Origin: Clostridia bacterium
GTDB lineage: Bacteria; Bacillota; Clostridia; Christensenellales; DTU072
Assembly: GCA_017533505.1 (NCBI GenBank)
Contig: JAFXIB010000089.1
Location: forward strand, 2,009-66,008
Length of the DNA stretch: 64,000 bases
Direction: 5' to 3'
Shown piece after piece: positions 1-64,000 of this stretch. A model generated the notes under the pieces. The model ran no database searches. It saw nothing but the letters and a program-made list of their open reading frames with translations, and was not told the DNA's origin. Numbering within the stretch: position 1 is the stretch's first letter; every line of letters starts with the position of its first letter. Position numbers and translations under genes: made by a program.

Positions 1-132
1 GGAGAAGGTAATGGTCTTGGACTATCCCTTGTAAAAAAGGTCATCGATGTGCTCGGTGGCACAATAAATGTACAAAGTGAAGTGGGTGTTGGCTCTACTT
101 TTACTATAAGACTAAAGGGCAGAAATGAATAA
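1..132 (+). CDS. Sensor histidine kinase, C-terminal fragment (HATPase_c); 5' part lies outside the window
   Basis: Frame 1 reads [43 protein letters not shown] then TAA. The GxGLGLS and GSTF motifs are the G2-box/ATP-lid end of HATPase_c kinases. Confidence 0.8.
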
Positions 133-1084
133 AAACCATAACCATAAATTTGATATAAAAGGTTGGCATCTTGCCATACTATATCCACTAACAATTCTAT
201 CGATTGTTGGCTCTTTAGTTTTGCTTACAATTAATATTGATAGCAACTGGGTAGATATAGCATCTTACATCGTTTTTTGTATTGCTGCTCTTTCTCTTGG
301 CTTATCTATATATACATTTGTTAAATTTGGGCCCACCATTGCAAAAAACATAGAAAAATGGCTACGAAAAAATGCTTTTATAGACCGCTTGTTTGCTCAT
401 TATGACTTCCGTACCATAGTGTTTAACACCATCAACTTTATAATTAATATCGGCTATGTTGTATTCAATGCAATAATCGGCATTGTATCAAAATCGGTAT
501 GGTATGGTTCACTTGCTGCATACTATCTTATCCTAACTATTATGCGCGGTGTTATAGTTATGTATCACGGCAAAAATGCCCTACTTAAAATTAAGCGTCC
601 CGAAGAATACGAAAGTATGAGCGATAAACAAGTTGAACTTCGTCTATATCGCCTAAATGGTGTGCTTTTGATTTTACTTCCTATTGCCTTGTCCTTTGTT
701 ATCCTTGATATGGTACAAAACGGCTCGGCTTTTGTAAAATGGGGTTGGACGGTGTTCGGTTTTGCAGCGATAGCTTTCTACAAGGTTATTGCATCCATAG
801 TACAAATTATAAAATCACGCAAAAAAAGTGAAGACTATACTATTTATGGCTTGAGAAACATTGGCTTTGCAGCTGCTCTTGTAACAATATTGAGCTTGCA
901 AACATCACTACTACACTCATTTGGCTCTACTGACTTTAATTCAGCTTACGCAAATGCAGCAACTGGCGCTGGTGTATGTGCCGTTACTGCTATAATGGGC
1001 GCTATCATGATAATCGGCTCATCAAAAAAAATTAAACTACTAAATATAGAAGAAAAGGAACATCAAAACACAAATGAACAATAA
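125..1084 (+). CDS. Polytopic integral membrane protein, function unknown
   Basis: 319-aa ORF with about 8 hydrophobic segments. Its ATG overlaps the kinase stop (ATGAATAA), which suggests translational coupling. I recognised no family motif. Confidence 0.6.
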
Positions 1085-1469
1085 GGAAAAATTTGAATAT
1101 ACCTATACTGCCCTATCAGAAAAAGAGCGTCAAGAAGTATTGAGCATAAAAGACAACTATACTCCTACTCCTCATAAAAAAGAAACAAAGCTTGAACGCT
1201 TGAGAAAATTGGACAACAAAGTAACAAACAATGCCACCATAATTGCTTTGATATTAAGCATACCCGGGGTATTGATTTTTGGTACTGGCATAACTATGGT
1301 TTTAGAGTGGAATTTGATTATATGGGGAATCATTGTTGGGATTATTGGCGCTATACCAATAGCTCTTGCATATCCTGCTTACAAATATGTGTTGAATAAA
1401 AACAAGAAAAAATATGGGGCAGAAATACTAAAACTATCAGAAGAACTTTTGGAAATCAAAAATAAATAA
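1074..1469 (+). CDS. Small membrane protein (soluble N-terminus plus a two-helix hairpin), paralog of 1615..1953
   Basis: 131-aa ORF overlapping the upstream gene by 11 nt. It has a charged N-terminal part (LERLRKLDNKV), two TM helices, then a KKKYGAEILKLSEELL tail. The 1615..1953 product has the same layout. Confidence 0.6.
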   Translation: MNNKEKFEYTYTALSEKERQEVLSIKDNYTPTPHKKETKLERLRKLDNKVTNNATIIALILSIPGVLIFGTGITMVLEWNLIIWGIIVGIIGAIPIALAYPAYKYVLNKNKKKYGAEILKLSEELLEIKNK

Positions 1470-1477
1470 AGGAATAC

Positions 1478-1507
1478 AAAAGGCGACCTAAAATTGGTCG
1501 CCTTTTT
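1478..1507 (+). terminator. Rho-independent terminator
   Basis: aaaaggcgacc-taaaatt-ggtcgccttttt: a GC-rich 10-bp stem followed by a T-run, directly after the stop at 1469. Confidence 0.8.
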
Positions 1508-1614
1508 CAAAACTTTAACAAAACTTAACGAAACATTTACAAGTCTTTATTTTTTCTTTTACATCCAAATCATATAATTTACTTGTAAAAACAAAACAAG
1601 GAGACACAATAAAT

Positions 1615-1953
1615 ATGAACCAACAAGAATACGCAAAAAAGATAGCACAAAGTTACCAAGAAAAAACAATTACTCCAGTAGACACTCTCAAAAAAATGGA
1701 TAGAAAAATCAAGCGTCCAGCAAATATTTTTGCATATACATTTGGCACAATTTCTGCATTAGTACTTGGCGTAGGTATGTGCCTTGCTATGAAAGTTTTG
1801 GCTGATCTTATGGCATTAGGTATTGTTATTGGCGTAATTGGCATTGCAATGTGCTTGCTAACATACCCAATATACAAAAAAATACTAACTTCTGCAAAAA
1901 AGAAGAATGCAAGCGCAATAATCAAACTTTCAAACGAAATTTTAAATGCATAG
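1615..1953 (+). CDS. Small membrane protein, paralog of 1074..1469
   Basis: 112-aa ORF with RBS aaggaga 8 nt upstream. Same architecture as its paralog (LKKMDRKIKRP, two TM helices, KKKNASAIIKLSNEIL tail). Confidence 0.6.
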   Translation: MNQQEYAKKIAQSYQEKTITPVDTLKKMDRKIKRPANIFAYTFGTISALVLGVGMCLAMKVLADLMALGIVIGVIGIAMCLLTYPIYKKILTSAKKKNASAIIKLSNEILNA

Positions 1954-1963
1954 GTTAAATAAT

Positions 1964-1998
1964 AAAAAAGCAGGTAGCTGGCTACCTGCTTTCATTTT
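1964..1998. terminator. Bidirectional rho-independent terminator
   Basis: aaaaaagcaggtagc-tg-gctacctgctttcatttt. The 10-bp stem has an A-run on one side and a T-rich run on the other. It sits between the convergent genes ending at 1953 (+) and 2002 (-). Confidence 0.75.
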
Positions 1999-2001
1999 AT
2001 C

Positions 2002-2157
2002 TTATTCTTCTTCGCTGAAATCTTCCTTGCCTACGCCACAAAGGGGGCAAACAAAATCTTCTGGTAGATCGTTCCAAGCTGTAGCTTCAATACCATTATC
2101 TGGATCGCCTACTGCTTCGTCATAAACCCAACCACAAATGTTACATACATACTTCAT
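2002..2157 (-). CDS. Rubredoxin
   Basis: A 51-aa ORF, too short for the supplied track: [51 protein letters not shown]. It has the two CxxCG knuckles and conserved W/Y/F of rubredoxin. RBS ggaggaac lies upstream. Confidence 0.9.
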
Positions 2158-2172
2158 AGAAAGTTCCTCCAA

Positions 2173-3963
2173 TTATTGTATTTTTTCAAAATCTACTGCA
2201 CCATGTTTACATAATGGGCAGATGAAATCTTCTGGTAGTGGATCGCCTTCATAGACATAACCACAAATCTTGCAAACATAACCTTTCTTACCATCAACTT
2301 GGGGCTTTGGCTTTACATTTGCGTGATAGTAAGCATAGGTCATAGTTTCTCTGTCAGAAATAACTCTTGCTTCGGTTACTGAACAAATAAACATACCATG
2401 AGTTTCCATATCTATATATTGCTCAACTTTAAGCGACATAAATGAATTGATGTTGCGTGGTAGGAAGATGAGTCCATTGTCAGAACGAAGGGGCTCACAG
2501 CCTTCAAACTTATCAACATTTCTACCACTTTGGAAGCCAAACTTTTCAAACACTTGGAATGGAGCATCTATTGTAAGTGTGTTGACATTCATCTTTCCAG
2601 TTTGCTTGATGATATGATGTGAATAGTTCTCTTTGTTGATAGTTACGGCTACTCTATTTGGCATATTGGTAACCTGTGTAACGGTATTAACGATAAGACC
2701 ATTATCTTTTTTGCCATCGTTTGATGTTACAACATATAGTCCATAACCAATGTTGAACAATGCACTCATATCACTCTTATTAGCTGTATCATCCCTTCTT
2801 GCTAAATACTCGCGTGATAGCTCGTCGGCAAGGCTTTCGATTTGTGAGGAGCTATCTTCATTTAGAGCAGACATAATCTTTACGGTGGCATCGGTGTATG
2901 TTAGGTTTTTGCTATTTTCAAGCATACCCTTCATAACCTTTGTTGCCATAGGTGCCCATGAGCCATTTTCAATGAAAGCTATAGTGCGATTTTGATAGTT
3001 TCTTTCGGTAAGATGCTCAATAAACTCACGCATAAATGGGAAGATGTCTGCGTTATAAGTTGTAGTTGCAAGTACAAGCTTACCATATCTAAAAGCATCT
3101 TCAACAGCTTCTGCCATATCACATCTTGCAAGGTCGTTTACAACCACTTTAGGGCATCCGTTTGCCTTGAGCTTTTCTGCAAGAAGCATAACTGCCTTTT
3201 TAGTGTTGCTATATACTGATGTGTATGCAATAACTATACCTTCCGATTCCACTTGATAGCTTGACCAAATGTCATAAAGGTTGATGTAGTAGCCAAGGTT
3301 TTCATTTAGTACTGGTCCATGCAAAGGACAGATAATACTAATGTCAAGTCCAGATGCTTTTTTAAGAAGGCTTTGCACTTGTGCGCCATATTTACCAACA
3401 ATACCAATGTAGTATCTTCTTGCTTCACATGCCCAATCCTCTTCTACATCGAGAGCACCAAACTTACCAAATCCATCAGCAGAGAACAATACCTTGTCAG
3501 TTGCATCGTAGGTTACGATAACTTCAGGCCAGTGTACCATTGGAGCTGTTACAAATGTAAGATTGTGTTTACCAAGTGATAGAGTTGAACCTTCCCCTAC
3601 TATAATCCTTCTATCCTCAAAATCGGTGCCAAAGAAGTTCTTCATCATTTGGAATGCCTTTTGTGAAGATACAACTTTTGCATTAGGATAAAGCTTAAGG
3701 AAGTTAACAATGTTTGCAGAGTGGTCTGGTTCCATATGTTGGACGATAAGATAGTCAGGCTTTCTTGCGCCAAGCGTGTTTTGGATATTATCCAACCACT
3801 CATGGGTAAAGTTAGCATCTACTGTATCCATAATAGCAATTTTGTCATCAATGATTGCATATGAATTGTATGACATGCCATTTGGTACAACATATTGTCC
3901 CTCAAACAAATCAACCTTGTGGTCATTTACGCCAATATACTTGATATCGTTTGTGATTTTCAT
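2173..3963 (-). CDS. Multidomain flavodiiron protein (metallo-beta-lactamase-like diiron + flavodoxin-like + flavin-reductase-like + C-terminal rubredoxin domain)
   Basis: Diiron ligand motif HMEPDH, then PMVHWPE, FSADGFG and CPLHGP. A flavodoxin-like IVIAYTSVYSNTKKA segment follows, then a flavin-reductase-like FNIGYGLYVVTSNDGKKDNGLIVNT. The C-terminus is YVCKICGYVYEGDPLPEDFICPLCKHG. Confidence 0.9.
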   Translation of the reverse strand: MKITNDIKYIGVNDHKVDLFEGQYVVPNGMSYNSYAIIDDKIAIMDTVDANFTHEWLDNIQNTLGARKPDYLIVQHMEPDHSANIVNFLKLYPNAKVVSSQKAFQMMKNFFGTDFEDRRIIVGEGSTLSLGKHNLTFVTAPMVHWPEVIVTYDATDKVLFSADGFGKFGALDVEEDWACEARRYYIGIVGKYGAQVQSLLKKASGLDISIICPLHGPVLNENLGYYINLYDIWSSYQVESEGIVIAYTSVYSNTKKAVMLLAEKLKANGCPKVVVNDLARCDMAEAVEDAFRYGKLVLATTTYNADIFPFMREFIEHLTERNYQNRTIAFIENGSWAPMATKVMKGMLENSKNLTYTDATVKIMSALNEDSSSQIESLADELSREYLARRDDTANKSDMSALFNIGYGLYVVTSNDGKKDNGLIVNTVTQVTNMPNRVAVTINKENYSHHIIKQTGKMNVNTLTIDAPFQVFEKFGFQSGRNVDKFEGCEPLRSDNGLIFLPRNINSFMSLKVEQYIDMETHGMFICSVTEARVISDRETMTYAYYHANVKPKPQVDGKKGYVCKICGYVYEGDPLPEDFICPLCKHGAVDFEKIQ

Positions 3964-4002
3964 ATCAAAATCCCCTTGAATATTGTTCTTATCTATTATA
4001 GC

Positions 4003-4028
4003 ATATCTTTAATTGGAATTAAAGATAT
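4003..4028. promoter_or_regulatory. 26-nt perfect palindrome (12-2-12) between the 4Fe-4S gene and the flavodiiron gene; candidate operator or weak terminator
   Basis: ATATCTTTAATT-GG-AATTAAAGATAT. On the minus strand it is followed immediately by gcTATAATag, so it occupies the -35 position of a putative flavodiiron-gene promoter. Confidence 0.35.
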
Positions 4029-4753
4029 TAATCCAAAATTTTTCCATCAGTTGAAATTGTTACAACTTGCCATGGTATAAACTTGCCACTATCCTTGAGA
4101 GCGCGCTTAACAGCACTCTCAATACCACCGCAGCAGGGAACCTCCATTCTTACTACTTTTACACTCTTAATATCATTGTTACTGATGATAGCAAGGAGCT
4201 TATCATAGTAGTCGCCGGCATCAAGCTTTGGGCATCCAATTAGTGTAATATGGTTTCTTATAAAGTCGTTATGAAAGTTACCATAAGCATATGCCGTACA
4301 GTCTGCTGCAATGAGCAAGTTTGCTCCATCAAAGTAAGGTGCATTGACCGGCACAAGCTTTATTTGACAAGGCCATTGTATAAGCTGACTTTGCACGCTA
4401 TCTCTTTTCAAAGGCTCTTGTGGGGCTCTCTTCATTGACTTAACATTCATACCAAGACAACCACATGGAAGTGGAGCACTCTCTGCTTTTTTGGCTTCAA
4501 TCACAGCCTTTTCGTCATATTCGGGAGCTTCTCTCTCTTCAAAGCTGATTGCTCCAGTTGGACAGGTAGGCAAGCAATCTCCAAGCCCATCACAATAATG
4601 CTCACGAGTAAGCTTTGCTACTCCGTTTACCATTTCAATAGCACCCTCGTGACAAGCTGTTGCACAAGCACCACATCCATTACATTTTTCTTCATCTATT
4701 TTGATTATCTTTCTTATCATATCTTTTTCCTTTCCATTAGAAACATTTACCAC
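4028..4753 (-). CDS. 4Fe-4S dicluster domain protein with a Cys-rich C-terminal domain
   Basis: CNGCGACATACHEGAI and CDGLGDCLPTCPTGAI are two ferredoxin-type CxxCxxCxxxCP motifs. Additional CPKLD and PCCGG motifs occur further on. The start overlaps the ldhA stop. Confidence 0.75.
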   Translation of the reverse strand: MVNVSNGKEKDMIRKIIKIDEEKCNGCGACATACHEGAIEMVNGVAKLTREHYCDGLGDCLPTCPTGAISFEEREAPEYDEKAVIEAKKAESAPLPCGCLGMNVKSMKRAPQEPLKRDSVQSQLIQWPCQIKLVPVNAPYFDGANLLIAADCTAYAYGNFHNDFIRNHITLIGCPKLDAGDYYDKLLAIISNNDIKSVKVVRMEVPCCGGIESAVKRALKDSGKFIPWQVVTISTDGKILD

Positions 4754-5771
4754 TTCTGCAGTCTACTGCACTTCCACCACGATAGCAAAGTTCATTTGGA
4801 CACTCTTTATTCCTACTATACTCTACAATATTATTTATCGTTGTTTCGGCTATATTCATCAAGGCTTCTTCGGTTAAGAACGCTTGATGTGAGGTTACAA
4901 TCACATTGGGCATTGAGATTAACCTTGCCAAAATATCATCGTCAAGTATGTGCCCAGAGTAGTCTTCAAAGAAGAAGTCTGCCTCTTCTTCGTAAACATC
5001 CAAGCAAGCACCACCTACTTTCCTTGCCTTGATGGCTTTGAGCAATGCTTCGGCATCTACAAGTGCACCACGCGATGTATTGAGTATGATTACTCCCTTT
5101 TTGCACTTTTCAAGTGATTGTTCATCTATAATATGATAGGTGTCTTCTGTCAAAGGGCAATGGAGTGATATTATATCAGCCTTTTCAAAAAGCTCATTAA
5201 GTTCGACATACTTTATATTTTCTCCATCTTCTAAACCCTCATATGGATACTTGTCATAAGCAAGAACTTTCATGCCGAATCCACGGCAAATATTGATGAA
5301 TACCCTACCAATTCTACCAGTACCGATTACGCCTACCGTTTTACCATAAAGGTCACATCCAGTCATGCCGGAAAGACTAAAATTGAAGTCGCGAGTGCGA
5401 ATGTATGCCTTGTGAATACGCCTAATAGATGTAAGTAACATCGCCATTGTATGCTCTGCAACTGCATATGGTGAGTATGCTGGCACCCTCAAAACATGAA
5501 TTTTGCCATATGCGTACTTTATATCTACATTGTTAAATCCTGCACATCTCAATGCTACAAGATTTACGCCATAATCGACAAGCTTATCAATTACTACGCT
5601 ATTAACATTATCGTTTACAAAAACACAAACGGCATCATATCCTTCTGCCAAAGAAGCTGTATCCTCGTTTAGCTTGGTTTCAAAATATTTTATGGTTATA
5701 CCCTGTTCCTTTGCGTACCTATCAAAAGAAGGCTTATCATAAGGTTTGGTATCAAAAAAAGCTATTTTCAT
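4737..5771 (-). CDS. ldhA: D-lactate dehydrogenase (D-isomer 2-hydroxyacid dehydrogenase)
   Basis: Collinear with E. coli LdhA as I recall it: LRCAGFNNVD, VPAYSPYAVAEH, GVIGTGRIG (NAD fold), NTSRGALVD, DVYEEE, TSHQAF, CPNEL. RBS aaggagg lies upstream. It carries about 17 extra C-terminal residues with 3 Cys. Confidence 0.9.
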   Translation of the reverse strand: MKIAFFDTKPYDKPSFDRYAKEQGITIKYFETKLNEDTASLAEGYDAVCVFVNDNVNSVVIDKLVDYGVNLVALRCAGFNNVDIKYAYGKIHVLRVPAYSPYAVAEHTMAMLLTSIRRIHKAYIRTRDFNFSLSGMTGCDLYGKTVGVIGTGRIGRVFINICRGFGMKVLAYDKYPYEGLEDGENIKYVELNELFEKADIISLHCPLTEDTYHIIDEQSLEKCKKGVIILNTSRGALVDAEALLKAIKARKVGGACLDVYEEEADFFFEDYSGHILDDDILARLISMPNVIVTSHQAFLTEEALMNIAETTINNIVEYSRNKECPNELCYRGGSAVDCRSGKCF

Positions 5772-5825
5772 TATAAACCTCCTTGCTTTTATGCCCCAAT
5801 TATAGTATATTTATAATATAAAGTA

Positions 5826-5841
5826 TGTTGAAATTTCAACA
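5826..5841. promoter_or_regulatory. 16-nt perfect palindrome TGTTGAAATTTCAACA in the ldhA/crp divergent region; Rex-box-like or Crp/Fnr operator candidate
   Basis: Self-complementary over 16 nt. With flanks (ATGTTGAAATTTCAACAA) it matches the clostridial-type Rex consensus TTGTTAA-N4-TTAACAA at 11 of 14 specified positions. It lies 55 nt upstream of ldhA and just downstream of a + strand TATAAT. Confidence 0.4.
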
Positions 5842-5854
5842 AAAAGGGTTTTTT

Positions 5855-6511
5855 ATGAAAAAGTATTTACCTATTCTTAAAAAATGTGCTCTATTCCATG
5901 GCATTAGTGATGATGATATCATGCGCATACTTGGTTGCCTAAAGGCAAAAGTTATTGAGCTTGACAAAAAGTATACTGTTTTTAGAGAAGGTACAACACA
6001 AAAGCATATTGGCATTTTACTTTCAGGGTCATTACATCTTATAAGAATGGATTACTATGGCAATAGGAGCATTCTCTCTGGCGTAGAAGCTGGAGAAACC
6101 TTCCTTGAAGCCTTTGCTTGCACCGAGACTGAACTTCCCCTATCCGTTATTGCAGACGAGCCAAGTGAGGTTATGATAATTGATGTAAGACATGTTTTGC
6201 ACACTTGTTCCAATTGTTGTGCTTTCCACCAACATCTAATATTTAATATAATGAAAATCCTTGCTACAAAAAACATTGCTTTCCACCAAAAGATAGATAT
6301 CACTTCCAAGCGCTCCACTCGTGAAAAGCTACTCACTTATCTAAACTATCAATCAAAAAAAGTAAATAGCAATGAATTCAACATTCCATTTGATAGGCAA
6401 GAACTTGCAGACTATCTTGAAGTGGAAAGAAGTGGACTATCGATGGAAATAAGCAAACTAAAAAACGAGGGCGTGATTGATAGCTACAAGAATTATTTTA
6501 AATTGATGTGA
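5855..6511 (+). CDS. Crp/Fnr family transcriptional regulator
   Basis: N-terminal cNMP-binding-like beta-roll (LFHGISDDDI ... FREGT), C-terminal HTH (TREKLLTYL ... FDRQELADYLEVERSGLSMEISKLKNEGVI). I prefer the ATG at 5855 (MKKYLPIL). The track start at 5825 lies inside the palindrome. Confidence 0.85.
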   Translation: MKKYLPILKKCALFHGISDDDIMRILGCLKAKVIELDKKYTVFREGTTQKHIGILLSGSLHLIRMDYYGNRSILSGVEAGETFLEAFACTETELPLSVIADEPSEVMIIDVRHVLHTCSNCCAFHQHLIFNIMKILATKNIAFHQKIDITSKRSTREKLLTYLNYQSKKVNSNEFNIPFDRQELADYLEVERSGLSMEISKLKNEGVIDSYKNYFKLM

Positions 6512-6519
6512 TTTAATAA

Positions 6520-6968
6520 CTGTTCGGTTTACTCGTCAGGTTTGCTTACGCAAACTAACGCATCCCCCTCGCTAAAGCGAGTGAAAGTTAGTTTTCTGTT
6601 TGTACTTTTGTTGCTACATCAACTACTGTGGCGCGGCTTAAGGAGCCACTCAAAGTTGCTTTTACTTGGCTTACCACACAACGACCTATCACGATGCCCT
6701 GTGCGTTTACAGCTGTTCGGTTTACTCGTCAGGTTTGCTTACGCAAACTAGCGCATCCCCCTCGCTAAAGCGAGTGAAAGTTAGTTTTCTGTTTGTACTT
6801 TTGTTGTTACACCAACTACTGTGGCGCGGCTTAAGGAGCCACTCGAAGTTGCTTTTGATTGGCTTACCACACAACGACCTATCACGATGCCCTGTGCGTT
6901 TACTGCTGTTCGGTTTACTCGTCAGGTTTGCCTTGGACAAGGCAAACTAGCGCATCCCCCTCGCTAAA
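6520..6968. repeat. Tandem repeat, 193-bp unit x 2.3 (6520-6712, 6713-6905, partial 6906-6968), immediately downstream of tRNA-Arg
   Basis: Units 1 and 2 differ at 7 of 193 positions. Each unit contains an exact 18-nt copy of the tRNA-Arg 3' end (TGGCGCGGCTTAAGGAGC at 6629-6646 and 6822-6839) and two small hairpins. Confidence 0.9.
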
Positions 6969-7000
6969 GCGAGTGAGATGCGCTACTCCATTAGCCGAGC

Positions 7001-7039
7001 AAAACAAAAGGATGTACCGATGTGTACATCCTTTTGTTT
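7001..7039 (-). terminator. Rho-independent terminator of tRNA-Arg
   Basis: A 17-bp stem, aaaacaaaaggatgtac / gtacatccttttgtttt, with a 6-nt loop. It begins at the CCA end of the tRNA, and on the minus strand the 3' arm ends in UUUUGUUUU. Confidence 0.75.
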
Positions 7040-7116
7040 TGGCGCGGCTTAAGGAGCTCGAATCCCTAACCTTTGGTTCCGTAGACCAACGCTCTATCCA
7101 ATTGAGCTAAAGCCGC
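7040..7116 (-). tRNA. tRNA-Arg (anticodon ACG), CCA encoded
   Basis: Minus strand: GCGGCTT-TA-GCTC-AATTGGATA-GAGC-G-TTGGT-CTACGGA-ACCAA-AGGTT-AGGGA-TTCGAGC-TCCTT-AAGCCGC-G-CCA. This folds as a full cloverleaf with a 7-bp acceptor stem, T-loop TTCGAGC, and anticodon loop CT-ACG-GA. Confidence 0.95.
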
Positions 7117-7136
7117 ATATTCAGTCAACGATAGCT

Positions 7137-7165
7137 ATTATAGACTTATCGTTGACTTTTGTCAA
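7137..7165 (-). promoter_or_regulatory. Sigma-70/SigA-type promoter for tRNA-Arg
   Basis: Minus strand: TTGACA (7165-7160), 17-nt spacer, TATAAT (7142-7137). Both hexamers are consensus, about 20 nt upstream of the tRNA 5' end. Confidence 0.7.
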
Positions 7166-7196
7166 ATGATTTTTCTCTTTTATTTATGCTATTGTT

Positions 7197-8105
7197 CTAT
7201 TTTGCGTAAAGTTCATCAAGATATTGATAAACTGCTTCCATTGTATCCTTTGAAGTCTTGGTCCAGAAGTTGAAGTGGTAGCAATGGTTATCAATGAGCT
7301 TGGTGGAGTGCTTTTCAACAAGTGGTACTCCTGCCTTGCGAATGTTTTCGCATAGGAATTCACCTTGTCCCTTGCAGAACAAATCCTTTTCGGATAAAGT
7401 GATTACGCAAGGTGGCCACTTTTCATTAACATATGTAGATGGGCTGATTTCGTTGAAATACTCATATTCTTCCTTGTTAGAATAGTCTTCATTGAAATCA
7501 AAGTGGGTATATCCTTCTGCAATACATCTTACCATACCAAATGGAATTTTGAGTTTGAGAGAAGATACAAGGTCATAGATGCCACAGAAGCTAATAAGAC
7601 CTGCTGGCTTGATTTCTGCAACGGGAAGACCAACCTTTTTGGTAAGTTCGTCGTCATATGCTGCTGCTACGCAGTAGGTTGCTGCATAAGCACCTGCAGA
7701 GTCGCCAGTAAGCACTACCTTGTCAAGATTTAAGCTATACTTTTCAGCAAGCACTTTGAGGAAGTTGAGTGCTGTGATTACATCGTATGGTAGAGCTGGG
7801 AATGCATACTTTGGAGACAAACGATAGTTGATGTTTACAACAAACCATCCTCTATCAGCATAGAGATGTGCAATACTCTTTCTGTGCTTTTTGTCGCCCT
7901 TAACAAAACCGCCGCCGTGAACATTTAGTACAACAGGCATTGGTTCAGTTGCACCTTCTTTATAGTAAATATCGCATTTGCATCTTTCGTACTCTGCGTT
8001 ATAAACTATATCCTTAACACACTTTACACCCTCTTTGTTGATGTAGTTTTGGAAAGGATGGAATAGAATATCAATAGCTTTGAAAACAAATTCGCCTCTA
8101 TTCAT
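7197..8105 (-). CDS. Alpha/beta hydrolase (esterase/lipase, HSL-like family)
   Basis: Oxyanion motif HGGGF and nucleophile elbow GDSAGA, with candidate Asp/His near the C-terminus (EKDLF, DNHCYHF). Confidence 0.8.
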   Translation of the reverse strand: MNRGEFVFKAIDILFHPFQNYINKEGVKCVKDIVYNAEYERCKCDIYYKEGATEPMPVVLNVHGGGFVKGDKKHRKSIAHLYADRGWFVVNINYRLSPKYAFPALPYDVITALNFLKVLAEKYSLNLDKVVLTGDSAGAYAATYCVAAAYDDELTKKVGLPVAEIKPAGLISFCGIYDLVSSLKLKIPFGMVRCIAEGYTHFDFNEDYSNKEEYEYFNEISPSTYVNEKWPPCVITLSEKDLFCKGQGEFLCENIRKAGVPLVEKHSTKLIDNHCYHFNFWTKTSKDTMEAVYQYLDELYAK

Positions 8106-8118
8106 AATTGCCCCCTAT

Positions 8119-8670
8119 TTATTTTTGGATTACTGTCAAAAATTCTGCATCGCCACCCATTGGAACTTGTGCATGAGGTAGACTTGCATTAAAGTATACG
8201 CTGTCACCAGCTCTCAAATAGTACTCTTGGTCACCAAGCATAAGAAGTAGTTTGCCCTTGAGAACATAGTTGAGTTCTTGTCCACTGTGTCTTACAAGTT
8301 CTGGTGTTACGCCTTCCTTGATGGTTACTATCATAGGCTCAAGCTCTGGGTTGATAAAATCAGAATTGAGAGAAATAAATGAATATCCTTCGTATCTCTC
8401 AATAGGTGTACCCTTGCCTGCATAAATTACAGTAGCATCGTGCTTGGTTGCACCCTTGCCAAACAAAATAACGCTTGGGTCAATTTCCAATACACCTGCG
8501 ATGTTGTAAAGAATACCGATTGGGATATCGCGTTCTGCATTTTCATACTCTGCATATTCGCCAGCTGTGATACCGAGCTTTTCTGCAAAGCTTTCCACAG
8601 TGTAGTCAGAAAACTCGCGTAGGTCTTTGATTCTTGCTGAAATTTCTTGTAATTGTTTATGCTCTATCAT
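8119..8670 (-). CDS. XRE-family HTH regulator with C-terminal cupin domain
   Basis: N-terminal HTH_3-like segment (VESFAEKLGITAGEYAEYENAERDIPIGILYNIAGVLEI), C-terminal cupin (HSGQELNYVLKGKLLLMLGDQEYYLRAGDSVYFNASLPH). Confidence 0.8.
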   Translation of the reverse strand: MIEHKQLQEISARIKDLREFSDYTVESFAEKLGITAGEYAEYENAERDIPIGILYNIAGVLEIDPSVILFGKGATKHDATVIYAGKGTPIERYEGYSFISLNSDFINPELEPMIVTIKEGVTPELVRHSGQELNYVLKGKLLLMLGDQEYYLRAGDSVYFNASLPHAQVPMGGDAEFLTVIQK

Positions 8671-8673
8671 ATT

Positions 8674-9237
8674 CTACCTTCCATATGGAAATTGTTTGTT
8701 TTTTCTTCTTTTATCCTTCATCTTGAACTTGTATGGGTCAATTTTTGATTTTGCAAACTCGCAAAATTCGATGAAGTTACCCTCTGTCATGCTGTCGAAC
8801 TTGATATAGTACATAGATGCAGCACCAGCATAGATATATACTCTATCCTTTTTGAGTGCGACCTTTTCCACTTGGTCGTAACTGCGCTTTTCGATATAGG
8901 CATCTTCGCCACCTTGTTCGTTTACGGTTATGTCAAATCCGTCCTCGTGGAAAGCAAAATCCCAAGTGGTAGTATGGCGCTTTGCATACTCCTCTGTATA
9001 GTTCTTTTTGGATACAGCAAGGTATACAACGACAGCTCCAGCCATAAGCAAAAGTGTTATCCCTGCAAGTATGGCAACTATCACTTGATTAAAAGCAAAA
9101 TACATCACGAATGCACCAACAAGTAGCGCCAAAACAAGTATCAGCTCCTTGATGCCGATGTATTTGAGTAGATAATATCTACTCATTGCCATATAATCCC
9201 TTTCGGTGATTTTTACTGTCGCTTTGAATTTGTACAT
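8674..9237 (-). CDS. Membrane protein with two TM helices and a soluble C-terminal domain (YcxB-like architecture)
   Basis: 187-aa ORF with a hydrophobic hairpin (LILVLALLVGAFVMYF ... ILAGITLLLMAGAVVVYLAV). The assignment rests on architecture only. Confidence 0.5.
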   Translation of the reverse strand: MYKFKATVKITERDYMAMSRYYLLKYIGIKELILVLALLVGAFVMYFAFNQVIVAILAGITLLLMAGAVVVYLAVSKKNYTEEYAKRHTTTWDFAFHEDGFDITVNEQGGEDAYIEKRSYDQVEKVALKKDRVYIYAGAASMYYIKFDSMTEGNFIEFCEFAKSKIDPYKFKMKDKRRKNKQFPYGR

Positions 9238-11219
9238 TAGATAAATAGTGTTGGCATAATGCCGTCTTCTACATCAAGGTTGTTAAGGTTCCAAATGTTT
9301 ACATCGAATCCAAGGGTGTAACGATAGAATGTGCTATCATTGAGCATCTTGTAGGTTTGAGTTTGTGCACTATTGAAACCTGAATAGTTGGAGCCATTTC
9401 TTGTAACTATCATATCTTGGACAGCATATACAGTTTTGTAATCTGCTCCTACTATGGTATTTGTGGAGTGACCCATAAAGTTGTCTGCAAATGCCGAGTT
9501 GTAAACCAATTCTTCATCATCAATGATAGGACGATTTGAGATTGCTGTTACATCACCAAATGCGATACAACTCTTGATAAGTTGCTCGTATGATTGCCCA
9601 ATGAGTGAGCCCGCAAATACGGAGTAGTATACATTGGTGGTTACTTCTTCGCCCTTGTAATCTTTGAAGGTTGTTTCGGTAACATTTGCTTCTACTTCGC
9701 CATATGATAGACAGTTTTCGATTATAGCAAATCTATTTGAACTGCTACCATAGTCATCTTCTTTGTTATAAATGCTTTCGTGGAAATCTTCTCTACCAAA
9801 AATAGGAAGGTCAGCAGTAGCTCTACCTACGAGCCCACCTGCGTACTCGCTTGCGAATACATCGCCCGATGCGTATGCGTTTCTAATAGTACCACCAGCT
9901 GCTGTTGCGTAATCAAATACATTTACACCAACCAATCCACCAGCCGTCCTTGCCTTGGCTTTGCCAGTTGAATAGCATCTTTCAATTGTGCCACCTGTAA
10001 AGTTGTATGAAACCAAACCACCTGCTATTGCTGGGTAGGACAATGAGCCCTCTACATCACCCATTGCAAAACTTCTGGAAATAGCACCGTTGTTGTATCC
10101 AACCAAACCACCTGCGTATCTACCACGCACATATGCAATAGAGTTGGAACTGGTAAGTGTACCACTCAAAATATACCCTACTGCTCCACCAAGATAAACA
10201 TTGTCTGCATTGGACTCGGATGTAATCTTGCCTTCGCTTGATACACCAGTTACGGTTGCTTCTTCAATAAGGCCAACAACACCACCAAAATAGGTAGATT
10301 CAGTAGGTTCTGCATAGCTACCAAACAAGCTATCCCACATGTTTCCGGTATAGTCGATTTCAAGGTTGATGATGTTACCCACTGATGAACAATGAGAAAT
10401 GCTTGATTGATATGCCCAACCTACTACACCACCAATATAGAAACGAGATACATCGCCATCAACTTGGATACGATAGTCAACCAAGTTAACATTCTTTATA
10501 GTGCCACTAACTTTACCAAACAAACCAACAGGAAGATAGTTGAACTCTGGGTCTTCATCATAGTTGGTTAGGATAATTTCCATACCACTAATAGTATAAC
10601 CATTACCATCAAATGTGCCAGTGAACTCTTCACCTACGCCACCAGCGATTGGAATCCAGCTGTTTGCATACTTTACTTTGAGCTCATCAGCCTTTTCTTG
10701 CATTTGCTCTGGTGAATCAAAATCATCTGGATCCAATGTGTGCTCGCTTGCAAATGCGTAGTGGTCAAATTGAGAAAGGTCTATATTTGCAACAAGTGCG
10801 TAGTCCCCAGCAAGATTGCCATTGATGCGTTGAAGATCTTCTGCTGTTGCAATTTTGGTAACTGACTTTGCAATCCACTTTGCATATATTGTTGTGTTGC
10901 GTGTGAATGTATAGGGGAATGTGAGCTTTGTGCCAGAAAAATCAGAGCTCAAATACCAGCCAGCAAAATCGTATCCTGGCTTGTATGCAGAGTTAGGAGT
11001 GGGTACAGCATTTTCTTCAAGTACGCGAACTTCGATAGGGTCAATAACTTGCTCGGTACCTGTGTGGAAAGAGATAACATAGCTCATTGCTACATCACCT
11101 TCATCGTTTTGGATATCGTTGTTGAGGGCAGAAGCCTCCCCTGAAACACATCCTGCAAGGCATAATGCCAGTGCAAGCACCATAATTGTTGATATTAAGA
11201 TGACCCTTAAATTACGCAT
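9237..11219 (-). CDS. Surface lipoprotein with a Listeria-Bacteroides (InlB B-type) repeat and a GLUG-motif beta-helical region
   Basis: Lipobox signal MRNLRVILISTIMVLALALCLAG-C. Y.F.GW repeat (YDFAGWYLSSDFSGTKLTFPYTFTRNTTIYAKW). Multiple GLUG-type turns (GGVVGWAY, GGVVGLIE, GGAVGYIL, AGGLVGYNNGAISRS, AGGLVSYN, AGGLVGVN, AGGLVGRA). Confidence 0.8.
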   Translation of the reverse strand: MRNLRVILISTIMVLALALCLAGCVSGEASALNNDIQNDEGDVAMSYVISFHTGTEQVIDPIEVRVLEENAVPTPNSAYKPGYDFAGWYLSSDFSGTKLTFPYTFTRNTTIYAKWIAKSVTKIATAEDLQRINGNLAGDYALVANIDLSQFDHYAFASEHTLDPDDFDSPEQMQEKADELKVKYANSWIPIAGGVGEEFTGTFDGNGYTISGMEIILTNYDEDPEFNYLPVGLFGKVSGTIKNVNLVDYRIQVDGDVSRFYIGGVVGWAYQSSISHCSSVGNIINLEIDYTGNMWDSLFGSYAEPTESTYFGGVVGLIEEATVTGVSSEGKITSESNADNVYLGGAVGYILSGTLTSSNSIAYVRGRYAGGLVGYNNGAISRSFAMGDVEGSLSYPAIAGGLVSYNFTGGTIERCYSTGKAKARTAGGLVGVNVFDYATAAGGTIRNAYASGDVFASEYAGGLVGRATADLPIFGREDFHESIYNKEDDYGSSSNRFAIIENCLSYGEVEANVTETTFKDYKGEEVTTNVYYSVFAGSLIGQSYEQLIKSCIAFGDVTAISNRPIIDDEELVYNSAFADNFMGHSTNTIVGADYKTVYAVQDMIVTRNGSNYSGFNSAQTQTYKMLNDSTFYRYTLGFDVNIWNLNNLDVEDGIMPTLFI

Positions 11220-11251
11220 ACACGCACCCCTAAAATATTATATACGCGTAT

Positions 11252-11280
11252 ATTGTAACATAGGCGCGCGAGTAAATCAA
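11252..11280 (-). promoter_or_regulatory. Candidate promoter of the GLUG lipoprotein gene
   Basis: Minus strand: TTGATT (11280-11275), 17-nt spacer tactcgcgcgcctatgt, TACAAT (11257-11252). The spacer contains a CpG-rich alternating tract. Confidence 0.45.
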
Positions 11281-11307
11281 GTACTAATTTTAGGAGTTCA
11301 AAAATAA

Positions 11308-12144
11308 TTAGCTGATGCTATCCAAAATATGTTGGCAATAGTGCTTTGCTACATTGACTTCGCCATAGCACTCTATACCCTTAAAAAAGGCGTTTGAGTT
11401 GACTTCGCAAACATAATTTACGCCGTCCTCATCTGTCAAAAAATCTATACCACAGTAATCCAAATTTAGAGTTTTGGATACCTTAATTGCAATTTCTTCC
11501 ATATCTTTGCTTATAGTGGTTTTTTGACCAACACCACCAAGCTCGATGTTGGAGCGATAGTCTTTTTGGTTAACACGAAGCATACTTGCAACAACTTTTG
11601 AGCCAATTACAATTACCCTTGTATCAACCCCACGAGCATATGAAATATATTTTTGGTAGAGATGAGATGTTGTTCTAAAATTCTCCACCATCTCCTTTAG
11701 TCGCTTTTTACTCTCAATTAGGAACACCCCTTCTCCACGAGATTGCTTGTTGATTTTGAGTATCAAAGGTAGGCCTAACTGCTCTATGATATAATCCAAT
11801 TCTTCATCGGTTGCCTTTGCTGGCAAATAACTAAAAGTAGATGGTAAGGTTTTAGGTTGATTGACAATTCCATCAAGCGCAATATAAGTGAGCATTTTGT
11901 CGTCACAAACTTCAATGGCGCTTGAGCCGTTAAAAAGCCTTACACCCCTATTTTCGAGTGCGCGTGCCGTATAAATATCCTTGTCCAAAAATACACAAAA
12001 ATCTATGCCAGTTGGAATGTTGCTGGGCATATTCTTAACAATAGGAACATCAACACCAAGCTTTCTAAACTCTTCATTTAGTCTTTGAGCTTGATGCTCC
12101 CCTATTCCACTGAATGCATTGATTAGAATTATGCCCTTTTTCAT
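11308..12144 (-). CDS. ATP-grasp ligase (RimK-like)
   Basis: From MKKGIILINAFSG: ATP-grasp hallmarks LPLILKINKQSRGEGVFLIES, QKYISYARGVDTRVIVIG, YRSNIELGG, GIDFL...YVCEVNSNAFF. The start is reset to 12144, 1 nt after the trkH stop codon (12146-12148). The track's 72-codon N-terminal extension overlaps trkH. Confidence 0.75.
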   Translation of the reverse strand: MKKGIILINAFSGIGEHQAQRLNEEFRKLGVDVPIVKNMPSNIPTGIDFCVFLDKDIYTARALENRGVRLFNGSSAIEVCDDKMLTYIALDGIVNQPKTLPSTFSYLPAKATDEELDYIIEQLGLPLILKINKQSRGEGVFLIESKKRLKEMVENFRTTSHLYQKYISYARGVDTRVIVIGSKVVASMLRVNQKDYRSNIELGGVGQKTTISKDMEEIAIKVSKTLNLDYCGIDFLTDEDGVNYVCEVNSNAFFKGIECYGEVNVAKHYCQHILDSIS

Positions 12145-12145
12145 A

Positions 12146-13594
12146 TTAAATCTTTTTCCAAGTAGATGGAGTAAACAACAATAACAATGGGAACAATTCC
12201 AATCTACCTGCGAGCATATCCAATGATAGTATAAGCTTGCTAAAGATAGAATAGCCAGCATAGTTTCCAGTTGCACCAACCAAATCAAATCCAGGGCCAA
12301 TATTATTGAAGCATGCAACAACGGCCGAAAGGTTTGTTTCCAACCCACCATAGCCTTCAATAGAGATAAGCAGTAATGATAGAACTATTATGCCCACATA
12401 AGCAACAAGATATGTTTTTGTGTTACGGATTGTATCCTCGGACAATATATCTCCATCCAGTTTTGTTTTGATAACTTGGCGAGGATGCAACATTTTGCGC
12501 ATATCTGTATATGATGACTTCGTAAGAATAATCACTCTTGAAATCTTAAATCCACCAGCAGTCGAACCAGCGCAAGAGCCAATAATCATCAATAAGAACA
12601 GCAATATCTTGCTAAATATTGGCCAGCTGTTAAAATCGGCTGTTGAATAGCCTGTTGTTGAGATGATTGTATTAACTTGGAAGAATGAGTATCTTATAGC
12701 TTGGCCAAAGTTTTCATACAAACTCATTATGTCAAGAGCAATCAACAGAGTGAATAAAACAATGATTATAAAGTATACTCGAACTTCTTCCATCTTGAGA
12801 ATTTCGGTAAACTTGCCTATCAAAATTAGATAGTAAACATTGAAGTTGATACCAAACAGCAACATAAAAACAGCAATAACCATTTCAAAATAGGTGCTGT
12901 TGTAGTGAGCAATAGATGTATTCCAAACGGCAAAACCACCAGTACCGGCAGTACCTACTGCATTACAAATTGCATCAAATACAGGCATCTTACCAGCAAC
13001 CAAAAAGATAAAGCATGCAACTGTTAGCGCAGCATATATGGCATATAGTATGCGTGCCGTAAATTTCATTTTTGATACAAGTTTACCTACATTTGGACCT
13101 GTGGACTCTGCACGCAAAATATGGATACTTGAGCCATCTTGTGTAGGCAAGAAAGCAAGCACAAAAACAAGTATTCCCATGCCACCAATCCAATGCATAA
13201 AGGAGCGCCAAAACAGCATTGAGTGCGAAAGAACTTCAACATCTTTAAGTATACTTGCACCAGTTGTAGTAAATCCTGATACAGACTCAAATAAGGCATC
13301 TATATAGCTTGGTATTTCTCCACTTATTGCAAATGGAATAGCACCTATGATAGACATAAGCACCCATGCAAGAGATGTAATAACAAAACCTTCTCTTGCT
13401 TGCAATATTGTATTTTTAGGCTTCAAAAATAAGATTGTTGGGATACTAATAACAAGCAAACAACCTGCAGGCAACAAGAAATAAAGCCATTGACCTTCCT
13501 TATAAATAAGGTCCACAATGATTGGGAAAACCATCAATATGGCTTCAAGTAAAAGTATTCTGCTTAAAACATTTACAACTGCTTTGTAGTTCAT
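12146..13594 (-). CDS. trkH: TrkH/KtrB-family potassium transporter membrane subunit
   Basis: 482 aa with about 10-12 TM segments and repeated selectivity-filter-like motifs (SGFTTTGAS, VGTAGTGGF, TTGYSTAD, FNNIGPG). It lies immediately downstream of trkA. Confidence 0.9.
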   Translation of the reverse strand: MNYKAVVNVLSRILLLEAILMVFPIIVDLIYKEGQWLYFLLPAGCLLVISIPTILFLKPKNTILQAREGFVITSLAWVLMSIIGAIPFAISGEIPSYIDALFESVSGFTTTGASILKDVEVLSHSMLFWRSFMHWIGGMGILVFVLAFLPTQDGSSIHILRAESTGPNVGKLVSKMKFTARILYAIYAALTVACFIFLVAGKMPVFDAICNAVGTAGTGGFAVWNTSIAHYNSTYFEMVIAVFMLLFGINFNVYYLILIGKFTEILKMEEVRVYFIIIVLFTLLIALDIMSLYENFGQAIRYSFFQVNTIISTTGYSTADFNSWPIFSKILLFLLMIIGSCAGSTAGGFKISRVIILTKSSYTDMRKMLHPRQVIKTKLDGDILSEDTIRNTKTYLVAYVGIIVLSLLLISIEGYGGLETNLSAVVACFNNIGPGFDLVGATGNYAGYSIFSKLILSLDMLAGRLELFPLLLLFTPSTWKKI

Positions 13595-13596
13595 AT

Positions 13597-14946
13597 CTAT
13601 CTGACTATATCTTCCAATCCACTGACATTCTTTTCGGTTGTAACAATCAAAACTCTATCTCCAATCATAAATGAAGTATCGCCGGTTGGAATGATAAACT
13701 CTCTATCTCTAACAATGCCATTTACAAGATAATTCTTTTTGATGTTTAAATCTCTTAATGGTACATTAATGTGCTCAAAATCATTGTCGACAGGGAATTC
13801 CAAAGCTTCTACCTTATCATGGATTTTGTAAAGTTGATTGATTCGTGCACCTTCGTAGGTTAATTCTCTTACAAAGCGAACAATTGATGATGCAATAACT
13901 ATTCTTGGGCTCACAACAGAATCCAAGCCTAAATGGCTAACCATTTGTCCAATGGTGGGACGGTCTACCTTTGTGATAACCTTTGCAACCTTCTTCCTTG
14001 AAGCATAAAGAGAAACAATGACATTTTCTTCGTCCATACCAGTTAGTGTAACAACAGCATTGCACTTATCAATTCCCTCTTCGTCAAGGACTTCGTGGTC
14101 GGTGCCGTCTCCATTCAAAATGGTAGCTTCTGGTAGTTCTTCGCTGAGCCACTCGCAACGCGCTTCATCCTTTTCAATAATCTTTACAGCCACCTTGCGC
14201 GCAATAAGTTCTTTTGCAAGATAATATGCAATCTTGCCACCACCAACAATAAATACACTACGGGCGCGTCTGCGGAACACCTGCATCTTTTTGGAGAAGT
14301 TGGTTATTTCCTTTTCGCTTGCAGTGATATGAACAATGTCATTTTCTTGGATAACAAAATCACCGCGTGGAATATAAACTTTATTTTCCCTTACAACCAT
14401 GCTAAATAATGCCTTGACATTAAAGTCACGCATAATTTCCATGACCGACTTGCCAATCATGGGGTTTTCCTTTTTGACTTTGAGCTCTATCATAACAGCT
14501 GCGCCGTCAGCAAAGGTTTCTACATTGATAGCTGATGGGAAGGATAAAATCTCTGCAATTTCTTGGGCAGTACGGAGTTCAGGGTTAAACCACATATCAA
14601 GGTCAAGCTCACCTTTCATGTACTCCATTTCCATGAAATACTCTGGGTCTCTAACACGAGCAATAGTATGTGATACGCCCAGCTTTTTTGCAAGCATGCA
14701 ACAAAGAATATTAAGTTCGTCACGAGATGTACATGCAATAACAAAGTCAGCAGTTGATACTCCTGCCTCTTCCAAAATCATTCTGTCAGCGCCACCACCA
14801 CATACGCCCATAACATCGTAGCGATTGACTATCTGCTCTACAATTTTAGGGTCTTTATCCACGATAACGATATCGTGCTTTTCCTTGGAAAGTTTATCTA
14901 CAAGTGTTGCGCCAATTTTGCCTGCGCCTACAATAATAAGTCTCAT
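13597..14946 (-). CDS. trkA: TrkA potassium uptake protein (two RCK/NAD-binding modules)
   Basis: Two Rossmann motifs (MRLIIVGAGKIG, VFIVGGGKIAYYLA), each followed by a TrkA_C-like segment. Confidence 0.9.
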   Translation of the reverse strand: MRLIIVGAGKIGATLVDKLSKEKHDIVIVDKDPKIVEQIVNRYDVMGVCGGGADRMILEEAGVSTADFVIACTSRDELNILCCMLAKKLGVSHTIARVRDPEYFMEMEYMKGELDLDMWFNPELRTAQEIAEILSFPSAINVETFADGAAVMIELKVKKENPMIGKSVMEIMRDFNVKALFSMVVRENKVYIPRGDFVIQENDIVHITASEKEITNFSKKMQVFRRRARSVFIVGGGKIAYYLAKELIARKVAVKIIEKDEARCEWLSEELPEATILNGDGTDHEVLDEEGIDKCNAVVTLTGMDEENVIVSLYASRKKVAKVITKVDRPTIGQMVSHLGLDSVVSPRIVIASSIVRFVRELTYEGARINQLYKIHDKVEALEFPVDNDFEHINVPLRDLNIKKNYLVNGIVRDREFIIPTGDTSFMIGDRVLIVTTEKNVSGLEDIVR

Positions 14947-14981
14947 ATAACTCCTTTAATCCAAACTTTTCCTTACTGATT

Positions 14982-15009
14982 ATTTTATCATAGTAAAAAA
15001 ATATGTCAA
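14982..15009 (-). promoter_or_regulatory. Candidate promoter of trkA-trkH-ATP-grasp operon (extended -10)
   Basis: Minus strand: TTGACA (15009-15004), 16-nt spacer, TGaTAAAAT (-10 at 14987-14982). Confidence 0.55.
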
Positions 15010-15068
15010 CAATTTTAATCAATGTGTGCGTATGCGCCTATGCGCGCAGTTACCTTTGCGACCAATGT

Positions 15069-15091
15069 AAAAAAGAGATATGATATCTCTC
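15069..15091 (-). terminator. Terminator after the NUDIX gene
   Basis: Minus strand: agagatat-c-atatctct followed by tttttac, starting directly after the stop at 15092. Confidence 0.55.
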
Positions 15092-15631
15092 TTAAAACCC
15101 AATTTTGTTTTGAAGTGCATAGCGTAAAATGGCATAAACTGTCTTGGCGTCCTTGATGTCTCCTGCCATAACCATCTTCAAAGCTTCAACAAATGGCATG
15201 CGTACAGTATCCAAAAACTCATCCTCATCAAGATGCTTTTGTTGTGTTTTAAGTTCAGTTGCTAAAAACACATAAAGTGGCTCGTTTGTGTATCCAGGTG
15301 TTGGATATAGGATACCGAAGGGCTCAATTTTACCAACAAGTCCAGTTTCTTCCTCAAGCTCCCTTTTTGCTGTTAAAATGGGCTCTTCACCTTCTTCCAA
15401 CTTGCCAGCAGGAATCTCCAAAATACTTTCGCGATAAGCATATCTATACTGTCTTACAAGGTAGATATAGCCATCGGCATCAACAGCAAGAATACCTGCT
15501 CCACCCCTATGCTCAACATATTCTCTTGTGGCATATTTTCCATCTGGGAGCATAATGTCGTCTACACAAAGGTTCAAAATTTTTCCTTTGTAAATGTACT
15601 TTTTGTTAACTTCTTTTTCGATATATTCCAT
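15092..15631 (-). CDS. NUDIX hydrolase (ADP-ribose pyrophosphatase-like)
   Basis: Nudix box GKLEEGEEPILTAKRELEEETGL (G-x5-E-x7-REUxEExGU). Confidence 0.85.
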   Translation of the reverse strand: MEYIEKEVNKKYIYKGKILNLCVDDIMLPDGKYATREYVEHRGGAGILAVDADGYIYLVRQYRYAYRESILEIPAGKLEEGEEPILTAKRELEEETGLVGKIEPFGILYPTPGYTNEPLYVFLATELKTQQKHLDEDEFLDTVRMPFVEALKMVMAGDIKDAKTVYAILRYALQNKIGF

Positions 15632-15694
15632 AATATTGCAATATTTTGGGCTGGTATCAACCAGCCCATTGTTTAGTTTATTTTAGATTTAAGT

Positions 15695-18642
15695 CTATTT
15701 GATAAGGAATGTCTTTATCTCAAATGGCTTGAATGTAACATTCTCAAGACTTGCTTCACCTATGACTTCTTCAATCATATTGGTTTCGTAAACCTTGCCT
15801 TCAAGGGTTGTTGAAATGGTTGCAGTTCTGGTCATTCCAGTATCTTCATATACACGGACAACAACACCTTCACCACTTTCTGCGCGCTTAACGGTTTCCA
15901 CTACGATATGGCTATCGCTTGATGTAAATACTGATGCAATATCAACTGCTTTGTCGGTAATAAACAATCCATTATTGTAGCGATATGCAATCTTTTGTAC
16001 ATTTGCTTGATTGTAGTTACCAGCGTGTGGATAGATTGCATATTTGATGGTATGTGTACCACGGTCTGCAGTTGGATCGGGATATACAGGTGAGCGTAGA
16101 AGGTTAAGACTGAATAGTCCTTCCTTTACTCTCCAACCATACTTACCACCAGTGAGCATAGCATAACCTTCTTCTTCGTTGGATACATCAACCCACTTGT
16201 GAGCGCAAATTTCAAATTGAGCCTTTTCAACCTTGGTTTCATTCTTGGTTGAACGCTTTAGATTACCCATTTGAATGTCGCAAGTTACTTGGTCAGCAAA
16301 TACTCTTGGTCTAAATTCTGCGCGTAGCATCTTGTGAGTTTCGTTCCAATCAACGATGGTTTCAAAATCTACAAGTGGGCAACCAAGTCTCAAAATAACC
16401 TTTTGGACAATCTTGGACTTGCCATACTTATATATGTTTTCGCGCACGATTTGACCATCGCTTACAATTACATTATTATCAACCAAGCGGAATTCTGCTG
16501 GAGCCTTCTTGGTATAGTTGATGTCAATATCCCATGCGTTGTAGTGCAATCTCTTGTCATCGTAAACATTGAGCTTGTTGAGATATCTGCCAACATGTTC
16601 CTTTTCGGTCTTCTTTTCATATAGGCTTGTGATGTTACCAGCCTTATCAAAGGTTAGACGATATACATCGTTTTCAATGGTATCATCGGTATAGCTAAAT
16701 GGTGATTTTTCTGGAGCAACATATGGGGTGAGTGCAGCACTACCATAAGCAGGGACATCAACAACATACCACTTATCTTTGTAGCACTCAAGTCCCTTTG
16801 CTGGCTCGGAGTTAAAGTTGATAGCATATGGTACTTCTGCCTTTGGAGCGAGGAAGCTTAAGATATCATCACGAATTACAGCAAGCTCATGGAGCATCTC
16901 TTGGTATCTTGCTTGTGACTCTACATAAACACGGTGAATTGAGCTTCCTGGGATAATATCGTGGAATTGATAAAGGAGAACTTCCTTCCAAATTTCATCA
17001 AGCTTTTCCTTGGGATATGCGTAACCCTTGAGCGTAGCAATGGTTGCCAAAAACTCAACATTATGGAGCATAAACTCTATCTTACGGTTGCCCAACTTGT
17101 TGTTTGATTGAGTGGTATATGTACCTTGGTGCTTCTCAAGATACAACTCGCCTTTGTGTCTAACAAGCTTATCTTTATCTTCTCTGATTTTATCAAAGCA
17201 GTCAATGGCATTTGCAAACTTTACCTTTGGTAGGCCCTTCATATTGCCAGCATGTTTGAGCATTTCGATGTGTCCTTCGCCAGGTCCACCACCACCATCG
17301 CCAATACCATAGAGCATACCGAAGTTTTTGACCTTATCCTTTTCGGGGAAGTTCTTGATTGCATTGGAGAAGCTCCATGCTGTACCTTCGGAGTTGTAAG
17401 TTTCGTCTGGTGGCATATGTACGATAACTTCGGAGTCGTCTATACCTTCCCAAATAAATGTACGATGTGGGAACTTGTTGTGTTCGTTCCAGCTGAGCTT
17501 GATGGTTTCAAAATAGTCCATACCACACTTTTTGAGAATTTGTGGAAGGTTACCACTGAATCCAAATACATCTGGTAGCCAGCACATACGCATTTCCTTG
17601 CCAAACTTTTCAAGCCAATACTTTTTGCCATATAGGTTTTGACGGATAAGCGACTCACCACTTGTAACATTGGTATCACACTCTACCCACATGCCACCTT
17701 GTACTTCAAGTTGACCGCGTACAACGGCTTGCTTTAGCTCTTCAAACAACTCTGGATAGCGTCTTTCAATCCACTCAAATTGTTGTGGTTGGCTGGCACC
17801 AAAGATAAAGTCTGGGTAACGCTCCATGTTGCGTAGTTGGGTTGCAAATGTACGAGCAGCCTTTCTCTTGGTTTCACGGATAGGCCATAGCCATGCAAGG
17901 TCAAGGTGAGCATGTCCTGTTGCATAAATGGTAAATGGTGATTCTTCGCCAACTTGATATTCTGCTTCAAACACCTTTTTTGCCTCTTCCAAATTGCCCT
18001 TTGCAGCAAGGCCTAATCCCTTACGCAATGACTTCTTGATAGAAGCACGTTTTGCACTATCACAATCATCATCGGTTGCTTGGAAAACAAGTGCCAATGC
18101 ATCATAGTAAACTGATTTATATTCTTCGTTGATAACAACGATATCGGCTTGTCTAAACATTGCAGGTTTATCAATGTCGCCAAGTGGATGGTTGTTACCA
18201 CAGTCCATCCATAGGTCAATGGCTTCGCCACCTTCTGCAGAATCGGTTAGTTCGTAGAGCTTTTTACCCTTTGCTGGTTGCGCAAATTCTACAACTGCTG
18301 ATAGGTAGGTTATTGCACGACTTGGTGTGCCATTTGGTGTATACACACAACCTTCGCCACCAATAGCAAACAAGGCACCTACCTTCTTACCCTTGGCGCT
18401 TTCTGGAATTTGTCCTTTGAAATGGAACCATGCGCACTCATAACATTTTTTAGATAAACTTGACCTGTCTTTATAGTGCGATAGGACAAATCTTCCTTTT
18501 CTTCAAATTCAACAGGCTCGTTTGTAGGAGAATATTCTGCGCTTAATGTTCCTACCTTTGTATAACACTTTGATGCAAGTTTGAGTAGGTTAGCATCAAA
18601 GCCACTTCCAAAAATAAACCTGACAATATTAGATGCCTTCAT
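15695..18642 (-). pseudogene. GH38 alpha-mannosidase interrupted by a -1 frameshift in a homopolymer (ORFs 18379..18642 and 15695..18373+)
   Basis: The large ORF has GH38 motifs (TGHAHLDLAWLWP, GGMWVECD, QFHDIIPGSS). Its frame stays open upstream of the called start and reads SKKCYECAWFHFKGQIPESAKGKKVGALFAIGGEG. The 5' piece (MKASNIVRF..., RBS ggagga) ends out of frame. Adding one A to the A6 run (T6 at 18446-18451 on +) joins them as ...GQVYLKKCYECAWFHF... Confidence 0.7.
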
Positions 18643-18690
18643 TTCATCCTCCAATTTTAATTGTAGCAATAAGCCCACAATATTTATTAT

Positions 18691-18719
18691 ATTATACTAT
18701 GCACGCGCGTAAATTGCAA
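18691..18719 (-). promoter_or_regulatory. Candidate promoter of the GH38 gene
   Basis: Minus strand: TTGCAA (18719-18714), 17-nt spacer tttacgcgcgtgcatag, TATAAT (18696-18691). The spacer is a CpG-rich alternating tract. Confidence 0.5.
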
Positions 18720-18752
18720 TATGCAATTTTTAAGAGCTGTTTTATGGTAAAT

Positions 18753-18782
18753 AAAAAGCCCTGTTTTGATTAAAACAGGGCT
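18753..18782 (-). terminator. Rho-independent terminator of the pot operon
   Basis: Minus strand: agccctgtttt-aatc-aaaacagggct followed by ttttta, 24 nt after the potD stop. Confidence 0.75.
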
Positions 18783-18805
18783 ACACATTTAATTATCAGC
18801 AATTA

Positions 18806-20188
18806 CTACTCGGCGCTTTCTGCTTCTTCCGCTGCAATCTGCTCGGCTGTCTTGATGAGCCTACGATATGCATTGGCTCTATGGCTTACAAGATAATATA
18901 CTGCAAACCCTATTGCGCCAGCACCAACTACAGCAATGGAAACCCAGAGTATCCACAAGTTGTTTTGCTTGCTACTCTTTACTCTTTCCCACATCTCAAT
19001 GGTTGACGCATTTCTTTCGCCAAAGTCTTTCATAACACCAAGGTTAGCATTGGACTTAATGTCTGGATATCTACGCTCGTCGCCAAAGAATTCTTCGGCA
19101 TCGTACTCATTCTCTTCCAAAATTGCAAGGGCTTCTTCGCTTGCCATAAACACATCCTTGTCAATGGCTGATGTATATCCAATTGCCATAGCATTGCGCA
19201 TTGCGATATCTGGACGGCATACATAGTCGATGAACATATATGCTGCCTTTACATTTTGTGCGCCCTTGAGCATAACCCAGCCGTCAAACCAAATGTTGCC
19301 ACCAATTTCTGGCACAAAGTAATCAAGATTTTCACCATCTTCCATTGCCCACAATGCATCTCCTGACCAAGCAAGGTCGACATATGCTCTGTTTGATGTC
19401 ATTTGAGCCTTACCGAAGTCTACTTCGTAGCCTTTGAGAGCATCGCTTTGCTCCAAAAGAACTTGCTCAACTGCTTGTAAAAGTGTGTCATCAACGGTGT
19501 TGATTAGCTCTTGAACACTCAATGTTTCGTATCCAGCTGGTAGTCTATCCAATTCCTTAAGACGCATTACTGCTGCAACATAGCTATCACGAATTGAGTC
19601 CTTCATCAAAATCTTTTCTTCAAGCTCTGGATTGAGCGCACTATTCCAAAGTAGTCCATATCCCTCTGCCAAATCAGCTTCAGTTACAACATCAGCATTA
19701 TAAAGGATGCCAAGCGTTCCCCACATATATGGTACAAAGTAATCAGCCATTCTTTCGTCCTCGCCAACACCAGGAACCTTGATGTGTGTGAATACTTCGT
19801 TTACCTTGTCATAAATATCAGACTCAACATTTTGGTAGGTTGATATCTTGGAGTAATCTAACTTTTGGAGATATCCACCCTCCATTAGCTTTTGTATAGC
19901 GTACTCTGATGGACATACAAGGTCAATGACTTCTTCGCCCTTTTCAACCGTTGTAAGCATAATTTCGTTGGTTTCAAAGGTGGAGTAAACGATATCAAGT
20001 TTTTTGCCAGTTACACTCTCGTAATACTCTTCAAATTCCTCTTCAATATCTTCGTCAATATAGTCGCCCCAGTTGTAAATAACCAAAGTTTCATCAGGTT
20101 CTTCGGCAAAAGAGCAACCTGCTATACCACTAAAAAGTACAGCTGTAAGGAGTAGTAAAACCAAACTTAATGAAAGAATCCTCTTCAT
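18806..20188 (-). CDS. potD: Spermidine/putrescine ABC transporter substrate-binding lipoprotein, with an extra C-terminal TM helix
   Basis: Lipobox LFSGIAG-C. PotD-like body (LVIYNWGDYID, YMWGTLGILYN, NIWFDGW). The C-terminus adds NLWILWVSIAVVGAGAIGFAVYYLV plus a charged tail. It is the last gene of the potABCD order. Confidence 0.85.
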   Translation of the reverse strand: MKRILSLSLVLLLLTAVLFSGIAGCSFAEEPDETLVIYNWGDYIDEDIEEEFEEYYESVTGKKLDIVYSTFETNEIMLTTVEKGEEVIDLVCPSEYAIQKLMEGGYLQKLDYSKISTYQNVESDIYDKVNEVFTHIKVPGVGEDERMADYFVPYMWGTLGILYNADVVTEADLAEGYGLLWNSALNPELEEKILMKDSIRDSYVAAVMRLKELDRLPAGYETLSVQELINTVDDTLLQAVEQVLLEQSDALKGYEVDFGKAQMTSNRAYVDLAWSGDALWAMEDGENLDYFVPEIGGNIWFDGWVMLKGAQNVKAAYMFIDYVCRPDIAMRNAMAIGYTSAIDKDVFMASEEALAILEENEYDAEEFFGDERRYPDIKSNANLGVMKDFGERNASTIEMWERVKSSKQNNLWILWVSIAVVGAGAIGFAVYYLVSHRANAYRRLIKTAEQIAAEEAESAE

Positions 20189-20994
20189 TATTTAGCCTCC
20201 TTTTTGTTTCCCTTTTTGTAGGAGCGAAGGTTGGAAAACAATACGATAAATACAACAACCAATATAATGATACTAAATACAGGTAGCCAGAATGGTTTTA
20301 GACCACTTGCATTACGGAGTGAGCTATATAGATAGGTTGAAAGTGTATCAATACCAGTTGATGCGCCCTTGTTGAGCTGGGTGATGATAAAGTCATCAAG
20401 AGAAATGGTAAATGCCATTGCAAAGCCACTTATAACACCTGGAAGAATGGTGGGTATGATAACCTTAAAGAGCGCTTTGATGGGGCTTGCGCCAAGGTCA
20501 AGTGCTGCTTCATAGATGTTTGGATCCATTTGCATAAGCCTTGGCATTACTGAAAGAATAACATAAGGAGTGCAGAAAGAAACATGTCCTATGATTAACC
20601 TTACATAGCCTTGTGGGAACCCAAATGTAGCAAAGAACAACATCAATGAAACTGCCATAACAATCTCGGAATTGATGATTGGGAGCTGGTTGACATTCTC
20701 AACAATTCTTCTTGCGCGTGGCTTTAAGTAGAATATACCAACGGCGCTAATTGAGCCTATGAGGGTAGAAAGCACACTTGATACAACTGCAATTATAATT
20801 GTGTTCAAAAGGCTATCCCAAAGCTTTTTGGGAGCATTTGTAAATAGCTGAACATAGGCTTCAAAGGTAAAGCCTTCTGGGAATGTGAAGTTGTTAGTGT
20901 TGGAAAATGAATAGATTATAATCATCAAAATGGGAGCATACAAAATACCCAACATAAGAACGATATAACCTTTTTCGGCAATTTTTCTTACCAT
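20188..20994 (-). CDS. potC: Spermidine/putrescine ABC transporter permease
   Basis: Six TM segments and the EAA loop YEAALDLGASPIKALFKVIIP. Start and stop overlap the neighbouring genes. Confidence 0.85.
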   Translation of the reverse strand: MVRKIAEKGYIVLMLGILYAPILMIIIYSFSNTNNFTFPEGFTFEAYVQLFTNAPKKLWDSLLNTIIIAVVSSVLSTLIGSISAVGIFYLKPRARRIVENVNQLPIINSEIVMAVSLMLFFATFGFPQGYVRLIIGHVSFCTPYVILSVMPRLMQMDPNIYEAALDLGASPIKALFKVIIPTILPGVISGFAMAFTISLDDFIITQLNKGASTGIDTLSTYLYSSLRNASGLKPFWLPVFSIIILVVVFIVLFSNLRSYKKGNKKEAK

Positions 20995-21803
20995 AGATTC
21001 TTCGCTGCCTCCCCTTTGTTGATTTTGTTCATAAAGAAGTTGGAAACCAAAACCAATGCAAGCATAATCAAACTCATGACAGAGCCTACACCGTATAGCT
21101 TGTTTTCGAACTTAAGGTTGATGGAATCACCAAACAATATAATGCTGTTGTTTGAAAGTAGTTGTGAAATTGCAAACGCACTTATTGTTGGAATGAAAAC
21201 CATTGTAATACCACTAATTATTCCAGGAAGAGATAGTGGAAGTGTTGACTTAAAGAAGGTAGCAACAGGACTTGCGCCAAGGTCTTGAGCAGCTTCCTTG
21301 AAACTTTTGTCGATGTTGCTGATTGTGGTATGGAGTGGCATAATCATAAATGGTATAAAGTTATAAACCATGCCAAATATTACCGTACCCATACCAAGTG
21401 TTACTGCCATATTTTCAAATATGGTTTGTAGCGCGTATGTACGGATAAGGAAGTTAACCCACATAGGTAGAATAAATAGCACTACGATTACGCTACCACT
21501 CTTCCACTTGGAAAGTATGTATGCCACAGGATAGCCAAGTAACAAACATATAACTGTGGTAACAATGCCCACAACAATGGATGTGCCAAGTACCTTTAAG
21601 CTGGAGCCATCGGTTGCAAGGTCCACAAAGTTTTGGAAGCTGAGTGAACCATCATAAATGAAGGCATTGACAAGCACTATTACCAATGGGGTAACTACAA
21701 ACAAAAGCAAAAATAGTATATAAGGATAGGAAAAGACTCTACGCGTAAGCCTAAAATTCTTAACCTTATCTATGGCTTTCTTTGGTAAATCTTTTAGCTT
21801 CAT
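20988..21803 (-). CDS. potB: Spermidine/putrescine ABC transporter permease
   Basis: EAA loop KEAAQDLGASPVATFFKSTLP and six TM segments. Coupled to potA and potC. Confidence 0.85.
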   Translation of the reverse strand: MKLKDLPKKAIDKVKNFRLTRRVFSYPYILFLLLFVVTPLVIVLVNAFIYDGSLSFQNFVDLATDGSSLKVLGTSIVVGIVTTVICLLLGYPVAYILSKWKSGSVIVVLFILPMWVNFLIRTYALQTIFENMAVTLGMGTVIFGMVYNFIPFMIMPLHTTISNIDKSFKEAAQDLGASPVATFFKSTLPLSLPGIISGITMVFIPTISAFAISQLLSNNSIILFGDSINLKFENKLYGVGSVMSLIMLALVLVSNFFMNKINKGEAAKNLW

Positions 21804-23275
21804 TACTCTTCGTCCTTTCTTTCCAATTGTTCAATGATAATCTTGTCTGGAGCAACAGATAGACCTACTCTATCGCCCTTTAGCCAGTCGTCATCGGTAT
21901 CAACAAAGAAGTTGTAATAGTTGTCAGCACGAATGATGCATTGATAGTAACTGCCCTTATAAATGCTGGATACTACTTCACCACCGATGATGCCGTCTTC
22001 TTCGTCATCGTGTACTATAACATCGTCAAAGTCAATGGATACTTTGACAGGTGTGCCTGATGGTAGGTTAGAGTTACATGGGAACTTGCCACCACAAATT
22101 TCAACAACGCCTTCGTCCCACATTTCTGTTTCGATTTCGTTGATGATGCGTGCTTTGTGCATGATATGGAGATCAAATGGCTTGATAAAGATACCTATTT
22201 CGTCCCCTACCTTAACTTCGGTGTTATCGTGGATAAGGAGCTCGTTGACCTCTTCCTTGCCCTCAATAAGTGCTACGATTTGATAGTGGTCGCCCTTGAA
22301 CACACAGCTATCAACCTTACCAGTCATCATTGCTGCTTGGTTGTCTGCTGGCATAACGAATATATCTTCGGGACGAATGATAACATCAATAGGCTCATTC
22401 TTTTTGAATCCTTTGTCTACACACTCAAATTCTCTATCAAAGAACTCTACAACACAGTCCTTGCGCATAATACCACTAAAGATGTTTGACTCGCCGATAA
22501 AGTCTGCAACGAATGCATGTGCTGGCTCATCATATATCTTTTGTGGGTTGGCAATTTGTTGGATAACACCATCACGCATAACAACAATGGTATCGCTCAT
22601 TGTAAGAGCTTCTTCTTGGTCGTGGGTAACATAAACAAAGGTGATACCTATCTTCTTATGCATATTCATAAGTTCGATTTGCATATCCTTTCTCATCTTC
22701 AAGTCTAACGCGCCAAGAGGCTCGTCAAGGAGCAAAACTTCTGGCTCATTAACAAGTGCGCGAGCAATGGCTACACGCTGTTGTTGACCGCCTGAAAGGC
22801 TGTTAACATTACGATGACCATAGTCTTCAAGGTCAACAAGCTTGAGGGCGTTGTTTACCTTGTCCTTTATCTCTTGCTTTGTGAGCTTTCTGAGCTTTTC
22901 ATAAAGGTTGCCCTTTCTATCCTTGAAGGTTTCGCCTGTTGGGACCTTTTTGATTTTCAAACCAAAAGCAATATTGTTGAATACATTTAGGTGAGGGAAC
23001 AAAGCATACTTTTGGAATACTGTGTTAACTGGACGAAGATGTGGTGGAATTTCCGTTATGTTCTTGCCATTGAAGTACACAGCACCACTGGTGGGCTTTT
23101 CAAAACCAGCAATCATTCTGAGAGTTGTAGACTTGCCACAACCTGATGGTCCCAAGAATGTTACAAATTCGCCACGCTTAACAGAAAAACTGACATTCTT
23201 TACAGCAGGCTTGCCATCGTAATCTTTGTGAACATTTTTAAGTTCGATAATTACATCTTTAGTTTGATTTGTCAT
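21803..23275 (-). CDS. potA: Spermidine/putrescine ABC transporter ATPase, extended (insertion in the ABC domain plus two TOBE-like C-terminal modules)
   Basis: Walker A GPSGCGKST, signature LSGGQQQR, Walker B LLLDEP, H-loop VTHDQ. About 25 extra aa (VPTGETFKDRKGNLYEKLRKLTKQ) lie between the Q-loop and the signature. Two consecutive beta-rich C-terminal modules bring it to 490 aa. Confidence 0.9.
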   Translation of the reverse strand: MTNQTKDVIIELKNVHKDYDGKPAVKNVSFSVKRGEFVTFLGPSGCGKSTTLRMIAGFEKPTSGAVYFNGKNITEIPPHLRPVNTVFQKYALFPHLNVFNNIAFGLKIKKVPTGETFKDRKGNLYEKLRKLTKQEIKDKVNNALKLVDLEDYGHRNVNSLSGGQQQRVAIARALVNEPEVLLLDEPLGALDLKMRKDMQIELMNMHKKIGITFVYVTHDQEEALTMSDTIVVMRDGVIQQIANPQKIYDEPAHAFVADFIGESNIFSGIMRKDCVVEFFDREFECVDKGFKKNEPIDVIIRPEDIFVMPADNQAAMMTGKVDSCVFKGDHYQIVALIEGKEEVNELLIHDNTEVKVGDEIGIFIKPFDLHIMHKARIINEIETEMWDEGVVEICGGKFPCNSNLPSGTPVKVSIDFDDVIVHDDEEDGIIGGEVVSSIYKGSYYQCIIRADNYYNFFVDTDDDWLKGDRVGLSVAPDKIIIEQLERKDEE

Positions 23276-23284
23276 ATTGTACCT

Positions 23285-23818
23285 CTAAAAGTTGCTTGGT
23301 GTGGTTACCCAAATGATTTTTGCTTCTTTGGTGCCGATGTTGATAATCTTATGCTCATGGGCACCATCTATATAAAAGGCTTCTCCACGCTTGGCTGTGT
23401 GCATTTTGCCATCTGCCTCAATTGCTACCTTGCCTTCTAATACATAGCCGAATTCTTCTCCCTCAAAAGGATATCTTGTGTCTGACTCTCCGTTTTCAGG
23501 TAGTACCAATAGAATGGGCTCCATATCATTCTTTTGAGAATTAGGAATAAGCCATGTTGCACTACCCGAACCATTTTGTGACAAAAAGAAATCGTTTTTG
23601 CCAAACACAATTTGCTCCTCCTTTTCTTCTGCAAAAAAGGATTGTGGAGTAACACCCAAAACATTAAGTATATCAATGAGTGTTGCTATGGATGGAGATG
23701 CAAGGTCGTTTTCAAGCTGAGAAATATAACCCTTTGTCAGCTCCGAACGCATTGCAAGCTCTTCTTGAGTGAGCCCTCTACGCAATCTGATTGACTTTAG
23801 CTTGTTGCCGATATCCAT
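23285..23818 (-). CDS. XRE-family HTH + cupin regulator (PuuR-like), first gene of the pot cluster
   Basis: HTH: LKSIRLRRGLTQEELAMRSELTKGYISQLENDLASPSIATLIDILNVLG. Cupin: EGEEFGYVLEGKVAIEADGKMHTAKRGEAFYIDGAHEH. It lies 9 nt upstream of potA. Confidence 0.8.
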   Translation of the reverse strand: MDIGNKLKSIRLRRGLTQEELAMRSELTKGYISQLENDLASPSIATLIDILNVLGVTPQSFFAEEKEEQIVFGKNDFFLSQNGSGSATWLIPNSQKNDMEPILLVLPENGESDTRYPFEGEEFGYVLEGKVAIEADGKMHTAKRGEAFYIDGAHEHKIINIGTKEAKIIWVTTPSNF

Positions 23819-23860
23819 AAATTTTCCCCTTAAAGAAGCGTGCGCGTGTTTCGTAACTAT

Positions 23861-23889
23861 ATCATAACAACGATACTTACTGCTGTCAA
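23861..23889 (-). promoter_or_regulatory. Candidate promoter of regulator-potABCD operon
   Basis: Minus strand: TTGACA (23889-23884), 17-nt spacer, TATGAT (23866-23861). The predicted 5' UTR then contains ACACGCGCACGC. Confidence 0.55.
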
Positions 23890-23991
23890 TAATTTTGTTT
23901 AATTTTATTAAACTTATTTTTGTTTAGTATTTGTAAACTTTTTTATTAAGCAACCTATATTTATATTAGTGAATCAATGGGAGTTTTGCAT

Positions 23992-24025
23992 AAAAAATCC
24001 CCTATGGCAAAATGCCACAGGGGAT
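23992..24025 (-). terminator. Rho-independent terminator after the giant surface-protein ORF
   Basis: Minus strand: atcccctgtggca-tttt-gccatagggga followed by tttttt, 23 nt after the stop at 24049. Confidence 0.7.
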
Positions 24026-24048
24026 TTATACTTTGAGTTAGCTTTTAA

Positions 24049-27000
24049 TTATGCCGAGTACATGGAAACTGTAATATAACGGAGATAGCCGGTATAGTTT
24101 GCAGTTTCCTTCCATAGTGTTGAAATGCTACCACCATATACTTCACAGTCTGGTGAATATACAGCGCCGGCTTCTTTACCAGATTTGATAGTTCCACTTA
24201 CATTCCAGTCAGGACAGATACCACTTGCAGTTCCTGATACAGAATAGAAGTAAACGCTTGCTGAACCACTCAAGTAACCTGTACCTTCAAATCCCCAAGT
24301 GAAACCTGCTTCAATTGAAGCTTGGTTGTAGATTGTACCACCACCACAATACTCTGCTGTTGCTGTTACACTACATGTAGAGTTGCCTCCATTGCCATTA
24401 CCTTTTGCATTACCGATATATGCCCATTGTGTTTGTGATACATCTTCTGCTTGGTCAACCCAAATGTAGTTGAAGTACTTGATGATTGCACTACCACTTG
24501 CACTGATATTTTCATTAGTACTGCTACCTGTGATTGCACCAATATAGGTATCATTTCTACTTTCATCACTTGCTCTTCTGTTTACCATGAGCTTGGAGTT
24601 GTTAGCCACACCACTTACTGCACCTTCGTTGTAGCCAACTATACCACCGATATATAGGGTTGCAGTATCCGCACTCAAGACAGCATGCATACCAGAGTTA
24701 GCGCCACTTGTAGGTACATAAGCTTCATTTGCAGCAGTAACTACTTCGTATGCAGCAGTTGTTGAATTATAATCGTTTGTTGCTCCTTGTGAACCACTGA
24801 TGCTACCACCACTAATTTTGCCTGTGCTTGTGTTGTAGCCGACCATACCGCCATAAGTACCACCTTCAAGTGAAGCATTGATGTTTTGACGAGATGTGAA
24901 TATTCTTGCTGCAACGGAGCCGTTTTCCAAAGTTCCGAAGTTGACACCTACTAGACCACCTACCATTGAGCCAGTTATGCTCAATCTGAAGGTGCTTGAT
25001 GATGATACGGTTGCGCCTGAAATTGTACCATTGTTGAAGCCTGCAATACCACCAGCACCATGCATCATAAAGTTACCTTGGTCAGCAGTTGAATTTGGTG
25101 CTACGAAACCTGCTGTACTATTAGAACGGATGCCCATTGCAGAAGTGATTCTGTAAACGACATTGTTAATTCTTCTATTTGCGCCAATTGAACCAACCAC
25201 ACCACCAATTGCAGCCTTGTTGCTTGATGCGTCAAGACCACCATTAATTACGGTTGCATTTTCAATTGCAACTTGCTCGGTGCTACCGCTATTTGCTTGG
25301 ATGGTACCTGCGATACCACCAGCGCCAATACCTTCTGCGCCAAGAGCAGTACCACTCATTACAGTAACACCACTTGTGGTATATGTGCCATTGCCACCTG
25401 ATACTCTACCATAGTTACCGATTGATCCAACGATACCACCAGCGCCACCAGTGTAGTCAGAGCCTACACCAAGATAGCTACCACCGATGGTTGCAGTAAC
25501 ATTATAGTCTGTTACAGATGAGTTAGTAATCAAGCCTTCTGCATCGGTTTCACCAGCAAGCAAGCCAACTAAGCCACCTACAAAGTTTTGACCATATGCA
25601 GTCCTAATGATGTTTTCAGCACCAGTTGCTACGGTGTGAACATTTTGTACAGTACCACCAAATACTTGACCTGCAAGTACACCAACATTGGTTGCGCTTG
25701 TATATACATAAGATCTACCAATGTTCAAGTTCTTTACAACACCACCACGATAAATCTTTGCAAAGATACCAACATTTTCCATAATGGATGAGTTGGATAG
25801 CTCGAGATATAGGTTGTATAGAGTCTTGCTATTACCATCATAAACACCGTTGAATCCATTTAGATAAGTTACATTGTTGGATGCTGTGAATGCTCCACAA
25901 AGTGGCTCTTCTAAAGCGTTGTTAGTTTCGTTAAGGTTGATGTCAGCTATTTGGATGAAGTGTACTCTTAATACTTCGCTACCATTTTGACCATATACCA
26001 AAGTACCATTGTTGCCCTTGTATAGGCTGTCAATATTTCTCAAATGATCTACGGTTGCAATCTTGAATGGGTTGGTTGCAGAGCCATCACCAGCACTACC
26101 AACCACTCCACCATCAGCAAATGGGTAGTCATACATACCAGTGCCACTCTTTGACTGAGTCTGCAATGTACCTTCTACCCAAACATACTCGTCCCAAGTT
26201 GCTGTGGAGTAGTAGGCAATGTTTTGTACCTTCTTGGTAATTGATGAGCCGTTGAAGTTTACACCAATACTGATATAATCACTTTCGAGTACATTAGCTG
26301 TATCGATAAGTCTTGTTGCATAATCGCCACTTTCTTCACCATCAAAGCTGAATTCTGTGTTGATTGGTATGTTGTTGATTTGGATGATGCCATCGCCACT
26401 ATTGTCACCACTTGTTGCATGTGCGTCGCCAATAGCATCGTCCTTTACATAGTAAGCATCATTACCAAGAATGTCAGCTGATACTTCTACGCTGTTAGGA
26501 TCGTTTTCGTAAAGCACCTCGCCCAATGCGTTAGGTAGCTTGATTGATGAGCCAACATAAACATTGTGGAGCTTCAAAGTACCGAAAGACTCAAAGTTTA
26601 CATTGATGGTCTTTTGTGCATTTGCAGTAATTACAATTTCCATTGCTTCAACTGCATCATTGTATGCTTCGTATGTGGAGCTGTTGTTAGCATCAAAGTT
26701 CTTGAGAGCATCTGGAATGGTGGATTGTTGATAGTCAAGTGAACCATTTTGATCCCAGACATTCCTGTTTTCTTCATCAACAGAAGTGATGCCAGCAAAC
26801 CTATCATACAATGGGTTAAAGTTGGTAGAATCGTTGATGTTGCCCGAATAGTTGGTTACAAGCTTAAACATTAGCTTTGTGCCTACGCGTGCGTCAGTAA
26901 TGTTAATCATTCTTTCGCCACTGAGTTCACCTTGCTCAACCCAAGTGTCACCTACTTGCTTGTAGTACTTGAGCGTGGGCATTGAGTCGGTTAAAACTGG

Positions 27001-29322
27001 GCTTATACCAGAAAGGTTTGTTACCTTTACACTAATAGTGTAAATACGGATATACCTTGCAAAGATCTTGAATGAATCATTCATCAACAAATTGATTTGG
27101 TTGTTGTTGGGGTTGAAGCTATATGTAATCTTTGTATCGGTATCATTACCATTTAGGTCTTGAACTGTTTCTGTCTTGAAGTAATAGGTTGTTTCGCCCT
27201 TTGTTACAGATAGGTTGTTGTCTAACTCGGTTGCGTTTGCAACAAGAGCTTGCTTACCACCTTGACCATTTTCGGTGATATACCAACCTGCGAACTCATA
27301 ACCTTCAATAGTTGCTGGGAGCAAGGTTTGAACGGTATAGTAGTTGAAGTTACCACTTGAACGAGAAATGCTACCAATCTTTGGTTCTACATCGCCCTTT
27401 CCGTCAAGGAAGATATGCTCATCGTTGAGAGCTGTGGACTTAACAAGCTCAAGACTTTCTACCTTTTGGAACAAAGGTCTAATTCTTATAGCATAGATAT
27501 CAAATGAGCTTTCATATTCGCCCAAGCTATCATACTTGGATGCACTATAAGTGAATCCATCAGCATTGTCCTCTGGTACAACACCAGTTGAACCAATGTA
27601 TGCAGGATATGTTGTTGTGAACAAGCATGATACTGGGAATGTGAAGCTTGGCTTGGTTACAAGGTTGGTTTGTGAGTTTGCATCAACATATGGAATATTG
27701 AGCCAACCGAAGTTGCCATCACCAAGGTATGCATAGTATTGCCATGCAATGAATGCAAAGTTGTCATCGCCACCACTTGCACCTGCCCAGTTGAGGCTGA
27801 TGGTGTTATCTCTCCAAGTGTTGTATGGTGAGTTAGCAGAGTTCTTGTCAATATTATTTATAGTATTAATCTTACCAAGCATTTGGAAGTTAATATCGGT
27901 ATTATAGGAAACATCTGCGCCAAGTTTGGGTTCCACACTCATTGAAGAATTGAAATATTGAGTGATGTTTTCATCATACATAGTTGATGTTACGGTAATG
28001 GGTCCTGGGTTGAGATAATCGCCATTATCCAAGTACTCGTTTTCAACTACAATGTTGTATACAGGGATAAACCTTGCAACAACTTCGATGGTATAAGTTG
28101 TTGTTGAAACACCACTCGATACAGTAGTATTTTCAACGATGTTTACACCATTAGATAGGTTGTCAAGGTCGTTGATTACAAAGCTACCTTCATATGTAGA
28201 TGGGTAGTTTTGGATGAGTTGCGTATAGGAATTTATGCCATTGATAAAGTATCCTACAAATTGATAGTATCTTGAGAAGCTCTTGAACTCTGCTTCACTC
28301 AAACTGAAACCGATGTTGTAGTACAAGTTATCATTGTAGTCATACTTCTTGTTAGAAACGGTTGAGTCAGCACTGGAGTTAGATGTAAAGTTGATGTTGT
28401 AACCAGGTGTTGGGTCGTCAATAGATGTTCTTTCGTCAGTTACGAAGCTAATCTTTCTGGTTACTTCAACTTGCTTCCAGAATCTAATCTTGAAGATTGA
28501 GTTTTCGTTCAAGCCATTTAGAGTTACAACAACCCTGCTGATTCTATCGTTGCTGATGTTGGTTGAAGCATTGCCAGTCTCATTGTAATAAGTGATTTGT
28601 ACTCTGCCGTCAGCAGTTGCAACCAATGGGGTATAGGTTGAACTGAATTGCTTGAAGCCTTGCTCATCAGGTGTAGCAAGTGGGAGAAGTTCCATAACAC
28701 TATCAAACCTATAACTTGACTTTGGTGTTATGGTAATTGTCAAGGTTTGGTTAGGTGCCATTGTTACGGAGTTTTCGGTTAGACTTGCAACAGATGTTCC
28801 GTTGATAGCATATCTTACGGTACCACCTTCACCACTTACATTTGAGCCAACGGTTTCCATTGCAAAGCTTGCGTAGATTACATTGTTAAAGTAAGCATAT
28901 ACTAATCTATCTTCCAAGGTATCTACGCCTGTAGAATAGCTATCTTCCATTTGTGCAATCTTGCCACCATTATAAGTGATAACTGAATAGCTATATCCCC
29001 TTGTTGAGTTTACAGAGATACTATCGTTACCAGTAAGCATCAAGTTTGCACCACTCAATACTCTATATGTATAGCTTGCATCCTCTACTCCGTCTATATC
29101 AGTTATTACCTCTCTCATAGCTGAAACATTGGGTAGGATTACACCTTCGCCCTTCGTTGAGTAAGTAACAGTAGCTGTTAGACTTGCATATTGACGATAC
29201 TTCATTCTTGATGGATCATTTGTTGCAAATGAACCTTCAGTGTACTTGTATTCTGGGTGAACTTGAACGGTAATCTCGTAAGTGCGGAAGAATACTGCTC
29301 TAAACTCACGATTTGAAGTCAT
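24049..29322 (-). CDS. Giant surface protein, distal 1,757 codons (B-type repeats then GLUG-motif region); in frame with 29386..36624 across a single TAA
   Basis: Y.F.GW-type repeats (YEFAGWYITENGQG, FVGYFINGINSY). Then NPFKIATVDHLRNIDSLY followed by many GLUG turns (FVGGLVGLLAG, GAGGIVGSIG, GAGGIAGTIQ, IGGVVGSIG, GAGGIAGFNNGTISG, VGGLVGVNFGTLENG, YGGMVGYN, IGGIVGYNEGAVSG). There is no RBS before the called ATG at 29322. Confidence 0.8.
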   Translation of the reverse strand: MTSNREFRAVFFRTYEITVQVHPEYKYTEGSFATNDPSRMKYRQYASLTATVTYSTKGEGVILPNVSAMREVITDIDGVEDASYTYRVLSGANLMLTGNDSISVNSTRGYSYSVITYNGGKIAQMEDSYSTGVDTLEDRLVYAYFNNVIYASFAMETVGSNVSGEGGTVRYAINGTSVASLTENSVTMAPNQTLTITITPKSSYRFDSVMELLPLATPDEQGFKQFSSTYTPLVATADGRVQITYYNETGNASTNISNDRISRVVVTLNGLNENSIFKIRFWKQVEVTRKISFVTDERTSIDDPTPGYNINFTSNSSADSTVSNKKYDYNDNLYYNIGFSLSEAEFKSFSRYYQFVGYFINGINSYTQLIQNYPSTYEGSFVINDLDNLSNGVNIVENTTVSSGVSTTTYTIEVVARFIPVYNIVVENEYLDNGDYLNPGPITVTSTMYDENITQYFNSSMSVEPKLGADVSYNTDINFQMLGKINTINNIDKNSANSPYNTWRDNTISLNWAGASGGDDNFAFIAWQYYAYLGDGNFGWLNIPYVDANSQTNLVTKPSFTFPVSCLFTTTYPAYIGSTGVVPEDNADGFTYSASKYDSLGEYESSFDIYAIRIRPLFQKVESLELVKSTALNDEHIFLDGKGDVEPKIGSISRSSGNFNYYTVQTLLPATIEGYEFAGWYITENGQGGKQALVANATELDNNLSVTKGETTYYFKTETVQDLNGNDTDTKITYSFNPNNNQINLLMNDSFKIFARYIRIYTISVKVTNLSGISPVLTDSMPTLKYYKQVGDTWVEQGELSGERMINITDARVGTKLMFKLVTNYSGNINDSTNFNPLYDRFAGITSVDEENRNVWDQNGSLDYQQSTIPDALKNFDANNSSTYEAYNDAVEAMEIVITANAQKTINVNFESFGTLKLHNVYVGSSIKLPNALGEVLYENDPNSVEVSADILGNDAYYVKDDAIGDAHATSGDNSGDGIIQINNIPINTEFSFDGEESGDYATRLIDTANVLESDYISIGVNFNGSSITKKVQNIAYYSTATWDEYVWVEGTLQTQSKSGTGMYDYPFADGGVVGSAGDGSATNPFKIATVDHLRNIDSLYKGNNGTLVYGQNGSEVLRVHFIQIADINLNETNNALEEPLCGAFTASNNVTYLNGFNGVYDGNSKTLYNLYLELSNSSIMENVGIFAKIYRGGVVKNLNIGRSYVYTSATNVGVLAGQVFGGTVQNVHTVATGAENIIRTAYGQNFVGGLVGLLAGETDAEGLITNSSVTDYNVTATIGGSYLGVGSDYTGGAGGIVGSIGNYGRVSGGNGTYTTSGVTVMSGTALGAEGIGAGGIAGTIQANSGSTEQVAIENATVINGGLDASSNKAAIGGVVGSIGANRRINNVVYRITSAMGIRSNSTAGFVAPNSTADQGNFMMHGAGGIAGFNNGTISGATVSSSSTFRLSITGSMVGGLVGVNFGTLENGSVAARIFTSRQNINASLEGGTYGGMVGYNTSTGKISGGSISGSQGATNDYNSTTAAYEVVTAANEAYVPTSGANSGMHAVLSADTATLYIGGIVGYNEGAVSGVANNSKLMVNRRASDESRNDTYIGAITGSSTNENISASGSAIIKYFNYIWVDQAEDVSQTQWAYIGNAKGNGNGGNSTCSVTATAEYCGGGTIYNQASIEAGFTWGFEGTGYLSGSASVYFYSVSGTASGICPDWNVSGTIKSGKEAGAVYSPDCEVYGGSISTLWKETANYTGYLRYITVSMYSA

Positions 29323-29385
29323 TGTATAACGGAGAATTTGTCCGTTAGATTGTAGTGTAATACCATTTACACCATCTACAACATA

Positions 29386-32300
29386 TTACCATACGCCGTC
29401 AATCTTTTCTTGATATCCTTGGAATGAATACTTGTTGATAACAGCAGAGTCAATTCTTACGGTGTAGGTTGCGTCTGTATTGTACTCGTGCTCAATGGAG
29501 CTCTTGTAGTCGCTGAATGATGCTGAAAGTGTAAATGCATCTCTGTTATTAATCTTTGGAGTATCAGTAGCTGTTACAGTCCTACCATAGTTGGATGAGC
29601 CAACACCTTCAACAAGATACATGCTTGCCTTTGACTCATGCATATCCTTTTTGGTTTCGTAGTAAATACGGATGGTATTCTTGTTGTTGGAGTGGAAGTC
29701 CATCATCTTTAGAATATCAGCATCAAGCGTTACAGCAAGGTTTTCGCCCTTTTGTGAGAATGTGTTGTGATCACGCAAGCCCTCTCTCAAGAAGCTATAT
29801 GTAGTCTTGCTGGTATCGTTATAAGGCAAGTTGTAGAAGGTGACTGATGTGATTGAGTAGCCTTCCTTCAAGTCATGATTGATGAGAGTTGGTGTAACTG
29901 CATCAAAGATGATTTCGTTATTGTTGAGTGATACACCGAGAGTTGAATCTTGATATAGGTTAGTGATTTGTAAATTATTGATGAAGAATACTACACTATA
30001 TCTTTGCTTTTCGTATGTAGGCAAGATGGTAATCTTATCAGCGCCATTTACAAGTTCGTCGTTGATAATTAGTGATACCTTTTCCTGACTTGCGTTGATG
30101 GTGTCGGTAGTATATGTATAATGCATATCTGAACGACCACTAACAGTTGTAGGAATGGTTCTACCATTGATATCAAGGCTTGCGAGATAGTAGCCATCAT
30201 CAGAAATCATATTTACGCCAAATGCTTCATGGTGGCTTACAAGGGTGTTACCAGTTGAGCCATATCTACCACCTGGGCGATGGATATATTCAATGGTATA
30301 TGTCTTGATTACATACTCAACATGAACTCTTATATTACCAGTCATGCTGGGGATTGTGTAGGTACGAGCGCCACTACCATCATCTGCATCAAGGCCACTT
30401 TCGGATAGTACAAGGTTGGATTCTACACCACCATCATTATCCATGATGATGGATACTGCCGAAATCCTATAACCAACAGGAGCTGTTAGTGAAATGGTAA
30501 CCTTATCAGCAAATACTGCAGGGCTGATGTGTACTGTCTTATTTGGATCTGATGGATCAACTACTTCAATAAATACTCTACCATCTGCATCAATGCTTCT
30601 TGGAGTATCGGTTGTAAAGTAGTTTTCTTCTTGTTTTAGAAGTGAACCCTTGTTGAGAACAACACCACTTATTGCATGTACAAGAGTGTCGCTGTTGGTA
30701 ATTTCGGGATATTCCTTATTATAATCGCCACTAAACTCGATATCGTATGCCTTGTTTGCAAGGATTACAAAGATGCTATAATCACTTGTGATGTGCTCCA
30801 AGGTGTGGGTACCACCAAACTCAAGGGTGGAAGTCATATCGCTGTTTTGTCCGTTAAGCAATACCTTATCCATCACATAACCACGACTGATTACAAGTCT
30901 TACGGTTACACTTTCATTCCACTCTACAAGTGAAGTGCTAATGGTAGCAACACCACCTTCAAAGGTGTTAACTTCGATAACATATGTATGGATAGTAAAG
31001 TTGATTTCACATAGAGTATGTGAAACGATAACTTCTCTCTCACGCATCATGGCATCTTCATTAACAATCGCATATGCTTGCTTGTTGATGAAGAAGTTGC
31101 TAATTCTGTAACCTTCATCAGCATTTGGTACTGCCACAAAGATAATCTCTGTACCGTAAGTTACCACGATACCATTTTCGCTTGCCCAAACAACACCACC
31201 TTCAACAGCGCGTTTTGCATAGGTTTTATTTTCGTCTGAAGCGATGTCGCCACTCTCAATGATTTCAATGCCAGGAGCCCATAGGAGAGTGTCTGTTGTA
31301 TCATAAATATAGTACTTACCACCAACGCTTGCGCTCATTTCTACTTCGTAAGTATCAATGGTGTAGGTTACTTCAACATCCATTGCACCAGTTAAAGTAC
31401 CAATAAAGTTGTTGTTTCTTACAGATGTAAGTCTATCTTCGCCATTTACTGTAAATGCTGTACGACTATATCCTACGCCAGGCTTTACTGAAATAGAGTA
31501 GTTGAGACCATACTCATACATGCCGTCAACAACAACGACTGGTTGTTGAGCATAAGGATTGGTAAATGTTGCAATGATGTCGCCTTCACATTCCCATGTT
31601 GAGCCTTGATCGTCAATGGTCATTGTGCCAACATAAGCAAACATTCTTCTTCTAAACTCAACATTTACTGCTTGGATGTCGCTGGAAATGCCATATAGGA
31701 TATATGATCCACCCCTATCATCCAAAGTGGTGATGTTGTTGCTAATCAATTTGCCATCATCATTGTAATATTGGATTTCGAATCTTGCGATGTAGTAACC
31801 TCTGCCAGTTCTGGGAGTTACAACAAACTTAACATTGTTACCATGAGAGAAGCCTTGATATAGTCCGTTTGCATCGCTTTGATATCCGGTGATTGATACA
31901 ACACCATAGGTGTTGCTGTCAACATCGATGGTATTGAAGTTGGGGCTTTGGTTGGATACATTAACTTGGATTTGATACTCATTGATTGCATAAACAACTC
32001 TCAAAGAGATATTGCCTGTTACAACGCCAAGGTCATAGTAGATTTCTGTTAGGTCGTTGGCAGATACATTTTCTACCTTCCAGCCATTGTCCACAACACC
32101 ATTTACGCGTAGCTCTTGGATGTGATATCCCTTTTGAGCACTCATCTTGATGGAAACATGGTCACCTTCGCCAAGTTTTACATTCTTGGCTTGGTCATAC
32201 ATGCTACCTTCCTTTCTTACCAAGGTTTGACCACCAAGAGATTCGTTGATAGTGATGGAGTATACCATTGGAGAGAATGTTACATCCAATGTAGTATCGT

Positions 32301-35300
32301 GAGAGATGTGGATTTGCAATACACCCAAAGTATATTCGCCAGTAACTATTGGGGTACCGATTAGTGTTTGAGTGGAGATTTCTTCGCCATTCAAAACAAT
32401 CTTGCTAATATAGTAGCCACCAAATGCGCTGAGCTCAACTTCCTTGGTTTCGCCATAGTGTACACTGACAACACCCGTGTCGCCTACTCCACCGATAGTA
32501 CCATTGTCGCTATATGTATATGAAAGTTCATATTGAATAGGAGCAAAGCTTGCTGTTATTGTAATTGCGCCAGTAACATAGCTTGCTGGCATGGTGTAGT
32601 CAATCTTGCCACCATTCATATATCCATCGTATTCAGAGCCATTCAAAGGTTGGATGGGCTTGCTTTGTCCATCGATACTGATGATGAATGTTGATGCATA
32701 GTAGCCTTCAACCGGAGTGAGCCTAATGTTGAATGAAGAACCAGCTTCTACCATTGATTTATCGGTTGCTACAACACCATTTTCTACACCACTTACTATG
32801 GTAATAGGATATTTTGTTTCGCTAAATACAGCATAAGCATGGCTATCTGCATTTGCGATATAGCTATACTTGTTACCATCAACTGCAACGCTCTTACCAT
32901 CAACTACCAAGGCTTCAAGAACATGACCTGCGCTTGGGATTGCTTCCAAAACAATCTTCATACCACTTGAAATAGTAGCACCGGTTGCAATGCTTTCGCC
33001 ATTGCCGTCATAAGCAGAAAGTGTACCATTACCACTTGCAGTGTAAGTAAGAGTCTTTGGACTGCTTTCGGTGGTCTTCTTATCAAATGTTACATAAATA
33101 TCAACTGATGTGTGAATATCATAGATATTCAAGTATGTTGTTGATGATGCTTGTGAGCTACCAGCAATAAGAGCATAGAAGCCATTAGTTTCAGATTGGT
33201 TATATTCGCCAGAGAGTGGCAAATAGTAGTAAGATTCTCTTTGGTCCTTGTTTACAACAACAATCTTATCAATGCTCAAAGAGTATCCACTTGCAAGAGT
33301 GATGTTTGCTGTTAGGTCGTTGCCATAAGCAATAGATGATTGATAATGTGCATTGTTGCTGGATTCAGTATTGTTGATGGTTGCGTTGTTGATTACAACC
33401 CTATTATTTGCCTTGTTGATAAAGTGGATATCATAATCAAGTGCAATTGATGCACAAATGATTTCTACTGAATAGCTTGCATCAATGTTTGCAAGGGTTA
33501 CAACATGATTCTTTGCAGAATAGTTGATGATTTCGTTGTGGCTGTCGCCCTTGTTGGATGTAACCAAAATGCTGTTGATGTAATATCCTTCATTTGCCAC
33601 TACTTCAAATTCAGCAGTTTGAGCATGTTCAACGCCGTCAAATGTATAGCCTTCGCCACCAATGATATTGACTGTCTTATCATTATAAGTTACTTGTGAT
33701 GTGCCATCATTATCAACAAAACGAACATAATAAGTTGTTCTCTTGAAGATAAACTTGATGTCGTAGTCTTGCATGGTGTTATTTACGGCATACTCACGAG
33801 CAGTTTGAACATCGTCAAATGTTAGTTCTTCGCCGTTGACCAATACAGAGTCTACATAGTATCCACTTGATGTAACTGCATTGACATGGAATGGTGCGCC
33901 ATATGATACAGTAAATGGAGTTGTTACAGAACCGATACCTTCATAAGAAGTTGTGATATTGTAGTAAAGTTCTTCAAATTCAACTTCAAAGACAACATTT
34001 TGCTCAATGCCATCAATTTGAATTTGCATTTTGGTAACTCTATAATCGTTGCCACCCTCAACTTCTTCGCCATTGACAAGTTTGCTTTGAACAGTGTATC
34101 CCTTTGCAGAGATATATGGGTCGATTATAGTACCATTTGCAGTAATTCTCTTTACATAGTATCCTTCTTCTGCTTCTGCGATGAAGGAAGGTGCGTCACC
34201 CTTGTTGAAGTTTAGAATACTTGCCTCGGAAACTACCGAACCCTTTTCACTAACTTCTGGAAGTGTTACGGCATATGTAAATTGTAGGTATTGAATTTCT
34301 ACCCTATTGTCGCTATTTACATCTTCAATGATAAGGTTGAAGTATACTGCTTCACTTGGTACAGTGATTTCTTCGCCATTGAGCTTGATTGCTGAAATAT
34401 AATATCCGTAGCTTGAGCTTGGGTCAATTGGAGTTTCCCTTTCAGCTCTGGTTGCAATTTCGATACTTGCACCTGAACCATAGTTTACAAGGAAGCTGAT
34501 AGCTTTGTCGTTGCTGTTTTGACGGAAACTTTCGTCCTTACCCAAGATATTGTAAGCAATTTCGCCACTAACAGCACCGTTTGAGCCATTGGTGATAGCA
34601 ACTTCGTACTCGGTGAGCTTGAAGGTTGCTGTTACTTCGTGGTCGGTTTCGATGATGCTGGAAATTGTCAAATCGTAGTAACCTTGCTCTCCTGCGAGAT
34701 TGGTGCCTGTGTTGGTAACGCCATTTACATTTACAGCACTCAATGAGTATCCTGCGCTTGGACGGATACGGAGCAAGTAGTCTTCAGTAACAGGCATTGC
34801 TACCTTGCCAGAAATAGCCTTTTCGGTATAAACGCCATAAACGCTATCATAAACAAGAGCATTGATAGAACCTGAACCTTGAATGTTGATTGTCAAAGTC
34901 TTGGTGTTGACTTCAAATACAGGAACAACGAAGATTGCTGGATAACTTGCTGTTACATTGCCCAAGCCATCCTTAACTTCAACGATAGTCATGTAGTTTT
35001 CAAGCTTGAATGCTTTGTCAATTACGGTTGAAGTGGGTAGTCTGTCAGCATCGGCAAGATACCAGCCCTTGAATGTATAGTTTTCCTTGGTGGGTACAAC
35101 TTCTGGGAATGTGCCACTGATTGCACCAGCAAGAGTGTCTTGATAGTAAGAAGTGACAAGCTTTCCATTATAAGTGGTTTCGAAAATAGAAGTTGAGTCG
35201 ATAAATGAAAGGTCTTCGTTTTCGCCCTTTAGGAATACAGCTGCAAAAATTTGCTTTTCCCAGTAAGCAATTAGCTCTGTGGGTTGGCTGAATGTTGTTT

Positions 35301-36624
35301 GATTGGTTACAAGTACAGGAGTGCCGTCCTCTTTGACTTCGCCACCCTTGATGTACCAGCCCTTGAAGTCATAACCAAGGGTGGAGAGATATGTAAGGTC
35401 TTCTACATCAAACTTTTCGCCAATTGGGGTGTCGTAATCAATCAAGAAGCTCTCATGAGCCTTATTGTTCATGGAAGTAAAGGAAATTTCACTCTCAAGA
35501 TATACAAAATGAGCTTTGACCAAAATTTCTTCCACCTCGGAATCTGGTGTAAAGCTCAAAACAAATTCTTCACTCGTGCCTGTGCGCGTAGAAATAAACT
35601 CAATAGAGTGATTGATGCCTACATGGATAAGACGACCATCGCTCATAACAGGGTCAAGAGATATCCAAGTTTTGGTATTTACATCATAAACGGACCAGCC
35701 AATAAACTTTCTGTCTGCATTTGCAGTAACACGCACGGTTGCAAGGTCATCAAACTCATAGAATGCGCGTGCATCGGATGTGCCAAGTGGACGACCACTC
35801 CTATCAGTGGTGTACTCGATGTTAAAGTCAGCTGCGTACTTTTCGTAGATAGGATAGATGTTGGTATCCTTTGTGATGTGGGTGTAATCGGTGTCCCAAC
35901 CTACAAAGCGATATCCATATAGTTCCATATTGTGTTCATCTGCGCGTGGTACACGCATAGGAGCTTCGTTATAAGCAACGATTTCTTCTCTTGCAGTGGT
36001 GCCATCTGGATAGTAGAATACTACTGTGTAACGAAGTTTTTCGAACACAGCGATAAGACGCATACTCTTGGAGACTTGAGTATCAAGACGGCTTGCGTTG
36101 AGATTGCCATCAGACCAACCAGCAAAATAATATCCTTCATCTGGGATAGCTTCAACACGGGTTGCATCTGCCCCTGCTGTTATGCTTTGGATGGTGTCGC
36201 CATCAATTCTACCACCGGTAGAAGCAATATACTCTACATTGAGTTCGGTTGGAACAACATTGAATGAAATGGTTTGCTTAAAGCCACCGTAATCAAGCAC
36301 AACTCCATCAACAACACCTTCAGTACTTATGTCGAGACCGGTAACAACAAGTTCAGAAAGCGCAACTTGATTAGTAGTACCATCAGAATACTTGACGGTA
36401 ACAAACACCTGTGACAAATCGGCGCCAACAGAAATCAAGCCTTCGTCGGGCGCAACAATAGCCACCACTTCTGGTGCTTCGTAATCAGTTACATCTGCGT
36501 AATTAGGCAGGACAATACCCGCAGTGACAATAGCTGCTACTGCAACAATTGCAATGGCAATCATAGTGATGCCGAACATTCCATTGATGGAAAAACGCTT
36601 TCCAGTTACTCTTAATTTAGCCAT
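29386..36624 (-). CDS. Giant N-anchored surface protein, proximal 2,412 codons (more than 20 Listeria-Bacteroides/InlB-B-like repeat modules)
   Basis: N-terminal signal-anchor MFGITMIAIAIVAVAAIVTAGIVL and RBS ggaga. Repeats include YYFAGWSDGN, YRFVGWDTDY, YDFKGWYIKGG, YTFKGWYLADA. Many 90-100-aa modules carry (E/S)GYY(I/V)xS(I/V)xVNGE-type strands. There is no LPXTG and no choline-binding or SLH motif. Confidence 0.85.
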   Translation of the reverse strand: MAKLRVTGKRFSINGMFGITMIAIAIVAVAAIVTAGIVLPNYADVTDYEAPEVVAIVAPDEGLISVGADLSQVFVTVKYSDGTTNQVALSELVVTGLDISTEGVVDGVVLDYGGFKQTISFNVVPTELNVEYIASTGGRIDGDTIQSITAGADATRVEAIPDEGYYFAGWSDGNLNASRLDTQVSKSMRLIAVFEKLRYTVVFYYPDGTTAREEIVAYNEAPMRVPRADEHNMELYGYRFVGWDTDYTHITKDTNIYPIYEKYAADFNIEYTTDRSGRPLGTSDARAFYEFDDLATVRVTANADRKFIGWSVYDVNTKTWISLDPVMSDGRLIHVGINHSIEFISTRTGTSEEFVLSFTPDSEVEEILVKAHFVYLESEISFTSMNNKAHESFLIDYDTPIGEKFDVEDLTYLSTLGYDFKGWYIKGGEVKEDGTPVLVTNQTTFSQPTELIAYWEKQIFAAVFLKGENEDLSFIDSTSIFETTYNGKLVTSYYQDTLAGAISGTFPEVVPTKENYTFKGWYLADADRLPTSTVIDKAFKLENYMTIVEVKDGLGNVTASYPAIFVVPVFEVNTKTLTINIQGSGSINALVYDSVYGVYTEKAISGKVAMPVTEDYLLRIRPSAGYSLSAVNVNGVTNTGTNLAGEQGYYDLTISSIIETDHEVTATFKLTEYEVAITNGSNGAVSGEIAYNILGKDESFRQNSNDKAISFLVNYGSGASIEIATRAERETPIDPSSSYGYYISAIKLNGEEITVPSEAVYFNLIIEDVNSDNRVEIQYLQFTYAVTLPEVSEKGSVVSEASILNFNKGDAPSFIAEAEEGYYVKRITANGTIIDPYISAKGYTVQSKLVNGEEVEGGNDYRVTKMQIQIDGIEQNVVFEVEFEELYYNITTSYEGIGSVTTPFTVSYGAPFHVNAVTSSGYYVDSVLVNGEELTFDDVQTAREYAVNNTMQDYDIKFIFKRTTYYVRFVDNDGTSQVTYNDKTVNIIGGEGYTFDGVEHAQTAEFEVVANEGYYINSILVTSNKGDSHNEIINYSAKNHVVTLANIDASYSVEIICASIALDYDIHFINKANNRVVINNATINNTESSNNAHYQSSIAYGNDLTANITLASGYSLSIDKIVVVNKDQRESYYYLPLSGEYNQSETNGFYALIAGSSQASSTTYLNIYDIHTSVDIYVTFDKKTTESSPKTLTYTASGNGTLSAYDGNGESIATGATISSGMKIVLEAIPSAGHVLEALVVDGKSVAVDGNKYSYIANADSHAYAVFSETKYPITIVSGVENGVVATDKSMVEAGSSFNIRLTPVEGYYASTFIISIDGQSKPIQPLNGSEYDGYMNGGKIDYTMPASYVTGAITITASFAPIQYELSYTYSDNGTIGGVGDTGVVSVHYGETKEVELSAFGGYYISKIVLNGEEISTQTLIGTPIVTGEYTLGVLQIHISHDTTLDVTFSPMVYSITINESLGGQTLVRKEGSMYDQAKNVKLGEGDHVSIKMSAQKGYHIQELRVNGVVDNGWKVENVSANDLTEIYYDLGVVTGNISLRVVYAINEYQIQVNVSNQSPNFNTIDVDSNTYGVVSITGYQSDANGLYQGFSHGNNVKFVVTPRTGRGYYIARFEIQYYNDDGKLISNNITTLDDRGGSYILYGISSDIQAVNVEFRRRMFAYVGTMTIDDQGSTWECEGDIIATFTNPYAQQPVVVVDGMYEYGLNYSISVKPGVGYSRTAFTVNGEDRLTSVRNNNFIGTLTGAMDVEVTYTIDTYEVEMSASVGGKYYIYDTTDTLLWAPGIEIIESGDIASDENKTYAKRAVEGGVVWASENGIVVTYGTEIIFVAVPNADEGYRISNFFINKQAYAIVNEDAMMREREVIVSHTLCEINFTIHTYVIEVNTFEGGVATISTSLVEWNESVTVRLVISRGYVMDKVLLNGQNSDMTSTLEFGGTHTLEHITSDYSIFVILANKAYDIEFSGDYNKEYPEITNSDTLVHAISGVVLNKGSLLKQEENYFTTDTPRSIDADGRVFIEVVDPSDPNKTVHISPAVFADKVTISLTAPVGYRISAVSIIMDNDGGVESNLVLSESGLDADDGSGARTYTIPSMTGNIRVHVEYVIKTYTIEYIHRPGGRYGSTGNTLVSHHEAFGVNMISDDGYYLASLDINGRTIPTTVSGRSDMHYTYTTDTINASQEKVSLIINDELVNGADKITILPTYEKQRYSVVFFINNLQITNLYQDSTLGVSLNNNEIIFDAVTPTLINHDLKEGYSITSVTFYNLPYNDTSKTTYSFLREGLRDHNTFSQKGENLAVTLDADILKMMDFHSNNKNTIRIYYETKKDMHESKASMYLVEGVGSSNYGRTVTATDTPKINNRDAFTLSASFSDYKSSIEHEYNTDATYTVRIDSAVINKYSFQGYQEKIDGVW

Positions 36625-36660
36625 AATCCGGTCTCCATGGAGTTTGGTCGATATGGCACT

Positions 36661-36689
36661 ATTATATATAATAAAAGGCGCGCACGCAA
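36661..36689 (-). promoter_or_regulatory. Candidate promoter of the giant surface-protein gene
   Basis: Minus strand: TTGCGT (36689-36684), 17-nt spacer gcgcgccttttattata, TATAAT (36666-36661), 36 nt upstream of the ATG at 36624. Confidence 0.5.
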
Positions 36690-36761
36690 GTTGCGTACGC
36701 GTTATTTTACTAAAATTTTATCGTGCAGGTGTGTGCACGCAAGCGCATAAGCGTCAAAAAT

Positions 36762-38747
36762 CTACTTTTGGCGCTTATCTACCGTCTTTTGAGTGGGGCG
36801 CGCAATGCTGAATTTGCCACTTGGGATATCTTCGGTTATTGTTGAGCCACCAGCAATATAACAGTCATTCCCTATCTTCAATGGTGCAATAAGATTGGAG
36901 TTGCAACCGATAAACACTCTTTCTCCCACTTCTGTTCTTCGCTTTAATTTTCCGTTATAATTTGCAAACACCGTGCCACATCCTACATTTGTATGCGCGC
37001 CCACATCTGCATCGCCCACATATGTAAGATGCGCTGCTTTTACCCCGTCCCCAATCACCGAATTTTTGACTTCTACATAGTCGCCTATCCTACACCCCTT
37101 GCCAATATTTGCGCCCTTGCGTAGTGTTGCAAAAGGTCCTATTGTGGAGTGTGCTCCTATGTTTGCATTAAGACAATAGCTTGAACGAATGTCTACACCA
37201 TCGCCAATTGTAGTATCGGTTATATCGCAAAATGAATAGATGTTGGCATTTTCCCCTATAATCGTCTTGCCAGCAATATAATTGAATGGATAAATTATAC
37301 TGCCTTTTCCAATTTCCACCCCTTTTGCAATAAAAGTAGTACTTGGCTCTACAATCGTTACGCCATTAGTGGTGTAGTTTTGATAATCTTCTTTTGCATT
37401 TATTGGATTTTGGGATACTTTATTATTGGTTTTAGTATTCTTTAATTCCATATTTTGGACTATTTCTGTGCTTATAAATTCTTTAATTTTGATAGCACTT
37501 TCCTTGGCTTTTTCATAGGTTTCCCCCTCCACCATAATGCGTATTTTAGGCTCGGTGCCAGATGGTCTTGCGACGACTCTAACGGCGTTTTCTTTTTCAT
37601 ACAACTCAAGAAACTCTTTGATTTTTGTGGAACCTTGGAGTAGCTCTTTTTGTTCAACACTTGCAGTAATATCACTTTCCACACAAGGGTATTTGACCAT
37701 ATCAAGCAACCTATTTATGCCAACTTCTCTGTCTATCAAGGCAACAAACAAAGCTGTAAGCAGTCCATCTCCTGTTTGTGAATAGTGCCTTAAAATGATA
37801 TGTCCACTATCCTCGCCACCAATCTCCGAACCACTTTCAAGCATTTTTTGATATACATATTTGTCGCCAACATCTGCCCTAACAAATGATATCCCCCTAT
37901 CTTCCAACGACTTTTCCAGCCCCATATTGCTCATGAGCGTACCAACAACGCATCTTGTTGCCAATCTTCCCTTCAGCTCAAAGTATCGTGTAATTAGATA
38001 CAAAATATCATCTCCAGTCAGCATTTTGCCATCTTTGATGGCAATTACTCTGTCCCCGTCACCATCAAAAGCAAAACCAAGGGAGCAGTTTTCTTTTAAG
38101 CAATACTCTTGTAAAGGTGTTAGATATGTTGCGCCACATTTTACATTAATGCACTCTCCATTGTCGTCTGCATTTATATCCTTTAACCTTATACCCAGCC
38201 TTTCAAACACTTTGGACACAATGCTAAAAGTTGCTCCGTGACAAAGGTCTGTAGCCAACTCCATACCAATCAAGCTATTTCCAAAAATACCTTCAAGATA
38301 TGTAATATAGTTTTCCACTTCTCCATTATAAACAATTCCTTGCGCCCCAAAATTTGGCTTAAAATCTTGGTTTAGTGCACTCTCAATCTCTTTCTCCAAC
38401 TGCGTAGAAATCTTGGCTCCTTGCCCCGAAAACAGCTTCAAACCATTGTATTCTGGTGGGTTATGACTTGCTGAAATCATTATGCCCAATTGACAACCAC
38501 TGCTTTTTGTTAAAAAAGCAAGTGTAGGAGTCGGCATCACACCACCCCTAAAAACGCTAATTCCATTTGACAGCAAATGGGCAGTAAGCATATTTTCTAT
38601 TTCGCCACCACTAACTCTTGTGTCTCTACCTATATAAACACTAATTTTGCCAAAAACCTTGCAAATTGCTTTGGAAAACCTACAAATAAAGGGCTCATCA
38701 AACAATGTGCCCTTTGCTCTTATACCATCTGTGCCAAATTTAAGCAT
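36762..38747 (-). CDS. Fusion protein: phosphoglucosamine-mutase-like phosphohexomutase (N) + GlmU-type left-handed beta-helix acetyltransferase domain (C)
   Basis: N-terminal part: FGTDGIRA, phosphoserine loop SASHNPPEYNGLK, metal loop FAFDGDGDR, sugar loop GGEDSGH, phosphate loop RPSGTEPKIR. After a linker of about 40 aa: IGPFATLRKGANIG, GDYVEVKNSVIGDGVKAAHLTYVGDADVG, NVGCGTVFANYNGKLKRRTEVG, VFIGCNSNLIAPLKIG, AGGSTIT. This is collinear with the E. coli GlmU C-terminal domain as I recall it. No nucleotidyltransferase domain is present. Confidence 0.85.
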   Translation of the reverse strand: MLKFGTDGIRAKGTLFDEPFICRFSKAICKVFGKISVYIGRDTRVSGGEIENMLTAHLLSNGISVFRGGVMPTPTLAFLTKSSGCQLGIMISASHNPPEYNGLKLFSGQGAKISTQLEKEIESALNQDFKPNFGAQGIVYNGEVENYITYLEGIFGNSLIGMELATDLCHGATFSIVSKVFERLGIRLKDINADDNGECINVKCGATYLTPLQEYCLKENCSLGFAFDGDGDRVIAIKDGKMLTGDDILYLITRYFELKGRLATRCVVGTLMSNMGLEKSLEDRGISFVRADVGDKYVYQKMLESGSEIGGEDSGHIILRHYSQTGDGLLTALFVALIDREVGINRLLDMVKYPCVESDITASVEQKELLQGSTKIKEFLELYEKENAVRVVARPSGTEPKIRIMVEGETYEKAKESAIKIKEFISTEIVQNMELKNTKTNNKVSQNPINAKEDYQNYTTNGVTIVEPSTTFIAKGVEIGKGSIIYPFNYIAGKTIIGENANIYSFCDITDTTIGDGVDIRSSYCLNANIGAHSTIGPFATLRKGANIGKGCRIGDYVEVKNSVIGDGVKAAHLTYVGDADVGAHTNVGCGTVFANYNGKLKRRTEVGERVFIGCNSNLIAPLKIGNDCYIAGGSTITEDIPSGKFSIARPTQKTVDKRQK

Positions 38748-38794
38748 AAAATCTCCACGCGATATTATATGCCAAACTCAATATATGTGTGCAT

Positions 38795-38817
38795 TAAAAA
38801 AGCGCTCTACGGCGCTT
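38795..38817 (-). terminator. Rho-independent terminator after mtnN
   Basis: Minus strand: aagcgc-cgtaga-gcgctt followed by ttttttaa, 3 nt after the stop at 38821. Confidence 0.7.
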
Positions 38818-38820
38818 ATA

Positions 38821-39498
38821 TTAAAGTTGACTTATTACTTTTAGCAATGTACTTGAATTTATCTTACAAGCTGTTTCGGCAAGCTCATTATAGCTCAATT
38901 CTGCACCATCTTCGGCTGAATCGCTGATTACCTTTAATGCACCAAACTTTACGCCTAAAATATGGCAAACTTGGGCTACAGCGCCACACTCCATATCACA
39001 AGCTACTGCGCCAAAGGTATTTGCAATAGCCTTGGCTTTGTTTGAATCTGCAATAAAGGTATCCCCTGTTGCCACGATGCCAACAGAAGCGTTTTCAGCG
39101 CCATTTTTGATAGCTTCAACTATTTCCTTGTCCGCATCAAAATAAACCATATTTAGCCCACTGATAAGCCCTATGGGGTCGCCAAGTGCTGTTGTATCGC
39201 TGTCATGCTGACAAACTCTTGATACAGATAGTGCGCTGAGTGGCTTGAGTTTGCCAACACCCCCTGCTATACCTGTATTGATGACAACATCAACACCAAA
39301 CTTTTCCACCATAATGGTGGTGGTAAAGGCTGCGTTAACTTTGCCGATGCCTGCAAGAGCAAGAATAACTTCATTATCCCCCATTTTACCTATGGTAAAA
39401 GTTTTGCCCTTGTACTCAAGACTATAAGTGGATTGAAGCCCAGCGATAATATCGCGGGCTTCCTTATCCATTGCTACTAAAAGTCCAATTTTCCTCAT
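38821..39498 (-). CDS. mtnN: 5'-methylthioadenosine/S-adenosylhomocysteine nucleosidase
   Basis: MRKIGLLVAMDKEA, AGIGKVNAA, INTGIAGG, ATGDTFIAD, ACDMECGAVAQVC. These are the canonical Pfs/MtnN motifs. Confidence 0.9.
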   Translation of the reverse strand: MRKIGLLVAMDKEARDIIAGLQSTYSLEYKGKTFTIGKMGDNEVILALAGIGKVNAAFTTTIMVEKFGVDVVINTGIAGGVGKLKPLSALSVSRVCQHDSDTTALGDPIGLISGLNMVYFDADKEIVEAIKNGAENASVGIVATGDTFIADSNKAKAIANTFGAVACDMECGAVAQVCHILGVKFGALKVISDSAEDGAELSYNELAETACKINSSTLLKVISQL

Positions 39499-40433
39499 TA
39501 TTCAGTGTATGTTTCTACAACGAGTGCGTGTTCTTGGATTGCGATTGGCTTACCAAGGTTGGTTACAACACTGACAAATGCCTTGCCGATTTCTTCGTTA
39601 ACTACATTTTCTGAAGTATCAACTTCTTGACCTTCCTTTTCTGCCGTTTCGTCAGCTTTCTTTGCAAGAACCTTCATGATTGCCTTGGAAATTGGGCTAT
39701 CACTATCGTTAATCTTGAGAGATTGAGATTCGGTCTTCAAGCCATCTTCGCCAAGAATCAATGTTGAGTAGCTTACTGCATATACCTTTTCGGGTAGGCT
39801 GATGAAGCCACCAACACCCATTTCGTCAAGAGTAGCATTTACATCAGCAGCAATAGCAGTTGTTTCGATGCTTGCTACAACACGAAGAGTCCAGCTTTCG
39901 CCATTTTTAGAAATGGTTACTTCATTGATTTTTGCATCAAGGTCTTGTAGATACTTGATAGCTTCGTCGCTTGACTCTGCACCATCACTTACCATTTGAT
40001 TGAAAATATATGCAAGTGTGGTATCTTTGTATGTAATTTCTTGGGTGGTAGGATAGATAATCTTGTCGGTTACGATTGATGAGTAATCGATGGTACCGTC
40101 TTCCTTTTTAGCTACACTACTATTTTCGATAGCTGTGTCAGCAGTACCCTTTTCTTGCTCTTCGTTGACTGGGTTAAGCACGATGTCTTCTTCACTTGGA
40201 TTCATCAATGTTTTGATGAATGAGAATACATCCTTGAGTTTTACATCAGCGAGTCCCAATGTACGCAAGGTTTCGCCTTCAAAAAGCTCAATGTCAGCGA
40301 TACCAATTTGGTCTGGGGTAAGGTTTACTAATACCACTGCTGCGATTACGACAACAAGAATAAGTACGATTATCGTAACGATTGGTCCAATAATGCATCC
40401 TTTGATGATGCCTGGATTTGAGGGTTGTGCCAT
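39498..40433 (-). CDS. N-terminally membrane-anchored extracytoplasmic protein, unknown function
   Basis: 311-aa ORF with a single N-terminal TM (IIGPIVTIIVLILVVVIAAVVLV) and an acidic soluble remainder. Its stop overlaps the mtnN start (ATGA-type coupling). Confidence 0.6.
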   Translation of the reverse strand: MAQPSNPGIIKGCIIGPIVTIIVLILVVVIAAVVLVNLTPDQIGIADIELFEGETLRTLGLADVKLKDVFSFIKTLMNPSEEDIVLNPVNEEQEKGTADTAIENSSVAKKEDGTIDYSSIVTDKIIYPTTQEITYKDTTLAYIFNQMVSDGAESSDEAIKYLQDLDAKINEVTISKNGESWTLRVVASIETTAIAADVNATLDEMGVGGFISLPEKVYAVSYSTLILGEDGLKTESQSLKINDSDSPISKAIMKVLAKKADETAEKEGQEVDTSENVVNEEIGKAFVSVVTNLGKPIAIQEHALVVETYTE

Positions 40434-40506
40434 AATAATTCTCCTTCCTTTTTCCTTTAATAATTTTATTATTACATAATGCTTTTAGGTTGTCAAGATT
40501 AGTTTT

Positions 40507-43083
40507 TTATTGATTTATTGCACTTGTTAGCTTTGCAAACAATTCCTTTGAGTTTGGTACTGGGTCACCGGGCTTAATTTCTGGCTCGCCGTTTTCAAAG
40601 TCAGCACATACCAAGAAACAATCGTTTGTGATATGCATGGGCTTTGTGGGTTTTACAACCATATTTACAAGTGAATTTATTGATCCAAGATTACCAACAG
40701 GCTGACCATTTTCATCTTCAAGTGGAACAATATACTTTGTTAGATTATCATTTGCATTCTCTGTATGGATGATATTGGGGTCAGCTTTAGCAATCAATCC
40801 CATACCAAGAAATGCAAAACTTGCATATTCTTTGCCACCATATTTGTAGAATATATGGTCATACTCTGGCTCTTTTATAAAAGTATTGATGATTTTTGAT
40901 ACAGCATCAACAAGCATATCTCTCAATTGTCCCGATACGATATCAGTACCTACCATACCAAGCAATGTGTTTGAGAATATATTTTTGAATTCAGCGCGTT
41001 GCTTCCAGTTGTAAACATCCATAAAGCCTTCAATATTGATGTCCATACGGAATACTCCGTCGCTAACACGCTCATTAAAGTAGCTTGTAGCAAGCTGAAC
41101 TGCTGCAGCACCTGTTTGCTTAAAGATATTATTACGCAATGTTACTGTACAATGCTCTGCTCTATTGGGCTCATAACCCAAGGATATACCAGCATTAAAA
41201 TTGTCGCCAATAATGCAACCTTCAACAAGGATATTGAGCATATTTTGGATATTTAATCCGTTTGTAAACCCACTGAACTGACAATATTTAACTTCAGCTG
41301 GGCAGAATGACCAATAGAAGTTAATAGCTTCCAAAACATGGTCCGTATCTTTATATGCAGGAGCTCCAATGAAATTTATATCTTCAACAACTGTTGTGCC
41401 TGTGCCTGTTTCCTTCCATTCATAGTGGCCGTTTCCATCCCAAGAAGCCTCAATGACATAGGTACGCCAAGTACCTTCGTTGAGTGGATAGTTTGTAGCA
41501 TCAATTTTAAAACCATTGCCAAATATACTACAACCCAAACCAACAGTATGGTCTGGATAAACATCAGCTTGCAGAACGATATCGTGACGCTTGATATTTA
41601 CAACTCTATCGAACTCTTCCCAGCGGTAAACATTGATAGCATTTTTCTCTCTTACATTGAATGTAAAGCTACGCTTTACGCGTTCTTGCAAAAGGTTGTT
41701 GACCTTCAAAGTTGCTGTTAGTGTTACAGAGTTACCCCTGACGGCATCAAGGAATTGAAGCTCAATGTCTTGGCTGTTTTCAATGGGTGTGATTGTAGCA
41801 TATTCGGGATTAGACAAAGTCCAAACAACATCAAAAGTATTGCTCTTGTCGGCAAGTCCAAAAGTAAACTTATCGGTTATATTGCCGTTTTCGTCAAGGA
41901 AATATTGTCCCCAAGTACGAGTGAGTTGAATACCAAGTTTCTGGTCAGCTGAGCCAAGCTCCATTTCGAAAGCGATGGGGTTTTCTCTTACAATAACTTC
42001 CTTTTCTACACTTTCTCCATTGTAAGTTGCTTTTACCATAACGGTACCAGCTTTAAGTGGAATAAGCATACCAGTAATTGGCTCAAGTTCCAAAATGGAG
42101 CTATCAGAAATCTCAATGGTTGCGCCCTCAATAAGCTCTCCATTGATAAGGTTGCCTACAACTGGATAGTAACCACCATTGCGCGTATACATTGTGCTTG
42201 CAAGTTCAACAAAGCCCCAGCCATCAGCGCTTGCACTGATAAACTCAACTTCTACACTATAACTATTCTTTTGGAACAAATAACGATTATCGGCTATGTT
42301 AGATACTACTATATCACTATCCAACGCGTGATTATCAACTATCCAATCAATGGTAATCTCATCAACATCGGTATAAATTGTCTTTTGTGATACAAGTGCT
42401 TTGGTGGTATCTATATCAACATAGTCAGAAACGGTGTTGCCGTCCTTATCAACAGCATTTACCTTAATTCTTGCAAGGCCTTTTCCTACAACTTTGATTT
42501 CGCCGTTGTTGCTTACAGTTGCAACGGCTGTATTTGATGATGACCATTGGATGTCGTTATTGCGCAAAGCATCAACAGGATGGATATCTACATAGTATTT
42601 TTCGCCATGATAAACATCACGATGCTCGCCAACATCCAAGCCTTGCTCGTCGTAAATACTGATTTGCTCAATGGAATCACTTGTTACATAAAATGTAACT
42701 TCTTGGAAAACATTTATGTTTGCTTTAGCACGAATCTCCAGTTTGGTTACACCAATCTTAACAGGAGTGATAGAGTAGCGATTGCTATCCCCTATTTGCT
42801 CAAGTATGACTTCGCCTTCCCCAGCTTCTGCAACACGCTCATAAATGATTGTTTTATCCTGCGTGATAGCTGGCAAGACATCTATGATGATAAATTCATC
42901 ATAGTTTCTTGAGTCAACCTTGATAATTGTATTCTTGTCAAGCTCCACATTGTCGCTGTCCTTGATTACTATCTCGCTGGGGTTTACAGGCGTAGTAAGA
43001 GATATTATAGCACCAGTCGCTGATAGCGCTATAACCACGACAATAGGTATTAAAAAGATTACACCAACTAAAAATTTCTTCAT
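40507..43083 (-). CDS. N-anchored surface protein with Big_2-like Ig domain(s) and a C-terminal right-handed beta-helix-like region (paralog B)
   Basis: TM anchor MKKFLVGVIFLIPIVVVIALSATGAII. Big_2 signature IQWSSSNTAVATVSNNGEIKVVGKGLARIKVNAVDKDGN. Beta-helix-like turns (GNGFKIDATNYPL, VEGCIIGDNFNAGISLGY, LRNNIFKQTGAAAVQL). Collinear with 43113..45785. Confidence 0.7.
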   Translation of the reverse strand: MKKFLVGVIFLIPIVVVIALSATGAIISLTTPVNPSEIVIKDSDNVELDKNTIIKVDSRNYDEFIIIDVLPAITQDKTIIYERVAEAGEGEVILEQIGDSNRYSITPVKIGVTKLEIRAKANINVFQEVTFYVTSDSIEQISIYDEQGLDVGEHRDVYHGEKYYVDIHPVDALRNNDIQWSSSNTAVATVSNNGEIKVVGKGLARIKVNAVDKDGNTVSDYVDIDTTKALVSQKTIYTDVDEITIDWIVDNHALDSDIVVSNIADNRYLFQKNSYSVEVEFISASADGWGFVELASTMYTRNGGYYPVVGNLINGELIEGATIEISDSSILELEPITGMLIPLKAGTVMVKATYNGESVEKEVIVRENPIAFEMELGSADQKLGIQLTRTWGQYFLDENGNITDKFTFGLADKSNTFDVVWTLSNPEYATITPIENSQDIELQFLDAVRGNSVTLTATLKVNNLLQERVKRSFTFNVREKNAINVYRWEEFDRVVNIKRHDIVLQADVYPDHTVGLGCSIFGNGFKIDATNYPLNEGTWRTYVIEASWDGNGHYEWKETGTGTTVVEDINFIGAPAYKDTDHVLEAINFYWSFCPAEVKYCQFSGFTNGLNIQNMLNILVEGCIIGDNFNAGISLGYEPNRAEHCTVTLRNNIFKQTGAAAVQLATSYFNERVSDGVFRMDINIEGFMDVYNWKQRAEFKNIFSNTLLGMVGTDIVSGQLRDMLVDAVSKIINTFIKEPEYDHIFYKYGGKEYASFAFLGMGLIAKADPNIIHTENANDNLTKYIVPLEDENGQPVGNLGSINSLVNMVVKPTKPMHITNDCFLVCADFENGEPEIKPGDPVPNSKELFAKLTSAINQ

Positions 43084-43112
43084 ATAGTACCCAATATGTA
43101 AGCGTTATTTCA

Positions 43113-45785
43113 CTAATTTCCCCTTAGTTTATCATATAACTCTCTACTATTTGGAATTGGATCGCCAGGCTTGATGTCTGGCTCGCCTTGACTAAAGTTT
43201 GTACATACTATGGTTGATGGATTACACAAAGTGGTTACATTTGGCATACCAACCTTTGGTGCAAGAGTCTTTATAAGACTCTCAAGTCCGGCCATTCTAC
43301 CAACTGGCTTGCCTTCGCTATCGGCAAATGGTAGGTCTACCATCATTAGGTTTTGTGACTTGATATCAACATGACTACTATCAAAATAGAACAATGCACC
43401 CAATCCAAGCACACCAAATGAAACATATTCTTCACCAGCATACTTAAAGTATAGGTCTTGGATTTCATCACTCTTTGAAATATCAAGTAGCACCTTGTCA
43501 AGTACGGGCATCAAGAGTGTGTCTATTGCCTCCTTAAGATCTCCTGTTGCAACCATACCGACATATCCACCAATAAGATTTGCAAGACTATCGATAAATT
43601 CAGCCTTACTCTTCCAATTATAAATATCGTTAAATCCTTCAAAACGCAAGTCTGGTGCAGAGTTACAATTTGAGTCTATGTTCATATCAATCGGTACACT
43701 TGCAACCATAACACTTGGACCAGAACTAATCTTGAATACATTGTTACGGAATACAATCTTATTGGGTGTATCAAGGCGTCTATCTTTCTCATTATAGAAG
43801 AATGAGAACACGCAAGTTTCAGCATTATCACCCAAGATACAGCCTTCAACCGTTACATCATAGTGGTAGCCAATTTGTATACCCCTGTGGGTGTTATATA
43901 CTTGCAAATAACGGAAATATACTGGGATTTCCTTTTCTGGGAAATCGTTGAATATTGGTCTTGTTTCGTGCCAAATAGCTTCACTCTTGATAGCTACGCC
44001 ACGGCCTTCAGCTTCTTCAATGCTGTTTGCATTGAACATAATCATATCTTCAAAGACTATGGATTCGTTACCTTCGGAAACAAACAAATCATAGTTTGTC
44101 TTGAATTCGGGCTTACGAGTATCTTCAACAAAGTCTTCGTAGTCATACTCTATTGCGCCATCGTCCATATCCATATCGTTCAATGGTACATTTGTAGCAT
44201 CCCACTTGAAGCCATTACCAAACACACTTGCAGTAAGGTCTTCTATGCGTCCAGGTGCAACGATATCAGCTTGAAGCACAATATTATAGAAATGGAATTC
44301 TCTTATCCATCTTGCTTGCTCAAAGGTATAAACATTGATGCTGTTTCTTTGCTCTTTAATTTTGAAAGTAAAGCTACGCTTTACGCGTGTTTGAACAAAC
44401 TCATTTACCTTCAAGGTCGCTGTAATTACAACATCCTTACCTTCTGCTTCATGCTTAAAGTCAATGATGATGTCTTGACCTTCGCCAGTAGGAGTGATTT
44501 CTGCAAAGTTATTATCGTTTACACTCCAAACAACATCAAATGTATTATCTTTGTTTGCAAGGCCGAATTTATACTTTGTAGTTAGGTTGTAGTTTTCATC
44601 AAGCCAGTAAATACCATAGGTTCTATCAAGCTTTATACCAAGCTGTTGGTCTGCTGTACCAAGTTCAAGCTCAAAGGCAAGTGGATTGTCCCTTACAACA
44701 ACTTCCTTGGACTTGGTTTCGCCATTGTATTCTACATTTATAGTAGCAGTACCTGGTTTAAGTGGAAGAATAAATCCTGTTTCCTTTTCATACTCTAATA
44801 CAGAGTTATCACTAAAAGTGATAGTTGCGTTTTCTATGATTTCACCACTGATTAGCTTTGTTGCAACCATAGTGTATCCACCATTGCGTGTATACATCAA
44901 GGATGGAAGGTCGCTGATTTCCCAATCATTTTCGGTTGTAATTATAGTTTCAATAGTCGCGGTAGCATCGTCTGTAACAACTTCAAACTTACCATCGCCA
45001 AGTTCATTTATCGTTGCAGTTGCATCAAGCACAAGGTTTGCCATAACCCAATCACTATCAACTTCTTCTGCAACATAAGCCTTGTTGGTCTTAATAATTG
45101 CATCATTAGTATCGATGTCAACATAGTCAGTTACAGTGTTGCCGTCTTTGTCAATGGCTGTTACCTTGATACGAGCAAGTCCCCTATCAACGATACTTAC
45201 AACACCATTTTGTGATACCTTTGCAACTGATGTATTAGATGATGACCATTGGATATCATTGTTGCGTACTGCATCAAATGGGTTGATGTCTACATATAGC
45301 TTAAGTTCGCTTGAAATCTCTCTGTATTCACCAACTTCAGCACCTTTGTCATCATAGATGGTCATAGTTTCGATGCTGTCGGAAGATACATAGAAAGTTA
45401 CTTCCTTGTAAACATTGACATTTGCCTTTGCGCGTATTTCCAATTTGGTTACGCCTATCTTCTTTGGAACAATTGAGTAGCGATTGCTATCGCCAATTTG
45501 TTCAAGATCAACTTCGCCTTGTCCAGCTTCGTCAATTCTTTCATAAGTAATTGCCTTATCTTGCGTAATTGCAGGCAAAACATCAATAATGATGAATTCA
45601 CTAAAGTCTCTGCTATCAATTTTTATGATGGCATTTCTGTCAATTTCTTCATTATTGCTGTTCTTAATTACCATATCCGATGGATTTACAGGCGTTGTCA
45701 AGCTGATAATAGCACCAGTCGCACTGAGCGCTATTACCACGACAATTGGAATTAAGAATATTACACCTATAAGAAACTTTTTCAT
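43113..45785 (-). CDS. N-anchored surface protein with Big_2-like Ig domain(s) and beta-helix-like region (paralog A)
   Basis: N-terminus almost identical to paralog B (MKKFLIGVIFLIPIVVVIALSATGAIISLTTPVNPS). IQWSSSNTSVAKVSQNGVVSIVDRGLARIKVTAIDKDGN; GNGFKWDATNVPL; VEGCILGDNAETCVF; FRNNVFKISSGPSVMV. Shared C-terminal GEP(D/E)IKPGDP(I/V)PNS(R/K)EL. Confidence 0.7.
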   Translation of the reverse strand: MKKFLIGVIFLIPIVVVIALSATGAIISLTTPVNPSDMVIKNSNNEEIDRNAIIKIDSRDFSEFIIIDVLPAITQDKAITYERIDEAGQGEVDLEQIGDSNRYSIVPKKIGVTKLEIRAKANVNVYKEVTFYVSSDSIETMTIYDDKGAEVGEYREISSELKLYVDINPFDAVRNNDIQWSSSNTSVAKVSQNGVVSIVDRGLARIKVTAIDKDGNTVTDYVDIDTNDAIIKTNKAYVAEEVDSDWVMANLVLDATATINELGDGKFEVVTDDATATIETIITTENDWEISDLPSLMYTRNGGYTMVATKLISGEIIENATITFSDNSVLEYEKETGFILPLKPGTATINVEYNGETKSKEVVVRDNPLAFELELGTADQQLGIKLDRTYGIYWLDENYNLTTKYKFGLANKDNTFDVVWSVNDNNFAEITPTGEGQDIIIDFKHEAEGKDVVITATLKVNEFVQTRVKRSFTFKIKEQRNSINVYTFEQARWIREFHFYNIVLQADIVAPGRIEDLTASVFGNGFKWDATNVPLNDMDMDDGAIEYDYEDFVEDTRKPEFKTNYDLFVSEGNESIVFEDMIMFNANSIEEAEGRGVAIKSEAIWHETRPIFNDFPEKEIPVYFRYLQVYNTHRGIQIGYHYDVTVEGCILGDNAETCVFSFFYNEKDRRLDTPNKIVFRNNVFKISSGPSVMVASVPIDMNIDSNCNSAPDLRFEGFNDIYNWKSKAEFIDSLANLIGGYVGMVATGDLKEAIDTLLMPVLDKVLLDISKSDEIQDLYFKYAGEEYVSFGVLGLGALFYFDSSHVDIKSQNLMMVDLPFADSEGKPVGRMAGLESLIKTLAPKVGMPNVTTLCNPSTIVCTNFSQGEPDIKPGDPIPNSRELYDKLRGN

Positions 45786-45865
45786 TGCTATTTTTTGTTT
45801 CCCTTATCATTTTCTTTGGCGAAAACTCCTTTCGCCGGTAGCCCTAATTATGCGGTTAGGGTATA

Positions 45866-47506
45866 CTATTTTGCGATTTTGTTGTAAGTTTTAGTCAACT
45901 TGAAACAATAATTGAAAATAGAGCCGATTAGCACGATTCCTGCAAAGGCTGTGCATACGATATACATGAGATTTTCTGTCAATACGAACTCTGTGCCTGG
46001 TACAACAAAGCCATCGTGAGCAAGATAGCTTAAGAACATACACAAAACACCTTCCACAATTGCTACAAAGAAGCCAAGCGCAACACTCAAAGTGGTTGAT
46101 GCGTTGTTGTTTACAACTTCGCCTTCACCAGAAAGGTTGAAATATGGGCGCTTGATATCCATACGCATTGATGAAAGTGTAAGTCCAATTGATATAGCTT
46201 CAACTATAACAAATATCCATAGACCAACCATGGTTTCCACTTGCTTTGTGAAGATAAGCACGCCAACACAAATACCATTTGCAAGTACAGAAACGATAAA
46301 ATACATAAAGAATTTTACAAATAGTTGCTTAACTATGGAAACTGGAGCCACTTTTGTATGATAGAAGTTGTCACCCTCACGGCTAACACTTGTTGCACTA
46401 AAGGATGTTATGACGGTTGCAAAAATGAGCATAACAAGGAGAGTCATACCAAGTGCAATTTGCTCGCCGATTTGGTCTTGTCCAAGTTGGAGAGTAATGT
46501 TGTTGCAGAAGTAAACCATAACAGGCATTGCGCATGCGAGTACAAAATATTGGAAGGAGTAGTTTACAGAACGGAATACTTGCAAAAATTCTTTGTGCAA
46601 TAGCGCAACAAAGATGGGACGGCGTCTGTTTTTGGTTTTATGTTTGAAGGCAGAGCCTTCAACTTCTATATTATTTAGTAGTGTTTTTGCATAAAGCTTT
46701 GCAATAACAAGTATTGTACCAATGAGTCCCAAACCAGTTAGTCCAATGAGAACTGGATATGCAATATAAAGTTCATGCCCTATCAATACATCAGCAAAAT
46801 ACTTTGTTGGTATCAAATATTTGGCAACTTCTACTATAACTGCAACAAAACCATCACTAAATACACTAAACTCGGTATCGTTCATAAATGTTACCATTCT
46901 ATCAAACAGCAACATATATACTGCAAACATCAAAGTTACACAAATTGCAAGACCAATGATAATCAAGCCAAACTTATTACGGATTTTGTTGGTAAGATGC
47001 ATGATTGGTATAGCAAGCATATTTGAAATAAAGAATGGTATAAACATCATAAATAATACCGAAACAGGTATCATTTTATAAAAATCTACACCCAATTCCA
47101 TTGTATGTGCGTAAGAAATCAAAAATGGAACCAATACCACTGCAGTGATTGCAAATTGTGTGATAATTAGGAATAGTGTCTTGCTGATGAATACTTCTGT
47201 ACCAGATACAGGGTATCTCATCAAGATTTCGTTGTCGCCCTTGTAATAAAGTACCTTTATCGTTGATGATGTGCCGATAAAACACATAAACAAAAAGAAT
47301 ACCGTATATACCAAAACAAGGGATTCGTATGCAATTTCTGCCTTATCGAACATTTCAAACAACATACATCCCACATAGTAAATACCGTAAATTGCCACAG
47401 CAAGCAATATAGGATATCCTATATATTTCAGCCAAGAATTCTTGCTTTGAGAATTTCCGGAAAATCTATTTTTTAACTCCAAACGGAGCAAAGTTCTAAT
47501 ATTCAT
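45866..47506 (-). CDS. Large polytopic ABC-exporter permease (about 12 TM, ABC-2/ABC_export-like)
   Basis: 546 aa, highly hydrophobic throughout. It lies 24 nt downstream of an ABC ATPase gene. The assignment rests on context and architecture. Confidence 0.7.
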   Translation of the reverse strand: MNIRTLLRLELKNRFSGNSQSKNSWLKYIGYPILLAVAIYGIYYVGCMLFEMFDKAEIAYESLVLVYTVFFLFMCFIGTSSTIKVLYYKGDNEILMRYPVSGTEVFISKTLFLIITQFAITAVVLVPFLISYAHTMELGVDFYKMIPVSVLFMMFIPFFISNMLAIPIMHLTNKIRNKFGLIIIGLAICVTLMFAVYMLLFDRMVTFMNDTEFSVFSDGFVAVIVEVAKYLIPTKYFADVLIGHELYIAYPVLIGLTGLGLIGTILVIAKLYAKTLLNNIEVEGSAFKHKTKNRRRPIFVALLHKEFLQVFRSVNYSFQYFVLACAMPVMVYFCNNITLQLGQDQIGEQIALGMTLLVMLIFATVITSFSATSVSREGDNFYHTKVAPVSIVKQLFVKFFMYFIVSVLANGICVGVLIFTKQVETMVGLWIFVIVEAISIGLTLSSMRMDIKRPYFNLSGEGEVVNNNASTTLSVALGFFVAIVEGVLCMFLSYLAHDGFVVPGTEFVLTENLMYIVCTAFAGIVLIGSIFNYCFKLTKTYNKIAK

Positions 47507-47530
47507 ATCGTTTTTCCTTGGTTTTTAGCA

Positions 47531-48301
47531 TTAATCGTGCAAAATGATGTTTCTGCTCAAAGTGCTTTCTTGATTGATGAGGTCTTGTTCGGTAGCAGTA
47601 ATTTTGCAGAATGTGGTTTCGAGTGTTTCTTTGTTGCCCTTGATGTGTAGGTCAATTACAGTTTGGAGTCTGCCGTCTTTGATGATAGCAACTCTATCAC
47701 AAATTTTGGATACAAGGTCAAGGTTGTGTGAGCTAAAGAAAACTGTGTTACCATCTGCGCAGTGGTCATCCATTCTCTTGAGAATTTCTACCATTGATTG
47801 GTGGTCAAGACCCATCATAGGTTCGTCAAGTACCCATAGCTTTGGATTGTGAATGAGTGCTGCAATGATACAAATTTTTTGCTTCATACCATGTGAGTAT
47901 GACTTGATTTGATTATCAACTGCCTTGGTGAGCTTAAATTGATTGACATATTTTTCAAACCTTTCATTACGGTCGCGCTTGGAAACCTTGTATAGGTCAG
48001 CAGTATAGTTAACATACTCTCTACCAGTTAGCTTTTCGTAAACAGAGTGGTTGTCTGGAACATATCCCATATTGAGCTTTGCATTGATAGGATCCTTTTG
48101 GATATCATGTCCGCAAATGGTAATTGTACCTGAATTAAAAGGATAAATACCTGTCAAACACTTGATAGTTGTTGATTTACCTGCACCATTTTGACCCAAA
48201 AAACCAAAAATTTCGCCTGGTTTTAGTGAAAGGTTAAGGTCTTCAACAGAAAAGCGTTCTGAATTCATATACTTTTTATAAAGGTGACTGATTTCTAACA
48301 T
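47531..48301 (-). CDS. ABC transporter ATP-binding protein
   Basis: Walker A GQNGAGKST, Q-loop, signature YSHGMKQK, Walker B LWVLDEP, H-loop FFSSHN. The start is reset to MLEISHLYKKY (48301), which has aggagtaat upstream. The track's 11-codon extension lacks an RBS. Confidence 0.9.
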   Translation of the reverse strand: MLEISHLYKKYMNSERFSVEDLNLSLKPGEIFGFLGQNGAGKSTTIKCLTGIYPFNSGTITICGHDIQKDPINAKLNMGYVPDNHSVYEKLTGREYVNYTADLYKVSKRDRNERFEKYVNQFKLTKAVDNQIKSYSHGMKQKICIIAALIHNPKLWVLDEPMMGLDHQSMVEILKRMDDHCADGNTVFFSSHNLDLVSKICDRVAIIKDGRLQTVIDLHIKGNKETLETTFCKITATEQDLINQESTLSRNIILHD

Positions 48302-48460
48302 ATTACTCCTTCGTATGTACGCGCACGCGCGCACTTATTATATAATATACATTTGTATATTAACATACTTATTATATATAGTCAAGAACAAAATTTGATT
48401 TGAATGGAAATTTAGCCTAAAATTACCAAAAATCATCTCCATATCTCTATCAAACAACTG

Positions 48461-48489
48461 TTGCAAATCACCAAAAAGTGTGCTAAACT
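48461..48489 (+). promoter_or_regulatory. Candidate nagB promoter (extended -10)
   Basis: TTGCAA (48461-48466), 17-nt spacer ending in TGc, TAAACT (48484-48489). Confidence 0.45.
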
Positions 48490-48527
48490 ACAAAAATGAT
48501 AAGTATATTAACTCAAGGAGATAAAAT

Positions 48528-49256
48528 ATGATCGTTCTCAAAAAGGCAAAAAACTATGAAGAAATGAGCAAAATGGCTTATTCAATCGTAAAAGATGTTG
48601 TTACTAACAATCCAAATGCAACCTTGGGTCTTGCTACTGGTAGCACCCCAATCGGTTTATATAAAGAAATGATAAAAGATTATCAAGCAGGAGTTGTCAG
48701 CTACAAAAATATGCTCTCCATTAACCTTGATGAATATGTAGGACTACCCGTTGAACACCCCGAAAGCTATCGTAGCTTTATGAACACCAACCTATTCAAT
48801 CACATTGACATCGACAAAGCAAACACAAATGTACCAAACGGTCTTGCTGACGATATCGAAAAAGCTTGCAAGGACTACTCTGCCTTTATCGCTTCCCACC
48901 CTATCGATGTACAAATTTTGGGTATCGGTGGCAATGGACACATCGCATTCAACGAGCCAGGCACTCCACTTGATGCTCCCACGCACCTTGTCGAGCTCAA
49001 GGAAAAAACTCGCCTTGACAATGCAAGATTTTTTGATGGCGACATCAACAAGGTTCCTACCCACGCAGTTACCATGGGACTCAAGGATATCATGAGTGCA
49101 AAAAAGATTGTTCTTCTTGCTTCAGGAAGCAACAAAGCTCAAGCAGTTTTTGATATGCTCAATGGCCCCATCAGCACTGATTGCCCAGCATCAGTTCTAC
49201 AATCTCACCCCGATGTAACAGTAATCTGCGACGAAGGCGCAAGTTCTCTTCTATAA
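48528..49256 (+). CDS. nagB: Glucosamine-6-phosphate deaminase
   Basis: GLATGSTP, NLDEYVGL, GIGGNGHIAFNEPG, SVLQSHPDV. RBS aaggaga lies upstream. Confidence 0.9.
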   Translation: MIVLKKAKNYEEMSKMAYSIVKDVVTNNPNATLGLATGSTPIGLYKEMIKDYQAGVVSYKNMLSINLDEYVGLPVEHPESYRSFMNTNLFNHIDIDKANTNVPNGLADDIEKACKDYSAFIASHPIDVQILGIGGNGHIAFNEPGTPLDAPTHLVELKEKTRLDNARFFDGDINKVPTHAVTMGLKDIMSAKKIVLLASGSNKAQAVFDMLNGPISTDCPASVLQSHPDVTVICDEGASSLL

Positions 49257-49316
49257 GCTATTTTGGTAGCTTGAGATACATATTTTAGATAATTTTAGCA
49301 CATTCAATGCAAAAAG

Positions 49317-49351
49317 AAATGCTCACAAATTGTGAGCATTTTTTGTTTTTT
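49317..49351. terminator. Bidirectional terminator between nagB and the SIS gene
   Basis: aaatgctcaca-aat-tgtgagcattt, flanked by an A-run and a T-run (ttttttgtttttt). Confidence 0.8.
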
Positions 49352-49359
49352 ATTCTTTG

Positions 49360-50394
49360 TTATTTTGTGATTGTAATCTTTTTTCTGTTGCGAGGACAAT
49401 CTACATTGATGCCCTTCGCTTCTCCGATATATGCACAATAAAGTTCGGTTGCAAGCGCATATACAAATGGAAGATTCATGCCCCTATATGATGGCATATG
49501 GAAAGCTTTATGCGCCATACGAGCAACTTCGGGGATATCGGTGAACGCAATCACTTCTGCACCAAGAAGAGATAGGCGTGTTGTCATCGCAATAAACTCA
49601 TCTCTGAACTCGGAGTCCGGAGCAAGAAGCACAATCTTGGTTCCTTCTTCTACAATAGAGATAGGACCATGCATAAATTGTGATGTGCTAAACACATTGG
49701 ATAGTGTATAGCAAGTTTCCATCATCTTAAGACTAAACTCACTGGTTACACTTTGCAAAATGCCACGACTCAAAACGATAAAGTTATTGAGGTCCTTGGT
49801 TTCTTCTGCAAAAGCCTTCAACTCATCTGCTTTATCATTGATGAAACCCTTTAGCATTGATGGGAGTTCCATAACATTCATTTTTGCTGTAACTGGACTC
49901 AATGCATTTGAGAGCATAAACATACTTACCATTTCGGCAAGATAGGTCTTTGTTGCAGCAACACTTCGCTCTTCGCCAGCATGAAGATCAATATGATAAT
50001 CAGCAATCTTTGCAAGCTCGCTGTCTGGGTTGTTGGTTACAGCAACGGTAAGTGCGCCGGTTTCCTTTGCAGAGCGCATAACCATAATAGTATCAGTTGA
50101 CATGCCACTTTGTGATATAGCAAGGAGCATACTATTGTGAAGATTTACCTTTGCGCCATATACAGTGGTAACAGATGGAGAAAGCTTTGATACAGCAATT
50201 TCGCCGATGGTTTCCACTATATACTTAAAATAGGTAGCTGCACTATCGCTGGTACCTCTTGCAACGGTTGCAATATTGGTGATGTTGCGTTCTTTGAATT
50301 CCTTGGCAATATCATTTATAACTTTCTTGTTGGCAGTTGCAACATTTCTTACAACTTCTGGTGCCGACAGGAATTCATCAAGCATTATAGACAT
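49360..50394 (-). CDS. SIS-domain sugar-phosphate isomerase/deaminase (GlmS C-terminal/AgaS-like, two SIS modules)
   Basis: 344 aa. First SIS: ATVARGTSDSAATYFKY ... LAISQSGMSTDT. Second: FIVLSRGILQSVTSEFSLKMMETCY. There is no glutaminase domain. Confidence 0.8.
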   Translation of the reverse strand: MSIMLDEFLSAPEVVRNVATANKKVINDIAKEFKERNITNIATVARGTSDSAATYFKYIVETIGEIAVSKLSPSVTTVYGAKVNLHNSMLLAISQSGMSTDTIMVMRSAKETGALTVAVTNNPDSELAKIADYHIDLHAGEERSVAATKTYLAEMVSMFMLSNALSPVTAKMNVMELPSMLKGFINDKADELKAFAEETKDLNNFIVLSRGILQSVTSEFSLKMMETCYTLSNVFSTSQFMHGPISIVEEGTKIVLLAPDSEFRDEFIAMTTRLSLLGAEVIAFTDIPEVARMAHKAFHMPSYRGMNLPFVYALATELYCAYIGEAKGINVDCPRNRKKITITK

Positions 50395-50474
50395 AGCTAC
50401 CTCTCTTTAATTTATGTACTTTTGTATTATGGCACAAAAAAATTATTTTGTAAAACAAAATGAGCAAAAAATAA

Positions 50475-50503
50475 TTGACAAGTGCTCAAACTATCAATAT
50501 AAT
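50475..50503 (+). promoter_or_regulatory. Sigma-70/SigA-type promoter for tRNA-Thr
   Basis: TTGACA (50475-50480), 17-nt spacer, TATAAT (50498-50503). Both hexamers are consensus, 18 nt before the tRNA 5' end. Confidence 0.7.
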
Positions 50504-50521
50504 ATAGGAAGTGCTTGGAGT

Positions 50522-50597
<76 letters not shown>

Positions 50598-50599
50598 TT

Positions 50600-50640
50600 A
50601 AATAGAAAAACACGCATGTTAAGTGCGTGTTTTTCTATTT
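50600..50640 (+). terminator. Rho-independent terminator of tRNA-Thr
   Basis: A 17-bp stem, aaatagaaaaacacgca / tgcgtgtttttctattt, with a 7-nt loop. It is built the same way as the tRNA-Arg terminator (A-tract pairs with T-tract). Confidence 0.8.
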
Positions 50641-50704
50641 AATCACGCTATTGAGGACAATATACTCGCTTGTTTTAACAAGCAAGGTGCATTAGTTTGG
50701 CTTT
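50611..50704. repeat. Direct repeat copy 1 (94 bp) downstream of tRNA-Thr
   Basis: cacgcatgttaagtgcgtgtttttctatttaatcacgctattgaggacaatatactcgcttgttttaacaagcaaggtgcattagtttggcttt. It recurs 236 bp downstream with 5 mismatches. Confidence 0.9.
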
Positions 50705-50846
50705 GCCAAACCTGGCGAAAGCAAATGCTTTGCATTTGGGTGCATTATCATCAAACATATGTATTTTACAAGTTCATCATCTTATCATAATACCATACTT
50801 TGTATGAGACATTCTTTCGCTGTCCCGTCACAATCTACCGATACTT

Positions 50847-50940
50847 CACGCATGTCAAGTGCGTGTTTTTCTATTTAATCACGCTATTGGAGACAATATA
50901 CTCGATTGTTTTAACAAGCAGGGTGCATTAGTTTGGCTTT
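50847..50940. repeat. Direct repeat copy 2 (94 bp)
   Basis: About 95% identical to 50611-50704. It is preceded at 50822-50830 by GTCCCGTCA, which matches the tRNA-Thr T-stem/acceptor junction at 50580-50588. Confidence 0.9.
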
Positions 50941-51296
50941 CAAATTTTAAATATACCTTTTATTTGTTCCATTTTTATGTTAAAATAATCTATAACACTT
51001 TTATTAGGATGTGAAGTTATGGCTAAACTATACTTTTTGCCACTTTATGAAGAAGTTTACAAACCTACAGCAAACATAACAACGATATTGCAAAATATAA
51101 AAAAACTCCTTTTGAAAAAATTACCATTCCAGTTTTTAGCAATGGAGCAAGAATTCAATTAGATAAATATCAAAAGGCAGGTGACTATCAAGAGTATGGC
51201 GACAACAGATGGTTCAGAGAGCCATATACTGCAAGTAAATACAACTATAATGTTGTATCTATTACAATTGATGGCAATACCACATATATAAAAAAT

Positions 51297-52559
51297 ATGG
51301 TCACTTGCTTCGATTTAGCGTTAGGCAATCATCACATAAAAATAACAATGAATGCGTACAAGTACAATCCTAATGAGCATTCTACTAAAAAATACAAAAA
51401 AGAACAATTCACTTCCGACTCTCAACAATTGGATTTATACATGAAAAACGGCGACTATTATCTTGTTGCAACACACAAGGTACAAAATGGTGCTTATACC
51501 TACATAGATCCCTATAATAGCAGTGCATCATGCATAAGTGGATACTATTTTGAATACCATTCACAAGAAGCCAATATCGTTTCAAAGAGTGAATTCTTTA
51601 GCAAGCTTGATGGCAATATCGACTTCAAAAACATAGATGTTTCATCCCTTAAAGAAAGTCTAGCTTTTAGAACAACAGCTGATATTTCGGCTTCTATTGT
51701 TCCTAAATTAGAAGCCCAAATTTCAGTTTCTAAAAAAGAAACAGCACCTGTTTATTCTACACAAAAGACACTATCCAACGACGAATACTTTGACATGATG
51801 GTGGGTGCTGTTTCCACAAAAAAGACAACGCAAATTGCTTCTTCAACAAAGTCAAAAGAGCCAAGTTCTATCAAGCCCCTAACCTTCATCACCGACTCCG
51901 ACCCAAAGTATGCAGAGCTTTATGAAGACGGCACCCTTGCATATAACACACAAGAAATCGTTTATGTACCAAGGAGCGTTAAGAAGCTCAACCCATACTT
52001 CATTAAGGGCGACAAGAAAGTAAAAAAATTGGTACTTCCAGATGGTATTGAAGAAATTGCTAATGAGGAATTTAAGGAAAGTGCTCTTGAAGAATTGGTG
52101 TTACCTAAAACGCTAAAGCTATTCAAAAAGTCTGCCATTTATGGATGTATAAACCTAAAGAGCGTAAAATTTGAAGATGGTAACCCCTATTTTACTACCA
52201 TAGATGATGTTGTCTATGAAAGGAAAGGTGGCACCCTTGAACTATTTTGGTATCCACCCACAAAAACCGATGTTAGCTTTACACCTCATAGCAATTGCAC
52301 TTCTATTGGCTATCAATCTGTATGTAATCAACACCTTTATTATATAGACCTAAAGGGTGTTACGCTTGTTGATATGGGAGCATTCCAAGGCTCAAAGAAG
52401 ATTAGAGAAGTAATATTCTCAAAGGACATAAAAGATATCAAGTCTTTCGCTTTTGACGGAACGGATTTGGAAGAAGTCAGCTTGCCAATTTCCATAAAAG
52501 TAGGTAGTTTTGCTTTCCCTGATGGTTGCAAGGTAAAAAAGAAACTACTATTCAAATAA
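51297..52559 (+). CDS. Leucine-rich-repeat (BspA/LRR_5-like) protein; probably 5'-truncated by a homopolymer frameshift
   Basis: The C-terminal half has LRR_5-type units (IANEEFKESALEELVLPKTLKLFKKSAIYGCINLKSVKF; IGYQSVCNQHLYYIDLKGVTLVDMGAFQGSKKIREVIFSKDIKDIKSFAFDGTDLEEVSLP). The frame is open back to 51051 without a start codon. An ATG with RBS at 51019 is in the +1 frame. Confidence 0.6.
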   Translation: MVTCFDLALGNHHIKITMNAYKYNPNEHSTKKYKKEQFTSDSQQLDLYMKNGDYYLVATHKVQNGAYTYIDPYNSSASCISGYYFEYHSQEANIVSKSEFFSKLDGNIDFKNIDVSSLKESLAFRTTADISASIVPKLEAQISVSKKETAPVYSTQKTLSNDEYFDMMVGAVSTKKTTQIASSTKSKEPSSIKPLTFITDSDPKYAELYEDGTLAYNTQEIVYVPRSVKKLNPYFIKGDKKVKKLVLPDGIEEIANEEFKESALEELVLPKTLKLFKKSAIYGCINLKSVKFEDGNPYFTTIDDVVYERKGGTLELFWYPPTKTDVSFTPHSNCTSIGYQSVCNQHLYYIDLKGVTLVDMGAFQGSKKIREVIFSKDIKDIKSFAFDGTDLEEVSLPISIKVGSFAFPDGCKVKKKLLFK

Positions 52560-52610
52560 TAGATAATACTTATATTGCGTACACGCACGCAAATTTAACG
52601 CGCGTATTAC

Positions 52611-52639
52611 TTGATTTTTAACAATATCTTATGTATAAT
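52611..52639 (+). promoter_or_regulatory. Candidate promoter of the aminotransferase gene
   Basis: TTGATT (52611-52616), 17-nt spacer, TATAAT (52634-52639). RBS tggagg lies before the ATG at 52667. Confidence 0.6.
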
Positions 52640-52666
52640 TGTTAAATCGAACACTGGAGGCAAACT

Positions 52667-53848
52667 ATGGATTACTCAAAAATTATCAGCCAAAAAGCTC
52701 AATCTATCCCACCATCAGGTATTAGAAAGTTTTTTGATATAGCGGCTGATATGAAAGATTGCATTTCACTTGGCATCGGTGAGCCCGATTTTATAACCGC
52801 GGCTTCTTTTAGTGATGCAGGTATTGCAAGCATCAAAGAAGGTAAGACACAGTATACATCAAACGATGGTTTGTTTGCTCTTCGTAAAAATATTTGTAAA
52901 TATGTTCACATGCTTGGTGGCCCACTTTATGCTCCCGAAGATGAGGTTTTGGTTACCGTAGGTGCATCTGAAGCTATCGATGTATCTTTCCGTGCACTCC
53001 TTGACCCAGGCGACGAAGTACTTATCCCTGCACCATCTTATGTTTCCTATGCACCATGTGTTGAGCTCTGTCATGCTGTACCAAAGGCAATCAACTGCAA
53101 GGCAGAAAATCAGTTTAAGCTCACCCCAGATGAACTTGAAGAAGCCATCACTCCAAAGACCAAAGTTCTTGTTCTCCCATATCCAAACAACCCAACGGGC
53201 GCAATCATGGAAGAGCAATATCTAAAAGCTATTGCACCAGTAATTATCAAGCATAATCTCATCGTTGTATCCGACGAAGTTTACGGCGAGCTTACCTATG
53301 GCGCAACACATACCTCCATTGCAAACATCGAGGGTATGCGCGAAAGAACCATTCTTATCAACGGTTTCTCCAAGATTTTTGCTATGACTGGCTGGAGAAT
53401 TGGTTATCTATGCGCTCCACACGAGCTTGTAAGTGTAATAAGAAAAATACACCAATATGTTATCATGTGCGCTCCTACTGCAAGCCAATATGCTGCAACA
53501 GCTGCATTGGAGTTAAGCTTCAAAAATGGCTTCCAAGAAGTAGAAGATATGTGCCGTCAATACAACGAAAGAAGAGTATATCTTGTAAAGCGCTTGAACG
53601 ATATGGGACTAACTTGTTTTGAGCCAAAGGGTGCATTCTACGCCTTCCCGTCAGTAGCTTCAACAGGACTTGACGGAAGAGAGTTTGCAGAGCAACTTCT
53701 CCTTACCCACAAGGTTGCAGTTGTACCAGGCATTGCATTTGGCGAAAGTGGCAGAAACCACATCCGTATTTCCTATGCTTCCTCCCTTGATAACATCAAA
53801 ACTGCTCTTGATAGAATGGAACATTTTGTAAATTCCCTTAAAAAATAA
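52667..53848 (+). CDS. Class I/II PLP-dependent aminotransferase (aspartate/aromatic type)
   Basis: GEPDF, YPNNPTGA, SDEVYGEL, PLP-lysine motif FSKIFAMTGWRIGY, and a C-terminal R in IRISYA. Confidence 0.85.
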   Translation: MDYSKIISQKAQSIPPSGIRKFFDIAADMKDCISLGIGEPDFITAASFSDAGIASIKEGKTQYTSNDGLFALRKNICKYVHMLGGPLYAPEDEVLVTVGASEAIDVSFRALLDPGDEVLIPAPSYVSYAPCVELCHAVPKAINCKAENQFKLTPDELEEAITPKTKVLVLPYPNNPTGAIMEEQYLKAIAPVIIKHNLIVVSDEVYGELTYGATHTSIANIEGMRERTILINGFSKIFAMTGWRIGYLCAPHELVSVIRKIHQYVIMCAPTASQYAATAALELSFKNGFQEVEDMCRQYNERRVYLVKRLNDMGLTCFEPKGAFYAFPSVASTGLDGREFAEQLLLTHKVAVVPGIAFGESGRNHIRISYASSLDNIKTALDRMEHFVNSLKK

Positions 53849-53862
53849 TCATATTAATAAAA

Positions 53863-53896
53863 AACAACAGCTCCCAAATTGGGAGCTGTTGTGTTG
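53863..53896. terminator. Bidirectional terminator between the aminotransferase gene and pyrE
   Basis: aacaacagctccc-aaatt-gggagctgttgtg. It has an A-run upstream (a T-run on the minus strand, which ends the pyr operon) and a T-rich run downstream. Confidence 0.75.
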
Positions 53897-53907
53897 TGTA
53901 TGTTATA

Positions 53908-54558
53908 TTATTCTACATCAATCCAGCTTGGATCTTGTGGATTTGCTTGGAATGCAGAAACCATTCTGTACTCTTTGTCAGTGATATATCCCTTTTCAAG
54001 AGCAACCTTTGAAAGTGTGGTAAAACAGCTGAGAGATGTGTTTTTAACTTCTGCTTGAGCAAGTCTTTCAATACCCTTTTTCATTTCGTAGGTAAAGATT
54101 GATACGATGCCAAGAACATCTGCACCAGCTTCGCGAAGTGCGTTTACAACTTCAATTGCACTACCACCAGTAGAGATAAGGTCTTCTACTACAACAACCT
54201 TTTTGCCATTTGGATCTGCGCCTTCGATACGATTACCTCTGCCGTGCTCCTTGTTGCCACCACGAACATAACCCATTGGAAGGTCAAGAATTTCGGATAC
54301 GATCGCAGCATGAGGGATACCAGCTGTTGATGTTCCCATAAGAACTTCTGCTTCTGGATATTCTTCTTTGATAACAGATGCAATGCCGTTTTCCACTATC
54401 TTGCGAATAGCTGGAACAGCAAGTGTAAGACGGTTATCGCAGTAGATAGGACTCTTTATACCACTTGCCCAAGTGAAAGGATCGCTTGGACGAAGAAAAA
54501 CTGCTTTGATTGATAGTAATGCTTCTGCTACTGATGTTGCAAGTGCTTGTTTATCCAT
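53908..54558 (-). CDS. pyrE: Orotate phosphoribosyltransferase
   Basis: PRPP-binding loop VVVVEDLISTGGSA. Last gene of the pyr operon. Confidence 0.9.
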   Translation of the reverse strand: MDKQALATSVAEALLSIKAVFLRPSDPFTWASGIKSPIYCDNRLTLAVPAIRKIVENGIASVIKEEYPEAEVLMGTSTAGIPHAAIVSEILDLPMGYVRGGNKEHGRGNRIEGADPNGKKVVVVEDLISTGGSAIEVVNALREAGADVLGIVSIFTYEMKKGIERLAQAEVKNTSLSCFTTLSKVALEKGYITDKEYRMVSAFQANPQDPSWIDVE

Positions 54559-54560
54559 GA

Positions 54561-55259
54561 TTATTCTCCTTTGAATTCTTTAGTGCATCTAATATATGCT
54601 TCGCGTGGGTCTTCAGCTCCAGTGATAGAGCGACCAACTACGATATAAGTGCTACCCATTTCTCTTGCTTTTGCAGGAGTTGTAACGCGTTTTTGATCGT
54701 CAACAGAGTCGCCAGCAAGACGGATACCGGGGGTTACACTCATAAGACCAAGTTCCTTGATGATGGATGCTTCAAGTGGAGAGCAAACTACGCCGTCAAG
54801 GCCAGCTGCCTTTGCGTTGAGAGCATAGTGCTTAACGGTATTTTCAAGGGTTTCGTTGATGAGAAGCTCATTCTTGAGAGTATCTGCATCGGTAGAAGTA
54901 AGTTGTGTTACAGCGATAAGCTTGGGCATTGCGCCTTCTCCAGCTCCCTCTCTCAAGCCTTTGAGAGCTGCAGCCATCATTTTTACGCCACCAGCTGCAT
55001 GAACATTGGTGATATCAACACCAAGCTCACCAAGGTTTCTCATTGCCTTGTAAACGGTGTTTGGAATGTCGTGAAGCTTTAGGTCAAGGAAAATCTTGAA
55101 GCCCTTTGCTTTGAGTTCTCTAACCATTGGAGCACCCTCTTTGTAGTAGAGCTCCATACCAACCTTAAGATAAGGTTTTTGGTCGCCTAACTTTTCCAAA
55201 AAGCTATATAGTTCTTCTTTAGAAGAAAAGTCGCATGCAATAATAACATCTTTACACAT
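54561..55259 (-). CDS. pyrF: Orotidine-5'-phosphate decarboxylase
   Basis: IIACDF, LKVGMELY, FLDLKLHDIPNT, VVGRSIT. The start is set at MCKDVII (55259, RBS gggagg). That ATG overlaps the pyrD stop (ATGTGTAA). Confidence 0.9.
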   Translation of the reverse strand: MCKDVIIACDFSSKEELYSFLEKLGDQKPYLKVGMELYYKEGAPMVRELKAKGFKIFLDLKLHDIPNTVYKAMRNLGELGVDITNVHAAGGVKMMAAALKGLREGAGEGAMPKLIAVTQLTSTDADTLKNELLINETLENTVKHYALNAKAAGLDGVVCSPLEASIIKELGLMSVTPGIRLAGDSVDDQKRVTTPAKAREMGSTYIVVGRSITGAEDPREAYIRCTKEFKGE

Positions 55260-56187
55260 TGTGAGACCTCCCAATTATATCTGATAATTTATTTATTCCT
55301 AATTTTTCCATAGCGCCAGGTAGATTATCTACTATTTCCTTTGAGCCATATGGATTGACAAGATTGTATGAGCCAACCATAACTGCGTTTGCGCCGGCAT
55401 ACATCATCTCGATTACATCGTTTGCATTACTTATACCACCCATACCAATGATAGGTAAAGTGGTCTTTTCCCTTACCTTGTAAACCATATTTACTGCAAC
55501 AGGGAATACGCCAGGACCGCTATATCCACCACTCTTAACAGAGATGATGGGCTTTGCTGTCTTAAGGTCAATACGCATACCTACCAAAGTATTGATAAGG
55601 CTCAAACCATCTGCGCCACCATTTTCTGCTGCCTTTGCAAGTATGGTAACATCGGTAACATTGGGGCTTAATTTTACGATGATAGGTTTTGTAGATACCT
55701 TTTTGATTTCCTTAACTAAACTTTCTACGGTATCTGGATTTGTACCAAAAGCCATGCCACCACCCTTAACATTAGGGCAACTAATGTTGAGCTCAACAGC
55801 AAAAACTTTTTCTACATCGTTGAACTTTTCAACAGTTTCAATATACTCTTGGAAGCTATGTCCGCCTACATTTGCAATGACAGGTTTGGAGTATACCTTG
55901 CTTAATTTTGGAATTTCATCGGAGATAACCTTGTCAACGCCAGGGTTTTGTAGTCCTATTGCATTGATAAGGCCTGCTGGGCACTCTGCAATACGAGGGA
56001 GTGGATTGCCGTATCTTGCTTCCCTTGTTGTGCCCTTCAAACTCATTGAGCCGAGGCAGTTGATATCGTAGTATTCACTAAACTCATATCCAAATCCAAA
56101 TGTGCCACTTGCAGGGATAATTGGATTAGATAGTGTTACGCCAAAAAGTTCAACTTGGGTATCTAAAACTTTATTTTCGGTTATCAT
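55252..56187 (-). CDS. pyrD: Dihydroorotate dehydrogenase, catalytic subunit (class 1B)
   Basis: ELNISCPNVKGGGMAFG (catalytic Cys), GLSLINT, GGYSGP, IGMGGI. Paired with pyrK. Confidence 0.9.
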   Translation of the reverse strand: MITENKVLDTQVELFGVTLSNPIIPASGTFGFGYEFSEYYDINCLGSMSLKGTTREARYGNPLPRIAECPAGLINAIGLQNPGVDKVISDEIPKLSKVYSKPVIANVGGHSFQEYIETVEKFNDVEKVFAVELNISCPNVKGGGMAFGTNPDTVESLVKEIKKVSTKPIIVKLSPNVTDVTILAKAAENGGADGLSLINTLVGMRIDLKTAKPIISVKSGGYSGPGVFPVAVNMVYKVREKTTLPIIGMGGISNANDVIEMMYAGANAVMVGSYNLVNPYGSKEIVDNLPGAMEKLGINKLSDIIGRSHNV

Positions 56188-56906
56188 ATCTCAACTTCCT
56201 CCGCATCAAAGACAGGTCCTTCCTTACAAACGCGTGCATATCCAGACTTGGTTACCACACTACATCCCATACAAGCACCAAATCCACAACCCATGCGTGC
56301 TTCAAGGCTGAGTTCGCCCTTTTCGGAATACAGCTTTAGAAAATGCATCATGACCATTGGCCCACATGAGTAGTAGTAATCCCATTCCCTCTCAAGTGCT
56401 TTTACGCATGCAACTGGATTGCCAGCAAAACCTTTTGAGCCATCGTCAGTTGCGATATGAAGGTCGCAAATTTCCATTAGCTCCTTTTCTAAAACAACCT
56501 CATCAGCTGTTCTAAAGCCTGCAACAAAGGTGGGACGAATGCCCATCTTTGCATAGCACTTTGCAAGGTAGTATAGTGGAGCAATACCTATTCCACCACT
56601 AACAAGCAAAGGTTTCTTTGCTCTATCCAAACGGAAGCCATTTCCAAGGTTATAAATAACTTTTAACTTTTCGCCTACCTTGACTTCGGTCATCTTATCG
56701 GTTCCGCCGCCTACTACTTTGTAGAATATGGTAAGCTCGCCACCTTCATAATTGCCTACGCCAAATGGACGATTAAGGTAAAATCCTGGCACAGTTACTT
56801 CCACAAAGCTACCTGGAGCACAATACTCTGCGCCACTAAAACGCATCTCATATATTCCACCAGCAATAGGTCTATTTAGGCTGACTATTAGCTCTTTTTG
56901 AATCAT
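56184..56906 (-). CDS. pyrK: Dihydroorotate dehydrogenase electron-transfer subunit (FAD/2Fe-2S)
   Basis: FNR-like fold ([14 protein letters not shown]) and a C-terminal 2Fe-2S cluster motif [15 protein letters not shown] ... RVCKEGP. Confidence 0.9.
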
Positions 56907-59900
56907 ATTGTGGACACTCCCATGGTGTTTTCTTCAAGTACATCAAGAAGAACGCGTACTGTATCAAGAGATGTAAATACTGGTACATTGTTGTCAATAG
57001 CTGTTCTTCTGATATAAGCGCCATCAGCTTGTCCTGCTGTACCTTCGGTAATGGTGTTTACAACATAGGTTACATAACCCTTTCTCAAGCTATCCAAAAT
57101 TTCTTCGCTACCTTGTGAGAGTTTTTTGCGTACTCTGGTACGAATACCATGTTCTTTTAGGAACTTTGCAGTACCTGCGGTTGCTTCGATATTGAATCCC
57201 ATATCGTAGAAACGCTTGATAAGTGGCAATGCTTGTTCCTTTTGCTTGTCAGCTATGGTTGCAAGAACGGTACCATAGTTTGATACACGCAAACCACTTG
57301 CCTTGAGGGACTTATATAGTGCTCTATTCAAAGTCTTGTCGTAGCCTATTGCTTCGCCAGTTGACTTCATTTCTGGACTGAGAACTGCATCAAGACCAGT
57401 TAGCTTGCTATATGAGAAGGTTGGTGTCTTAACAAACCATCTTTCCTTCTTTGGATAAACGCCTTGATAGCCTTGCTCTTTTAGGCTTACACCAAGCATA
57501 ACCTTTGTTGCGATGTCAGCTATAGGTGCGCCTGTTGTCTTTGCAAGGAATGGTACTGTACGGCTGGAGCGTGGGTTAACCTCGATAATATAAACCTTAT
57601 CATTTGAGTCAACTACGAATTGAATGTTGAATGGTCCCTTTACATCAAGACCGATACCAATGCGATTGGTGTAATCAATGATGGTTTCTTGCACCTTTTC
57701 GCTCAATGAGTAGCATGGATATACGCTCATACTATCGCCACTGTGAACGCCAGCTCTTTCGATGTGTTCCATGATGCCTGGGATAAATACTTCGGTACCA
57801 TCACAAACTGCGTCAACTTCACACTCTTGGCCAAGAATGTATTTGTCGATAAGAACGGGGTGTTTCTTGTTGATTTTTACTGCTTCAGCAAGGATGGGTT
57901 CAAGTTGCTCGCGATCATAAACGATGTGCATCATTCTGCCACCAAGAACGAATGAAGGACGAACAAGGACTGGATATCCAATCTCTTCTGCTGCCTTGAT
58001 ACCATCTTTGATGTTGAATACACTTCTGCCCTCTGGCATTGGGATATTCAAGCGATTGAGTGCTGCATTGAATAAGTCACGGTCTTCTGCTGCTGCGATG
58101 GACTCTGCAGAGCTACCGAGAATGGTTACACCAGCTTTATCAAGGTCTTCAGCAAGGTTGATTGCTGTTTGTCCACCGAGAGCTACGATAACACCCATTG
58201 GCTTTTCGAAGTCAATGACATTCATAACATCTTCAAATGTAAGTGGCTCAAAGTAGAGCTTATCGGAGATGGTGTAGTCGGTAGAAACAGTTTCGGGGTT
58301 ATTATTGATGATGATAGCTTCATATCCAGCTTCACGGATAGCCCAAATTGCGTGTACGGTAGAGTAGTCAAACTCAATACCTTGACCAATTCTAATTGGG
58401 CCTGAACCCATAACGATTACCTTTTTCCTATCGGAGCAAACGGACTCGTTTTCGGACTCATAGGTGGAGTACATATATGGAATATATGAGTCAAATTCTG
58501 CTGCACAAGTATCAATCATCTTGTATACAGGATAGAGATTGTTTTCTTTGCGCATTGCATACATTTCAGCTTCGGTCTTGCCCCATTTTTCGCCGATGTA
58601 AGCATCACTGAATCCCATCTTCTTGGCTTTCTTTAGCACTTCAAGGTCGCCTACATTTTGAGCAATAACCTTTTCCATGTTAGTGATGTTTTGTATCTTT
58701 TCCAAGAAGAATCTATCAATTTGAGTTAGGTCGTATAGGTAGTCAATCTTAACATCACGACGGATGGCTTCGGCAATCGCAAACACGCGCTCGTCGGTGT
58801 TCTTGATGATGATGTCAATAAGATCGTGGGTACTGATTTCCTTGAGTGCCTTAACTTCAAGATGGTCAAGACCAGTTTCAAGTGAGCGAACTGCCTTTAG
58901 GATTGCCTCTTCAAAAGTTCTACCGATGCTCATAACTTCGCCGGTAGCCTTCATTTGAGTGTTTAGAACACGATTTGCTTTTGTGAACTTATCAAATGGG
59001 AATCTTGGTACCTTTGCTACAATGTAGTCAAGGCTGGGCTCAAAGGCTGCTTTACCACAACCAATGTCGATTTCATCAAGGGTAAGTCCACAAGCAATCT
59101 TTGCACTAACTCTTGCAATTGGGAAACCACTTGCTTTACTTGCGAGTGCTGAAGAACGAGAAACGCGTGGATTTACTTCGATTACAAAGTACTCAAAGCT
59201 GAATGGGTCAAGCGCAAATTGGACATTACATCCACCCTCAATCTTGAGCGCCTTGATGATGTTTAGTGCTGCATTCTTGAGCATATTGTACTCTTTTAGA
59301 GTAAGAGTTTGTGAAGGTGCTACAACGATGGAGTCGCCAGTATGAATACCAACAGGGTCCATGTTTTCCATACAGCAAATTGCTATTGCTGTGCCAGCCT
59401 TGTCGCGCATAACTTCAAACTCGATTTCCTTGTAGCCCTTGATTGATTTTTCAATCAAGACTTGGGTTACTGGGCTGAGTTTAAGTGCGTTTTTAGCAAG
59501 CTCACGGAGCTCTTCTTCATTGTCAGCAAAGCCACCACCTGTTCCACCAAGTGTGAAAGCTGGACGAACGATGATTGGATAACCAATTTCTTCTGCAATG
59601 CGCACACATTCGTCAACGGTGTTAGCAGTTTCGGATTGCAAAACAGGCTCGCCAATTTCAATACATAAATCCTTGAAGAGTTGACGGTCTTCTGCCTTTG
59701 CGATAGCTTCATAGCTGGTACCAAGTAGCTCAACTTGACATTCGTCAAGAATACCCTTTGTGGAAAGTTGCATACCAAGGTTAAGACCAGTTTGTCCACC
59801 TATTGAGCAAAGCAAACCATCAGGACGCTCATGACGAATAATCTTTGCTACATGTTCAAGATCCAAGGGCTCCATATAAACCTTGTCAGCCATAGCTTGG

Positions 59901-60070
59901 TCGGTCATAATGGTTGCTGGGTTGGAGTTGACAAGGATAACTTCATATCCCTCTTCTTTGAGTGCTATACAAGCTTGTGTACCTGCATAGTCAAACTCTG
60001 CTGCCTGTCCTATAACGATAGGACCAGAGCCTATCATCATAATCTTCTTAATATCTGTTCTCTTTGGCAT
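56903..60070 (-). CDS. carB: Carbamoyl-phosphate synthase large subunit
   Basis: 1,055 aa with a duplicated ATP-grasp architecture ([21 protein letters not shown] and [21 protein letters not shown]; [16 protein letters not shown] and [16 protein letters not shown]) and a C-terminal MGS-like domain. Confidence 0.95.
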
Positions 60071-61145
60071 TTTTGCGTCCTCCGATTTTCTTCATAAAGT
60101 TGATAAATTGCTCGAAGAGATAACCCATTCCTTCTTCTGCTGGATGATATTGCATAGCAATAACATAGTTATCTTTGTCGATTACACCCTCTGCTGTGCC
60201 ATCAATGATATTGGTATGAGTGAGGGTTAGGCCAGTGCCTTCAAGTGAGTCTTTATCTATAACATGAATGTGGTTTTGAGAAGTGATTTCAATTTCGCCT
60301 GTTAGGATATTCTTTACAGGTTGGTTTGCGCCATTGTGGCCCACCTTCATTTTTGCAATCTTTGCGCCATATGCGTATGCAATAAGATGTGCGCCAAGGC
60401 CAATGCCCATGATTGGTAGCTTGCCCTTGAATTCCTTGATAAGGTCAGCAATTTCCATGACAGAGCTTGGTGCATCTGGGCCGTCAGAGATAAACAAGCC
60501 TTGAGGACGGTGCTTTAGGATTTCTTCCTTGGTTGCATCAAATGGGAATACAACTGCGTTGCATCCATTGTTTTTGAACTTGCGAATCATGGTTGACCTT
60601 ACGCCACAATCAATGATACCAACGGTAAATTGTGGGTTACGGGTGCGTGCGTACCACACGCTCTTGGAAGATACTTCCTTGACTGCATGGGATACCAAAT
60701 TATATGCTTTGATTTCCTTAACACACTCATCAACATCTCTGCCAGCATCTGTTATCATTGCACGCATACTACCTTCGGTACGGATGATTCGTACAATTTC
60801 GCGTGTATCAATGCCCTCAATTCCAGGAGCGCCATTGTCGCGAAGAACTTCTGCAAGTGTACGGGTAAAACGGAAGTTTGATGGAGAGTCATTATACTCC
60901 CTGACAATCATTCCACTGATGTGCACAGCTTTGGACTCAAAGTCATCATCGGTTAGACCATAGTTGCCTATGATTGGATAACTCATGCAAAGCATGCAGT
61001 TGCGATATGCAGGGTCAGAGATAATCTCTTGATATCCTACCATCGAGGTGTTAAAGACCAATTCGGCGATACGAGTTTCGTTTGCGCCAAAGCCTTTACC
61101 CAAAAAGGTTTTGCCATTTTCAAGCACCAACATTCGTGTATTCAT
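60048..61145 (-). CDS. carA: Carbamoyl-phosphate synthase small subunit homolog with a degenerate glutaminase triad
   Basis: CarA N-domain motifs ([35 protein letters not shown]). The GATase elbow reads [11 protein letters not shown] where the family has G-I-C-L-G-H-Q. The later motif is QYHPAEE where the family has GHPE. The start is set at [11 protein letters not shown] (61145, RBS ggagg). Confidence 0.9.
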
Positions 61146-61168
61146 ATTTCCTCCAAACATTTGGATAT

Positions 61169-62365
61169 TTACTTATTTTGCCATACCACCTTGCCGTCTA
61201 CCATCGTAAGCTGATTGAAGCCGTAGAATGTGTAGCCGATAAAGGGTGAGTTTTTGGAAAGTGATAGTATTTCACTTTCTTCGTAAGTGTGCGCATTGCT
61301 GATATCAAGTGCGCAAAGGTTTGCTTTTGCACCTATCTTTAGCTCTGGGATAGGTAGTCCCATTCTCTTTGCAGGAGCTGTTGAGACAAGCTCAACAAAT
61401 CTCTTGTAAGAGATTTTACCATTCCTCACAAAGTGCGTGTATATGCTTGGTAAAAAGGTTTCAAGGCCAATGATACCATTCAAGCTCTTTTGATACTCTC
61501 CCTTTTCGTGTTTAGCATGGGGAGCATGGTCGGTTGCAAGCATATCCACAGTGCCATCTAAAAGCGCATCTATGGTTGCTTGCATATCTTCATATGAGCG
61601 AAGAGGTGGATTCATCTTGGTGTTGCCGTCCTTGATATCCCTATCACATAAGAGCAAGTGATGTGGACAAGCTTCAACGGTAATGTCATAACCTTCTTGC
61701 TTTGCATTACGAATGTACTCGTAAGCCTCGGCTGTGGAGATATGACAAAAGTGATATTTTACACCAATTTCCTTTGCCATTTCAATTTCGCGCTCAACAG
61801 CCACAATTTCTGCTTGTGGTGTTGTGCCAAGGTTTTCAGCTTCGGCGTGTGATGCTATCACTATGCCTGCTTCCTTTGCAATCATCATGGCCTTACGGAG
61901 TAGCTCAAGATTGTTGACACCCTTTCCGTCGTCAGTGAATGCTTTAACCCTGTCTTTTAGCTCTGTTAAATCACTTAACTCTACTCCCATTTCTCCTTTG
62001 GTAACAGAAGCAAATGGATAGCACTTTACAACTGCATCGCGCTCAATTATGTCCTCTTGTACCTTTAGGTTAGCTATGCTGTCAGGACAAGGATTTAGGT
62101 TTGGCATAGGCATAATTGTGCCTACTCCACCCTTTGCAGCAGCAAGGGTACCAGATGCTATCGTTTCCTTGTACTCATATCCTGGCTCACGAAGATGTAC
62201 ATGCACATCAACAGCTGATGGCATTACCCATAGTCCATTTAGGTCTATGGTATCTTTCCCTTGGATACTCTCTGCAATATCAACGATTACACCATTTTCG
62301 TCTATAGCGATATCGCGATTTTCGAGTTCATCTCCTATTAAGATTAGTCCGTTTTTGAGTATCAT
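61169..62365 (-). CDS. pyrC: Dihydroorotase
   Basis: DVHVHLREPG, AAAKGGVGTIMPMPN, ASHAE, FCHIST, ACPHHL, NPPLR, ATDHAPH. Confidence 0.9.
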   Translation of the reverse strand: MILKNGLILIGDELENRDIAIDENGVIVDIAESIQGKDTIDLNGLWVMPSAVDVHVHLREPGYEYKETIASGTLAAAKGGVGTIMPMPNLNPCPDSIANLKVQEDIIERDAVVKCYPFASVTKGEMGVELSDLTELKDRVKAFTDDGKGVNNLELLRKAMMIAKEAGIVIASHAEAENLGTTPQAEIVAVEREIEMAKEIGVKYHFCHISTAEAYEYIRNAKQEGYDITVEACPHHLLLCDRDIKDGNTKMNPPLRSYEDMQATIDALLDGTVDMLATDHAPHAKHEKGEYQKSLNGIIGLETFLPSIYTHFVRNGKISYKRFVELVSTAPAKRMGLPIPELKIGAKANLCALDISNAHTYEESEILSLSKNSPFIGYTFYGFNQLTMVDGKVVWQNK

Positions 62366-63240
62366 TATAGCTTTCCTTGTAGTGCGAGTGTGATTACTGC
62401 CATTCTTACATATACGCCGTTTTCAGATTGCCTATAAATGCGACTCTTTTCGCACTCGGCAACTTCGGAGGCAATTTCTATGCCACGATTGATGGGCGCT
62501 GGGTGCATGATGATGGCGCGATTTTTCATTTGAGCTACGCGCTCCGATGTCATACCATAGTTTTGGTGGTACTCTTCCTTGGTCATCTTCATAGCCTCTT
62601 GATGGCGCTCAAATTGTACGCGTAGAAGATTTATGATGTCGCAAGTCTTTACAGCTGTCTCGATGTCGATATACTCTGCTGTGTCCTTGTCCGCAAACTC
62701 TTCTGGGCCGGAACAGTAAACTTTCATACCAAGTCTACGCATTACTTCGGCATTTCCATGCGCTACCCTTGAGTGTGCGATATCACCTACAAGCGCAATC
62801 TTGAGTCCTTCAAATCTACCAAACTCTTCATAGATTGTCATAAGGTCAAGGAGAGTTTGGGTAGGATAGTCTGACTTTCCATCTCCACCATTAAAAATAG
62901 GGACCTTGATACCCTCAAGTTCCCTATAATACTCATCCTGCGTATGACGAATGACAACACCATCAACACCCAAACTTTCAAAAGTCCTTACTGTGTCGTA
63001 AAGAGTTTCTCCTTTTTGAACGCTTGATGTTGCAAGATTGACTGAAAGTGGTGTGATACCCAAATTAATCATTGCGATTTGAAAACTATATTGGGTACGA
63101 GTAGAATTCTCATAAAAAAGGTTGACCATCTTCTTCCCTGGGAAGTTGACTGTCCAACCTTTCTTAAAACGAATAGCAAGTTCTATGATGTCCATAATTT
63201 CGGGAGTTGATAAGTCCCTCAATGTTAGCAAACCTCTCAT
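62365..63240 (-). CDS. pyrB: Aspartate carbamoyltransferase catalytic chain
   Basis: STRTQ (family: STRTR), SSVQKGETL, VVIRH, DYPTQ (family: HPTQ), LRVQFER, HPAPINRG. First gene of the pyr operon. Confidence 0.9.
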   Translation of the reverse strand: MRGLLTLRDLSTPEIMDIIELAIRFKKGWTVNFPGKKMVNLFYENSTRTQYSFQIAMINLGITPLSVNLATSSVQKGETLYDTVRTFESLGVDGVVIRHTQDEYYRELEGIKVPIFNGGDGKSDYPTQTLLDLMTIYEEFGRFEGLKIALVGDIAHSRVAHGNAEVMRRLGMKVYCSGPEEFADKDTAEYIDIETAVKTCDIINLLRVQFERHQEAMKMTKEEYHQNYGMTSERVAQMKNRAIIMHPAPINRGIEIASEVAECEKSRIYRQSENGVYVRMAVITLALQGKL

Positions 63241-63362
63241 AAGTACCTCGCGTGCATATGCAAATTTTTTATATTATAATATAAGAACTTACACTTGTAA
63301 AGTAAATTAGAAAAAAACTCCATATAAATTTTGATACGATAACAAAAAATCCAAATGCACTC

Positions 63363-63391
63363 TTGACAAAGGATATAGCATTTCATAAAAT
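63363..63391 (+). promoter_or_regulatory. Candidate folD promoter
   Basis: TTGACA (63363-63368), 17-nt spacer, TAAAAT (63386-63391). RBS aaggaga lies before the ATG at 63424. Confidence 0.55.
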
Positions 63392-63423
63392 AAATTTAGC
63401 ACTTATGCAAGGAGAAACAAACT

Positions 63424-64000
63424 ATGTCCGAACCTTTAGTTCTTGATGGAAGAGCAGTAGCAAAGTGGGTGGAAGCAGACCTACAAAAAAGAGTGGCTGT
63501 TATCAAAGAAAAGAGTGGCGTAACACCCGTTCTTGCAACGATAATTGTTGGCAACAATCCCGCAAGCGAAACCTATGTTAGGATGAAAGGTAATGCTTGT
63601 AGGCGTGTAGGAATGGAGCCCAAAAAGGTAGAGCTACCCGAAACTACCACAACCGAAGAGCTTTTGAGCGTAATTGAAGAGCTAAACAACGACGATAGTG
63701 TATGTGGCATTCTTCTTCAACACCCAGTACCCAAGCACATTGATGAGCAAAAATGCTTCAATGCAATCTCCCTTGACAAAGATACTGATGGTGTAAACAC
63801 AGCTTCATTTGGCGCCGTAACAATGGGCAACAAGGGCTTCAAATGTGCAACCCCCTACTCAATTATGACCATACTTGACTACTACAAGATTGAGCTAAAA
63901 GGCAAGCATGCTGTGGTAATTGGCAGAAGCCCTATTCTTGGCAAGCCCGTATCCATGCTACTTTTGAATGCAGATGCTACCGTAACTATTTGTCACTCAA
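63424..64000 (+). CDS. folD: Bifunctional methylenetetrahydrofolate dehydrogenase/cyclohydrolase, N-terminal 192 codons (runs off the window)
   Basis: LDGRAVA, LATIIVGNNPASETYVRMK, GILLQHPVP, DKDTDG, ATPYSIM, GKHAVVIGRSPILGKPVSMLL. Confidence 0.9.
   Translation, partial: MSEPLVLDGRAVAKWVEADLQKRVAVIKEKSGVTPVLATIIVGNNPASETYVRMKGNACRRVGMEPKKVELPETTTTEELLSVIEELNNDDSVCGILLQHPVPKHIDEQKCFNAISLDKDTDGVNTASFGAVTMGNKGFKCATPYSIMTILDYYKIELKGKHAVVIGRSPILGKPVSMLLLNADATVTICHS

What the first reader, a model, noticed from the sequence alone, without database searches (positions are those of the whole stretch)
36762..38747. Gene fusion of a GlmM-like phosphohexomutase to only the acetyltransferase half of GlmU
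Seen directly: a complete alpha-D-phosphohexomutase (SASHNP, DGDGDR, GEDSGH, RPSGTEP) is joined by a linker of about 40 aa to a left-handed beta-helix domain. That domain is collinear with the GlmU C-terminal acetyltransferase (IGPFATLR, HLTYVGDA, NYNGKLK..T.VG, VFIGCNS.LIAP). The GlmU N-terminal uridylyltransferase domain is absent.

Established pathway: GlcN-6-P is converted to GlcN-1-P by GlmM, then to GlcNAc-1-P by GlmU-C, then to UDP-GlcNAc by GlmU-N. The fusion would channel steps 1 and 2 and release GlcNAc-1-P, leaving uridylylation to a separate enzyme not in this window. I am not aware of this architecture being described, but I cannot search to confirm that. Its position directly upstream of the giant adhesin gene is notable.
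Basis: partly seen in the sequence, partly recalled or inferred. Interest (0 to 1): 0.6.

Follow-up and report, generated by a model that had tools for sequence, protein, structure and literature searches.

The report
Fused GlmM–GlmU-acetyltransferase cell-wall precursor enzyme
This gene joins two consecutive enzymes of the bacterial pathway to UDP-GlcNAc (the cell-wall sugar precursor) into one protein and drops the usual third activity; it is real and conserved in a group of uncultured gut-type Clostridia, so these bacteria must finish the pathway with a different, still unidentified enzyme.

Summary
ORF 36762-38747 (-) encodes a 661-aa protein with three parts: a complete GlmM phosphoglucosamine mutase, a ~27-aa linker, and the complete GlmU C-terminal acetyltransferase. 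The uridylyltransferase domain is absent. All catalytic motifs are kept, and the AlphaFold2 model is confident (pLDDT 94). The same architecture occurs in 25 protein clusters from independent assemblies, so it is not an artefact. It is not unique: a reverse-order fusion, a trifunctional GlmM::full-GlmU fusion and unfused glmM/glmU-C gene pairs also exist. The window's locus is the syntenic counterpart of an unfused locus in related Clostridia, where GlmU's uridylyltransferase domain is shrunk to a ~100-aa stub or lost. Most likely function: GlcN-6-P to GlcN-1-P to GlcNAc-1-P, with uridylylation done by a separate enzyme. That partner is not in the window and I could not identify it. Candidates are NagU, class II GalT with GalU, and a stand-alone GlmU-N. 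I found no paper describing the fusion; public annotations call it "hypothetical protein" or "phosphoglucosamine mutase". Verdict: a new architectural variant of known enzymes, of moderate interest.

The parts
36762..38747 (-). Fusion gene glmM::glmU-C (661 aa plus stop codon)
   Evidence: Uninterrupted ORF. Pfam PGM_PMM_I-IV plus Hexapep. NCBIfam glmM and the C-terminal half of GlmU. 25 full-length ortholog clusters.
37446..38747 (-). GlmM phosphoglucosamine mutase module (residues 1-434, four domains). Phosphoserine S94, metal loop D228/D230/D232, sugar loop E312/S314/H316, phosphate loop R394/S396/T398.
   Evidence: TIGR01455 covered 1-441 of 442, E 6.6e-114. These residues are invariant in 23 fusions of both domain orders. 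Foldseek TM 0.83-0.89 to S. aureus, B. subtilis and B. anthracis GlmM. pLDDT mostly above 95.
37365..37445 (-). Interdomain linker (residues 435-461): a disordered stretch 436-448, then a short helix 455-460 that is a remnant of the GlmU helical arm
   Evidence: pLDDT below 50 at 436-448. Sequence is variable (majority fraction 0.34, against 0.59 and 0.74 in the two domains), but the SGTEP-to-GPF spacing is 136 aa in 17 of 25 clusters.
36765..37364 (-). GlmU-type left-handed beta-helix GlcN-1-P N-acetyltransferase module with C-terminal tail (residues 462-661). R543, E559, K561, H573, Y576, N587, N596, Y597, K602.
   Evidence: Ungapped alignment to solved GlmU structures at residues 246/257-445/456 (9dqf E 2e-55; 4aaw, 3st8). 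The listed residues equal S. pneumoniae GlmU numbering plus 211 and are invariant in 25 group A clusters.
38764..38793 (-). Promoter-like site (TGCACA-18-TATAAT) 17 nt upstream of the ATG
   Evidence: Consensus scan, 10 of 12 matches. The number of promoter-like sites found was not above the shuffled expectation, so this is weak evidence.
36679..36701 (-). Terminator-like hairpin (10-bp stem, 7 G-C pairs) with a T-rich tail, 61 nt after the stop codon
   Evidence: It suggests the fusion gene is transcribed separately from the giant gene downstream.
38821..39498 (-). Upstream neighbour: MTA/SAH nucleosidase (mtnN/pfs), a conserved syntenic neighbour of both fused and unfused versions
   Evidence: NF004079 scores 193.5 bits, above its cutoff of 169. 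The same neighbour is seen in L081, L084, L179, L094, L097, L182 and L088.
24049..36624 (-). Downstream neighbour: giant Flg_new-repeat surface-protein gene (about 4190 codons), interrupted here by one in-frame TAA at 29386-29388
   Evidence: Orthologs have a single ORF of 4076-4219 aa directly after the fusion gene or after the unfused glmU-C.
48528..49256 (+). NagB glucosamine-6-phosphate deaminase (acts on GlcN-6-P, the substrate of the mutase half); functionally related context, about 10 kb upstream
   Evidence: TIGR00502 scores 296 bits, above its cutoff of 236.9. Its position is conserved in L081, L084 and L179.
49360..50394 (-). GlmS isomerase-domain-only protein resembling NagB-II (two SIS domains, no glutaminase domain)
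   Evidence: Matches GlmS model positions 254-596 (E 3.9e-53). The NagB-II model NF046059 scores 203 bits, below its cutoff of 430.

Best explanation
The gene encodes a bifunctional enzyme that carries out the second and third steps of bacterial UDP-GlcNAc synthesis in one polypeptide. The N-terminal GlmM module isomerises GlcN-6-P to GlcN-1-P through its phosphoserine (S94). The C-terminal GlmU-type left-handed beta-helix module acetylates GlcN-1-P with acetyl-CoA, using H573 as the base, and releases GlcNAc-1-P. The uridylyltransferase domain of GlmU is absent, so a separate enzyme encoded outside this window must convert GlcNAc-1-P to UDP-GlcNAc. The fusion arose within a clade of uncultured Clostridia in which glmM and a uridylyltransferase-less glmU-C are tightly coupled adjacent genes. 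The window's locus is the orthologous locus, with the two genes joined. What is shown: the architecture, conserved catalytic residues, the fold, conservation across assemblies, synteny with the unfused pair, and the existence of other fusions of the same two activities. What is inferred: the enzymatic activities, the benefit of the fusion (stoichiometry, or proximity for the GlcN-1-P intermediate), a mixed oligomer built from GlmM dimers and LbH trimers, and the identity of the partner enzyme.
For: Domains and motifs. GlmM is by far the best mutase model (381 bits, against 116 bits or less for PMM/PGM models). The acetyltransferase aligns without gaps to solved GlmU structures, with all substrate-binding and catalytic residues kept. 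These residues are invariant in 25 ortholog clusters. AF2 gives pLDDT 94.3 with two confident modules and a disordered linker. Foldseek matches GlmM at TM 0.83-0.89 and S. aureus GlmU. The architecture is conserved down to 45% identity in independent assemblies. The two activities were fused more than once: a reverse-order LbH-GlmM group, a GlmM::full-GlmU protein followed directly by glmS, and a separate P0167/P0169 lineage. Unfused precursor arrangement: glmM and glmU-C are separated by 11 bp or overlap by 4-8 bp, with extended synteny to the window (ABC transporter, Big_2, ~311-318-aa protein, mtnN..., giant gene). The uridylyltransferase domain decays stepwise in relatives: intact loop, then a corrupted loop, then a ~100-aa mini-domain, then none. 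Experimental precedent for the module: E. coli GlmM plus the GlmU acetyltransferase domain alone restores GlcNAc synthesis in a bacterium that has a separate uridyltransferase (PMC4358021). Many bacteria have only GlmU-C together with an alternative uridyltransferase, NagU (bioRxiv 10.64898/2026.06.23.733835).
Against: No activity was measured. The glmM equivalog score (381 bits) is below NCBI's trusted cutoff (447.55). S404 of S. pneumoniae GlmU is Cys615 here, although S. aureus GlmU (9dqf) has the same Cys. The partner uridylyltransferase was not found in the window, in any fusion-bearing locus, or by contig-fingerprint matching. I could not test whether the same genome also has canonical glmM and glmU. 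The NJ trees supporting independent origins are rough and have no bootstrap support.
Confidence: 0.8

Rival explanations
1. Accessory paralog. The enzyme has the predicted activities, but it is a second, dedicated supply line of GlcNAc-1-P/UDP-GlcNAc for surface glycans or for glycosylation of the giant adhesin. Canonical housekeeping glmM and full-length glmU would exist elsewhere in the genome.
For: Relatives sit next to UDP-GlcNAc-consuming genes: a PglF/PseB-like 4,6-dehydratase lies directly upstream of glmM in the unfused loci. Group B fusions lie inside or beside polysaccharide gene clusters (Wzy, DegT, Bac_transf, GT2). Adjacency to the giant surface-protein gene is conserved.
Against: The unfused glmM genes of this clade are the closest stand-alone GlmMs to the window's mutase half. 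No second GlmM or full-length GlmU from the 1.56-Mb and 2.39-Mb contigs appears among the listed hits; this is weak evidence because only the top 120 hits are shown. The fusion gene has its own promoter-like and terminator-like signals. The window has lost the PglF-like gene.
Confidence: 0.2
2. Different chemistry. The mutase acts on another hexosamine phosphate (for example GlcNAc-6-P to GlcNAc-1-P, or GalN phosphates) in a salvage or catabolic HexNAc route like the bifidobacterial GNB/LNB pathway, and the LbH acetylates a different amine.
For: In relatives L096/L097, a NahK homolog (E 8e-77 to PDB 4wh1/4ocj) and GalE directly follow glmU-C, with GalK and class II GalT nearby. Phosphohexomutases can be promiscuous (general knowledge).
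Against: Every GlcN-1-P-binding and catalytic residue of GlmU is conserved. GlmM is the best-scoring mutase family by more than 250 bits. NahK, GalE and GalT are absent from the window. An acetyltransferase makes sense only in the biosynthetic direction.
Confidence: 0.07
3. Artefact: two adjacent genes joined by an assembly or sequencing error (a lost stop codon or a frameshift), as the unfused relatives might suggest.
For: Unfused glmM/glmU-C pairs separated by 11 bp or overlapping by 4-8 bp exist in related genomes, so a single indel could in principle join them.
Against: 25 clusters at 90% identity from NCBI, ENA and Logan assemblies, 45-99% identical to the window protein, all carry the fusion with nearly constant domain spacing. 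The window protein lacks the ~100-aa N-terminal mini-domain of the unfused GlmU-C, so it is not a simple read-through.
Confidence: 0.01

Closest known systems
Canonical bacterial pathway: separate GlmM plus bifunctional GlmU (E. coli, B. subtilis, S. pneumoniae)
   Same: The same two catalytic modules, motifs and folds. The mutase is 35-37% identical to Firmicute GlmM structures with TM 0.83-0.89. The LbH aligns without gaps to GlmU residues ~246-456.
   Different: The two modules are covalently joined. The GlmU pyrophosphorylase/uridylyltransferase domain is missing entirely. The gene is not in a cdaA-cdaR-glmM or glmU-prs context.
C-terminal-only (truncated) GlmU working with the eukaryote-like uridyltransferase NagU (Fong et al., bioRxiv 2026, 10.64898/2026.06.23.733835)
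   Same: An acetyltransferase-only GlmU, implying that uridylylation is outsourced. The preprint reports NagU sporadically in Clostridia.
   Different: The preprint does not mention any fusion to GlmM (the words 'fusion' and 'fused' occur zero times). A NagU gene could not be linked to the fusion-bearing genomes.
Engineered pair: E. coli GlmM plus GlmU del78 (acetyltransferase only) complementing Capnocytophaga canimorsus (Renzi et al. 2015, PMC4358021)
   Same: Shows experimentally that GlmM plus GlmU-C is a sufficient module when the cell has its own GlcNAc-1-P uridyltransferase.
   Different: Two separate, artificially truncated proteins, not a natural single polypeptide.
Unfused glmM / glmU-C-like (~330 aa) gene pairs of related uncultured Clostridia/Bacillota (e.g. 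FZPS01000068.1, PBDC3_scaffold00055)
   Same: Closest relatives of both halves (43-44% and 48-56% identity). The same locus and neighbours.
   Different: Two genes. GlmU-C keeps a ~100-aa cut-down pyrophosphorylase mini-domain and a long helical arm. A PglF-like dehydratase gene precedes glmM.
Other fusions found here: LbH-GlmM (group B), GlmM::full-length GlmU (P0163), NagU::phosphohexomutase (L133)
   Same: Covalent coupling of consecutive or nearby steps of UDP-GlcNAc synthesis.
   Different: Opposite domain order; retention of the uridylyltransferase domain; or a different pair of steps (mutase plus UAP-type uridylyltransferase).

Membership tests
GlmM (phosphoglucosamine mutase, alpha-D-phosphohexomutase superfamily) | Four-domain PGM_PMM_I-IV architecture | tested here: met
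   All four Pfam domains are above their cutoffs. The glmM HMM is covered 1-441 of 442. Foldseek TM 0.83-0.89 to GlmM structures.
GlmM (phosphoglucosamine mutase, alpha-D-phosphohexomutase superfamily) | Catalytic loops: phosphoserine (SASHNP), metal-binding DxDxDR, sugar-binding GExSGH, phosphate-binding RxSGTEP | tested here: met
   S94, D228/D230/D232/R233, E312/S314/H316 and R394/S396/T398 are present and invariant in 23 fusions.
GlmM (phosphoglucosamine mutase, alpha-D-phosphohexomutase superfamily) | Score at or above the curated equivalog cutoff of TIGR01455 | tested here: not met
   381 bits against a cutoff of 447.55. It is still the best model by more than 120 bits over archaeal GlmM and more than 260 bits over PMM/PGM. 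This indicates a divergent GlmM rather than a different family.
GlmM (phosphoglucosamine mutase, alpha-D-phosphohexomutase superfamily) | GlcN-6-P to GlcN-1-P activity | not testable with these tools
   Needs an enzyme assay.
Bifunctional GlmU (TIGR01173) | N-terminal pyrophosphorylase (uridylyltransferase) domain with the LxxGxGTxM nucleotide-binding loop | tested here: not met
   No NTP_transferase Pfam hit. GlmU HMMs match only from position ~224-241 onward. The protein is therefore not a bifunctional GlmU.
Bifunctional GlmU (TIGR01173) | C-terminal LbH acetyltransferase with the catalytic His and GlcN-1-P/acetyl-CoA-binding residues and the C-terminal tail | tested here: met
   Ungapped alignment to 9dqf, 4aaw and 3st8. 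R543, E559, K561, H573, Y576, N587, N596, Y597 and K602 are conserved. S404 is replaced by C615, as in S. aureus GlmU.
Bifunctional GlmU (TIGR01173) | Trimeric LbH assembly forming inter-subunit active sites | not testable with these tools
   Only a monomer model was made. Needs SEC-MALS, cryo-EM or a multimer prediction.
GlmU-C-only plus NagU alternative pathway (Fong et al. 2026) | NagU (UDPGP/UAP1-type, PF01704) encoded in the same genome | tested here: inconclusive
   None in the window or in the fusion loci. None of the 80 metagenomic NagU loci has glmU-C or a fusion nearby. No contig-length match among the top 120 of 7686 NagU-type proteins.
GNB/LNB-type HexNAc-1-P route (NahK, class II GalT, GalE) | NahK, class II GalT and GalE genes associated with the locus | tested here: not met
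   Present beside the unfused pair in L096/L097 but absent from the window and from all fusion-bearing loci.

The most novel reading that the evidence does not exclude
These Clostridia may have no pyrophosphorylase-type GlcNAc-1-P uridylyltransferase at all (no GlmU-N, no NagU). They would make the essential cell-wall precursor UDP-GlcNAc by a Leloir-like uridylyl exchange. The fusion (or the glmM/glmU-C pair, or NahK by salvage) supplies GlcNAc-1-P. A class II GalT then swaps it with UDP-glucose made by a GalU/YngB-type enzyme. The leads are that NahK, GalE and class II GalT cluster with the unfused pair in relatives, that a GalU/YngB-like gene lies 5.6 kb from the most abundant reverse-order fusion, and that class II GalT is known to accept GlcNAc-1-P and UDP-GlcNAc (10.64898/2026.09.13.751320).
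Probability: 0.12. Interest if true: 0.75.

Novelty: new variant of a known kind. Interest (0 to 1): 0.5.

Why it matters
GlmU has long been treated as the universal, essential bifunctional last enzyme of bacterial UDP-GlcNAc synthesis and as an antibiotic target. A 2026 preprint showed that S. aureus mostly uses another uridyltransferase, and that many bacteria have only part of GlmU. This finding adds comparative evidence from an uncultured clade of Clostridia. There, GlmM plus the GlmU acetyltransferase behaves as one selectable unit: adjacent coupled genes, fused in either order, probably fused several times. Meanwhile the uridylyltransferase domain decays and disappears. This points to a whole lineage in which the final step of an essential pathway is carried out by an enzyme not yet identified, and it gives a simple, clonable protein with which to test that. 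It also matters for annotation: these proteins are currently labelled "hypothetical" or "phosphoglucosamine mutase", and the ~330-aa relatives are mislabelled as bifunctional GlmU, so pathway reconstructions for these gut organisms will be wrong.

Tried and rejected
(1) The genome-contig scan with the fusion alignment was swamped by ordinary glmM genes. Its one apparent fusion hit, L075, is a plain 450-aa archaeal GlmM.
(2) The cluster-member lookup gave no organism names beyond "Clostridia/Clostridiales bacterium".
(3) Partner hunt. No NTP_transferase, UDPGP or GalT gene lies in the window or within 10 kb of the window-type fusions. The one exception among the reverse-order fusions is the GalU-type gene in L181 (item 4). 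A NagU probe recalled from memory was validated: 99% identity to metagenomic S. aureus contigs and UAP1 structures at E 1e-58 to 1e-63. The 80 NagU loci it recovered have no glmU-C or fusion nearby. A profile search for NagU-type proteins gave no contig-length match to the contigs carrying fusions or unfused pairs. That result is inconclusive because only 120 of 7686 hits are listed.
(4) The stand-alone NTP_transferase near the abundant reverse-order fusion is GalU/YngB-like, not GlmU-N-like.
(5) mtnN as a functional partner was rejected. It is a standard MTA/SAH nucleosidase, above its curated cutoff.
(6) Co-transcription with the giant gene is considered unlikely because of the hairpin and T-tract after the stop codon, but it is not excluded.
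(7) The ~100-aa N-terminus of the unfused relatives was considered as a possible new catalytic domain. It is better explained as a cut-down pyrophosphorylase domain without the nucleotide-binding loop.
Full report
**Observation.** The minus strand carries an uninterrupted ORF at 36762-38747 (661 aa, ATG start). Pfam detects all four phosphohexomutase domains (residues 2-417) followed by hexapeptide repeats. In NCBIfam, the phosphoglucosamine-mutase model TIGR01455 is covered almost end to end (model positions 1-441 of 442, residues 4-426, E 6.6e-114). The bifunctional GlmU models are matched only in their C-terminal halves, for example NF010934 positions 241-443 of 447 by residues 455-657 (E 1.9e-75). 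No nucleotidyltransferase domain is detected.

**Integrity of the two modules.**
- The GlmM loops are all present: phosphoserine S94 in SASHNP, metal loop DGDGDR 228-233, sugar loop GEDSGH 311-316 and phosphate loop RPSGTEP 394-400. They are invariant in an alignment of 23 fusion proteins.
- The C-terminal module aligns without a single gap to solved GlmU structures over the whole left-handed beta-helix and C-terminal tail. The best match is S. aureus GlmU 9dqf (E 2e-55), followed by M. tuberculosis and S. pneumoniae GlmU.
- By offset from S. pneumoniae numbering (+211), the residues I recall as the acetyltransferase active site are all conserved: R543, E559, K561, H573, Y576, N587, N596, Y597 and K602. 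This active-site list comes from my knowledge of the GlmU literature, where E. coli H363 equals S. pneumoniae H362. These residues are invariant in 25 ortholog clusters.
- The one departure is that S404 is replaced by C615. S. aureus GlmU has the same Cys.
- An AlphaFold2 model built on an 86-sequence alignment has mean pLDDT 94.3. The only low-confidence internal segment is 436-448.
- Foldseek matches the N-terminal module to GlmM of S. aureus, B. subtilis and B. anthracis (TM 0.83-0.89, E about 1e-37 to 1e-39) and the C-terminal module to S. aureus GlmU. No solved structure covers both halves.
- The linker is sequence-variable but length-conserved: the SGTEP-to-GPF spacing is 136 residues in 17 of 25 clusters.

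**Not an artefact, and not unique.**
- A search of 5.8 billion protein clusters returned 25 clusters with the window's architecture (648-665 aa, 45-99% identity) from NCBI MAGs, ENA and Logan assemblies.
- It also returned 14 clusters with the opposite order, helical arm plus LbH and then GlmM (655-693 aa).
- An exhaustive HMMER pass over 1.84 billion representatives at 50% identity found only about 14 representatives carrying both modules: 5 in the window's order, 8 in the reverse order, and one 886-aa protein (P0163).
- P0163 is GlmM plus a complete GlmU, including the NTP_transferase domain. It is followed directly by glmS.
- Rough NJ trees of each half place the main window-type group together with unfused genes, the reverse-order group in separate clades, and P0167/P0169 with the trifunctional protein. 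This suggests two or three independent fusions, but the trees have no support values.
- NCBI labels these proteins "hypothetical protein" or "phosphoglucosamine mutase".

**Origin.**
- The closest unfused relative of the acetyltransferase half (P0286, 248 aa, 56% identity) is encoded immediately after a stand-alone glmM and overlaps it by 8 bp.
- A search with P0286 uncovered a large family of GlmU-C-like proteins of about 325-340 aa in Clostridia, Bacillota and Christensenellaceae MAGs. They have no NTP_transferase Pfam hit. They match GlmU HMMs only from about model position 222-234 onward.
- These proteins lie directly after the very glmM genes that were the best stand-alone matches to the window's mutase half. 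The two genes are separated by 11 bp or overlap by 4 bp.
- Their extra N-terminal ~100 residues keep a "DTPL" motif but lack the GxGTR nucleotide loop. In an AF2 model (pLDDT 92.5) they fold as a compact alpha/beta mini-domain followed by a long arm helix. The model superposes on full-length GlmU at TM 0.80-0.83, against about 0.5 for LbH-only constructs. The mini-domain is therefore a cut-down pyrophosphorylase domain.
- Relatives with a corrupted loop (P0345, "AAALADRM") and with an intact loop (P0398) also exist. Together these look like stepwise decay of the uridylyltransferase domain.
- Synteny ties this to the window. L182/L183 read ABC transporter, ABC_tran_2, Big_2 protein, 318-aa protein, mtnN, PglF-like dehydratase, glmM, glmU-C. 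L094 reads mtnN, PglF-like, glmM, glmU-C, giant Flg_new protein. The window and its orthologs at 57-67% identity read ABC transporter, ABC_tran_2, two Big_2 proteins, 311-aa protein, mtnN, fusion, giant protein.
- The window's gene is thus the fused form of an ancestral coupled gene pair at the same locus, with the PglF-like gene lost.

**Mechanism.** The best-supported function is GlcN-6-P to GlcN-1-P (mutase half), followed by acetyl-CoA-dependent acetylation to GlcNAc-1-P (LbH half). GlcN-6-P can be interconverted with fructose-6-P by NagB (48528-49256, above its curated cutoff) and by a GlmS-isomerase-only protein resembling NagB-II (49360-50394), both about 10 kb upstream. It is experimentally established that GlmM plus the GlmU acetyltransferase domain is a self-sufficient module when a separate uridyltransferase exists: E. 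coli GlmM plus GlmU del78 rescues Capnocytophaga canimorsus, which has only a GlmU-N-type enzyme (PMC4358021). From established structures, GlmU's acetyltransferase sites form between subunits of an LbH trimer, and GlmM is a dimer. A fusion should therefore form a mixed higher-order assembly. This, and any channelling of GlcN-1-P, is inference. The gene appears to be its own transcription unit: a promoter-like site at 38764-38793 and terminator-like hairpins at 38800-38817 and 36679-36701. These are consensus matches only.

**The missing step.** No candidate uridylyltransferase is encoded in the window or within 10 kb of any window-type fusion. Several candidates remain.
- NagU. A 2026 preprint shows that S. 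aureus relies on a eukaryote-like uridyltransferase, NagU. It also reports that many bacteria with NagU, including sporadic Clostridia, have only the C-terminal part of GlmU. It does not mention fusion to GlmM. I validated a NagU probe and recovered 80 NagU-type loci from metagenomes, but none has glmU-C or a fusion nearby. A profile search gave no contig-length match to the relevant contigs, which is inconclusive.
- Class II GalT. In L096/L097 the unfused pair is followed by a NahK homolog (E 8e-77 to N-acetylhexosamine 1-kinase structures) and GalE, with GalK and a class II GalT 7-10 kb away. Class II GalT is reported to use GlcNAc-1-P and UDP-GlcNAc (10.64898/2026.09.13.751320).
- GalU/YngB. 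A GalU/YngB-like gene lies 5.6 kb from the most abundant reverse-order fusion.
- A stand-alone GlmU-N, or GlmR.

Which of these serves the window's organism is unresolved.

**Comparison and novelty.** Each half is a member of a well-known enzyme family. The protein is not a bifunctional GlmU, because the defining N-terminal domain was tested and is absent. Full-text searches found no description of a GlmM-GlmU-C fusion. I rate it a new architectural variant of a known kind. Its interest comes less from the fusion itself than from what surrounds it: a clade in which GlmU's uridylyltransferase is decaying or lost and the final step of an essential pathway is done by something else.

**Limits.**
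- No whole-genome access, so I could not test for canonical glmM or glmU, or for the partner enzyme, in the same genome.
- Taxonomy is known only as "Clostridia bacterium".
- The trees have no support values.
- Activities and oligomeric state are inferred.

Noticed in passing
window 29386-29388 (minus strand), within the giant gene 24049-36624: The giant Flg_new surface-protein gene (about 4190 codons) is split into 2412-aa and 1757-aa ORFs by a single in-frame TAA. The closest ortholog has CAA (Gln) at that codon, and others have AAA, TCC, TCG or GAA. The flanks are 80% identical to the closest ortholog, and all orthologs have one uninterrupted ORF. This is a recent nonsense mutation, a sequencing error, or a truncation variant.
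   Followed up: yes
P0026-P0039 and P0157-P0165; loci L085, L088, L181: Reverse-order fusions (helical arm plus GlmU-C LbH, then GlmM; 614-693 aa). One cluster has 2857 member sequences. Some lie inside or next to polysaccharide gene clusters (Wzy, DegT, Bac_transf, GT2, PglF-like).
   Followed up: partly
L178:142-2802 (P0163), then 2824-4605: An 886-aa trifunctional protein, GlmM plus complete GlmU (NTP_transferase plus LbH), is followed directly by glmS. The whole fructose-6-P to UDP-GlcNAc pathway therefore sits in two adjacent genes.
   Followed up: partly
L133/L134:9968-12928; also L129: A 986-aa fusion of a NagU/UAP-type UDPGP domain (residues 50-394) with a phosphohexomutase (PGM_PMM_I-III; the best model is archaeal-type GlmM) in contigs of 27-29% GC. 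This is a different fusion of UDP-GlcNAc pathway steps (mutase plus uridylyltransferase).
   Followed up: partly
L094, L096, L097, L182, L183 (proteins P0311, P0338, P0336 and about 100 further clusters): A large family of ~330-aa GlmU-like proteins has a conserved ~100-aa cut-down pyrophosphorylase mini-domain lacking the nucleotide loop. They are always encoded just after glmM. JGI annotates them as bifunctional GlmU, and NCBI as DapH/DapD/GlmU-related or hypothetical. That the stub is conserved suggests it still has a structural or regulatory role.
   Followed up: partly
L096:11004-13102 and L097:8239-10337: A NahK (N-acetylhexosamine 1-kinase) homolog and GalE directly follow the glmM/glmU-C pair, with GalK and class II GalT 7-10 kb away. 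The de novo and salvage routes to GlcNAc-1-P are therefore clustered.
   Followed up: partly
window 48528-50394: Two different GlcN-6-P/fructose-6-P interconverting enzymes are encoded side by side on opposite strands, in convergent orientation: a classical NagB and a GlmS-isomerase-only (NagB-II/GlmD-like) protein. No full-length GlmS is in the window.
   Followed up: partly
window 40507-45785 and 9237-11219, 51297-52559: There are several further large predicted surface proteins: two ~860-890-aa Big_2/beta-helix proteins, a GLUG/Flg_new protein and a BspA-type LRR protein. The region is rich in cell-surface genes.
   Followed up: no
L181:15847-18419: Near the most abundant reverse-order fusion lie a NagB-like gene and a 274-aa GalU/YngB-like UTP-sugar-1-P uridylyltransferase (TIGR01099 scores 245 bits, below its cutoff; PDB YngB E 3e-60).
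   Followed up: partly
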